Assembly (NCBI GenBank): GCA_937625935.1
Contig: OW569382.1
Span: 372,001 to 436,000 of the forward strand
Length of the DNA: 64,000 nt
From: Tetramitus jugosus
Taxonomy: Eukaryota > Protista > Heterolobosea
Direction of reading: 5' to 3'
The position numbers were made by a program, and so were the translations under genes. Positions 1-64,000 of this stretch are shown here, one piece after another (the first letter of the stretch is position 1; the number at the start of each line of letters is the position of its first letter). The notes under the pieces were generated by a model that saw only the letters and a list, made by a program, of their open reading frames with translations, did no database searches and was not told where the DNA came from.

Positions 1-779
1 GTTCGAGCTTGTGCCTCTCTTTTGATTGTTCTCCAGACTATCATACATTCACATGCACATTTCATGTAACCAATTCCACATATGAACACACACAAAACAA
101 ACACGAAAAATTTGTCAATATAAGAACAACAGTGTTATCTGGAGGGGAAAAAGGATGAAAATGCAACACATACGAGATACCGGGAATAAAGTGACAAAAA
201 CAGCACTTTTCGATTCAAATTTGAATTTTTCAACCGAAGCAATGCATTTTCATCTTTTAACAAATTCATGGATGACATGTTTCGATGATGAAAATGATTC
301 GATTCATCTCCACCAGTGTTATTGTCCATATTCTGATGATGATGATGATGATGAAGAGCACTAATGGATGAAAGAATGTGAACACATCGATCATATTCTT
401 TCAAATCAAACAAACTCTTTGCAAACAAAAATTTATCTTGCATAATCCACTCTTCCATATCTATTCCATCCTCACCTTCATTATTATTCATACTATTATT
501 GTTATTGTTACTATTGATATTATTGTTATTGCGTAACAGTGCAGAAATGGGACTCGTAATTTCATATTCTTCAAAATTGGGTTTGATTTGTGTCGATTTA
601 CCAATGGATGATGATGGCACAGGCAAACCAATCAATTGTTCACCTAACCACTTGGAACTGTAGAGGAGACCTCTACTCGAACACTCTGTAATGGTGTAGT
701 GCATCGAAGAACGAAGGTATGATATTTGTTCATCACTTAGCTTTTGATTGTTGCTTGTTGCACTGTTTTGGTGGTTCAT
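1..779 (-). CDS. CDC23: Anaphase-promoting complex subunit 8 (CDC23), N-terminal part; exon 1 779-174, intron ~173-38, continues off the window
   Basis: Motifs CSSRGLLYSSKWLGEQL, AKSLFDLKEYDRC and FLSLYSRYL. A GTATGT donor and TAG acceptor splice to SGEQSKE, matching the CDC23 YLxGEK motif. Confidence 0.85.
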
Positions 780-876
780 TTATTGATTGTGCTTTGCTTG
801 CTGCAAAAGAGAAACTCTTTTGACCGCGAAAATGTTTTTGGGCGCCAAACAGAATTACTCCGTATGGTGCATACAA

Positions 877-3495
877 TCAGTGGAGCAAAAACCCATCGAC
901 CAGACCGTGTTTCACTGCTGCATCAAAGAGCTTTGACATGCTGGTGACCGAGAGAGGATCATTATTGTTGTTGTTCGTAGTTGGTGCAGGAGAGTCAGAT
1001 GTTTGGTGCTCGAGCGATGGCTCCCGATCACAAATGTCATATGCTGGGAAATCGAGCCTGTTGAGACATGTGTGAGCCACAGGCAAGTATCTGTTCTTGT
1101 TTTCACTCTTTGGCACTCTGACGCAACAGATTGTGAAATTGGGATAGAGACCTCGGAAGCCCTCGGGAGGTACACAGCTGGTGCCCGTTACAAACTGCAG
1201 GAGCTGAGACCGTTGTGTATCACTCATCTCGCCAACCATCTTCCAGAAATGATGAATCGTGGGATGTGACTCTGAAAAACCTGCCTCATACTTGCAGTGC
1301 TGCTGCCAGTCTCGAACAGAAATTGTTGGCTTTCCACACAGCAATAGCTCCAGCTCTGACTCGGAAAATATGCTAAAATATGGGCGTGGTATAATGCTGT
1401 ACAATCCAGATAAAAACAGAGTTAACTGAGGTCTCACGCTCTCAACGAGCTTCCACCGTGAATACAACTCGACAAATTGTCTCTTGTTTTCATTGGTGAC
1501 TGGTATTTGATCACCGTCGTACACTAGAGGGAAAGTGTTGTTGCTTCCAAAGTCATTCAGCTCAGCACTGAACGTTAGGTACATGTGTTCCACTTGGTCA
1601 TATGACAGAATATTCTTCATTGCCAAAAACATGCTTGGATCACAATACTCCAAATCTTCAAATGTAATGGGTTTTCCAATAATCATTTTGAATATGACTC
1701 TCGAAAAATGAGTATCCATCAGATTCATATCGTACAAACACTTGCCCACAAGCTTTCCAATAAATGTAAAATATTGCAAATGATCTTCATTAACCACACT
1801 AGTTGGATTTGGATGGTAGGTGCCATTCATACCCGTTTTCAAGAACAAGGCATTATTGCGATCCAAAATCTGCTCACTCAATAATTTGTAAAACTCTCGG
1901 GTCACACCACCCATGTCCAAACCAGGTTCATGCGCAAAAAAGATGTACATTGGTCGCCTAAGGTCAGATTGCGTCATTGTAGAAAAGTGCTTACATGCAT
2001 CGAAAACGAGATCGGATCTTCGAACTAACACTACGGTTGGTTGTTGAACCTCTGCATCATCAGGCAACAACCGTTGATAAAATAATTCTGTTCTCGTTTC
2101 GAAGTCAAGACTCCGCTCCTCCTCAGTGTAAATACTTTCGCCTTCATACTCATGATCCGGTAAGTTGATCGAAATACTGAAATTAATCGGCGAAGAATAG
2201 TCGTCTCCAGTTTCAATAACATCAGGAGCTGTCGATTCACTGCGTTTTCCCTCTCTAATGTGTTGCTTCTTCTCCAATTTTGAACAATGAAACAACAAAT
2301 GTTCAATTTGTGTATCAAGGTTCATCTCAACACTCAACACATTCTCAGACTCTAATTTTGCAATGGAATCGGCCACTTGTCTGCTTGGCATCATTAGAAC
2401 ATCGGTAAAGTAGTTGAAAAGACTCAAGAAACGAACATAGGCCGGCGTTTGATCATTTGATGCACTCTCGCTTTGTTTTCCTTTGCCCTTGTGCTGTTTT
2501 CTGTTTAACTTTGGAATCGGAGTGCACTGAACCGATGTTCCCTTGATAAAATACAATGATCCATCGTGTACAACCATGTCCGGTGTCGATATCATGCTTC
2601 CTGCAGTAGAGCACCGAACATCCACCAAAAATTTCTCTTGTTCGATATCCCACACACGAAACAGTTTGGAATCCGAGTCCCAACCAATGATAAAATGTTC
2701 GAACAAGTGAAAACTACTGAGTCCCAAGATTGGTGCATACACGTGATCACTCTCCATATCGAACACTGCAATCTCATTGAACAAACTACAAAAGAGGAGA
2801 TTCTTGGGTTCATACAGTGCAATTTGCGTACAGTGATCACGACATAAAAATACACGAATGCAGTCACCTGATTCAATATCCCATGACCGAATCGTTCCAT
2901 CTGCACTCGACGAATATAAAATATCAGACTCGAGTGACAAAACTAAATGTTCGATTCGCTTGCTGTGACCACTCAGTTTATGCAGCCGCTTTCCACTCTT
3001 TTCATCAAATACATGTATGTTACAATCATAACCAGCACAACAGACATAATTCTCTGTTGCAATGCCACATGTGAGCCAATTCTCACTGCCATGATACACT
3101 CGAATGCACTCTCCAGTCTCTATATTCCACGCTCGCACCGTACAATCTTGACTCGTTGAATATAGCACAGTTTGGCCATCATCACCACTATCACCACCAC
3201 CACCACCATTAAATGCATTTTGTTGTTGTTGACCATCAGTATGACGCATAAAGAGAGAAGTCACAGCCTTCGAGTGACCACTATACACTTGTTCACACAT
3301 GTTGGACGACAGTGATTCATTGAGTGACCATTTACAAATATGTTTGTCCAATGAGCTCGTAAACATCACATCCCGATGACTCTCTAGCATCAAAATACTC
3401 GTAATCTTTGAAAAATGTTTCCAATTCTTAAATTGATCACGTGTCTTGACATGACGATTACTCACTCCACCCATACTACCACCACTATTACCACC

Positions 3496-3535
<40 letters not shown>

Positions 3536-4041
3536 ACAGTTGAAACATCCTTGATAGTGGCTGATAGAGCATCCAATGAAGAACGACCGGCAGTGGAAAA
3601 AGAAGAAGATCCTTCATCCGAATCATTATTCATTTCATCCTCTTCATCATCATACGTGTCACCAGTATCCACCGTATCTCCATCACTCAATGTCGTTGCT
3701 GAATCACCATGATTTTTACTACCACCATTGTTTGATTGTGTCGATCCAAAAAATTTTGTAAAAGTGGAAGTAGGACTATTATTATTGTTCTGTTTCTTTT
3801 GCTTTTTCTTGTTGTTATTAGTATTCTTGATTTTTTTTGATTTTTTAGTAGTTGTTGTTGTAGTAGTGTGCAATGAAGAAGAAGCAGATGATGACTCCAA
3901 AAGCTTCTTTTTTTTTTCTTTGATTTCGTCTACGGTCGGTAAATTAGAGGCACTAGCACCACCGTTTGCATTGTAGTATTGACTCCAAAAACGTCGAATA
4001 TCTTCATTTTTGTCACGAACGTTGGATGGTGATGCACCCAT
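877..4041 (-). CDS. WD40-repeat + HECT E3 ubiquitin ligase
   Basis: GH...WD repeats (aa ~250-500). HECT motifs EPGLDMGGVTREFY, LLQFVTGTSCVP and LPVAHTCLNRL (catalytic Cys). Likely ATG at 4041 (MGASPS). Confidence 0.9.
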
Positions 4042-4584
4042 GTTTCGTTTGCTTGTTTGATGATTGTAGAGGGTCGCTTGATGATGGACAAAAATTTCTT
4101 TATCGGCGCTTGGGGGTGAATTGCTATTTCGGCGATTTTGCTTTCGGACCAAAATTCACGAGTTTGGCGGATGGGATTTGTAGGTCTCTACAACTGGTGA
4201 GCAGTTCATGTCAATCCATACCAGGAAAAGGTGTCGGTCTGGCTGTCCAATTCGTTTTTTCACACATCTTTCTATTCTGAAAAATTTCAGAAAGAATTGT
4301 CCACAGAATTTTTTTGGCAGAAAGGAAATGCGCCCACATTGCGGCCACTTTCCGCCTGAGCGATAGAATACAAAGATACCGCATCCAAGGCAGACTGCAA
4401 GTCTGAATCTCCACTGCATCTCTCTTCCTGACGGTGCAGCTTCCAGGGAATAAAACTTGCATTTTTCACACCAAAGAAAACCAACCACACCAAAGCTTAA
4501 AACAACAACCAAAGCAACATCAAAAAGCAAAAGCAAGCTTCTTCTTTGTCAAAAGATCACACTTTCACACAACAACAACAAAAA

Positions 4585-5634
4585 ATGACAGTTGTTCAAT
4601 CCTCATCCTCATCCTCATCCAAGGTCACTGTTCCTCAAGGTTACAAATCACTTCTCTCACTCAGAGAAACTGAAGTGGCCATCAAGAAGCTAAAGGACAA
4701 GTTCGAGAGCACACTCGCTCAGAAATTGAACCTTACACGTGTGTCTGCACCATTGTTTGTTCGACCAGAAACTGGTCTCAATGATAACTTGAACGGTATT
4801 GAAGGTCCAGTGTCGTTCCAAGCCAAAGACGTTCATCATGACGCAAGAATCGAAATTGTGCACTCGTTGGCCAAGTGGAAGAGAATGGCACTGTTTCGCT
4901 ATGGTTTCTCCAGTGGAGAGGGACTGTACACAGATATGAATGCAATTAGAAAGGACGAAGAATTGAGCAACGTTCATTCCATTTATGTTGATCAATGGGA
5001 TTGGGAAAAGGTGATTGCAAAGGAGCACAGAACAACAGAAACGTTGATGCAAACCGTTCAATCCATTTACGAAGCTTTCCGCCAAACGGAGAAATATATC
5101 GTGAGTGAATACCCTGCGCTGAGCGAACCATTCCAACTGCCGGAAAATATTCATTTTTTGACGAGTCAGGAATTGGAGAACAAATACCCTTCTTTTACTC
5201 CAAAGGAGAGAGAGCACGCGATTGCAAAGGAGCACGGTGCAGTGTTTATTATGCAAATTGGACATGTTTTGAACAGTGGTGAGAAGCATGATGGAAGAGC
5301 ACCTGATTATGATGATTGGGAGTTGAACGGAGATATTCTCTTCTGGTATCCTCCACTGGATCGATCTGTGGAATTGTCATCGATGGGTATCCGTGTCGAC
5401 AGAGATGCTCTCGAGAAGCAATTGGAGATTAGCAACGCTCAAGACAGGAGAGAACTTGAGTATCATCAACTGTTGTTGCAGGATAAGCTACCGTTCACAA
5501 TTGGTGGAGGACTTGGTCAATCAAGAATATGCATGTACTTTTTGAGAAAGGTTCATATTGGAGAAGTGCAATGCTCTGTTTGGGATGCAGAAACCTTGCG
5601 CATTTGTGAAGAAAATGATGTTCCACTGCTGTAG
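4585..5634 (+). CDS. asnA: Ammonia-dependent asparagine synthetase A (aspartate--ammonia ligase, bacterial type)
   Basis: Motifs [50 protein letters not shown] and [10 protein letters not shown]. Confidence 0.96.
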
Positions 5635-6103
5635 ATTTACTTTGGAAAATAAATCAACACAAAGCTCAAGTAAGAGCACACCATCTATCCTTTCCTTTAG
5701 CGGATCTATCTCCTCTATCAAAGCTCGTCAAGTGAACTTCCTTCTCATGTCACTTTCGTTCGAAATCGTAGCATGACGGTTCCATGTCGGATTCGATGTC
5801 GACGGATTCTCCTTGATGTTGACGCTCTTTTCGCTTCGTGTGTCTTGCACGGGGTTCATTTTTAGCGGCATATTCATTATTTTCGGAGCTGACCCGTGCC
5901 AAAAGTCTCCTCTCGGAGAAGAGCAACCACACTTCCATCTCAGAAAAATCAAAAACCATTGTATATACCACAACAACAATCATAAAGAAAATCATTCCTC
6001 TCTCTTTGTGTTCTCACTTCCATCCTTTTCTCCACAACAACCACCACAACTTCACCACCACCTCATCTCCCTCCCGTCTACTACTATTTATTTATAAAGA
6101 AAA

Positions 6104-6718
6104 ATGAGTCCAGCCGTTACCACCAGCACAACTACCACTACGACCAACAAACACCACCATCAAAAGGGCATCACGACAACAACATCCTCCAACGTTTTCA
6201 ACAAAAAGGTTGATTTTACATTGAGTTCACTGATTGCTCTTGTTGGTGTTTTGAGCCTACTGGGATGCATTTCTCAGTCACTCACATCTGTTCATGCCAT
6301 TAGCTTTATTGCACGCTCTATTAGTAGTGTGTGTTTTTTGTTAGTGGGCTTGTTGGGTATGGGTAGTTGCTTGATCAAGAGTAGCTTTTGCTATGCAAAG
6401 TTTGTCTTGTGTGTGTCGTACGTCATTGGTCTCTCTGTTTTGTTGTTGGGTCAGTTGGTTCGACTGCTCATCAATGTTCGATTGATTGGTCGAACCGTAG
6501 TGGATCAAAACGGACTTTTGCAATCATCAGTTTCCACGACATTTTTGTCGCCAATTTTGCTCAGCAGGTTGACCATGGATTCACTCAGTGTTTTTTGTGT
6601 TGTTGTTTGCTTGTCCTCAGCTCTGAGACAATTGTCAAAGACACGCACAAGACGGGTTCGCGATTCTGAAGATAAGATTACGACCCTCGTCTATAACGTT
6701 GACTTTTCATCGTTCTAA
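6104..6718 (+). CDS. Small multi-pass membrane protein of unknown function
   Basis: 204-aa ATG ORF with about four hydrophobic segments (tetraspan-like layout). Confidence 0.55.
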   Translation: MSPAVTTSTTTTTTNKHHHQKGITTTTSSNVFNKKVDFTLSSLIALVGVLSLLGCISQSLTSVHAISFIARSISSVCFLLVGLLGMGSCLIKSSFCYAKFVLCVSYVIGLSVLLLGQLVRLLINVRLIGRTVVDQNGLLQSSVSTTFLSPILLSRLTMDSLSVFCVVVCLSSALRQLSKTRTRRVRDSEDKITTLVYNVDFSSF

Positions 6719-6951
6719 AAAGCTCAACAAAACAACAACAACCTGCGAATCACTTTTTGATGATGATTCAAACCCAACAACAACAACAATTTTGTCAAAT
6801 ATGTACATACAACTCATTAATTTATTATCTATAAACAATTCAAGTAAATACATCGAACTTTTCATACAACCGCAATAAGATTACTTTTTCTTTTGAATAA
6901 CACTTTTTTGTCCGACACCAAGAAAAAAAATCGACAAAAACATCATTTGTG

Positions 6952-8467
6952 ATGACATTCAATAACAAGAATCAAACTTGCAAGACAAGAGGATCACTAT
7001 TGCCTCCTTTTCGATTCTATGTTGTCTTTTTCATTTTTTGTGCGTGTTATCTGTGGAACGATGTCATGACTGGTGTTGCCATGTGGAGAGCTCCACAAGG
7101 TCCCGTATGTAATCAGAGAAGATCCATCCATTTTCTTTTTACCTCTACTTGTTGAGAGCTTTCAATTCCTATGAAGGAGCTAAAAGAAAAACAGGAGGAT
7201 ATTTCATTCCTAACACTAAAGTTGTTTTTTTTGCTTGTTTTTGTTTCGTTAGGGATGGTCTCATGATGTCAATTTAGCTCTCATTGGAAAGCCCTATGTT
7301 CCTCCAATGAACGACACGAGATTTTCAACTGTTTTGCCTGATGTTGGCTTTGATTTGATTCCCTATGTGGATCATGATGTTGCTACGAGGCTTCTGGTCT
7401 GTTTTATGCTTGTTAGCTTTTGTGTTTGTTTACACTCGAAGAAGAGATGGGAAATGATGAGTCGTTTCATGCTCGTTGATGCCATACTGTTGTTCATGAG
7501 AGGATTCACTGTGGTGGCCACTTCAATGAACAATCCTTATCCACCATGTTACAATTGTGGTCACGATTCTTGTCCAAGCAGTGTTTGGACATCAGTATGG
7601 TGGACCGTGTCAAAATTTCCCTTTTTTGATTGCGGTGATTTAATGTTCAGTGGTCACACGGTTCACTTCTTGCTGATGGCGCTGTTGTGGAATCGCTTTT
7701 GCTCTCACAAGGCGTTGAAGATGATTGTTTGGTCCTATACGATACCAGGCATCTTTACGTTGATTGCATGTCGTATGCACTATACGAACGATGTGTTGAT
7801 TGGATTCTTCTTGACATTGTTTGTTTGGCATTGGTATCACTTGACACTGACCTATCACAGTGAATTGAGAGTGGATAGAGCCAGAGTGGCAGGTGATGAT
7901 CAAATGAACAGTGTTAATGCTGCTGTCAAAAAGACAAATTATTCACTGTTGACTCGATTGATTCTTTGGGCAGAGAACATGGAGAAGAGTGATGATTTTG
8001 TTGCTGGCAAAGTTGCAGAGGAGCAGCAAGAGCTGATTCCTGTGATTGCCCAACATAAGAAGAGCAATCTCCGTCATCATCAATATGACAACAATGATCA
8101 TTCGTTCCACATGTCTCATCATGGCTATTCGCAATACCCCCATCAGATGACAATGGACAACAATAATAGCTATTATCCAGAGACGCGAAATGCAGAGCTT
8201 GCATCTGTTTCTTCGCCTTTCTCCACTCAATATGGTGAGAACGGCAATGATACTCTCCTCTATCCCTATCTATTTCCTCACTCGACTCAGCTGCCACCCT
8301 TCTCGTCCGACAATAGAGATCCAATAGCGCAACATCAAGGTGTGATGATGCACAATGAGTGTGCTACTAGGATGACACACAATATGGCACCTTTGACACA
8401 CATAGAGCACAAATCGCGGCCATTGTACACGATTCGAGCTCATCCACACGACTCTCCATCGTCATAA
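6952..8467 (+). CDS. Sphingomyelin/IPC-synthase family protein (PAP2_C); intron ~7105-7252
   Basis: Motifs LPDVGFD, CGDLMFSGHT and RMHYTNDV (catalytic H/H/D). Intron has GTATGT donor, CTAAC branch site and AG acceptor. Confidence 0.85.
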
Positions 8468-8773
8468 TCACCTCACTGAGAGTTCGAAGATACTTGAGTA
8501 TTGTTATTCTGCTTCTCTTGCTCAACAAATTGTGATGTCGGTTTTTCAGGGAGACCTCAAATTATTCCAGAAGGAGCCAAGCTAAACATAGCTCACCATG
8601 TTGATAGAGCAACTCTGGAAACGAACCTGCAGCAACCGATTTCATCTCAAGAGGAACACACAAAACACACAGCCTGCATTTGACCTATTCAGTAGTTATC
8701 ATATATAACTGCTTTCTCCGCTGTCTCTACCACCTACCTACATACCTGATTAATCTGAGAAAACCACTGGCAA

Positions 8774-9379
8774 ATGACAATTGATCACATGTCACTGATT
8801 GAAGCAGCCAAGATAGGAAATACAAGTGCCTTAGAAGAAAGAATTGAAGAGTTAACCAATGAAGGCATTCATGTTGATTCCGAGCTTGATAACCGGAATG
8901 AAGTTGGAGGTAACACAGCACTGTTGATAGCCTGTGCGACCGGTAGTGTTCCCTGTGTGGAACTATTGTTGAGCAGAGGTGCTAACATCAATCATACGAG
9001 CAGAATTGGATGGAATGCTCTGATTTGTGCATCACAAGCAGGGAATGCCAATGTTGTGCAAGTTTTATTGGACAAATTTGCTTCTGTTGAAGACGCGGCA
9101 CACTTCATGAACCAAAAGGATGTTTATGGTAACACTGCACTTCATTGGGCGTGTTTTAATGCTAATTATGCAACTGTGGATTGTCTATTGAAACATGGGG
9201 CCGATATTACAACTAGGAATCATTTTGGTCAGATGCCCGAGCAGTGTGTTGGTCGTGATCCCAATCAACGAACATTATCCCATGCTGACAAGCTACGCTG
9301 CTTGCAATTGCTTCAAGAGAAATCCTCTAGCAATCAAGCAGACATCACTCGTCGAAATCAACCAAAATCTATTCAATGA
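8774..9379 (+). CDS. Ankyrin-repeat protein
   Basis: Ankyrin repeats GNTALLIAC, GWNALICAS and GNTALHWAC...LLKHGAD. Confidence 0.9.
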   Translation: MTIDHMSLIEAAKIGNTSALEERIEELTNEGIHVDSELDNRNEVGGNTALLIACATGSVPCVELLLSRGANINHTSRIGWNALICASQAGNANVVQVLLDKFASVEDAAHFMNQKDVYGNTALHWACFNANYATVDCLLKHGADITTRNHFGQMPEQCVGRDPNQRTLSHADKLRCLQLLQEKSSSNQADITRRNQPKSIQ

Positions 9380-9555
9380 CTGATTCGTCATTTGAATTTT
9401 GTAAATGTACACATGACCTAGAGTATCACGATACCTGTCCTATGATTTAGTCAATTGTTTGTTGCAGTGAGCCCATGAGCATGTCATTCAAGTGTATTGG
9501 GGCTGAAAAGTTTACCAAATCCACAATTTGAATCACTATTTACTTGTTGTAACAG

Positions 9556-11910
9556 TTGGTGGTGTACTCCAATTCTATTTTCAAAACCTTGGATCGCCAT
9601 GACTTCCAAAAAACAAACAAAGAGATAAGATTTTGCGAGATGAAGTTGACCGAACTCTTACCCATTCTTGATCGGATCTCAAATCTACCAATTCCACGCA
9701 GTAGCACCTCAATCCATGGAGAACCACTCCCTGTTGACCACCAAACCAAAGAAAGTGGGGTATCTCATGCAGCAAAGAAACTTCCGTATCCCGCCCAACC
9801 TCCATCGAACACTTTACTTGATATTGATGACGAGTGCCAACAACTTCAAAGTGCCATACTGGCGAGTGAAGTCAAAATTGACAAATCATCTCTCATGAAC
9901 GAACCAATTGAGCGCCAAATTATTGGTCAACTGATGAAACTGTTTGTCAATGGAAACATGTTAGACAGAAAACAACAAACAGAACAAAGTTCACTTGCCA
10001 ACCAGGATTTAGTCAAGAGACAATTCTATCGAAGAGTCATATCGAACAAGCAAGTTCTCATCAAGATTTTTCAAATTTTGCAATACTATGGACAAGAGAT
10101 CAATCATATGGCTCAGCTCGATCGAGGCATAGTCATAGATTTCATACATGGACTATCGTCCATGTTGCAACAGTGTCTGAATCTTGGTTCATTGCCCTCA
10201 TCATCATTGTATTTCAGTAATGTCGGAGAGAAAATTGAGCTTTACCATCAAGCGAAAAATCTCTTGATCAATATCATTCATTTCACGAGTCCAAACAATG
10301 AAACTCTTGTCGATGATACAGTCGATCGATTATTTCAATTGGCGCGAGATTCCATCTACGATTCACCCGACGTGTCTGGTGAAGCTTTGCCGAGAGATAG
10401 TTTTTTGTATGATGTGAAATTGTGGAAATCAATGGCGTATGGTCGACCTGATTACGTGTTGCGCAATCTCCATCGATTCCATGATTGCTGCTTCTCAAAA
10501 GATGATTCAACAGAGGAGAGGAAGCAAAAACTGATGGCAATGGTCAAGAGTCACAACAGGGAGCAAAAGTCAACTGAGATTAGGAGAGAATGCCTGTGCC
10601 AACTCTGTGCTGAGACACAGTATCAATGTCCTTCCATTAATGATGAAAAACTCTTTGTTTACACTCAAATGATTCGTCGTTCATTTGAGATTGAAGAAGA
10701 TTATCATTTGGTGTTGGGTGTGTGGAACTTTATTGTTCATTCTGCCATTTCTTCCTGTAATGAGGACCTGATGAGAGGAGCACTTCAATTCACACTAGAC
10801 TCAATGGACGGTATACTGAGTTCCATTGATTCCTGTACTACTTTACCTTCAAAATATCTCGTTTCTATCACTGGGTTTCTCATTGCTACGCCTTCCACTC
10901 TGACTGAGAGTGTGAACCAAAGTTCAAAGAGTGTCATTCGATCGGCAATGATTGGAAAGCTCACTTCCATTCTTTGTCGATTGCTAGTTCATTTAGAGTA
11001 TCAAGCCAATCCACTACTAAGGGATCCTTGCTTGTCTCGCTTCATTGATCAACTTTCTCTCGTTTTTCATGAAAAATTGGCTTATACAAAACTGTACATC
11101 ATGCCTAGTGATGAGGACTGGATGCGTGATTGTTGTGGTTTCTTGTGTGCATACTTGAACACTTGCTTTCCCAACAAGGTTGAACCGTTGGCAACAGACA
11201 AGATTGGACAAATGATTTGGAGTGGACTCCACCATCCCTCCAATATTCATTACTGTTGGCAACTTGTAGAATCCATTGCTGTTCAAGAGAAGATACCGAT
11301 GTTGTACCGAAGGAGCCCTTCATCTTCGTTCGAGACTGATGAAGAATTACTCTTTAAGGTGTTCTTAGATGTACAAAAGTACGCCTTTGAAGAGAGCAAG
11401 ATTTCATACTCACTAAGATCAGTGTCTCGCCTTATTCGTTCCTATTACTATTCCCTCTCGGAGGAACATCAAGAAGTACTACGGCAGTGTTTTCATGATC
11501 AGATACAGTTACTTGAGAAGAGATCAAAATCATACAACAAGAAGATACTCTTGTGGCTTGCTACACTCTATCAAATTATTCCTCAGCCTGTCACACGGCT
11601 CTATGTTCAGAATCGGTTTAAGATATGTGGAGAGGCTGTTCGAAAACTGTTGAACATTATGGATCAGAGCTCAGAGGACTGTGCTACGATTGTGTATGTC
11701 TTGTTGCTGTTGATTGAAGAAGACATACAAAATTGGAAAGGAGAAGCAAAACGAAGATTCGTTTATGGATACCTGGACAATATCGAAGAACTATTGACTG
11801 TGTCTGGATGGTGGGTAGATCAACATCGCCCTTACTGGCAATTATTCCATCCACAATTCAAGCGAGTGAAGAGTGAAGCCCAAGCCCTCAAATCCAGATA
11901 CGCTCAATGA
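9556..11910 (+). CDS. Hypothetical helical protein (~750 aa), start uncertain
   Basis: Long uninterrupted ORF with Leu-rich helical composition; no recognised motif. Confidence 0.65.
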   Translation: MVVYSNSIFKTLDRHDFQKTNKEIRFCEMKLTELLPILDRISNLPIPRSSTSIHGEPLPVDHQTKESGVSHAAKKLPYPAQPPSNTLLDIDDECQQLQSAILASEVKIDKSSLMNEPIERQIIGQLMKLFVNGNMLDRKQQTEQSSLANQDLVKRQFYRRVISNKQVLIKIFQILQYYGQEINHMAQLDRGIVIDFIHGLSSMLQQCLNLGSLPSSSLYFSNVGEKIELYHQAKNLLINIIHFTSPNNETLVDDTVDRLFQLARDSIYDSPDVSGEALPRDSFLYDVKLWKSMAYGRPDYVLRNLHRFHDCCFSKDDSTEERKQKLMAMVKSHNREQKSTEIRRECLCQLCAETQYQCPSINDEKLFVYTQMIRRSFEIEEDYHLVLGVWNFIVHSAISSCNEDLMRGALQFTLDSMDGILSSIDSCTTLPSKYLVSITGFLIATPSTLTESVNQSSKSVIRSAMIGKLTSILCRLLVHLEYQANPLLRDPCLSRFIDQLSLVFHEKLAYTKLYIMPSDEDWMRDCCGFLCAYLNTCFPNKVEPLATDKIGQMIWSGLHHPSNIHYCWQLVESIAVQEKIPMLYRRSPSSSFETDEELLFKVFLDVQKYAFEESKISYSLRSVSRLIRSYYYSLSEEHQEVLRQCFHDQIQLLEKRSKSYNKKILLWLATLYQIIPQPVTRLYVQNRFKICGEAVRKLLNIMDQSSEDCATIVYVLLLLIEEDIQNWKGEAKRRFVYGYLDNIEELLTVSGWWVDQHRPYWQLFHPQFKRVKSEAQALKSRYAQ

Positions 11911-12276
11911 CTTTGATAAAGATTTGCCATGACACAGAATTGTTTTACTATGCCAAACACGAATCCACAACTCCTGAAGTATAAAAAATCCTTCGCTATC
12001 AGGCGCCTTTCCGGGACACCTTTTATGTTGTGCGACAGGACTCAAAAAAAGTTAAGCTGTCCTCTGTGCATGTATCGAAGCGGAATGGATCCTTCTGAAT
12101 TCCAAGAAAACCATCGTAGTAAGCACAGAAGGAAGACCATCAACCCCCTTCTCACTCGCACACCAAGAAAAACAATTCTCAATCACTAAATTTGTTATTG
12201 GTTTTCTCTGAGAGTATCTTGGAAACAAAACATTTCAGAGAAAGTGAGCTGAACCTACCCGCTGCCATAGAGCCTT

Positions 12277-13509
12277 ATGAAAATGATCGATGTTCAGCAT
12301 CGTATTACAGCAGTCCGGAGCATCCACAGTGTGTTAAGCAATACTGAAAGCTATGGCCGCCAAAATACGATCAATAGAACCAGGAGCAATCACGAACGAC
12401 CATTCTATGGGTTGCTCACCGTTCTGTTGATCCTTTCGATGATTCTGACCCCTAACATTTGCACAGGGATCGTTCGGGCGATGAATCAGGACATGCAGTT
12501 AGCAATCAATGCAGCCATCTATCAATTACATAATTACAATAGCGATTGGAAGGTATTTTCGTTTCTTACTTGAATTACTAGATTCGATAATTTTGTTCTA
12601 ATCGTCTTCACATTACCTATCTCTGTTGTGTATTTGATGACGCGAAAGTACTTGCTGTCGTCTAACGGAATACATATATATCATGTCGAACAGTGTTCTA
12701 CGGTCAAATTCCCAAGGGTTTCATACTATGATTCTCCCACATACACCTATCATGATCGGTTGCTCACTGTGTGTATGGATGAGGATCCCGGTGTTCCCTG
12801 GGTTCAACCCGAAGGCTCCATCAAACAAGGATTCTACTACTCTGCTCTGGACATGATTCTTGGAGAATTGAATCAACGGTATGGTTGGGAATTGAAACCG
12901 GAGTGGATAACGATCAATCACACGATAAACAGTGTAAGCTATTTACAAGAATTAGTATACATGCTCAATAATCAGACGTGTGATGTAGTGATATCGATGA
13001 GTGGTGACGTTGCTAACACAATGGCTGAACTCAAAGACACTCTCAATGTTGACTTTAGTTGTCCGTTGTCTGCCTCGAGGAACGCAATTGTTCGAAGTGC
13101 ACTTCAACCAGAGAAAACAATTGATTCACTGGCTTCAATGAACGATCCTAGTGTTACAGTGTATCTGCCCGCCAATCTATCGTATCAACAGCTCTGGTTG
13201 AGAGATTTTCCATTGGCCAATGTAACGTTTAAACCGACAGATTATGATTTCTATTCTGGTTTGTTGAACAATGAATTTCATGTGACTATCAAGGATGAAG
13301 TCTCTGCCAACAATTGGAGAGTCATCGAATGTGTCCAATGTTATGTTTATAGCTTTGGAGATGCGATCCAGCATGGATTGATGTTTCGGAAGTCTTCCAT
13401 ACCCAACACTGGTCACAGAGACTCACCAAACAATACGTCCTTGTGTTTGATACTCTTGGTCACTAGCTTAGTCCTATGGTCTTTTCTCAATCTAACACTA
13501 AAATTGTAA
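12277..13509 (+). CDS. Secreted/possibly GPI-anchored solute-binding-protein (family 3-like) domain protein; intron 12553-12693
   Basis: N-terminal hydrophobic leader. SBP-like segments LTVCMDEDPGVPW, LNNQTCDVVIS, VDFSCP and IDSLASMN. C-terminal hydrophobic tail. The GT..CTAAC..CAG intron joins the two ORFs in frame (WK|CSTVK). Confidence 0.6.
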
Positions 13510-13706
13510 TGCATAACACTTTTTGGTTGTATCCTTTATTTTCCGACACCGTAAAAAAGTCCAAGCGAACTTTCCGTACAGTTCGCAAGAATGTCGTTTC
13601 CACGTCAAATCACCTTGAAAAAAATATTCAAGCTTCTCTTGAGAAAACAAACAAAATCAGAAACAACAAGTTTAGAGCTCAAAAGTTCACATTTTACAAT
13701 CAGAAC

Positions 13707-14466
13707 ATGACATCAACAACAACAACCACAAGCTCTCATTCCAAGAGAGATGGATTTCAAGTAGGCATCTGCGGTGGAGGAGGTGTAGGAAAGAGCTGTA
13801 TCACTGTTCGCTTTGTTCTATCGTATGTGTCATCAGTTTTTGCTCATGTGTTGTTTTTTAAGCTTTTTGGAGGAGAATTTTTTTTGTTAATTCCGTTTTT
13901 TTGTAACTGTTTGTAGCATATTCAATGATGACTATGATCCAACGATCCAAGACGCTTACAAGAAATCCATTACGGTGGATCAGGTACCATGTGATTTGAA
14001 TTTGTTGGATACGGCAGGTCAAGAGGAATACGAAGCTCTTCAAGCTCAGTTTATGCGTGAATGTCAAGCTTACATTCTCGTTTACGATCAAACGTCGGTT
14101 GACAGTGTTCACGGCTTGGAACGATTCATTAGCTCTATTAGCAGAGCAAACAACGAAGAGCCCTTTCCCGTAGTTCTCTGCGGAAATAAATCTGATTTGG
14201 TGGTTGGCGAAGGGGACCCTGAGGTCGCTAGAGCAGCTCAACGCCTAGTGAGCGAACAGCTCAATCATTGTCCTCATTTTTCGACATCTGCAAAGAACAA
14301 TGAGAATGTGCAAGTGTTGTTTGAGTCCATTGTGAGAGAGTTTAGAAGATTTAGAGACGAGAAGGAACGGAAAACTCAAACAAGGAAGAGATCTGGCTTG
14401 TTTGGCAGTGTGAGTCACTCGGATACAGCCAAGAGAGACCTCGAAATGTTCAATGGAAGCTCGTAA
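13707..14466 (+). CDS. Ras-family small GTPase; intron 13823-13916
   Basis: Motifs GGGGVGKS, YDPTIQD, DTAGQEEY, NKSD and SAK. Intron is GTATGT...TAG. Confidence 0.92.
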
Positions 14467-14694
14467 ATAAATTGTAAATTACTTCTGATTCCCTCTGATC
14501 TGACACATTGTATCCTTTTCTTTTTCCCTTCAAAGGTTTGTCCGCCCAATGCCCCGCGATGGACGTTTGACACGCACATCAAAAGGTTCGTTTTTTGTCA
14601 AACGAAAAACAAACACAGACAGGAGAAACCAACAAAAATTTTTTGGACCAATTTTGTCTTTCACACATTATATCACATCGTCATCATCACCACC

Positions 14695-15206
14695 ATGAGT
14701 ATCACAACATCAAAAAGTATGACCATCTTTCACTCTCCACATCAACAACAAAAACAAACAAAAACAAACATTTTTACTAACAAAAAACAAAATAATTTTT
14801 GTAAATTTTAGCTCTCATTAGAGAAAAGTTGGAAGCAATCGCCAACACTGACGAAAAACGAATGCAAAGAATGGTCATTGTGTTTGAACTGCCATTTGTC
14901 GTCGACGAAAACGATATCCGAAAATGGTTTGCCAAAGTCGGAGGAATAAAAACAATGGAAATTTACCGATCTGGCGCGCTAGTGTTCTCTACGGCGGTCA
15001 TAGAGCTACAAAAAAAAAGTGGTGTGAAAAAAGCTTGTGAGCTCGCACTGCAAGAATATGGAACACAATCGGGATCGGACTTTGATATCGTAGTGATGAG
15101 TGCGATTGATTTTATGGCGGGAAAAAAATTACCAAAGAAGAACAAGAATGGAACGTTAGATAGAGGTGAAGTGGAGAAGAAGGGAGCAGCATGTAAGATG
15201 CAATGA
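14695..15206 (+). CDS. Small RRM-like protein ending in a CaaX-like motif; intron 14717-14811
   Basis: VFELPFVVDENDIRKWFAKVGGI and STAVIEL resemble RNP2/RNP1. The GTATGA..CTAAC..TAG intron restores frame. Protein ends CKMQ. Confidence 0.6.
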
Positions 15207-15771
15207 GAACATTGAGCTCTAGGGTTACAACTAATAACAACAACAACTAACAACTTTGTGTTATAGGATGATGTGGGCACACACACACACACGAGAGAGT
15301 AATGTGTTGGTAGTTTACTCACACATACACACCGACAACAACGACAACGACACATCATATATGAATTACTAACTATTACTATCACCTACTACTACTACTA
15401 CTATTATAACTATTACCATTACCAACAACAATAACAACAATATACTTTGAAACAAAAACGAGAATCAATACGATGATGATCGAATATAGAGACAAGAACA
15501 ACAATGGAACACGTGCGCACACAAACATCATGTTTCACTCACAGGACTCACAAAAAGAGAAACAAACGCGTACAACAACAACAGGAACAATTGTGTTGTC
15601 GTTTGAGGGACCTTTTTTCTTCCAATGATAACATGTGAAATGAAATGGTCCACCCAGGAGTCAACTTGAACTCAAAGAGTTTTTTGATTGACACTTGACA
15701 GTCAGGTGTATTTGTCACAATGACAGAAAGGACAGTGACAAATCATGTGGTTGTTGTTGAATTTGGTGGTT

Positions 15772-18540
15772 TTACAATGAGAAGCATCCACCCGCCAACA
15801 ACACATCCTTTTGTAGGTAGGTCAGCGAGTAGACTGGTGTTTGTTTTGTGTAAAGTGTTTTCAGTGGTCCTTTCTCGATTGCTCTCTTGTTCTCTTCGTC
15901 GTCTAGAATCTTTTTCTGATCTGGTTTGGCGGCGCCTGCTGATGATGCAGGTGTCGATGACATCATCTTGTTCACCGTTGTCTCAGTCAAGTCCCACAAT
16001 CGTATCGTGCAATCCAACGAGGAAGAGGCGAGAATCGTGTCCGTGTGATTAAAGTCTAGTGACCAAATCTGATCCGTGTGACCAGAGAACTTGTACACAT
16101 GTCTTCCGCTGGCAATATCCCAAACGTACACTTGTTCATCCTGTCCTGCACTGGCACAGTATCTACCATCGTGAGAGAATGCCAGTGTGTGAATGGAGCC
16201 GTAGTGACCTCTGAACAAGCGCACACATTCACCAGTGTCGATATCCCAGAGACGAACAGTTTTGTCGCTCGATCCTGTGGCGACATACTTGGAATTTGGA
16301 TGGAACTTGACACATTCCACATCGGACAAGTGACCGGCGAGGACTCTGACTGGTGTGACACGATCAGTGACCCATATGCGAGCTGTTCTATCATGAGACG
16401 CAGTTGCAAAGACGTAGTCTAGAGGTGAGAAGGCAACATCCCAAACAGCATATTGATGACCCTTGTAGACGACAATGTTGCTTCCAGTTTCCACATTCCA
16501 TAATCGTGCAGTTCCATCCTCTGATGAAGACAATAACCATCTCTGATCCGAGTTGAAACTGAGCGAGTACACAGGTCCACAATGACCGACAAGTGTCTGA
16601 TAGTTGACACTGTTGGCTCTTCTGTTTCCTGCCGATACATGCCCTCCGTTTTGATGCTGATTAGCGGCACCACTTGATGATGACACTCCATCCATCATAT
16701 CCCCATTGACTGACAACGAGTTTCGATTCGTAATTAAATTCCAGTTCCAGCACTTGATTGTAGAATCTGAGAATCCTCCGGCAATAATAGGTCCATTTGT
16801 CTGATCAAAGTTTGATTCATAGGTTCCTGGGTGCTTATTCTTTGGCACGGCAATCTCCAACGTATTCAATTCGTCCTTGCAGTTGAACATTGTGTAGAAA
16901 CAAACAGAGGGAAGTGTGGGAGTGGCACGAGAAGCTGCTTCCGCCAACTGTTTCATTTGTCTCGCTGCCTCGAGCTCAGACTTCTTCTTTCTGCCTCGTT
17001 TTCCAGGTTCTTTTGCTCCGGCAGTTGCCTGTGCAGACTCGAACGAGCTCACACTTGTTTCCCATCGAATCGGTTTGATGCGATTTGCACTCAATAGATC
17101 AGTAGAGTGCTTACCGGATGATTCGTCTTGATCCTCGCTCTCCTCTCTTCTTCTCTTGCTGCTGCTACCAGTGACACTCTGTTGATCATCTCGTTTGCCC
17201 TTCTTGCCTGCACTACTCGTATCCAATTGCAAGACACCATCAACAATGGCAGGTGCTGTAATGCTCGGTTGTCCCTTGTACACTGCACATGACAAATAAA
17301 AATATTAGAAATTTTGTTAATTTCTTCCATATTGAGTGTGATCAATACATGATGATCATCATGACAGCAAATACTTACCCTTGAAATTGACAAATCGATT
17401 CAAAATGGCCAACAAATTCAACTCTGAATCCTGCAAAAACTTCATCAACAATTCAAACGATGCCTGACTCAATCGAATAATAAACTTGTGATTGAGAACA
17501 CGTTGTGCAAACTCGTTTTGTGCAATCAAATCAGGTGAGGTCAAGCTCTGCAACACCAACACTTCATCATAGTGAAAATGAGTGTGCTGTGACTTGTATT
17601 TGCCCAAGAATTTTCTTGCTTCTTCTTTAAATCCCTTGAGAATCAATTCCAAGTAACAATGGATGAACACTGGGTACAATACTTGAATGACTTCATTCTA
17701 TATACATGTTTGTTCATGTGTGTAAGCTTTTTAAAAATGTTGATGTTTTGATCAAATGACAAAATAAAATTTACCTTGTAAATGTCAAGTGAAGAATAGA
17801 CCCAATCAGTCAATGATTGATAGGCATGCAAGTAACGTCTGCTGTTACTTCGTTGCAAATTTGTATTCTCCAAATATTCATTCAAAATTTCCTTATCATC
17901 TATCGTGTTTTTGTATTATTGTATTTTGTGTGAAAAATTTGTGTAAAAAATACAAAAAAAATGTTAATATTGAGTGATAACAAAGGTAAAAACAAAAAAA
18001 AGCACTTAAATACGCACTGGACGTTGTCATAGCATCTTGTTTCTCAATATCAACAATCATTTGTTCAATGGTGGCTGTTGTGTGAGGTGCCTCTGACTTG
18101 AGAGCACTGAGAGCTTTTGCATAACCCTTTTGTTTCAAAAATTTGAGAACAATTTTTTCCATTTGTTCATCACTTTCCTTTTGTTGTTGTTGCAGCTGTT
18201 GTTGTTGTTGCTGTGTTTTGTCAACAAGAGTTGTGGATGAAGCTGGTGATGTGGGAGATGATACTGAAGTTGAAGCTATTGGTGTTGTTGTTGTTGTTGT
18301 TGTTGGTGTTGTGGGTGGATCTGATTGACTCATATTGTGTCCATTATTGTTGAACTCTTGAGAGGAGCTAATGGTGGTTGTTGATAAGGGAGAGGAGGAG
18401 CTTTGTGTTGTTGTTGGAGAAGTTGTTGATGATTGGAGAGGTGTGGTGGGAGGATTGATGGTGGATGGATCATTGTTGTTGTTGTTGTTGCTATTGGGCA
18501 TTATTTGTTGTTGTTGATCAACATCATTGTTGTCAGACAT
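15772..18540 (-). CDS. TAF5: TFIID subunit 5 (TAF5), multi-exon
   Basis: LisH (VLKFLKQKGY), NTD2 (WVYSSLDIYK; YPVFIHCYLEL), LPSVCFYT, and WD40 repeats (ATASHDRTAR, GHLSDVECVKFHPN). Confidence 0.93.
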
Positions 18541-18635
18541 GATGATCGTTGTTAAACCGCAGTAATCAAAATTCTCTTTTTTTTTGGCGGTTTTTTGTGA
18601 TTTCCAACAGTTGGTCACGAAAAGCAAAACATGAA

Positions 18636-19685
18636 ATGAGTGATGCTAACAACAACGACAACAACAACAGAATTCCAAGAGTGCCCAATGATCCATACAC
18701 ACCCTATGAGAAACCAGAGGGTGATATTGGTCTCATTTTCTTGAAGCACTCTTTTCACAAGTACAGTCATCCTTTTCATCACAATGAATTTGGTTTACCA
18801 ACTTTTCCATTGCATCCACAAGAGCTTGAATGTGCCAGAAGAGATACCATGGATCATTTTCTCCAATGGAACCGTTCTCTTCTCTGCCAAGAAATTTTCC
18901 GCTCTTTGGCGGATGAAGTTGATGGTTCAATCAACCGATTGAACATTCAAGGAGAAGAATTGAAACAAAAACTGGAAAGGCATTTACAATTACAACCATT
19001 GGATCATGATGCCAGGGGTTCTTCACAAAAGATGACAGAAAAAGATGATGAAATGAAGCAATGGATTGAATCATGTCATCGTTTACAAGATGAAATTCAA
19101 GGTGTGATGAATGACATGAAACGGGTCAAGCGGATTCATGACGATGTAATTGTCAATGGATCAAGTGATGACAACAAGAATGATGAGTGGTCTCAATCTC
19201 ATTCAAACAAGGAACAATTCAAGATGGCAACACTGGATGAACACGTGAAACAAAGCATGATTCAATTAGGGCTACATGATCAAAAATTGGTTCAAGATCG
19301 AGCATATGAGTCATTGACAGACTCGATGAATCAACAATTGGTCAAGTGTCAAATGGGAGTTTCACTACCGGAGAGCATAACCAATCCAGATGCTCTGGTT
19401 TCAGTCGACACTGAACTACTAAAGTATTACAATTGCCTCCATGCAAGCTTTGCTAATGTCCTAATGGCCCAAACAGTGGGCAAATGCAGAGGTGAACTGG
19501 CAGAATTCCGAGTTTGTCACACTCGACTGTTCAAAATGCCAAACATTAAGGATAATCGATGGAACAAGTACGTCCAGTGCGTTCGGAGTCAAAATGCGTG
19601 GTTCTATCGGCACATGACGGACCAATTGAGATTTTATGAGCGTCCTAATTGGTTCGCCAAGTTGTGGAGAGGCAAGGAGCTCTGA
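18636..19685 (+). CDS. Hypothetical coiled-coil protein
   Basis: ORF of about 350 aa, divergent from TAF5; no recognised family. Confidence 0.6.
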   Translation: MSDANNNDNNNRIPRVPNDPYTPYEKPEGDIGLIFLKHSFHKYSHPFHHNEFGLPTFPLHPQELECARRDTMDHFLQWNRSLLCQEIFRSLADEVDGSINRLNIQGEELKQKLERHLQLQPLDHDARGSSQKMTEKDDEMKQWIESCHRLQDEIQGVMNDMKRVKRIHDDVIVNGSSDDNKNDEWSQSHSNKEQFKMATLDEHVKQSMIQLGLHDQKLVQDRAYESLTDSMNQQLVKCQMGVSLPESITNPDALVSVDTELLKYYNCLHASFANVLMAQTVGKCRGELAEFRVCHTRLFKMPNIKDNRWNKYVQCVRSQNAWFYRHMTDQLRFYERPNWFAKLWRGKEL

Positions 19686-19856
19686 GTCACACAATCTCAA
19701 GAAGTTTCTGATTCCGCACTATTGTGACTTGGAACCAGGTCATGCCTAAGCGCACTCGATCGCATTTTAATGTTCCGCGGATTGGAAAGCTTTTGCTTTG
19801 GCCAACAAAAAACAAAATTGCAACAACTCAATATATTTTATTTATTCACACACAAC

Positions 19857-20903
19857 ATGTCATCTGTTCTGCCTAGAGTTTTGTTTACGAATCCGTTGGT
19901 TCATTTGTCTCTCAAATCGTTTGAGAGTCGATATCTGATCAGTGTGCTCCAGTCGACTGCTGAGGGTAACCAAACTCCACAGCAGGACCTCGTTCGTGCT
20001 GTCAACGAGTTTAAACCCAATGCCATCTACTTGTCATTCTCCAAGGGTGGCATTGTCATTAACCAAGACGATTTCTTTGCTCAGTTAACACCTGAGAGCA
20101 AGCAAGAGCTAAAGCTAGTGTCCAACCTGGGTGTCGGATATGACAAGATCAACCCAGTGAGTTGCATCAACAACAATGTCTACGCATCCAACACACCGGA
20201 TGTTGTGTCTGATGCTACAGCTGATGTCACCTTGGCACTCATGCTCAACTGTGCAAGAAAGACTGGTTTCTTTGAGGCAAGCCTAAGAAGAGGACAATGG
20301 AACGCTGGCGGTAATGTGTTTGGTTTTGATCTGAGAAACAAAGTTTTGGGAATTGTGGGCTGTGGCAGCATTGGTAAAGAAGTTGTCAAGCGTGCACAAG
20401 CATTCGGTATGCGTATCAAGTATTTCAAGAGAAACCGCTTGTCAGAGCAGGAGGAGTCTGCGTTGAACTTGGGCTCTGATGCATTTGAACCAAACCTTCA
20501 TCAACTATTGGCTCATAGTGATATCGTGTCAGTTCATACTCCATTGAACGAAAGCACGAGACACTTGTTGTCGACCAATGAGTTTGCTGCCATGAAATCA
20601 AGTGCCTATGTGATTAACACGTCAAGAGGGCCTGTGATTGATGAGAAGGCACTTGTTCATGCTATTTCTACTGGTCAGATTGCTGGATGTGGTCTCGATG
20701 TGTTTGAGAATGAACCCATCGTGACTCCTGAGCTGTTGACTCTGGAGAACGTTGTATTGTATCCTCATATTGGTACTCAAACGAGAGATACTCGAGTCAA
20801 CATGGAAACATTGGCCATGAAGAATATCGAATCTGTGTTGATCCAAGGCACTAGACCAGATACTCCTGTTCCCGAGCAAAAGGACTTCGTGAGAAATCTA
20901 TAA
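19857..20903 (+). CDS. D-isomer-specific 2-hydroxyacid dehydrogenase (glyoxylate/hydroxypyruvate reductase-like)
   Basis: Motifs GVGYD, NTPDVVSDATAD, GIVGCGSIG, INTSRGPVIDE, LDVFENEP and PHIG. Confidence 0.93.
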   Translation: MSSVLPRVLFTNPLVHLSLKSFESRYLISVLQSTAEGNQTPQQDLVRAVNEFKPNAIYLSFSKGGIVINQDDFFAQLTPESKQELKLVSNLGVGYDKINPVSCINNNVYASNTPDVVSDATADVTLALMLNCARKTGFFEASLRRGQWNAGGNVFGFDLRNKVLGIVGCGSIGKEVVKRAQAFGMRIKYFKRNRLSEQEESALNLGSDAFEPNLHQLLAHSDIVSVHTPLNESTRHLLSTNEFAAMKSSAYVINTSRGPVIDEKALVHAISTGQIAGCGLDVFENEPIVTPELLTLENVVLYPHIGTQTRDTRVNMETLAMKNIESVLIQGTRPDTPVPEQKDFVRNL

Positions 20904-21072
20904 AAAAATCCATGTATCAGTTCCAATGTATGCGCCGCAGTAGTGTATCAGTTACCAGCTGAGAGTCCGTTCCTTTTCTCCATGTCGCACAGTATACAGT
21001 CGACACCTGCTTGCGTTTACTCCTTTATACCAAATTTACCTCCAAATCTCCATGATCGTTCCATAAAAAAAT

Positions 21073-22999
21073 CGGCCAGATTTTACCCATGAACACTTAT
21101 TTTTATCAACTCGGGGAGAACACAAATACAACTGAATCAAGATTGAGAAATTCCATCGGCAAAATAAAGCATGGACTCCATGGAACAACAAGTAATCAAT
21201 GTTCGTCCTGAAAATCCTCAACCAATTCCCTCTGCACACATGAAGGTGAGTGTCATCACACTAGATGCTGAGAATGTGGTCTGTGATACCTACGTGGAAG
21301 GAGCAGATTTTGTAACAACAAAACAACCGACGACCAAGGTCAACTTCACCACAGCAACGAAAATAGCGAGAGGAACGTTACCAACAACCAATAGAACTGT
21401 GTTGGACCATTTTCTTCGCCTTTACAACGACGATCTCATCACGATGACACTCGAATGTATGAACTATAGGAGGGATGCAAGATATGAGGAGAGAAAGACC
21501 AAAGAAGGATTGCGAGGTCGCCCAGTTACTCAGAGTCAAGAGCTGTATGAGAAGGACAGAAACAAATATCTCAAACGTTTCAATGACTGCTTTGACCATA
21601 ATGATTTGTTCCAATTTCTGGCCTGCTTTTTCAGGATTTCAACAATCAACTTCCACACACTTGACCAATACTGGAGTGATTGTGATGAAACCAAGTGTGG
21701 AACGAAGAAGTGGTTTGATAGGAGAATGAAACAATACAAATTCATGGAGATGTGGAATTGTTTGGACTTGGATGGCGAAGCTGATAAATGGCTTGATGGC
21801 GTTTTGAAATCTATTCAGTGTGACTATACTCCTCATAAATGGCTCTGTGTTGATGAATCTATTGCTCCTATTCAATGCAACAATAACCCGCATCATGTAT
21901 TCGTGCAACGGAAACCACATCCGCATGGCATTAAATTTGAAGATGTGGCAGACGCGAACATGTATCTGATCTCTTTCAATATGCATAAAAGAACATCGAC
22001 AGATTATCTATATCCACCGATTGATCGCAGCAAGAAATTGAAACTGGTGCGCGAGGATGTATTGACGACCACTATTCCAGATGTTCTAGGCACTCTTCTT
22101 TCCCACTTACAAGGCAGTCATATCGTGGTTGGAGATTCCTGGTTCGGTGGATGTGATCCCACCATTGCAGTGACTGCAATGGGGCACCATGCCTTGTTCA
22201 AATGCAAGAGTGATAGACCAGGATTCCTGTTCAGAGACCTGCTCAACACTAAGAAGGTGAATCAACACAAGACTGTTGGTGTAGAAGGACTGATGGGTTG
22301 TGGTCATTATTGTTCTGCCGTTAGTCAAGAGAAGGACAAATTCAAGAACAATAAGATAGTTGGAAAGTCGTTTAATAATATTCTATCCACCTTTCATCGA
22401 TGTGATGAATATGTAACTGTGAAAGAGGATGTATACATAGGGGAAGGAGAGCGCGAGGAACAGGACGTAACAGTCCCAATGATGGTCTATGACTATCATC
22501 AAATGGCATGTGTGATTGATGAGGTCAATGCGTCTATAATGTCATCATACTACAACCACACCTGCACACGATGGACATCGGCGGTATGGATTTGGACAAT
22601 GGGTGTGCTTGTACATGATGCTCGTATTTTGTACAATCTCGAGCATCCAACTGCTCAACTATCCCAAATTCTATTCATGGAGATTCTATCGAACCAAATT
22701 TTTAAAGTAGAGAAGGAGAAGGAGATCGAAGATCATGTGCTGGAGGATGTCAAAATGAGAACGTACTGTAAGGTGTGCTACGCGCAAGAAAACAAGAAAA
22801 AAAGTATGTGCAAGACATATTGTCCAGCTTGTGGACATCAAATTTGTAGCAAGTGCTTCAATGAACCTTCCAGGCACTGGGGATATTTTGTAAAGAAAAT
22901 TGTAAATGGCGGATAACATCTCGGGAAAACAAATTCTCCATCAAATTTTATTGTCCGTCAAGTTTGTTAAAAATAAGTGTACAAGGTAAAATCTGGCCG
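21073..22999 (+). mobile_element. piggyBac-like DNA transposon with ~38-bp imperfect TIRs and 4-bp AAAT TSD
   Basis: Left end CGGCCAGATTTTACCcatgaACACTTATTTTTA. Right end reverse complement CGGCCAGATTTTACCttgtACACTTATTTTTA. AAAT at 21069-72 and 23000-03. Confidence 0.88.
21171..22916 (+). CDS. piggyBac (DDE_Tnp_1_7) transposase, intact ORF
   Basis: Motifs LCVDES, KPHPHGIK, VGDSWF and YHQMACVID (DDD triad), then RW..VW and a C-terminal Cys-rich domain CKVC..C..CPAC..CSKCF. Confidence 0.9.
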   Translation: MDSMEQQVINVRPENPQPIPSAHMKVSVITLDAENVVCDTYVEGADFVTTKQPTTKVNFTTATKIARGTLPTTNRTVLDHFLRLYNDDLITMTLECMNYRRDARYEERKTKEGLRGRPVTQSQELYEKDRNKYLKRFNDCFDHNDLFQFLACFFRISTINFHTLDQYWSDCDETKCGTKKWFDRRMKQYKFMEMWNCLDLDGEADKWLDGVLKSIQCDYTPHKWLCVDESIAPIQCNNNPHHVFVQRKPHPHGIKFEDVADANMYLISFNMHKRTSTDYLYPPIDRSKKLKLVREDVLTTTIPDVLGTLLSHLQGSHIVVGDSWFGGCDPTIAVTAMGHHALFKCKSDRPGFLFRDLLNTKKVNQHKTVGVEGLMGCGHYCSAVSQEKDKFKNNKIVGKSFNNILSTFHRCDEYVTVKEDVYIGEGEREEQDVTVPMMVYDYHQMACVIDEVNASIMSSYYNHTCTRWTSAVWIWTMGVLVHDARILYNLEHPTAQLSQILFMEILSNQIFKVEKEKEIEDHVLEDVKMRTYCKVCYAQENKKKSMCKTYCPACGHQICSKCFNEPSRHWGYFVKKIVNGG

Positions 23000-23109
23000 A
23001 AATGTTCCTGTGAATCCGGTTGACTGTTATTTAAGGTTCCTGATAACATCAAATACTAGCTCACTTCACATAACCCATCAGAAAGAATACAACAAACCAA
23101 AACTACAAA

Positions 23110-24132
23110 ATGAATCATCTCAAGCAACCAATTGTGCTGATATTATTCTCAGTTCTATTACTCTTCCTACTTCAACATGATAAGAATGTTGTGACTGCTA
23201 CAAGTTTGGAAGATGCCGCATTGTTCAATGGCGACAATGAGACCTTTGTTCCACTATCTGAAACCGGATTTACACTCACCTTTTTGGGATCAAGTGTTGA
23301 AGAAGATCCATCACTTGGTGTATTGACCACTTTTACTTATAACCTCCAGATCAATGAAACCGAGAAGACCATTAGCGGAAATTTGTCACTGTTTGCTCTT
23401 TCTCTCTGCTCCTCCGATAGAGATTTGATTGTGGATCATACCCCTGAGGACACCACACTGGAGATTGTTGATTGGAATTCCGGTCATGTTCTTCTGATTC
23501 TGAAGTTTGATGACTCTGCTTCACTGAACGGAACAAATGGAACCATACCATTCAGAGAATTCAACTTTACTGTTACACTCACAGGCAATCTCACGACTGA
23601 GGAGGGAGAATTCTTGGTGACGAACGGTAGTGTTATTGCCAACGGAACTACGCTCGTTCCAGAGTGTGTTGTTGCACCACCGCCAACAACCAATACATCA
23701 GTGTTGTGTGCAGAGGGACTCAAGGTGTGTGGTCAAGCCTGCTACAGTACAGATGTCTATGTGTGCTTTGATGGAAATTTCTTGTGTCCAGTGAATCATC
23801 TCAAGTGTAACTTTGATTGCTATCGACCAACTGTGCACGTTTGTATCAACAATACCGTGTTGTGTCCTGTGACCGCTCCATTGAGGTGTGGTGCAGCATG
23901 TTATAGCAGTGATCTCTATGGATGTGACGAGAACAACAATTTGTTCCCTGTTGTTGTAGGTAGACCATCACCAACACCTTCTCCAATTGTGTCACCTTCA
24001 CCTATCCCATCTCCATCTGTTGTGCCAGTGCCATCTGCATCCGGAAGTGGAGTCCCTCCTTCACAGACAGTCAATACACCTTCCACACAAACCAATCGTC
24101 GATTCATGGACGGCATCCGTTTGTTCAACTGA
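23110..24132 (+). CDS. Secreted glycoprotein with three Cys-rich carbohydrate-binding (CBM52/Carb_bind-like) repeats and a Pro/Ser tail
   Basis: Signal peptide, many N-x-T sites, and repeats CGQACYSTDVYVC / CNFDCYRPTVHVC / CGAACYSSDLYGC. Confidence 0.7.
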   Translation: MNHLKQPIVLILFSVLLLFLLQHDKNVVTATSLEDAALFNGDNETFVPLSETGFTLTFLGSSVEEDPSLGVLTTFTYNLQINETEKTISGNLSLFALSLCSSDRDLIVDHTPEDTTLEIVDWNSGHVLLILKFDDSASLNGTNGTIPFREFNFTVTLTGNLTTEEGEFLVTNGSVIANGTTLVPECVVAPPPTTNTSVLCAEGLKVCGQACYSTDVYVCFDGNFLCPVNHLKCNFDCYRPTVHVCINNTVLCPVTAPLRCGAACYSSDLYGCDENNNLFPVVVGRPSPTPSPIVSPSPIPSPSVVPVPSASGSGVPPSQTVNTPSTQTNRRFMDGIRLFN

Positions 24133-24329
24133 GAGTGGAATTGAAAGAAGACAAAGACACGCGAGGAATGGTGATTGAAACAAACTTACACTTTTTATAG
24201 TTGAGATCAAATATTTCAGCATCGCCAAAATCATTGTGTGGAAACAACAACAAATTGTACATAGCGAGCGATGAAGAGGGCAACTACCATAAATAAACTA
24301 CATACATTCACAAAAGCTTTAGCTAGTGT

Positions 24330-35928: not shown

Positions 35929-36500
35929 TTTTAAAATACAACCAGTGGTTGAGCTGTTTAATCGTTGTCTCTTCTCGTTACACAAGGTAACTAGTATGAT
36001 TGTGACGCAGAATGCAGTCGCTGTTGAATTATTTTTGTTACCAGCTATCTTGTGAAGAGGCGATGCATCACCTCAACACATCTCCTCTTGGTGTTGTCCA
36101 CAAACTGCTTAGCTTTCATCTTGGCGACCTCTTTCTTGATTCCACTCTTCTTGAGCCCTTTGGCCACTTGTTTAACCGCAAATAGTCATTGATTGTTTTT
36201 CTCTGCTCGTTCATTATTCGTTTTCCATTGTACCACTGCTGGTTATCAAACCAAATGTCGACATATTGTGACTTGTGCAGATCCAGAGCTTAACTTTGTT
36301 ACCACCTCCGTTGAGAGCAATCCTGGCCATTCTGGATATCGGACAATTAATAAGACAGTGAATGACCGTCTCTTGTTCGAAATTGCACTTGGGACTCGTC
36401 GTGTCCATATCTTCCACATTGTTAGAGGTGCTTTATCACCACCTTGTTTGTGGCTGCGATATGGCCAGGTTACAGCTCAAAATCGGAAGGAGGACGAAAA
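35929..36500 (-). mobile_element. LINE copy G: old degenerate 3' fragment (boundaries approximate)
   Basis: Translates to KCNFEQETVIHCLINC and KKSG..FVDNTKRRC..HRLF, homologous to the ORF2 C-terminus. 3' CAAC/GTTG hairpin at 35939-51. Confidence 0.7.
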
Positions 36501-36528
36501 TGTGTTTTTAAACATTGTCAAAGTTTAA

Positions 36529-37327
36529 GTTTTTTTGTTTTTTTTAATACAACACGTAGTTGCTCACTTTATTGTGCATCATTCTTTCAAATAGTTTCTC
36601 TTATTCTCACTGTGCCGCTCGAAGAGCGGCACTTATCTTTCCTTTCAGTGACGCTCGGAGATTGAGACACAGCGTATCCATGTCCACTACTCCATAGAGA
36701 TGTTGGACAACGGCCTTTGTGTGTATTGTGTGACTTTTCACCTGAGCCACAAACCATTCCAGTGCACGATCGACCCTGAAAGGGCATCTCATAAATTTAA
36801 AATCTACAGCACCTCCTAAACACTTAGACTGTATCCACCAAACCTTCTCCTCTTTCACCCTATCTCTATGTCGTCGCAAGAAGACTCGCCACAGCTGTTC
36901 CTTCTCTACGACCTCAAAACTATCATTGTACATTAACCTTGGGGTAGTGTCGGTTGAATGCTCGTGATTTCCATTGCGCTGTAGCATTTCAAGATCACTT
37001 GTCAAGTACTTGTATCTGCGAGAACTAATCCCAAAATTTCCATGTCTTTTGACCAATTCGCTATGCCTGATCCACTTTCCACCCACTGTCAATTGACTCC
37101 TCAGACCTATTCCCACCTTGAACAACCTTTTGATGATGTCATTTGGCTGAGAGAGTGCCAGATTGCAACTCAGACAGTTAACTTCATTCCCACAAGAAAT
37201 AGTGAGGTGGTTGGTGTGCATACGGACAGCAGACCACTTAAGATAGCTATGTGCGACCAGCTCAATCCTGTTGTTGGATTGGAATACATTCTCTACCTGG
37301 AATGTTTGTAGATGCCTGCTGATAGAG
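36529..37327 (-). mobile_element. LINE copy B: 5'-truncated, divergent family; TSD TGTCAAAGTTTAA (36516-28 / 37328-40)
   Basis: VFQSNNRIELVAHSYLKW aligns with IFQSNNRLREAKHSYLVW of copy C. Has a poly(A) tail, 3' hairpin and 13-bp TSD. Confidence 0.85.
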
Positions 37328-37423
37328 TGTCAAAGTTTAATTTATTTATTTTTTTTTTCCATACAACGTTTGTTGCCACTTTATTCTATACACTACTGTG
37401 AGTCATGATTTCGCTCGGCACCG

Positions 37424-40400
37424 TTAGGTGACGAGCAGTGTTTCACTCCTCTGCGCGACAGAGTTAATATATATCTTGTATAGTGTCTTGGTGCACGACC
37501 TCTTGACTGAGTCAATGACCCTCCTTATCTTTTTCTCTGCTTTACTTCTCTTCTTGCCGGAGAGCTTCATTTCGTCCAGGAGCACCTCCTTGAAGTCTCC
37601 TTCCTGACCCATCAGTCCCTGCAGCGTACCTTCAGGTGTTCTCTTGACATTTCGTGGTTGTATCTTTCCACTTACATACAAAACATCCTCGAACCATATA
37701 GGGACCTTGATAGAGCCTGGCAGACTCAACTTGCCCAGTTTCTCCTTCAGCTCTTCAACCAACTTGCTTCTTGCTTCCCTTGCAGGTTCGCACTCCACTA
37801 GCAGATGCACTATGGTTTCTGGAGCTTTGCAACAGTGTGTGCAAGTGACATCTATCAGTGGATTATACAGCATTCGAATACCAGTTCTTGTATGGAGAGT
37901 TCCACTCCTCACCTGATGATAGAACCACATTTCCTTTCTTTCGAGACCAAATGGGCACTTGAGAAAGTTATTCCACTCCTTGTCTTGCTGCAATGCAGCT
38001 TCCAACCACCATTCCGCGCGCTTTGAGATAATTTCACTCCTTATTGTTGAGAAATGATCAGTCAACTCCTTCCTGATGTCATTCCCAACAATCTCCCTAT
38101 CGCTGACAGTCACTAAGACCTTTTGCTGCACGACTCTTTGAGCAATCCACTTTTCATCGCATGGTTTACCGAGCAGTTCCATATAGGCACGAATTCTCAT
38201 GTACTTTTTTGTGCCAATACCAACCATCTTAAACTTTGACTTCGCTTCTTTGTAGGGTATTGTCATGATACCATCCTCATCAAAAAGCTGATGGTTCTTA
38301 AAAATCCCACTACCCCGGAGTAGCCTTGCATCGCCGGTGGGAAGGCACCAACCAACGCTGCACCTCTCGCATTCGTGACAATCATCGGTCGTGACTGTTA
38401 TACCAGAGCAATGGAGTAGTTTGGCGCACCAAACAAGATATGTGTGCTTCGCCTCACGGAGGCGGATATTGGATTTGAAGATGCTCGTTCGTATGAGCGT
38501 TTGTGATTGCTTGACATCATCAAGCGTATCCAATAGTAGCTTCCGTGCTTCAGTATCTCTCTTACCCGTCAGCATTCCCGCAATGAATGCCGTGACTTTT
38601 GAGGTTAGACTTTCCTTGAAATTGTTCAAACCAATTCCTCCCTGATCTCTCACCACTGCTAACAACTCGGAAGGGAACCTCTTAAGAGCAGCCGAACCAT
38701 GTTTGACGGCCTTTCGGCCGATCCCTTCGATCTCATTGAGCCATTTCTTTGGCCAGTGAGTAAACTCCGATGCGTAAAGGAACACTGGGTGCACACATGT
38801 GTTAACGATACGTGCTGTTTGAGCAGGGCTCAACTTGAGGAACTTGGCACGGTTCAGAATTTTCAGTACCTTCAATTTTGCTTGTTTCTTTTGCATTTCG
38901 GTATCACCATTGAGATTGGTGAACAAACCGAGAGCCCTGAAAACAGATTCTTTGTTCTTAGCTATCACTAGTTTGTCTGATACCCTAATCTCAGGCATTC
39001 CACCCTCCGCTTTTCTAACAAAGAACTCCAATTTGTCAGGATGCATAGTCAGACCCAAGCACTTGAGCACCTTGTGCATAGCATTCGCTGTATCCTCTAT
39101 GTCTTTAAGGCTTCCACTGAACAAGTTGCAGTCATCAACATATGCAACATTCCATATCCTTTGGGACATGGTCTGATCTTGCTCTCATTCCAGCATAGAG
39201 AAGTGCCAGTTGGTGCACTATCACATAAGATGTTGGTGACAAGGAGTCACCTTGTCTGGTGCCCCTGTCTATGTAGATTCTCCGAGACCTCACTTGAGTT
39301 CCAATCGTTGCCTCGTTTGCCTCGAGCATATTCTGAACGAGAGAGATGATACCCTCTGGGAAATTGAAGAAGCGATATGCAGCTGTGATCGCGTTATGTG
39401 GCACACTGTCGAATGCTTTGGATATGTCAGTAAGGAGAACGAAAAGCTGTTCATCCTTCCTGTTGGCGTGGTCGATAACGCCTCTGATGATAGATAGTTT
39501 CTCACGTATGTCCCTCAATTTGCGACCACCACCCTGTGTGTTACTGAACACACCTGCTTTTTCGGCGGCCATTGCCACCCTATGATTGAGCAATCTTGTG
39601 AAGACCTTCGACAGACTGCTCAATAGACAAATAGGTCTGTAGTTGGCAATGATCGAAGGACAACCCTTCTTGTAGGCAGGGACGAGTATGCACTTCTTCC
39701 AACTGCTTGGGAAAACACCAGTTTGCACTATGTTGTTAAAAAGTGTCACCAGAGCCTCCGCAAAATCGTATCCATAGTCCCTTTGCTTCGTCTTTTGGAG
39801 CTTCAGCATCTCGTTGCACACTCTATCAACACCCGGTGCTTTACCGTTCCTTAGCCATTTCACTGACTGTTGTATCTCTACTGCTGTGAACATTGGAAAC
39901 CACTGTTCCATGTTACTAGCATTGAAAGTCATTTCGCTCAGGAAATTCATGTCAGCAAACTCATGTTCGAACACCTCCTCGAAATACTTCGCTGCATGCT
40001 CGGCCACTTTCACCTGGTCAGTGACTATGGTGTCATGGAGCTTGAAACTTTTGAATCTTATCCTCATTGACCTTTTGCCGGTGGCAGCATTGAAGAAAAA
40101 CCGAGGATCCACAAACTCGGTGGTCCTAGCCTTGTATAGCCACTTTACAAATCTCTTGTTGGCTCTCCTAGCTCTTTCACCATGTATAAGCTTCTCCACT
40201 TTCGCCAGAGCAGTAAGGATTCCAAATTGACTGCTTTCTTCTCCGTACGCATGGCAAATTCTCACAACTTTGCTAGTCAACATCGACCCCTGTTTGGAGA
40301 CTTTCTCCACAAGAGCCTCTCTCTCTTTCATCCATCTTCTTACCCTTCTGTTGTCAATCCCTCTGGTCATCACTTTGTTCTCAGGGAAGACTTTTGCACC

Positions 40401-41276
40401 ATCCGTGATAGCACTAGTGATTTTCTCACACTGTTCATCAACCGAGAGATCCTCAAATTTGATCCTCTCGAGACTGTCAATTACAGACTGCGAGTAGGTA
40501 TTCCAGGACAGGTGACATCTCTTTGGGAACCTTGTCCTCGGCTCCTGCGGTATCTCAATACCATCCTTTACCCACTGGAGCTTCACCATAGTAGGGATAT
40601 GATCACTATACACACCATTCTTTGCATATGGGAGAACGTCCTTCACTACTTCAGAAGCAGATGGATTGACCCAAACAGAGTCTATCCTCGAGGAATATTG
40701 ATTCCTGAAAAAGGTATGAAAGTCCTCCTTGCTTGCAACCGAGTTGGCACTCATGAGCTGCAGCCCCTCAATCAGTGCTCTAAAGTGAGCACTGTTAGCA
40801 TCCAACTTTCTCGTGCTTCTATCAGTGGTCATCGTCACGGTGTTATGATCACCTCCAAGGATTAGCTTTCCCCTGTACGCTAACACTCTCAAAACTTCAT
40901 TTGTTGCCACATAATGATGCCCTCCGATTGCTTCTTTATGGAGGCCATAGTGGTTTACCAACTTCACACTCAGTTCACCACTTGCAACCTCGATCACTTG
41001 CACTCTATCATTGGAGAACAGCACCCTGTACTCTTGAACGCTAGTACGGCGTACTATTGCCATTACTCTATCTGTAACATCATTGCAGATCAGCATACAC
41101 CCCACCATCTCAAGCTGTCTGGAAAAAGAGGTTTTGAATCCCTCGTTCCTGCAACTTGCTTCCTGCAACATTAGAACATCAACTTCCGGGCTTGACTCTA
41201 AAAAGGCTACAACACCACTTCTTTTGTTTTTGAGTCCCCTGATGTTGTACCACACGACGTTTAAGGTCGTACTCAT
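37424..41276 (-). pseudogene. ORF2 endonuclease/reverse transcriptase, one frameshift near 39170-39220
   Basis: APE motifs YNIRGL, LQEA, GDHN, SRID and SDH. RT motifs KAPGVD, YRPICLL, DISKAFDSV, GTRQGDSLSP and YVDD. C-terminal CTHC..ETIVHLLVEC. No RNase H seen. Confidence 0.93.
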
Positions 41277-42281
41277 TGTTGGAGCAGTTCACCCTCGTCA
41301 TTGTTCTCAACAATGGGTTGAGTCTTATTGACATACATTGTACCTCCAGGAGAGCCTGTTAGAACTACCTTGCTCTGAGTCTGAACATCCTCCAGCTCAT
41401 TTGCTACTCTTTTTGTCCCTCTTCTGCCACCGCTTCTTGCAGTATAGTCGGTCAGCTTAGTTTGACCTTTTTCCTTGCCCACAACAGTGCGCCTCCCCTT
41501 AGTTTGTGCTACTGGTGTACTCATCATTTGCTCGTCACTCTCTGAATTCAGAGCCTCGACATCACCCATTTCCGAAACTGGATCTGGAACCGATTTTTCT
41601 CCTCTATCAACGCCACTCAAAAGTTTGCTAACCCTCTGTCTCATTTTCATCATTTCGGCCTTAAGTGCACGAATTTCTTCAACACTTCTCGCATAGTGAT
41701 CCATGATATTGTTCAGTTCACTCTGTAGCTGATTCACATTTCTCTTCAATTGCTCGATAGGATCTTGAGTACGGTGAACGTACTTTCTCGTTGTTGTATT
41801 GTCCATCGGAGTTATGCCAAGTAATACCTCAGCGAAGCTAGGTCGCCGAATTGCCTCTCAGTTCGACTCCGCATACATTGTCACGTCCAGCCCATTTTAT
41901 AATCTCCTCAACACTGGATTTACCGGCTCCCACCAGCACCACGTCATGCGTGGCCCTCATACGGCTGTTCGGAGCAGCTTGTGCACCGTTCAACATATTT
42001 CTGCAGTTGAACCATTCAATAAATTCCCACACTTTGTCATTTGTTGGGACTATCCAGGCTCTAAAATATTCACCCTTTCTGCTCACTTGCACTCTCTCCA
42101 CCCTTTCACTGCAACCATGTACAATTTTGTTGACCAAAGCTTCATTGGTAACATTGTTGCATTTGCCAGAAACAACAACCTCCTTTCTCTTGACTGCTGC
42201 ATCCTTGCTGATTTTTGTCCATAAAACAAATTCCTTTCTGCGTATAACTACCGCCTGTACTGACGGTCCTTGTGTAGACAT
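41273..42281 (-). pseudogene. ORF1 of LINE A (N-terminal alpha/beta domain + coiled coil), frameshift near 41850
   Basis: ATG at 42281 (MSTQG), 22 nt inside the 5' end. The second part (41806-41273) contains a coiled coil, and its TGA overlaps the ORF2 ATG (ATGA). Confidence 0.75.
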
Positions 42282-42347
42282 GTGTTCGCGTTTTTTGCTT
42301 TTTTCAAAGTTTAATTTATATACTTTCGGAGATTTTTTAAAGCATAA

Positions 42348-42444
42348 TCCCATATAGTCTAGCTGGTTAGGATATCCGGCTTTCACTTCCAAGCTGAAAT
42401 GCAAAAGTCCCCGGAAGACCCGGGTTCGAGTCCCGGTATGGGAG
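42348..42444 (+). tRNA. tRNA-Glu(TTC) with 24-nt intron (42386-42409)
   Basis: Acceptor stem TCCCATA/TATGGGA, A box TAGTCTAGCTGG, anticodon stem TCCGG-CTTTCA[intron]C-CCGGA, B box GGTTCGAGTCCC, and TTTTT terminator at 42448. Confidence 0.95.
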
Positions 42445-42459
42445 ATCTTTTTCTTGAAC

Positions 42460-42835
42460 CGGCTGCTGTTTTGAATGGTTTCTCTCTGCGACCTCCTTCG
42501 TCATTCTATTCATTCGCTACTTGCTTCGTAGCTCGTTTCTACTCCCAACATACCAAGCATGTACCGTTGCACCATTGCAGTGTATTGCTCTTGATCTGTC
42601 CATCAGCATGCTTGAGCCACTTTCCTTCTTTAACCAACTGAGCCATCACACAAGTACCAATCAGAAATGCTTAACAGTCTCTTCGGTTGAGACAGAGTAC
42701 AACGAAGTCAGTTGTTCTACTTCCCATAGGAAATAGACAAGTAGTTGATCACATGTGGACTACTGCATTACAACTGTTACTAGATTCCTTCACCAATTGT
42801 GTTGAAGCACAGACATGTGTTCTGCTTTTTACTTT
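42460..42835 (-). mobile_element. LINE remnant F: old 5' end only (left boundary uncertain)
   Basis: Minus strand AAAAAGTAAAAAGCAGAACACATGTCT matches the copy A 5' end AAAAAGCAAAAAACGCGAACACATGTCT; the downstream frame has stops. Confidence 0.55.
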
Positions 42836-42846
42836 TTAGACTTATA

Positions 42847-44217
42847 TTTTTTTTCCATACAACAGTTGTTGCCACTTTATTCAATACACTACTATGAGAC
42901 ATGTCGTCGCTCAGAACCGCAGGTTCTGAGCTATTGTGCAGATCTCTTCGCTAGCGAGTCTTTCCAGACTTTATACATTCGTTTGATGCAAGATCTTTTC
43001 ATTGCATTTACCAATCTTTTCACTTTTGTTTCCCGCTTCTTGCGGCTATATACTACTATTTCCTTCATCAGTACCTCCTTCTGGTCCTCCTCTTTACCCA
43101 TTAGTCCTGCCAGCAGCTCTTCCGATGTTCGACTGGGGTAGCATTTTGCCATCATCGTACACCGCATTGTCAAACCAGAGATTGAGCTTGGCTGGTCTCA
43201 TAAACTCCAGTTTGTTCAATGAAACCTTGAATTCTTCCACTAGTTCGCTTCTTGCTCTTTTGGCTTCTTCACACTCCACCAAGAGGTGTAGTATCGTCTC
43301 CGGTTCACTCTTGCAATGAGCACGCATGGTTTCCATCAGTGGTTCATACAGGTCTCGTACTACAGTCTTTGTGTGCAAGTCCGGTGATAAAACCACAACT
43401 CACCTCTTTCTAGACCGAAAGGGCACTTCAAAACCTCATTCCACTCCTTATCCTTCTGCAGGTCAGCTTCTAGCTTCCAGTTTCCATCTGATTCTTACTT
43501 GCGCGAAATATTCCATCAAACCTTCTCTTACATTGGGGTTACTGAGAACAATGCCATCTGCCGTCACTTCTACGGCATCTTTCATTGCTCTCTGCGTCCT
43601 CCATCTTTCGTCACATGGTTTTCCAAGGAGCTCCATGTAGGCCTTTATCCTAGAGTACCTTGCAGGACCGACTCCTTTCAGCTTGAACTTCTTCTTGGCC
43701 TCCTCCAGTTTAATGACCATTATTCCATCCTCATCGAACAGTTGTAAGTTTTTCGTGATTCCACTCTTCAAGAGCAGCTTGGCATCTCCTGAGGGGAGAT
43801 GCCAACCGATGCTGCACTTCTCGCATTCGTGACCACTCTTTTGGCTTACGATTACCTCCGCACTGTGGAGGAGTTTGGCGCACCATACCAAGTATGAATG
43901 CTTGGCCTCACGAAGACGATTGTTGGATTGGAAAATGCTCGACCGAATGAGCGTTTGTGTGTGCTTGACGTCATCAAGCGTATCCAACAGAAGTGTTCGT
44001 GCTTCAGTGTCTCTTTTTCCATGCAGCATCCCAGCGATGAACGCTGATATCTTGGACGTAAGACTCACTCTGAAATCATTGAGCCCTATTCCTCCTTTGT
44101 CCCTCTCTACTGATAGCAACATTGAGGGGAATCTCTTCATGGCATTTGATCCATGCTTCACTACCTTGCGACCAATACCTTCTATCTCGTTCATCCACTT
44201 CGTAGGCCAGTGGGCTT
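42847..44217 (-). mobile_element. LINE copy C: 5'-truncated, degenerate, related to A; TSD TTAGACTTATA
   Basis: ORF2 C-terminal homology (GMLHGKRDTEARTLLLDTLDDVK; ETILHLLVEC), poly(A), 3' hairpin; TTAGACTTATA at 42836 recurs at 47167 and 47692. Confidence 0.9.
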
Positions 44218-44837
44218 TTTTTTTTTAATACAACAAATGGTTGCGGAACTTTTATTTTTCTTTTACGTGAGAGCAGGCTTGCCTGCTCTCAATTGTCTAA
44301 CATGATGTGGTGCTTGCCCAGTGGAGTGGCAGGCCTACGCAACAGGATTCATTCTCTTCTTGGAATGTTGTTTTGATCCCTTCTTCAGGGATTCGTTGCG
44401 AGGGCCTCCACTACCATCTGGAGCACCACTGGTGAGGTCAGATGGCTCCGTAGTCCTAGCCAGTTGGTAGGACCTATGGAGAGCACCTGATTTGATACTG
44501 GCCAACCTGGCCGGGATCTTGTTGGCAGCAGTGTCACCAACGGTGACACGTGCTGATCGCTTCTTGTGTTCGTTGAGTTGGGGACTCTGTAACTCACAGT
44601 CGGGATTACTGAGATCCAACTCAACTGGATCTTCTTCGGTGGTTGTGCTTCTTGCACGGTCCACCATGATTGCTCGGGCAGCAATCTCTTTCTTGGCTTT
44701 CTTGAACACCTCTGAGGTGTTCAATACTAGCTCGAGGATTGCTCTGTTACGAGCATCCTCATCAATGGTGTTGTTGGTTGGCTCGGAGTCGTAGGTTCGA
44801 ATTCGGAGATTCGCTCCGGCGTCCTTGGGCGGAGTTA

Positions 44838-47062
44838 TTTGCAAATAAATTCGAGTGTATTTGTGCCGAGCCCTAACCAAGAGGAACTGCACCAAGCAGC
44901 AAGGAGGTCATCATCACTGGAAAGTGTGAGGGGGAGCCAAGAAGATTGGCTTGGATTTTGGTGATTTGCTCACCAGGGTCCAAGTCATCAAGAAGGGCCC
45001 CAAGAGGTTTGTTGCGTGGGTAACTCTTGCTACTAAAGACATAACCGGATAAAATTGTTGATTATCCCTCCACCATTCCAATGAAAATTCCAAATTTGTT
45101 TTTTCTTTGCTGGATCCAGTTTTGTAATATCTGTCAACGTCGGACGCTGCCTTGTTTGTCTCAATGCTTCGAAGGGTATATTGATTCAAACTATAATCCG
45201 AACTCGGTGGTGAATCATCTATACCTTCCTCTTCTAAATCTTCAACATTATATTCCAATTTGATTCTTTCGATGACTTCTCTTGTCAAAAATAATCTATC
45301 ATTTTGATTTAAATGTTTGTCTATCCATATAGACTTTGTTCTAGGATCTAATGTAGCTGTTATATAGTAAACAAGACTACTATCCATCAGAGAATAGTAT
45401 TTATCATACTTCTTCTTACCTAACTTCACTGCATTCACCAAATCATCGGTCAAATTTGCAAATTTCTTCCTTTTGCCGATCACATCATTTAACAAGTCAT
45501 GAAGAGCATAATATACTGCTAGTGAATTAACAATCTGTGGTTTCTGAGTTGATAAAAAGTTTGTAAAGTCGTCAAACGTTTTCAGAAGCACCCTCAAGTT
45601 TGTTAGCTGTATCCAGTCATCACTTGATAATAAAAGGTCAGGGACCAAATCCGTTGCATATCGATTCAACTCACTAGGGAAACGAAATACATCGTCAATC
45701 ATTTTGAATGTAGAATTCCACCGAGTATCGACATCATAGTCAATGAGCTTTTTTTGTTGATCAGATGTAACCAATTCCAACCACTTGTTTTTTCTTTGCG
45801 TACTTCCTCTGATATACAATGCCATTGTTCTTATTTTCATGATAGCACTCAGAGAACCAACTTTCTCATTTTTCATCAACTTTTTGATTGCATCCTCAGA
45901 GTCTTTCCGAGCTCCAGCTTTGATGACAGTCATTATCGCTTTTACAACCAAATTGATTATGTGTGCAAGACAACGAATGAGACTTTCAGTTCCTTGATAT
46001 CAGATTGTTCGATCGTGTCTACCCCTCAATGCTGTTTTCAGGGAAGAAACAAGGGAACCCGAAAGTGTGTCATTGTTTTTTGCATTGTCTGATGTGATGG
46101 TTAGTAGTTTGGTTAGTAAATCTAATTCATTAAGCGTTTCAATGACATGTTCCGCAATATTGGATCCTGTATGGCAGCCTTGGATGGATTTAAAATCAAG
46201 TACGCGCTGATAAAGTTCAAATTCAGGGCCAATCCATGAACCAATGATACCAATAAATGAATTGTTGTGTGGGCTAGTCCAAGCATCAACGGAAATCGCA
46301 ATTGAATTGCATGTAGAAAGTAGAAAGTGTTTCAACTGTTCTCTTGAGTTCTTGAACTCTGATTCAACTAACGTTTTCAATTTCTTGGCCGATATCAGCA
46401 TGTTCAACTCCATTGTTCGAAAATAAATGTTTTAGATATGGACTTTCGGTAAAACAGAATGGAAGATTCTCCATAACAATTAAGCGTACAATATCTAGAC
46501 AGAACTGTTTTTTCTTGTCCATAATTAACTCAGGTGTTGAAATACTGCTTTCGTTGACCATTTTATCTCGATGGTCTCTTTCAAGGTGCCTGTGCATATT
46601 GCTGGTTGAGTTGTGACGGCAACTCTCCAGTACAGACCAAGTATCACAGTAATTGCATTTGATTATTTGGTCATTTTCTTTTCCACCATCTCTATTTATC
46701 GGTGATACCGAAAAATGCTTCCAAACCGAACTTCTTCTTTGATTCTTGTTTGTGTTTCTTGACTTGTTTTTCTTTGCTGCTGCGTTGGTTAGTTCCTGCA
46801 ATAACTCTTGATCAATATGTGCGATATCTTCGTATTCTTGAATATCATCATCCTCTTCGGGGTCCATTTGACTATAGTCATGCTGAATGCGGCGTCTCTT
46901 GTGGCTATTTTCCTCTTGATTCATTTTTGTTATTTGCGAATCACTCGAGTTTTTTCGAATTTGAATTTGTTTTTGGGTGTGTGAAAATTTCAATTTGAAC
47001 CTGTTTTTGAATTTGACTGATTCGTTTATTCGCGAGTTTACTCGAACTTGTGCCGAGCCCTA
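44838..47062 (-). mobile_element. hAT DNA transposon (defective), TIR TAGGGCTCGGCACAA, 8-bp TSD CTCTTGGT; one end inverted
   Basis: TIR at 47048-62 followed by CTCTTGGT. A second TIR at 44861-75 is followed by ACCAAGAG, the reverse complement of the TSD. Confidence 0.88.
45021..46924 (-). pseudogene. hAT transposase with BED zinc finger; two frameshifts, C-terminally truncated
   Basis: Motifs SSVWKHF..CNYC..TSNMHRHLERDH, SVDAWTS, TSDNAKN, RCLAHII, TRWNST and WWR..YPVMSLVAR; final Glu motif absent. Confidence 0.9.
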
Positions 47063-47179
47063 CTCTTGGTGCTGTGGTCCACATATCATAGCGTGGATTC
47101 TCATACTCACGAACAACAGGGGGTGTGTGTTCGTTTTTTTATCGGCGTTTTTGGTCAGTGGGCTTCTTAGACTTATAGT

Positions 47180-47689
47180 TTTTTTTCCATACAACAATTG
47201 TTGCCTCTTTATTCAATACACTACTGTGAGTCATGATTCCGCTCAGCACCGTCAGGTGCTGAGCAGTGCTTCACTCCTCTTCACGACAGAATTAATATAT
47301 ACCTTGTGTAGTGCCTTGACACAGGCCCTCTTCATGGAATCCACCATACATCTTATCACCTTCTCTGTCTCCCTTTGTTTCCTGTCGGAGAGCACCATTT
47401 CATCCAATAGTTCTTTCCTAAAGTCCCCCTCTTTTCCCATTAGTCCCTCTAACAGTCCTTCAGAGGATCGCTTGATATTTCGTGGTTGTATCTTGCCCTT
47501 TTCATATATCGTATCGTCAAACCAGAGCACAATTTTGGCTGAGTCCGGTAGCATCAGCCTATCCAATTTAGCTTTCACCTCTTCTACGAGTTTCTTTCTG
47601 GCTGTAAGGGCAGCGTCGCACTCTACCAACAGATGTAAAATGCTCTCCGGTGCAGCGCCACAATTAAGACGCTTTGCATCTAAACTGGA
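47180..47689 (-). mobile_element. LINE copy E: 5'-truncated (~510 bp); TSD TCTTAGACTTATAGT (47165-79 / 47690-704)
   Basis: ORF2 C-terminus (ESILHLLVEC, GKIQPRNIKR), poly(A), hairpin and 15-bp TSD; 5' end is 42 bp upstream of tRNA-Ile. Confidence 0.92.
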
Positions 47690-47731
47690 TCTTAGACTTA
47701 TAGTGTAACTGAGTAGAAAGTTAATATTCAA

Positions 47732-47804
47732 GGTCGTTTAGCTCAGTCGGTAGAGCGTTGGTCTAATAAGCCATTGGTCGCAGGTTCGATCCCTGCAACG
47801 ACCA
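47732..47804 (+). tRNA. tRNA-Ile(AAT)
   Basis: Acceptor stem GGTCGTT/AACGACC, TAGCTCAGTCGGTAGAGC, anticodon loop CTAATAA, GGTTCGATCCC, and TTTT terminator. Confidence 0.95.
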
Positions 47805-48166
47805 ACATTTTCTCTTGCAAGAGGAAAGTAGATGTTCCGCTTGTCTATCCTTGGAGATTGAATATTCGACCAGGAATTATTCTTTTAGGACACCCGAAAT
47901 GGCGTCCTCCGTTGTAGGGTTCATTTCCCAGCAACGAACACAATCCACCTATCACACCACATATCGAGAGTGAGCTTATTGATCAAGCAGTCGCAAGAAA
48001 CTAGTTGAGTGAAGGTCATCCCATTTTTTGTTTATTGTCTACTACCACCCGAACGACACACGCACACAAACAAAAAGCAACATACTACCCAAAGAAAAAG
48101 CTCACGGCACACACACACAAAATCACTCAAAACAAAAGCTTTGTTGTGGTGCGAGCTTGAACAACA

Positions 48167-51100
48167 ATGCAAGCGACTCATCCATCATTTTTTCTTCATG
48201 GTCAGAGTCCATCAACGACAACAACTACAACAACAATAAATCTACGGCATCAACTACAACAACCCATTACTAGTAAAAAGAGAGGAAAAACGAAACATCA
48301 AGAATCATCATCATCATCATTCTATGAGAGTCATCATCAAAAACAAAAACAACAACGATTAGTGATCAACACGCATGCACTCGCACTGTTCATCATCATC
48401 ACGATATATACCCTAGTTTCATCATTTTTCTCACTACCATTTACTAGGACCATGTTTGATATCAATCATCCTCCAATGATGATGATGATGATACCATTTG
48501 TAGGTGCACAGAGCTTTGATCATCCACTGAATGAATATGTTTTTGGTTCTCCATTATCTCCCTTATTGTCCTTTGTATCACCCTATTCAAGCTCATTTTC
48601 ATCTTCTTATCCATCGTATGAAAAAGTGTTCAACAATGAGTCAGTGTTGAAATTTGGTCAGAGTTGTGCAATCACAGGACCCAATCGTTCACCTTGTCTA
48701 GAGTTTAATAAGGGAGTGAAGGCAGCTCTGCATGAAATCAATAAGAATGGACTATGGGGAAATTCCAAGAGAATTCAAGTGGAGACAGTGGACGATGCGT
48801 ACAAGGCAACTCTTACATACAATAATACGATGGCATTCTTAGAGAGAGATGACGTGTTTGGTTTGTTTGGTTATGTGGGATCAGCGAATGCTTATGTATT
48901 GTATCAGTTGTTTGTTTCGTTTTTTTTTTGATGTCATGTTTTTTTTTCATACTTGTGTGCAGTGTTTGCATCATTATGTTTTTTGTATTATGTTTTTTGT
49001 ATTGTGTGAGCTAACATGTCCTCTTGCTTGTTTTTATATCCTTTTTTCATTGTTCGTGATGTAGGCTGTGTATGCTGAGGTTGTTGAGTCGGGTATACCG
49101 CTTATTTCAACACTGTCGGGTGCTTCTTTTCTGAGGACTCCGTTCTACCCTAACATTATCAATATCAGAGCTGGATATATGGAAGAAGTGGCTGCGATGG
49201 TTGATTTTCTAGTGAATGAAAAACACATTTTTCGAATGTCGTTGCTCTATCAGAATGATGCATTTGGATTAGCAATACGATCAAGTGTTTACACTGTGCT
49301 TACACAGCTCGAACTCTCACTGCAGTCAGAGGGCAATTACTCTACAATCGATTACAAGCTCGATGAAGCTATTGAGGATATATCAGAGGGTGAACCACGA
49401 GCCATTTTAATTGGTGGATCATATGTAGTGGCTGCTCAATTTGTGAGAAAAGTGAGAGAGTCTCAGCTCTTCAACAGACCACGAGACATTGTGTTTATTG
49501 CTATATCTTTTGGAGGAACAGACGCTTTTGCTCAAGAGTTACAAGCGAATGAATGGTACAATATTTATTCAACCCAAGTCATGCTTTCGCCATTGGACTA
49601 CTCGAAGACGTTGAATCAAAATTTTCTGAAATCTTTGAGAGAGATCGGTGAATTCTCAGAACCTTCTTTTCTGTCACTCGAGGGATATTTGTCAATGCGA
49701 CTGGTAGCCACTGTGATTCAGCAAATTACAGGAAATTTGACTCGAACAAACTTCTTGACCACACTCTATTCACTGTCATCGATTGTGGTAGATGGAGTAT
49801 CTGTCGGACCGTTCTCTTGGTGCTCATCACCCGGAAAGTATAATTACTCTTCAGTGATCTCTAATATACCCACAACTACATGCAAGGATTGTAATAGTGG
49901 ATTAGACTCAGTGTGGATTGCTACCATTCAATCCACCTCGCACAATACCTCGCGCTTTGTGGATTCGGATAACCAATATTCCTGGAGTGCAACTTGTGGA
50001 TATGAACCAAGTTCAATTAGTTTACCAATCGTGTTCGGTCAGAGCATTCAAAGTAATGATACACGTGGTAATTCGATGACATTTGGTATTAGCATTGCCT
50101 TTGAGCAATACAATCAACTTGCAACAGTGAACAACAGAAGGAAACTTGTTCTAGTGACCATGACCCATAGCAATAATACATCACTATTGAGAAACATGTG
50201 GGATATGTTGAATGATAACAACATATTGGGATTCGTGGGTTTCACTGGACAAATAGTACGAACTGTAGCACTGCCAGAGTTGCAAACAGAGATGGCTGGC
50301 ATTCCATTAATTGGAACCAATATTGCCGATGCCGACATGATTCATCCGTACATCTCCAATGTTATTAATATTAGACTTTCGGAACGTGAAGAACTTGCGT
50401 CCATAGTCAACTATGTCCTCAACACTTTTGGATATACAAGAATATCAATGATTTGTCCTTCTACATATATGAGCGTGTTTAGCTTCTTGGACGAAGTATT
50501 GACAACACTTGGTTTAGAAATTGAGAGTTACTATCAGTATAATCGAACTATGCTTGTCAATGACGAGTCATACATTCAGATGTTGCGCAATTTGACAGTG
50601 AATGGATCTGATCCTCAAGTAATCATATTTGCTGGTAGATCTGACGCCATTTTATCAAAGATATTAACTATGATAGAAACGAGTGATGTTGGATTACGAG
50701 ATGATGTAATGGTCTCATTTGTCTCGACTCTCGCATTGAATGTGATCGCCGAACAGTTATCAGCAAACGGTATTACTCGTCGGGTGTATGCAAGCTCTGT
50801 TGTCCCTGCTCCTACAGATGTCACCAATTCATTAATCGTCGCTTTTCAACAAGCAGCATCATCCAATTCAAACTCTATTGAACTATCGCGGTTTGCAGCT
50901 GTCGAGGGTTATTTAATCGGCAAGTTCGTTGCTAATATGTTGAGTCTCAGAGGAACTGACGTTGATTTATCATCTGAACAGTTGCTAAGGGAAATCTATG
51001 TGTGGGGTGAGTACTATATCGAGAGTGTCCATTTAGGAAAATATGTGAATGACTCAGGAGATCAGTCACCCTGCAATGTAGGCATGCGAACTATTTACCT

Positions 51101-53759
51101 CACTGAGTATAATCCGACCGGAGGTTCATTCGATAAGATTGCAGACACAGATGGAACCTTCACAGTGCCTTCAACTGAATGTGGACTTACGACGAATCAA
51201 TCGATCGCAAACAGTATGAAAAAACCCTATATATTTGGCTATCTTCGTAAAGCCGGAACAGAAATATCAGAATACGAGAAGGGTTTAACAGCATTGTTCG
51301 CCTCTGTCAATTCGAATACTGGAAGGGTACTTGGACGATTAAAACTTGTTTCTGTCGAGTATGAAGAAGGTGTTTCTCCACTCTCTGCTGTTAAAGAGTT
51401 GATAGATAAGTATAAAGTTTACGCGATTGTTGGACTGGGCTCCATGTACGACATATCTGAAGTGGCAAAGTATATGGCAACGAGAAAAGTTCCACTAATT
51501 GGACCCGTTGCCGGTAATTTAGACATTAGAAAACCGTACAACCGTTATGTTGTTAATATTCAGCCGTCAATTGTTGATGAGTTTGTCGCTGCTGCTAGAT
51601 ATCTGATGACGTATGGGAGTGCCAACTCTTTCGTAATTGCATATGACTCTGGTAGCTCTTACTGGAGTCAATGTCTCAGTGATATCATATCATTTGTTAG
51701 AAAGGATCAGAAACAACATATCAAAATCTCAGCAACAATATCCATATCCATGAGCGACTATGCTAGTTATCGCCGAGTTCAGTACAGCCGAGGCAGTATC
51801 CTGGTTGTTTTAGCAGAGCCCGAATTATCAGCCTCACTCATTATTTTCCTGCTACAGACGACGTACAGTGCTGATTTTGTCCTTCCATCTGAAACTGGAA
51901 CACAAGAGCTGGCTACAATGTTGAAGCCCTACGCCAGTACACTGTCATCAAGACGTATGCTGTACATGACTCAAACCTTGTCACCACCTGCTAATATACA
52001 ACGAAGATCATTGATGGGTGCCTGGGATGCCGATGATGCGTTCGGAAACAACTTCTTATCCATCTACAGTCAAGTCTACCCTAATTCGTATCCCACACCC
52101 CAAACTATGAACGGTTATTTGGCAGGTCGCTTGATTGATGAGGTGTTTTCTTTGATGTCCAAAACTGTTGGAATTACCACAGTTGACTCAGAAACATTTT
52201 TGAATACTCTCTACACTGCTTCCTCCTTTAACTTTGATTATGTAAAGTTAGGGCCGGTTGGAGTGGAGTGCTCAAAGACTGTCAAACGAACCGATAACTC
52301 CCGTCTGTCATTCGACTATTGTTCCAGTCTCTCTATTGGCTGTGATTGTAATCAAGCAGCCCGAACAGTGTACATGTCCTCTCTGAATTCAATCGTCAAT
52401 GAGCTTCGATTTACTAACATTATCGAAGGTGAATTAACCTTTGCCGATTGCGGTGTTACAGCGACTCGCAATACCAAAGTTATCAATCCAGGTATCTACT
52501 CTCTAATTTCAATTGTTGGTGTGTTGGCGCTCGTGTTCCTGTGCGTTTTGGTATTCGTGGTGTACAAGTGCATTCGAAGGAAGGATCGAACAAGATATGC
52601 TCCAAAAAAGAATGGTCTCTTGACATGCGTTTTTACAGATGTCCAGAGCAGTACATCACTGTGGCAGAATCACGAGAAACCAATGAAGCTTGCTCTTCAA
52701 ATGCATAATCGGGTGATGAGACAGAATTTGGTCGAGTTCAGAGGTCACGAAGTTAAAACTGTTGGTGATTCGTTTATGTGTGTGTTCCGACAACCCTGTG
52801 ATGCAGTTGATTGGGCTGTTCGAGTTCAAAAAGATCTGTTGGAGGTCAAGTGGCCATCAGACATTATTTGCAATTATGAGTGCAGGCAGCAGTGGGATGA
52901 TGAATCAAAAGCACTCATGTGGAGTGGTCTTCGAGTCCGTATTGGTATTCATTATGGCTATGCTGACTATAACTTTGACATCACGACGAGGCGTCCTGAT
53001 TACTATGGTCCAACTATCAATTGTGCAGCCCGAGTAGAGTCAGTGGCTCGTGGTGGTGAGATTTTGATCACGGATGCCGTTTATCGTCGAACACAGTTCA
53101 TGTTCTCTGATACGAGATTTAGAGAAGATAACCAGTGGGCTCAAGGACCTCCCATTGATACAACTGGAGCCTCATCAGCTGCTGTTAGCACCACAAATAT
53201 CGAAACTGAGTCGTCAACATTCTACAGTCAAGAGTCCGGTAAGGAACGAGTCAGAGATAAGAGGATGAAGCGAGTCAAGGCCGCACGATTCGAGTCCTAT
53301 CGTTTAATTGATGTGGGGCAATTCTCATTGAAGGGCATCTCTGATGCAGTACGTCTTTATCAGGTCGCACCATTGAGTCATGCAATCTCAAAACGTGACT
53401 TCCCAGAGTTCCAAATTGATAGTACGAAGGATGATACACCTATGATGGGAGAAATAGACGATACTGCATTGACTACTTCTAACAAGAGGTCGACCATGCC
53501 CTCAACAACAATAGACATTGAATTGATTGACGTGAGTTGCGAAGTTGTAGCCAACCAGGTGTCAATCCAAGATGAGTCAAGGTCTCCCTCTGTTACACCG
53601 CGCAACGAGGCTGAAATCAAGAATGTGCCCGATGAGATTACACTCACAAAAGATGGTTCAGATGCTGGAGATGCTGCCACCAACGAATCACAACTTAGCA
53701 TTGTTCCCTCTATCGACTCTGAAGTCCCGCACAAGGACAAAGAAGAGCCGCAACAATAA
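48167..53759 (+). CDS. Receptor-type adenylate cyclase with tandem periplasmic-binding-protein-like ectodomains; intron 48896-49064
   Basis: Three repeats of FGQ/FGY..G(I/V)PLI..(I/V)INIR..EGY. Single TM. Class III cyclase motifs FTDVQSST, EVKTVGDSFM, RVRIGIH and DYYGPTINCAARVE. Confidence 0.9.
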
Positions 53760-53867
53760 AACCCACTTCCAGAAAATGCACGAAGTGTCACACTTTGGCC
53801 TGGGCTAATTATCTGTTCTGATGGGGAAGCTTTGCCAGAAAACAAACAACACCAAATAAAATTCAGA

Positions 53868-54866
53868 ATGAGTTTCTCAAGTGTTTCTCTGTTGAAGCAA
53901 TCACTTCAAACTGCCCTGAAAAAACACGCCAACACTGCTAAAGCTGCTGGGAAGCAAAAGTACTTCAAGAATGTGATTCAATTCCATGGTTTGGATACCC
54001 CTGTGCTTCAATCCTCTGTTTTCACTCCTATTTTCAATGAGTCCATCAAGAAAATTCCACTCCCTGAACAGGTTGATCTGGCGTGTGAACTGCTGACGAG
54101 CAAGTACGCTGAAGAAAAGTATTGTGGAATTATGCTGCTGAGCAAGAATGTGAAGAATATTGCAAAGTTTGTTGCTGCTGACCAAAAGCTGAAGAAGAAG
54201 GAGGAAGAGGAAGACAATGTGACGTTCACAGAGACTTTTTTAACAAAATTGGAGACCCATATCGATGATCATGTGTACGATTGGGGTACTTGCGACGTGT
54301 TGAGCTCCAAAGTCATTTGTGAGCTCATCAAGTTGAATCCAACACTAGTTGCTCCCTTGGTTCAACAATGGAAGAGCTCACCCAAATTGTGGAGACAGAG
54401 AGCTGCATGTGTAAGTTTTGTCAAGATTGCTCGTCATGGGCAGCACAACCAAACAATCATTGACATTTGTGAGACATGTGTTCAAAACCAGGAACGCTTT
54501 GTTCAATTGGGCTGCGGATGGGTTCTCAGAGAATTGTCCCTGTCTGATCTCAAGTTAGTTGTGCAGTTCATTACAGAACACTATGACTCCTTTATCAGAG
54601 AAGGTCTCAGATATGCGATTGAGAAGATGGAACCACAATTAAGATCACAGTTATTGGCCTACAAGGCTGGTGATGAAATTAAACTGGACCAGAGCTCCCA
54701 AAAGAAGAAGTCAAAGGGGCTTTCAGTACGGAAGAAACGTGCAGTAGAATCAGATGATGAGAGTGAGAAGTCTGAGGAGTCAAGTGATGATGAGGATCAT
54801 CAACCTGCTGAGAAACGAAATGCAAGAGTCACAAGGAGTCAAAGTAAAAAACTTCGCACTTCCTAA
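53868..54866 (+). CDS. AlkD-like DNA alkylation repair (HEAT-like) protein
   Basis: Motifs DWGTCDVL, W..S..LWRQR, FVQLGCGWVLRE and LRYAIEK; basic NLS-like tail. Confidence 0.85.
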   Translation: MSFSSVSLLKQSLQTALKKHANTAKAAGKQKYFKNVIQFHGLDTPVLQSSVFTPIFNESIKKIPLPEQVDLACELLTSKYAEEKYCGIMLLSKNVKNIAKFVAADQKLKKKEEEEDNVTFTETFLTKLETHIDDHVYDWGTCDVLSSKVICELIKLNPTLVAPLVQQWKSSPKLWRQRAACVSFVKIARHGQHNQTIIDICETCVQNQERFVQLGCGWVLRELSLSDLKLVVQFITEHYDSFIREGLRYAIEKMEPQLRSQLLAYKAGDEIKLDQSSQKKKSKGLSVRKKRAVESDDESEKSEESSDDEDHQPAEKRNARVTRSQSKKLRTS

Positions 54867-55142
54867 TGGCGAAAGTCGCAACTTTACAATACCACACAAA
54901 AATTTCTTGGTTGACAACACACGTAATTGTATTTTTTTTGGATGAGAGCTCTGATCAGGATGACAAAAATAGTGCCGCGTATGGTGCAATAGAGAACAAT
55001 GGAACCTTAACCATACGCGGCACTATTTTTGCAAGCTTTTATCCCTATTCCTAATACTGCAACAACAACATACAACAAACTAACCACCCAACAACTGTAA
55101 ATACAACTAATCAACCAGCCAACCAAACCAACTTACAGAAAA

Positions 55143-55742
55143 ATGGTCGAAGCCAAACAACAGAAATCCACTATCCACCAAGAACAAATTAACATCATTG
55201 AAGAGAAACCAGTGCTAGACAAGATTGAAACTCTGGTGCATAAGGATGTCATCGAACAAGCACATGTCCACGAGGTGATCAAGCAGAGAGAGATTGAAAT
55301 TCATGAGAAACCTATTGAGAAGCAAGTGTTGCATCCAGAGAAGGAAATTTTCGTAAAGGAAGCAGATGAATTTGAAGTATTTGGAAGAGAAAAGGCACTA
55401 TCGGAGAGAAACAAGTTGATCAAGGATTTAAGGGAAGCAGATGTTGGTCATGAAATCAAGATGGAAGAAAGAAGCGATGTGAGAGTGATCGAACAAGCAC
55501 CTTCAGTGACGGTGGACCACGAACTCACAAGAGAAATCATTGAAAGACCTATTGTGACTGAAATCCATCATCAACCAGTGAAGGAAGTTCACGAAAGAGA
55601 CATCCATAAGACTATTTATGAAACTCCAATCGTAAAGGTTGTGAGAGAAGAAACTGTCAAGGAAGTGATCACTGTCTCCTCCCCTGTCCCATTAAGCACC
55701 AACATTGCGACGACCACTATCAAGGAACACAAATTATTGTAA
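55143..55742 (+). CDS. Repetitive E/K/I/V/H-rich protein (possible cytoskeletal/cyst protein)
   Basis: Internal repeats IIEEKPV/IIERPIV and EIHEKPI/EIHHQPV/EVHE. Confidence 0.65.
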   Translation: MVEAKQQKSTIHQEQINIIEEKPVLDKIETLVHKDVIEQAHVHEVIKQREIEIHEKPIEKQVLHPEKEIFVKEADEFEVFGREKALSERNKLIKDLREADVGHEIKMEERSDVRVIEQAPSVTVDHELTREIIERPIVTEIHHQPVKEVHERDIHKTIYETPIVKVVREETVKEVITVSSPVPLSTNIATTTIKEHKLL

Positions 55743-56057
55743 ATTAAACCTCCGTTTAAATTGTTACCACCCATATTTTTTTTCATGACAAAAAATTGGA
55801 GGAGTATAGGAAAAACTTGAATGACTTCGGTCCTACTTGAATGATGGTTAATTATTGTACTGAAAGTCATGAAAACCCAAAAGGGTTGTGATTACACATT
55901 TCAAACACTGACACGCCAAACTTTTGTCTTGTCCAATCTCCGGTTGTCTTTCGTGTTCGCCAACTTTCCAACTGGCAACGGAAATGCCGTAAAACACGCA
56001 GCCTTCCAATCAAAAAAAAAATCTTCTGCTGTCGTCTCAACAAACAAAAACAACATC

Positions 56058-57650
56058 ATGTTCAAATCAATTATTGCAACCTTGTTGTTGCTCTGCTCCT
56101 TGTCAGTATTCGTTTCTGCTGACTTGCCTGTCCACTGTTTGTTCCACCAAATTCAAGGTATGTTATGCTTGCTCAACCACCGTTCACACCCATGAACAAG
56201 TGCAAAAAAAAAGCTACCACAAAAAATCACCTCACCAATCACACATGATAACTAACATCTTTGAAAAAAAACAGGAACATGGGAATTGTCGCTTACAACA
56301 GGCGGTAAAACCAGAGACATTGTCAACACGTGCACCCTCAATAGCACACTCTCCATTGACTCCAAAATCAACATTCGTCTCACTGCTCCTGATGTCGTGA
56401 GAGATGACACTGGTATGAACATTGGTTTCTGGACATTGATTTATGATCAAGGTTTCGAAGCTGTTTTCACTCTTCAAGGAGAGTCCAAACCTCGCAAGTT
56501 CCTTAGCTTTTTCCACTATACTGAAGATCAAGACGGTGTAGTGACGAGCAACTGTGATAGAACTTTTGTTGGTTGGTATCATGATGCCACTGGTGCGAAT
56601 CCATCCAACTGGGGCTGTTTCCAAGGTAAAAGATTGAGTGATGAACAACCATTGTTCTCCTTGACCAATATTCGTAAGCCAAATATGCCTGTTTTCAATG
56701 CCAAACAGCTCTTTAAAAACGATGCTGCTTTGATTGAAAAAATTAACAAGGGAAATTTTGGATGGAGCGCAAAAGCTTATCCACACTTTGAACAATTGAC
56801 CAATGGAGATGTTCAGAGAATTTCTGGTAGAAGAATCAATCCATTTGCAAAGACTGCATTGCAAAATACGAGCAAATTCCTCAAATCACTCAAGTCAAAG
56901 GTGACTCAGACTCCAGTGAGTCAAATGAAGGTCAATCTACCAGAGGCATGGGATTGGAGAAATGTTTCTGGTGTCAACTATGTTTCCCCTGTTAGAAATC
57001 AACTCAAATGTGGCTCATGCTACGCATTTGCTGCCATGGGTATGTTTGAAGCTAGATTGAGAATCAAGACCAAGAATCAAGATCAAACCATTCTTTCTCC
57101 ACAAGATGTGGTTGACTGCAGTGTTTACTCTCAGGGATGTGATGGTGGATTCCAATACCTTGTTTCCAAGTATGCTGAAGACTTTGGATTGACATCTGAA
57201 CAATGTGATCCTTATGTCGGATCTGATGAAAAGTGCTCCAACAAGTGTGCAGGTCAAAAGAGACTCTATGGTACTGGATATGCCTATGTTGGTGGATTCT
57301 ATGGTGGTGCTAGCGAGGAGGCCATGATGAGAGAGATTTATCTCAATGGTCCTGTTGTTGTTGGTTTTGAGGTGCATCCTGACTTCCGTAACTACAATGG
57401 TGGTGTTTACAGACACAGTGGATTGAAGTCTAGCCAAGACCCACAATTCTTTGAAGTCAATCACGCTGTTTTGGCTGTTGGTTGGGGTGTTGATCCAGTT
57501 CAAGGAAAGTATTGGATCATCAAGAACAGTTGGTCCGAGGACTGGGGACTCAAGGGATACTTCTTGATTGCCAAGGGTGTTCCAGGTTATGGTGGTGAAT
57601 GTGGTGTTGAATCTGATGCCGTCAGCGCTCATCCACAACAATGGATGTAA
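56058..57650 (+). CDS. CTSC: Cathepsin C (dipeptidyl peptidase I); intron 56158-56274
   Basis: Signal peptide plus ADLPVHC exclusion domain, WTLIYDQGFE, QLKCGSCYAF, NHAVLAVGWG and KNSW. Confidence 0.93.
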
Positions 57651-57719
57651 GGAACTCTTGCAATAAAATAGTTTACTGAAGTAAGAAGTGAAAACCTTTG
57701 ATTGAAATAAGGAGAAATT

Positions 57720-60700
57720 TTACAGGAACAAAGGAGAAAGTTGTTGTACCGAGACTTGACAGTGCTTTGTGGTTGCTTTGTCGAGAGTCGCCTCACCACC
57801 AAGAAGTTCCAAAAACTTGCAGAAGCTTCGTTCTGTGACTCTCTGCCGAGTTCGATCTTCAATCTGTTTCGACTTGGCATAAGCAATCTCCAGTATGGGT
57901 GGAGGTATTCCTGCGAGCTTGGCCACATTGATTCCATACGATTTCTCAGCCATTCCAGGCAATAATTTGTAGAGGAATTCGATAGATTTCTCACCGAGAA
58001 GGATGCTATAATCTGAATCATCTGAGTTATCGACCTTTGGTGCAGCATAGGACATGTGATAGTTGCGGACACAGGAGAATGTGTTCTCAAGTTGTGTAAT
58101 CAAGGGATAATGTGTCACGAAAAGAGTAAAGCAACGCATTTCAATTAACTTTGTAAGAATGGCATGAGCAATACTATAACCATCGTACGTACTTGTTCCT
58201 CTACCAATCTCATCCAATACGACCAATGACTTGTAAGTTGCATGATGCAGCATCTCACTTGCCTCAGCTAGTTCGACGAAAAATGTTGATTGACCTCGAG
58301 CAATATTGTCGGAGGCACCCATTCTTGTATAAATGCTATCGAAAATACTTAGGCGACAACTTTCGGCTGGAACATAGCAACCAATTTGAGCCATGAGAAC
58401 AATAAGAGATACTTGCCTCAAGTAGCTCGACTTACCACCCATATTTAAGCCTGTGCACACGTAGATTCTCGTATCTGCATCCATCTTTGTAGAGTTAGGT
58501 ACAAACTCTCTCTCCGTCAAAATTGTTTCCATGACAGGATGACGTCCATTAATAATTTCGAGAACACGGGGCTGGTCATCTGGAACAAACTCTGGCTTGA
58601 CGTATCCTTGACCGATAGATAACTCGGCCAGTGAGTTCAAGCAATCTAATATTGCAAATTGGTCAATGCACTTTTTCAAAGAGCTATACTTGGAGGAAAA
58701 TTGCTTCAGTAAGTCCACCCAAGCTTTGTCTGACTCGATTCCCAGTTTATCTTCATTCAGATCAATAATCTTAATCTGGTCGATAATTGGTTGAGTATGA
58801 TATCGCACCAAGGTTTTCGTTTGCCCCAACTTTATCCACTCTTTTGGTGCATCCTTGGATGCTCCTATCGGCAGTTCAATGACATACTTGAAATTCTTGT
58901 AAGTCTTGAAACTCAAGCTAGGTTTCTTGAATAACTTTCGCGCACCTTCTAATTCCCTGTCCAAATTCTTCTTTGCCTCTTTGATGAGATTGTAGTACGA
59001 AGCAATATGTCCACATATTGAGCCAGTAACTAGATTTGTGTCATTCGAGATACTTTGTTTGATAAACAAAGCTGACTTAATTCCTTCCTTTGCTGCTTGA
59101 TGAGAGAAAGAGTCTAAGTATGCTTGGATGAAGGATACCAAGTCATTTGGTATATTTTCAAATATCTGATACAAAAGTCCATCTTTTACAAGTTCAGCTT
59201 GCCACAAAGACTTTTCTGGTATATTCTCGAATATTCGCTGGAATGCACCAAGTGCTCTCAAAAATTCTTGAGGTGAAATCTTATTGTAAAAGATTTTCAT
59301 CAATGTCTTCTCCAAGTCTGGCAAGCTCTTCATGATTTCTATCATTTTGTCCAAGCAGGCTGAATGATTGTGTATTTCATCAATAGCATTCAGTCTCTCT
59401 TGAATTCTGTTCATATCTGTCAATGGATGGGTGATCCATTGTTTCAATAATCTTGCGCCAAATTTAGTTCTTGTTCTATCCATGATGTAGTACAAAGAGC
59501 CATTCTGACCATTATCAGTACTGTTCTGTAATATTTCCAAGTTGTGCAGTGTGATACCATTTAGAGACATTGTTCCGATTGTATTAAAGGAGTGATACTT
59601 CATTCGAGGAAGGCGCAACAAATGGTCCAATTTGAAATCCTTCAAATAGATGATGAGTCTGTAGAAGCATAGTTGAACGGAAAATGGAAGTGACATAATT
59701 TTCTCCAACTGTTCCTCTTCAGATGATTTTACGACCTTTGGTACACCGTCCTCCTCGTCTTCCTCTTCAGATACAAAGAATTCTTCAAAATATTTGGTCA
59801 AAAACCGTTGATTCTCCTCATCTAGATCATGCGAATATTTCTCAATTCTAGGGTGTGAATTGTTTCTACATAACGATTGTTGCACTATTCTCTCCGTTTC
59901 ACGGGACACATCTTCTGATAACAAAACTTCGATAGGCTGGATTTTACACAACCTTGTATCAAGCTCCTGTCTCATCGCGTGATCTACAAATGGCTCTTCA
60001 TAAATGACTTGACCAGTTGTCACATCAACACATACCATGGAGATCATCACTTTTTGAGATGAATCATCTTCATCTTCGAATGATTCTTCGTTTATAACTA
60101 ACAAATGAGAGAATATTCCTTCATCCAAATCACCCAAGTCCTCTCCAATTTGTGTGCTTGCTGAATACATGCTAGTCAGATCACGAGTAAATGGTTGAGC
60201 AGACTTTTTTCCCTTTTCGTCATCCATGGCCTTCAATGCTGCCGTTTCCGTTTGCTTTACAACTCCACACTTAAAACCAGCCAGAATCATCTTTCTTAAG
60301 TGAAAGGATAACCGATGCGTGGGCAGACAGACGCATTGGAAATTACTCTTTTGAAACTGGATCAACCCATTTGTTTTGCTTGCATTCAGTGCATCTTCTC
60401 CAAAAAGATAAAATTTGTATCCAACTTCCACAAACATAAGTACTCCAGGATACTCCTTCTTCAACTTCAAAACTTGTTGTTCAAGTGGAGTGTGTTTGAC
60501 TACGCTTGATTTTGCTTTGGTCTTCGTGCTTGCCTTCTTCTTAGTCTTCTTTTTTGCACCATCCGACTCTTCATCGTCATCACCTCCATCTCCTGCTTCT
60601 GCTCTTTGCTCTGCGTTCAAAAGAGATTCAGACAACAACTTTTCAACAAATAGCTTATGACGTTCTTCATCTGCTACTTCTCCTTGCTTTTCTGAGCTGT

Positions 60701-61448
60701 ACATGTATACGACAGGATCAAATGCAGGAGCACTACTCGTACTTGTCTTCGATGATGATGTCTTCTTCACTGGAGTGGATACTGAAGATTTCTTCTTTGT
60801 ATTTTTGCTCTTTGTAAGTGAGATTTTCTTGCCCTTTTTCTTCTTTAACGAAGCAACAACTTCTCCATCTGATGAATCATCCATCGGCATTCCATGATCC
60901 AACTCTTCCTCATATGCACCATCATCCACATCTTCATCTGCATCATCTCTTGCAGCATCAGGAACATAATCATCATCGTCATTATCACTGCTATTTTTCT
61001 TTCTTTTATGTTTCGCTGGTTTTTCATCTCTTGTTTTGCGTACCCAGACCTTCTTTTTCGAAGAAGAAGCCTTCTTCTCTGTTTCCTCTGCTTCTTCTTC
61101 TGCATTGTCATCATTATCGCTATTATCTCGACCTGCAGCTAATACTCTACTTTTGGATCTTCGAGTGGTGACTCTACGTCTCTTGGGTGCTCTTTGCTCT
61201 TCTTCTTCTTCATCAGAATCAGACTCATCACTGTTCTTATCGTCGACAGTTGATTTTTGTTGAGTTGCAATTCTTTGTCTGGCAAGAACAGAAGTTCTTC
61301 TGCTTCTTCTCGTCGTCGTAGTTGTGGTCGTCTTGTCTTCACTGACTACTTGTTCTTCTTCTTGTTGTTGTTCGATGGTCCCTTCATGGTTCTCATCACT
61401 GCTCGATTCGACGGTGACTCGGGTGCGTTTTCTGACTACTCTTGGCAT
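57720..61448 (-). CDS. MSH3: DNA mismatch repair protein MSH3
   Basis: Motifs TPLEQQV, EVGYKFYLFGEDA, KQTETAALKA, TGLNMGGKSS, STFFVEL, DEIGRGTST and FVTHY. Confidence 0.93.
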   Translation of the reverse strand: MPRVVRKRTRVTVESSSDENHEGTIEQQQEEEQVVSEDKTTTTTTTRRSRRTSVLARQRIATQQKSTVDDKNSDESDSDEEEEEQRAPKRRRVTTRRSKSRVLAAGRDNSDNDDNAEEEAEETEKKASSSKKKVWVRKTRDEKPAKHKRKKNSSDNDDDDYVPDAARDDADEDVDDGAYEEELDHGMPMDDSSDGEVVASLKKKKGKKISLTKSKNTKKKSSVSTPVKKTSSSKTSTSSAPAFDPVVYMYSSEKQGEVADEERHKLFVEKLLSESLLNAEQRAEAGDGGDDDEESDGAKKKTKKKASTKTKAKSSVVKHTPLEQQVLKLKKEYPGVLMFVEVGYKFYLFGEDALNASKTNGLIQFQKSNFQCVCLPTHRLSFHLRKMILAGFKCGVVKQTETAALKAMDDEKGKKSAQPFTRDLTSMYSASTQIGEDLGDLDEGIFSHLLVINEESFEDEDDSSQKVMISMVCVDVTTGQVIYEEPFVDHAMRQELDTRLCKIQPIEVLLSEDVSRETERIVQQSLCRNNSHPRIEKYSHDLDEENQRFLTKYFEEFFVSEEEDEEDGVPKVVKSSEEEQLEKIMSLPFSVQLCFYRLIIYLKDFKLDHLLRLPRMKYHSFNTIGTMSLNGITLHNLEILQNSTDNGQNGSLYYIMDRTRTKFGARLLKQWITHPLTDMNRIQERLNAIDEIHNHSACLDKMIEIMKSLPDLEKTLMKIFYNKISPQEFLRALGAFQRIFENIPEKSLWQAELVKDGLLYQIFENIPNDLVSFIQAYLDSFSHQAAKEGIKSALFIKQSISNDTNLVTGSICGHIASYYNLIKEAKKNLDRELEGARKLFKKPSLSFKTYKNFKYVIELPIGASKDAPKEWIKLGQTKTLVRYHTQPIIDQIKIIDLNEDKLGIESDKAWVDLLKQFSSKYSSLKKCIDQFAILDCLNSLAELSIGQGYVKPEFVPDDQPRVLEIINGRHPVMETILTEREFVPNSTKMDADTRIYVCTGLNMGGKSSYLRQVSLIVLMAQIGCYVPAESCRLSIFDSIYTRMGASDNIARGQSTFFVELAEASEMLHHATYKSLVVLDEIGRGTSTYDGYSIAHAILTKLIEMRCFTLFVTHYPLITQLENTFSCVRNYHMSYAAPKVDNSDDSDYSILLGEKSIEFLYKLLPGMAEKSYGINVAKLAGIPPPILEIAYAKSKQIEDRTRQRVTERSFCKFLELLGGEATLDKATTKHCQVSVQQLSPLFL

Positions 61449-61795
61449 CTTGCACTGGGTCAATAAATAAAGAAGTAAATGCAAGCTTTTGTTTGAAGAC
61501 AGTTCACCAGTATCGACCGGGCGAAGTTTAAAGTGCAGTTCGAGTGAATTGTGGATTAGCGGAAAAACAGAATTTGTCCGAGTTATCTATTACCCGCCAA
61601 ATAACCCCGAAAGATTCGACCCTTCTGTTCTCCGACGCCAGCAGTCTTCTGTCAGTACAAAAACGAACCCTTCCACCCCCAACCAACAAACAAAAACAAC
61701 AAGTGCCACACTCTCGATAACTACCCCGAATATCTTTGCTGCCAATTATTGAATAAGATCTGATTGGCTCTTTATTTCACATTCACACTTGACAA

Positions 61796-63148
61796 ATGTA
61801 CAGGACCGAAATCCTTTTGCCATCTTCGTCTGGCTCTCCTTCGCCCAGGTCTGCCAATTCCAGTTCCTCCCATCACTATTCCTTCTCGCTTTCATCGCCT
61901 GCCGTAGACCACAATTCGCCCTTCAACAACAATACCAACGACTATTCAAGCAATAGGAAAACTGATTATTCCGATCATCCTTTCCATACTGGATTCATCT
62001 TTAGCAGTACGAATACATCGAGTCATCTTCATAATACAGATAAGGACGATGACGATGATGAATCTAGTGATCAAAAACAAGAAGATGAAGTCATCACGTT
62101 TCACTCACCCGGTAGTTGCACACCAAGGAAGCGAAAGTTCAGTCTTCATAACACACCGAGGTCACTCAGAAAAACATCCATGATTCAATCACCAGTAGTG
62201 TCGTACGACCATGATGACCTTGGATCAAGTGGCCCTTTAACGACCAGAGGTAGAAGCACTACATTGAAATCGACACCTTCATCCGGCAGTCGCCGAAGGC
62301 CTTCTCTGTTTGGTGGTGGCATCGGTGTGAGTGGTGCTTTTGGTTCACCGAGCCCTCGAAAGAAAGACATGGGAAATATATTGTTGACCAACAAACGAAG
62401 AGTACTAGAGACGAGCAAGAGAGGCAGTATAAAACAAGACATACGACTGTCAGCAAGCATGGAAATTGTCCAGTATTCGGCAACAGATTTTGGCATCATT
62501 ACTCGAAACGGAGAAATTGTGATGCAAGACTTGAATGGAAATGCTGGAGAGTGGGTGCAAGTGCTCACGAATACGATAGAAACCATTGTAGAGGAGCGAC
62601 TGGAGGAGAAGGAGGGTCTTCGACCCAAGCGGAAAACCAGTTCAGCCTCGAGACAAAGATCCAACAGTGCCGCTGTCAACGCACGGAGGTCTGTACAAAA
62701 TTTTGTGGAGGAGTTGCATCATGGTACGGCTGTTCGTACTTCGTTGAAGCAAATACAACAACAGTTTTTGCAACAAGCACAGTTTGTGACATCTCCTACG
62801 AGCCCTACGAACACCAACAAGGGACAAAGTTTTAATTGGAACGCTCCAATGACCAGCCGAAGTGTGGAAGACAACAGGAATACAATGACAGCCACGGCAG
62901 CCACGTCCACATCCAACAAAAATTTAACTTACTCATCCAACACATCTACTGGCTCTGATGACACAATTACGAACGCCACTTCTCCCAGAATGTCCCCCAG
63001 AGTGATAGGAAAGGATTATGGTAATTTCAGAGAGAGACAACCACAGATTGAAGCAGAGAGACAACGGAAACTGGACGCCAAACGTGCAAAGGAGCTGCGC
63101 AAAGAGAAAAGAAAGCAATCCGCACGCAATAAATGCAGCATTATGTAA
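61796..63148 (+). CDS. Ser/Thr-rich disordered protein with polybasic CaaX (CSIM) tail
   Basis: 450-aa ATG ORF ending KRAKELRKEKRKQSARNKCSIM. Confidence 0.7.
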   Translation: MYRTEILLPSSSGSPSPRSANSSSSHHYSFSLSSPAVDHNSPFNNNTNDYSSNRKTDYSDHPFHTGFIFSSTNTSSHLHNTDKDDDDDESSDQKQEDEVITFHSPGSCTPRKRKFSLHNTPRSLRKTSMIQSPVVSYDHDDLGSSGPLTTRGRSTTLKSTPSSGSRRRPSLFGGGIGVSGAFGSPSPRKKDMGNILLTNKRRVLETSKRGSIKQDIRLSASMEIVQYSATDFGIITRNGEIVMQDLNGNAGEWVQVLTNTIETIVEERLEEKEGLRPKRKTSSASRQRSNSAAVNARRSVQNFVEELHHGTAVRTSLKQIQQQFLQQAQFVTSPTSPTNTNKGQSFNWNAPMTSRSVEDNRNTMTATAATSTSNKNLTYSSNTSTGSDDTITNATSPRMSPRVIGKDYGNFRERQPQIEAERQRKLDAKRAKELRKEKRKQSARNKCSIM

Positions 63149-63201
63149 GGATACAAAGTGTATTGTTTTGCTAGGGGCTTAAGGGGCTCGTTCAGGAACA
63201 A

Positions 63202-63795
63202 TCAACTTGAGCTTGTGATATCTACTACGTTGAGCGAATAGCCTGCTACCTGAATCCTCTTTTCGACCTCCTTCAAAAAATAATTAATTTGAGCCGAGGC
63301 AAATATCATGGACTGACTCTCAATCGCTGATGTGACCATTGGAATCCATCTTCTAAAGTCACAATTGATTGTAGCATGAACGAGGGAGGACTGCCCATCC
63401 ATTGATCGTGCAACGTTCATTATCACTTTGGATTCCAGTGGGCTGAGCATTGCATTTTTTATGAATACATCGGTGATCACTTGAACCTGGGATATGAGTC
63501 CCTGATTGTCTTTTGTGTGAGTCATCCGAGAGACAGACGAAGCTTCCATCATTCCATCAATGTTGAACATTCTTTGAAGTGCATCAGGAACAGCCAAGGG
63601 AACCATGTATGAATTCCATCGCTCCAAGAATTGAGCATTCCCGTCACTGCCCAAAGACCAAGAACTCACCTTGACATCTCTCCATCCCAGAGCCTCTTGT
63701 GTCTGCTTAAGGAAGATTGGATCATCAATCATATGCTGTACAATGAAGTGGATGGGTACTCCTCTAAATTCTAAACGTATTTGTTGTGATTTCAT
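63202..63795 (-). CDS. VASt/StART-like lipid-binding domain protein (tentative)
   Basis: LGWRDVKVSSW..R..SYMVPL and C-terminal W.P.V.SAIE helix pattern; start uncertain. Confidence 0.5.
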   Translation of the reverse strand: MKSQQIRLEFRGVPIHFIVQHMIDDPIFLKQTQEALGWRDVKVSSWSLGSDGNAQFLERWNSYMVPLAVPDALQRMFNIDGMMEASSVSRMTHTKDNQGLISQVQVITDVFIKNAMLSPLESKVIMNVARSMDGQSSLVHATINCDFRRWIPMVTSAIESQSMIFASAQINYFLKEVEKRIQVAGYSLNVVDITSSS

Positions 63796-64000
63796 TTCCA
63801 CTCATCAGTTTCCGAAATTGTTAATGTTAATCTACCCGTCAGCCTTGTTTTTATGTGCGATACAACCGGGTCGGGATTTTGTCAAGATCTGTTCTATTAT
63901 CTGTTCGATGTGACAAATTTGGTCTTTACGGGACTTGTGTTCAGATACACTACAGCCGTGTTTGTCGACAACTGCTATCAACATCTCCAGACTACGATGA

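What the first reader, a model, noticed from the sequence alone, without database searches (positions are those of the whole stretch)
35929..47804. tRNA-upstream-targeting LINE system: insertions at -40 to -51 bp of tRNA genes, all in one orientation
Seen: seven related non-LTR copies, all on the minus strand with 5' ends facing the start of a plus-strand tRNA. Reconstructing from the TSDs, insertion points relative to tRNA +1 are A -44, B -46 (tRNA-Glu) and C -40, E -42, D -51, F about -40 (tRNA-Ile); G has no readable TSD. The TSD sequences differ (TCAAAGTTTAATTTAT, TTAGACTTATA, CAGTGGGCTT), so targeting looks positional rather than sequence-specific. No LINE copy was recognised elsewhere in the 64 kb. 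Known: Dictyostelium TRE5-A inserts about 48 bp upstream of tRNAs in this orientation through ORF1-TFIIIB contact, and yeast Ty1/Ty3 target Pol III genes. Inference: a TRE5-like safe-harbour system in what appears to be a different protist lineage, possibly convergent and undescribed.
Basis: partly seen in the sequence, partly recalled or inferred. Interest (0 to 1): 0.95.

Follow-up and report, generated by a model that had tools for sequence, protein, structure and literature searches.

The report
tRNA-gene-targeting LINEs in a heterolobosean
A family of jumping genes (LINE retrotransposons) in this small protist genome inserts almost only 40-58 bases upstream of tRNA and 5S rRNA genes, always head-to-head. 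This is the geometry known from Dictyostelium TRE5, but the host appears to belong to an unrelated branch of eukaryotes.

Summary
The window holds seven non-LTR copies, all on the minus strand. They are stacked upstream of tRNA-Glu(TTC) and tRNA-Ile(AAT), with poly-A tails, different TSDs, and 5' ends 40-51 bp from tRNA +1. Genome-wide, 20 of the 30 best ORF2 loci have a tRNA gene just beyond the LINE 5' end, always head-to-head (chance P<1e-20). Most of the others are stacks or cut loci, and two remain unexplained. Two dispersed 5S rRNA genes carry copies in the same geometry, so the cue is probably the Pol III complex, not tRNA sequence. There are at least three autonomous subfamilies (ORF1 = tandem RRM plus coiled coil; ORF2 = APE-RT-CCHC; 5'UTR about 10-25 nt). 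A 1.38-kb ORF1-only partner is also abundant (at least 40 copies). PGK phylogeny places the host inside Heterolobosea, near Acrasis, not in Amoebozoa. The closest full-length public relatives of ORF2 are 31% identical or less, and none of the named ones is dictyostelid. I found no paper describing this system. A direct tree with TRE5 could not be built, so convergence is likely but not proven. TFIIIB tethering is inferred, not shown. First-stage notes of this scan flagged the same system on other pieces of this genome. Verdict: real and robust, a new variant of a known kind.

The parts
35929..36515 (-). Copy G: a 5'-truncated LINE remnant, outermost (oldest) in the tRNA-Glu stack. It holds the ORF2 C-terminus of the '43%' subfamily plus a 3'UTR. 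The 3' motif is degenerate and no TSD is readable.
   Evidence: tblastn 36072-36417 matches S43 ORF2 residues 1078-1203. The 3' end sequence is.
36530..37327 (-). Copy B: a 5'-truncated LINE of the '43%' subfamily with an internal deletion. Its TSD is (G)TCAAAGTTTAA, at about -46 from tRNA-Glu before A inserted.
   Evidence: 93% identity to L031 ORF2 residues 869-1085.
37346..42303 (-). Copy A: a full-length 4958-bp LINE.
- 5'UTR of about 22 nt, ending ...CGCGAACAC before the ATG.
- ORF1 at 41273-42281, with one frameshift.
- ORF2 (APE-RT-CCHC) at 37424-41276, with one frameshift inside the RT.
- AATAAA signal, a CAAC/GTTG hairpin and a poly-A tail.
- 16-bp TSD at 37330-37345 and 42304-42319.
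42348..42444 (+). tRNA-Glu(TTC) with a 24-nt intron. It is the target of the stack G, B, A.
42450..42835 (-). Copy F: a degraded remnant, outermost in the tRNA-Ile stack. Its 5' end resembles a LINE 5' end (...AGAACACATG) and abuts the TTAGACTTATA target. It has no detectable ORF similarity. The left limit is uncertain.
   Evidence: Sequence. No tblastn hit.
42847..44207 (-). Copy C: a 5'-truncated A-like LINE (ORF2 C-terminal 450 aa, 54% identical to A). Its TSD TTAGACTTATA lay at -40 to -30 from tRNA-Ile.
44218..47155 (-). Copy D: an ORF1-only non-autonomous element. Intact relatives are 1.38 kb with a 414-aa ORF1 homologue. D inserted into the 5' tip of C with TSD CAGTGGGCTT. D proper is 44218-44828 plus 47065-47155. 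The stretch between is a hAT-like insertion with a rearrangement.
44829..47064 (-). hAT-like DNA transposon nested in D, with a BED zinc finger and a hAT dimerisation domain. An inverted piece of D's ORF1 lies at 44871-45020. About 600 nt of D is missing.
   Evidence: Pfam hits. Sequence. Comparison with an intact D.
47180..47689 (-). Copy E: a 510-bp 5'-truncated A-like LINE, innermost (youngest) in the tRNA-Ile stack. Its 15-bp TSD TCTTAGACTTATAGT lies at 47165-47179 and 47690-47704, which is -42 to -28.
47732..47804 (+). tRNA-Ile(AAT). It is the target of the stack F, C, D, E.

Best explanation
This is a multi-subfamily group of APE-type non-LTR retrotransposons whose integration is directed to RNA polymerase III genes.

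Shown:
- Copies have poly-A tails and TSDs of 10-21 bp.
- 5' truncation is frequent, as expected for target-primed reverse transcription.
- The 5' end always faces the start of a tRNA gene, or in two cases a 5S rRNA gene, 40-58 bp upstream, in the opposite transcriptional orientation.
- The target sequences are unrelated to each other.
- New copies insert between the gene and older copies. This builds stacks in which the innermost copy is the youngest.

Inferred from the TSD positions:
- The first nick is on the strand that carries the tRNA sense sequence, at about -28/-29 for the A-type subfamily and about -38 to -44 for the other subfamilies and the ORF1-only element.
- The second nick is 10-21 bp further upstream.
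- The A-type first nick lies at the upstream edge of an AT-rich, TATA-like peak at -30 to -24.
- The gene-proximal TSD copy leaves the tRNA upstream region intact.

Inferred by analogy with TRE5-A:
- An element protein (ORF1p or ORF2p) reads the asymmetric TFIIIB/TFIIIC-DNA complex rather than a DNA sequence. This would fix both distance and orientation.

Other parts of the system:
- The ORF1-only elements share the 3' AAUAAA-hairpin-poly-A end and are probably mobilised in trans by the autonomous ORF2p.

Likely consequence:
- The system gives a safe harbour in a gene-dense 26-Mb genome.
For: Position and orientation:
- 20 of 30 ORF2 loci have a tRNA directly beyond the 5' end, all head-to-head.
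- Most of the rest are stacks or cut loci.
- In 17 full-length copies the ORF1 ATG lies 52-84 nt from tRNA +1.
- Exact TSD positions are -44 to -29, -42 to -28 and -44 to -30 for the A-type. They are -57 to -39, -55 to -40, -58 to -38 and -57 to -41 for the other subfamilies.
- Chance P is below 1e-20.

Target range:
- At least 15 tRNA isoacceptor types are hit.
- Two 5S genes have copies ending at -57 and at about -50 to -61.
- In an unselected sample of 53 tRNA genes, 9 carry an element upstream. All 9 are in the expected orientation and none is downstream.

Element anatomy:
- ORF2 has APE and RT domains and a CX2CX8HX4C motif.
- ORF1 is a tandem RRM plus coiled coil.
- The 3' motif is shared by all types.
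- tRNA upstream regions have an AT peak at -30 to -24.

Signs of recent activity:
- Several copies have uninterrupted ORF1 and ORF2 frames.
- D-type copies are 90-98% identical to each other.

Literature:
- The TRE5 geometry and the ORF1p-TFIIIB interaction are described in PMC5911963 and PMC5006619.
Against: - No protein contact was shown. A complex prediction of the ORF1 RRM region with the host TBP core gave no answer.
The full distribution is therefore unknown.
- One full-length copy (L004, C16:361k) has no recognisable Pol III gene beyond its 5' end.
- One pair of fragments near a contig end (L035) has no tRNA within 5 kb.
- Both U6 genes are unoccupied.
- The host assignment rests on one protein (PGK).
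Confidence: 0.8

Rival explanations
1. The endonuclease or another DNA-binding part of the element reads DNA directly, with no protein tether. The cue would be the AT-rich TATA-like element at -30 to -24, the conserved initiator-like ATATCAA/ATATGA motif at -9 to -1, or TBP-independent DNA shape.
For: - An AT peak lies at -30 to -24, and there is a recurrent motif just before +1.
- The A-type first nick falls at the edge of the AT peak, and five of seven inferred nick sites precede AT.
Against: - The motifs are degenerate, and such AT-rich strings must be very common in a 41% GC genome. Yet copies are confined to Pol III genes.
- Subfamilies nick about 10-15 bp apart but keep the same gene, side and orientation.
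- 5S genes, with different upstream sequence, are hit at the same distance.
- In TRE5-A, targeting needs the B box and TFIIIC (PMC5911963).
Confidence: 0.12
2. The family is a true TRE5 relative, by common ancestry or by horizontal transfer from a dictyostelid. On this reading the shared targeting is homologous, not convergent.
For: - The geometry is the same.
- The ORF2 domain order is the same (APE-RT-zinc finger).
- Both have an oligo-A tail and two overlapping ORFs.
Against: - An exhaustive phmmer search over 1.84 billion representatives gave no full-length relative above 31% identity.
- The 20 top hits that I named are arthropod, fish and algal proteins or unnamed. None is dictyostelid.
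- The RT scores better against R2 structures (E 4e-21) than against human L1 ORF2p (E 4e-10), whereas TRE elements are listed under L1.
- TRE5-A has modular UTRs of hundreds of bases and a -1 frameshift. Here the 5'UTR is 10-25 nt and ORF2 has its own ATG overlapping the ORF1 stop.
- The host is a heterolobosean.
Confidence: 0.12
3. Integration is random, and only copies next to tRNA genes survive purifying selection in a compact genome. Alternatively, tRNA-plus-LINE units spread by segmental duplication.
For: The genome is gene-dense, so most random insertions would be harmful.
Against: - Selection cannot produce an 18-bp window, a single orientation, and TSDs at fixed offsets.
- Other intergenic DNA in the 64-kb window holds no copy.
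- Each insertion has its own TSD and its own tRNA type.
- Two duplicated tRNA-Glu genes carry different insertions.
Confidence: 0.02

Closest known systems
Dictyostelium discoideum TRE5-A (formerly DRE) and TRE5-like elements of other dictyostelids
   Same: - Non-LTR element with an APE-RT-zinc-finger ORF2, an ORF1 and an oligo-A tail.
- Integrates about 44-54 bp upstream of tRNA genes in the opposite transcriptional orientation.
- Also hits 5S genes.
- Forms a safe harbour in a compact genome (PMC5911963, PMC5006619).
   Different: - The host is a heterolobosean, not an amoebozoan.
- No detectable close sequence relationship.
- The 5'UTR is 10-25 nt instead of A/B modules with a promoter.
- There are no B/C-module 3'UTRs.
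- The ORF1 stop and the ORF2 ATG overlap, rather than a -1 frameshift.
- ORF1 is a tandem RRM plus coiled coil.
- Subfamilies have two offset classes about 10-15 bp apart.
Polysphondylium pallidum NLTR-B
   Same: A non-LTR element unrelated to the TREs, found 39-64 bp upstream of tRNA genes. It is a precedent for an independent origin of this geometry (PMC5006619).
   Different: - NLTR-B carries an RNase H domain and three separate ORFs. No RNase H was detected here.
- The host supergroup is different.
Yeast Ty3 and Ty1 LTR retrotransposons, and Dictyostelium DGLT-A
   Same: They target the upstream side of Pol III genes through the Pol III machinery (TFIIIB for Ty3, the AC40 subunit for Ty1). 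The evolutionary logic is the same.
   Different: - They are LTR elements that use an integrase, not target-primed reverse transcription.
- They insert at other distances, and Ty3 and DGLT-A insert in either orientation.
Mammalian HAL1 (half-L1), an ORF1-only non-autonomous LINE derivative (from my own knowledge)
   Same: Copy D and its 40 or more relatives keep an ORF1 homologue and the LINE 3' end but have no ORF2.
   Different: - The D-type is tRNA/5S-targeted.
- Its copies are young (90-98% identical).
- It is more numerous than any single autonomous subfamily sampled here.

Membership tests
Pol III-gene-targeted retrotransposons (functional class) | Most copies lie at a fixed short distance from Pol III-transcribed genes | tested here: met
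   - 20 of 30 ORF2 loci and 4 of 5 D-type loci lie directly at a tRNA.
- 5' ends are at -40 to -58.
Pol III-gene-targeted retrotransposons (functional class) | Targeting is independent of target sequence and covers many different Pol III genes | tested here: met
   - At least 15 tRNA isoacceptor types and two 5S genes are hit.
- The TSDs are unrelated in sequence.
Pol III-gene-targeted retrotransposons (functional class) | Physical interaction of an element protein with TFIIIB, TFIIIC or Pol III | tested here: inconclusive
   The complex prediction of the ORF1 RRM region with the TBP core gave no answer. This needs an experiment.
TRE5 family (Dictyostelia) | Integration about 44-54 bp upstream of tRNA genes in the opposite orientation | tested here: met
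   compared with PMC5911963.
TRE5 family (Dictyostelia) | ORF2 with APE, RT and a zinc finger, and no RNase H | tested here: met
   Pfam APE and RVT_1. An invariant CX2CX8HX4C motif.
TRE5 family (Dictyostelia) | Modular 5'UTR (A and B modules, with promoter) and 3'UTR (B and C modules) | tested here: not met
   - The ORF1 ATG lies 52-84 nt from tRNA +1, of which 40-58 nt is flank, so the 5'UTR is about 10-25 nt.
- The 3'UTR of the A-type is under 80 nt.
TRE5 family (Dictyostelia) | ORF2 is translated through a -1 frameshift from ORF1 | tested here: not met
   ORF2 has its own ATG overlapping the ORF1 stop: ATGA in the A-type and ATGTTGA in the 46% type.
TRE5 family (Dictyostelia) | RT groups with TRE5 elements in a phylogeny | not testable with these tools
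- Indirect evidence: no dictyostelid among the 20 named top hits, and full-length relatives at 31% identity or less.
L1 clade of LINEs | L1-type ORF1p (coiled coil, RRM and CTD; Pfam Transposase_22) and an RT closest to L1 | tested here: not met
   - No Transposase_22 hit.
- The domain order is RRM-RRM-coiled coil.
- PDB phmmer gives R2 at E 4e-21 against human L1 ORF2p at E 4e-10.
- Clade placement remains open.

The most novel reading that the evidence does not exclude
The elements may be effectively promoter-less: only 10-25 nt precede the ORF1 start codon. On this reading they depend on their fixed head-to-head position for their own transcription. They would use the TBP/TFIIIB platform and the nucleosome-free, AT-rich upstream region of the Pol III gene as a borrowed, divergent promoter. 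Targeting would then be a requirement for expression, not only a safe harbour. It would have arisen independently of TRE5 in a third eukaryotic supergroup. An ORF1-only hyper-parasite exploits the same site.
Probability: 0.2. Interest if true: 0.8.

Novelty: new variant of a known kind. Interest (0 to 1): 0.66.

Why it matters
Until now, targeting of Pol III genes by retrotransposons was documented in yeasts (Ty1, Ty3 and relatives) and in dictyostelid amoebae (TRE5, TRE3, NLTR, DGLT-A, Skipper-2). It is a textbook case of convergent safe-harbour evolution in compact genomes.

- **A third supergroup.** An apparently independent LINE lineage in Discoba shows the same distance and orientation. 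This would suggest that the upstream edge of the TFIIIB-DNA complex is an unusually easy target for target-primed reverse transcription to evolve towards.
- **A natural comparative system.** The genome offers several subfamilies with two different offsets, an ORF1-only partner, and both tRNA and 5S targets. This allows one to ask which protein surface reads the Pol III complex.
- **Practical uses.**
  - The stacks are age-ordered insertion records.
  - Position-specific LINEs are of interest as models for targeted integration.

Tried and rejected
**Analyses that gave little or nothing**
- **Protein contact.** A complex prediction of ORF1 residues 1-178 with the host TBP core gave 'no answer'. 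It is not evidence either way.
- **Sequencing runs.**
  - Laying contigs of four public runs on copy A gave only fragmented repeat contigs.
  - There was no clean empty-site allele and no information on transcript ends.
  - No RNA run was on record.
- **Fetching more of the genome.** Occupancy was instead estimated from coordinates.
- **SSU rRNA search.** It failed with a server error.
- **Clade naming by homologue names.**
  - The two word-indexed ORF2 searches and both Atlas searches returned unnamed or generic LINE proteins.
  - The clade therefore stays unassigned.
- **Source assembly of the closest ORF2.** Accession GCA_037189345.1 appears in no searchable paper. That contig and the ENA contig are too short to show a target.

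**Ideas dropped**
- **A dictyostelid host.** The PGK tree rejects it.
- **A special leader on 5'-truncated copies.**
  - I first thought these copies carried an (A)nCGCAG(A)n leader.
  - It is the 5'UTR of an older element, duplicated as a TSD when a new copy inserted into a stack.

Full report
**1. What is in the window**

ARAGORN and Rfam find two tRNA genes, both on the plus strand. With introns allowed, the first is tRNA-Glu(TTC) with a 24-nt intron at 42348-42444. The second is tRNA-Ile(AAT) at 47732-47804.

The large minus-strand ORFs between them carry an AP-endonuclease domain, a reverse transcriptase domain and a coiled-coil ORF1. tblastn with proteins of three LINE subfamilies hits only 36072-47683, always on the minus strand, and nowhere else in the 64 kb.

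Reading the junctions gives this map:

| Feature | Coordinates | Notes |
|---|---|---|
| G | 35929 to about 36515 | no readable TSD |
| B | about 36530-37327 | TSD (G)TCAAAGTTTAA |
| A | 37346-42303 | full length, 4958 bp; 16-bp TSD at -44 to -29 |
| tRNA-Glu | 42348-42444 | target of G, B, A |
| F | about 42450-42835 | degraded remnant |
| C | 42847-44207 | TSD TTAGACTTATA |
| D | 44218-44828 plus 47065-47155 | TSD CAGTGGGCTT |
| E | 47180-47689 | 15-bp TSD at -42 to -28 |
| tRNA-Ile | 47732-47804 | target of F, C, D, E |

- Every copy ends in a poly-A tail on its sense strand.
- The TSDs nest as expected if each new copy entered between the tRNA and the previous copy.
- Copy A is full length but has one frameshift in ORF1 and one in the RT.

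**2.

The window is contig 39 of a 26.35-Mb assembly in 56 contigs.

*Starting from the elements*
- The N-terminal half of ORF2 finds 68 matches, which fall into about 54 places and several subfamilies: about 62-90%, about 46% and about 43% identical to copy A.
- Of the 30 best loci, each with only 1.5 kb of flank, 20 contain a tRNA gene. It always lies beyond the LINE 5' end and on the opposite strand.
- 5'-truncated copies abut the tRNA just as closely: L013 (His), L024 (Arg), L025 (Val), L029 (Gln).
- In most loci without a tRNA, another poly-A element starts right after the 5' end, so they are stacks like the one in the window. Others are cut by the locus edge. Longer fetches confirmed stacks of two to four elements.

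*Distances*
- In 17 full-length copies of five element types, the ORF1 start codon lies 52-84 nt from tRNA +1.
- A-type TSDs lie at -44 to -29, -42 to -28 and -44 to -30.
- TSDs of the other subfamilies lie at -57 to -39, -55 to -40, -58 to -38 and -57 to -41.
- There are therefore two offset classes about one helical turn apart.

*Statistics and exceptions*
- The chance probability of 20 of 30 is below 3e-20, even assuming 1602 tRNA genes.
- Two exceptions remain. L004 has a flank with no Rfam match. L035 is a pair of fragments near a contig end.

*Starting from the genes*
- Nine of 53 unselected nuclear tRNA genes carry an ORF2-bearing or D-type copy upstream.
- All nine are in the expected orientation and none is downstream.

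**3. Not only tRNA genes**

- 5S rRNA genes are dispersed, with at least 47 copies.
- Two of them have an element 5' end head-to-head upstream.
  - One is a D-type copy truncated at -57.
  - The other is an ORF2-bearing copy ending at about -50 to -61.
- The two U6 genes are unoccupied.
- tRNA and 5S genes share TFIIIC and TFIIIB but not their internal promoter sequences. This points to the Pol III transcription complex as the cue.
- TRE5-A likewise integrates upstream of 5S genes (PMC5911963).

**4. Anatomy of the elements**

*ORF1 (about 340-460 aa)*
- A conserved N-terminal region of about 165 aa is followed by a long helix and a variable, basic, disordered tail.
- The AlphaFold model is confident for residues 8-230.
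- It matches tandem-RRM proteins such as HuR, IMP3, U2AF65 and the RRM-RRM-coiled-coil DBHS proteins.
- No L1-type Transposase_22 domain is detected.

*ORF2 (about 1280-1320 aa)*
- The order is APE, then RT, then an invariant CX2CX8HX4C motif. No RNase H was detected.
- ORF2 has its own ATG overlapping the ORF1 stop.

*Untranslated regions*
- The 5'UTR is only about 10-25 nt. It consists of A-runs plus CGCGAACAC or CGCAG.
- All element types share a 3' end made of AAUAAA, a short CAAC(C)/(G)GTTG hairpin with a variable loop, UAU, and poly-A.

*Copy D*
- Copy D belongs to a 1.38-kb family that encodes only a 414-aa ORF1 homologue.
- It has at least 40 copies at 90-98% identity.
- Four of five fetched loci lie directly at a tRNA and the fifth is in a stack.
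- It is probably mobilised in trans.
- In the window it is broken by a hAT-like DNA transposon with an inverted piece of D beside it.

*Signs of activity*
- Several autonomous copies have uninterrupted ORF1 and ORF2 frames.

**5. Mechanism**

*Shown*
- TPRT-type hallmarks.
- A fixed distance.
- A fixed orientation.
- Independence from target sequence.

*Inferred from TSD geometry*
- The first nick is on the tRNA-sense strand at the gene-proximal end of the TSD. That is about -28/-29 for the A-type and about -38 to -44 for the other types.
- The second nick is 10-21 bp upstream.

*Context*
- The 28 tRNA upstream regions in hand show an AT-rich peak at -30 to -24 and an AT-rich stretch ending in A at -1.
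- This fits a TATA-like element and an initiator.
- The A-type nick lies at the upstream edge of the AT peak.
- The duplicated target leaves the promoter-proximal copy intact.

*Inferred by analogy*
- TRE5-A ORF1p binds TBP, Brf1 and Bdp1, and TRE5-A targeting needs the B box (PMC5911963). By analogy, an element protein here would dock on TFIIIB/TFIIIC.
- My one in-silico test gave no answer.

**6. Host and relatives**

*Host*
- The intronless PGK gene in the window has as its best named relatives only Heterolobosea, at 62-65% identity: strain BB2, Acrasis kona, Pharyngomonas, three Naegleria species and Willaertia. Closer unnamed metagenomic sequences also exist.
- In an ML tree the window PGK nests within Heterolobosea.
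  - It is sister to Acrasis plus one metagenomic sequence (support 90/90).
  - It is separated from opisthokonts at 100/100.
- This is one marker only.
- Near-identical LINE words occur in groundwater, soil, rhizosphere and freshwater metagenomes.

*Element relatives*
- An exhaustive phmmer search of 1.84 billion representatives found only short fragments and two partial ORF2s above 45% identity.
- All other relatives are at 21-38%.
- Of the 20 looked up, 13 carry a name: 11 are arthropod, fish or green-algal proteins and two are metagenome products labelled 'exonuclease III'. None is dictyostelid.
- Against solved structures, the RT scores better with R2 proteins than with human L1 ORF2p.

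**7. Comparison with what is known**

- The geometry is that of TRE5 (and of NLTR-B).
- The ORF2 domain order also matches TRE5.
- The modular UTRs, the -1 frameshift and the host do not match.
- Spaller et al. found TRE-like elements only in dictyostelids (PMC5006619).
- Searches for Heterolobosea together with retrotransposons and tRNA genes found nothing relevant. A 2026 preprint on heterolobosean transposable elements does not mention tRNA at all.
- I therefore file this as working like TRE5, but not as a demonstrated member of that family.
- It is a new variant of a known kind.

**8. Limits**

- No joint tree with TRE5 could be built.
- The host rests on one marker.
- Only about 40 loci were read.
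- No RNA data were available.
- No protein contact was shown.

**9.

- Read laying was given 5,201 letters.

First-stage notes of this scan had flagged the same system on other pieces of this genome (s1-550847, s1-532687, s1-553191, s1-537725).

Noticed in passing
window 44829-47064: A hAT-like DNA transposon is nested in copy D, with a BED zinc finger at 46364-46993(-) and a hAT dimerisation domain at 44914-45951(-). The end motif GTGCCGAGCCCTA occurs twice in the same orientation (about 44858 and 47052). An inverted 150-nt piece of D's ORF1 lies at 44871-45020, and ACCAAGAG / CTCTTGGT flank it as an inverted 8-bp target. This looks like an aberrant (alternative) transposition that inverted and deleted part of D.
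   Followed up: partly
G000 genome-wide, e.g. L047:1501-2883 and window 44218-47155: An ORF1-only 1.38-kb non-autonomous element (414-aa tandem-RRM protein, no ORF2) has at least 40 copies at 90-98% identity. It is the most homogeneous of the tRNA-targeted families sampled. It is comparable to mammalian HAL1.
   Followed up: partly
G000, 47 places listed: 5S rRNA genes are dispersed singly over many contigs (at least 47 near-identical copies) rather than in tandem arrays or on the rDNA unit. Two are targeted by the LINE system.
   Followed up: partly
28 tRNA upstream regions, including window 42303-42347 and 47687-47731: tRNA genes of this organism have an AT-rich peak at -30 to -24 (up to 96% A+T at -25). 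A recurrent ATATCAA/ATATGA-like motif ends at -1. These are probably an upstream TATA-like element and a Pol III initiator.
   Followed up: partly
L004:4620-5100 (G000:C16, about 364490-364970): A full-length A-type LINE has a 5' end that is not followed by a tRNA, a 5S gene or any Rfam family. Instead there is a GC-rich hairpin (GGGGCGAGAACGAACCCC), long T-runs and unrelated sequence. It could be an unknown Pol III gene, another element or a rearrangement.
   Followed up: partly
L035:2779-4105 (G000:C45, about 2.8-4.1 kb from the contig end): A minus-strand ORF2 fragment is joined directly to a plus-strand ORF1-type 3' fragment, with no tRNA within 5 kb. It is probably a recombination product near a chromosome end.
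   Followed up: no
window 21171-22916(+): An intact 581-aa ORF carries a piggyBac-type transposase domain (DDE_Tnp_1_7). It is a DNA transposon or a domesticated gene far from the tRNA genes.
   Followed up: no
window 49068-53759(+): A 1563-aa intronless ORF combines periplasmic-binding-protein/ANF-receptor domains with an adenylate/guanylate cyclase domain, giving a receptor-type cyclase. It lies immediately downstream of tRNA-Ile.
   Followed up: no
L036:1754-3730 (G000:C46, about 124.7-126.7 kb): Two divergently oriented tRNA-Glu(CTC) genes share their 42-nt upstream region. Each carries its own independent LINE stack on its upstream side.
   Followed up: partly
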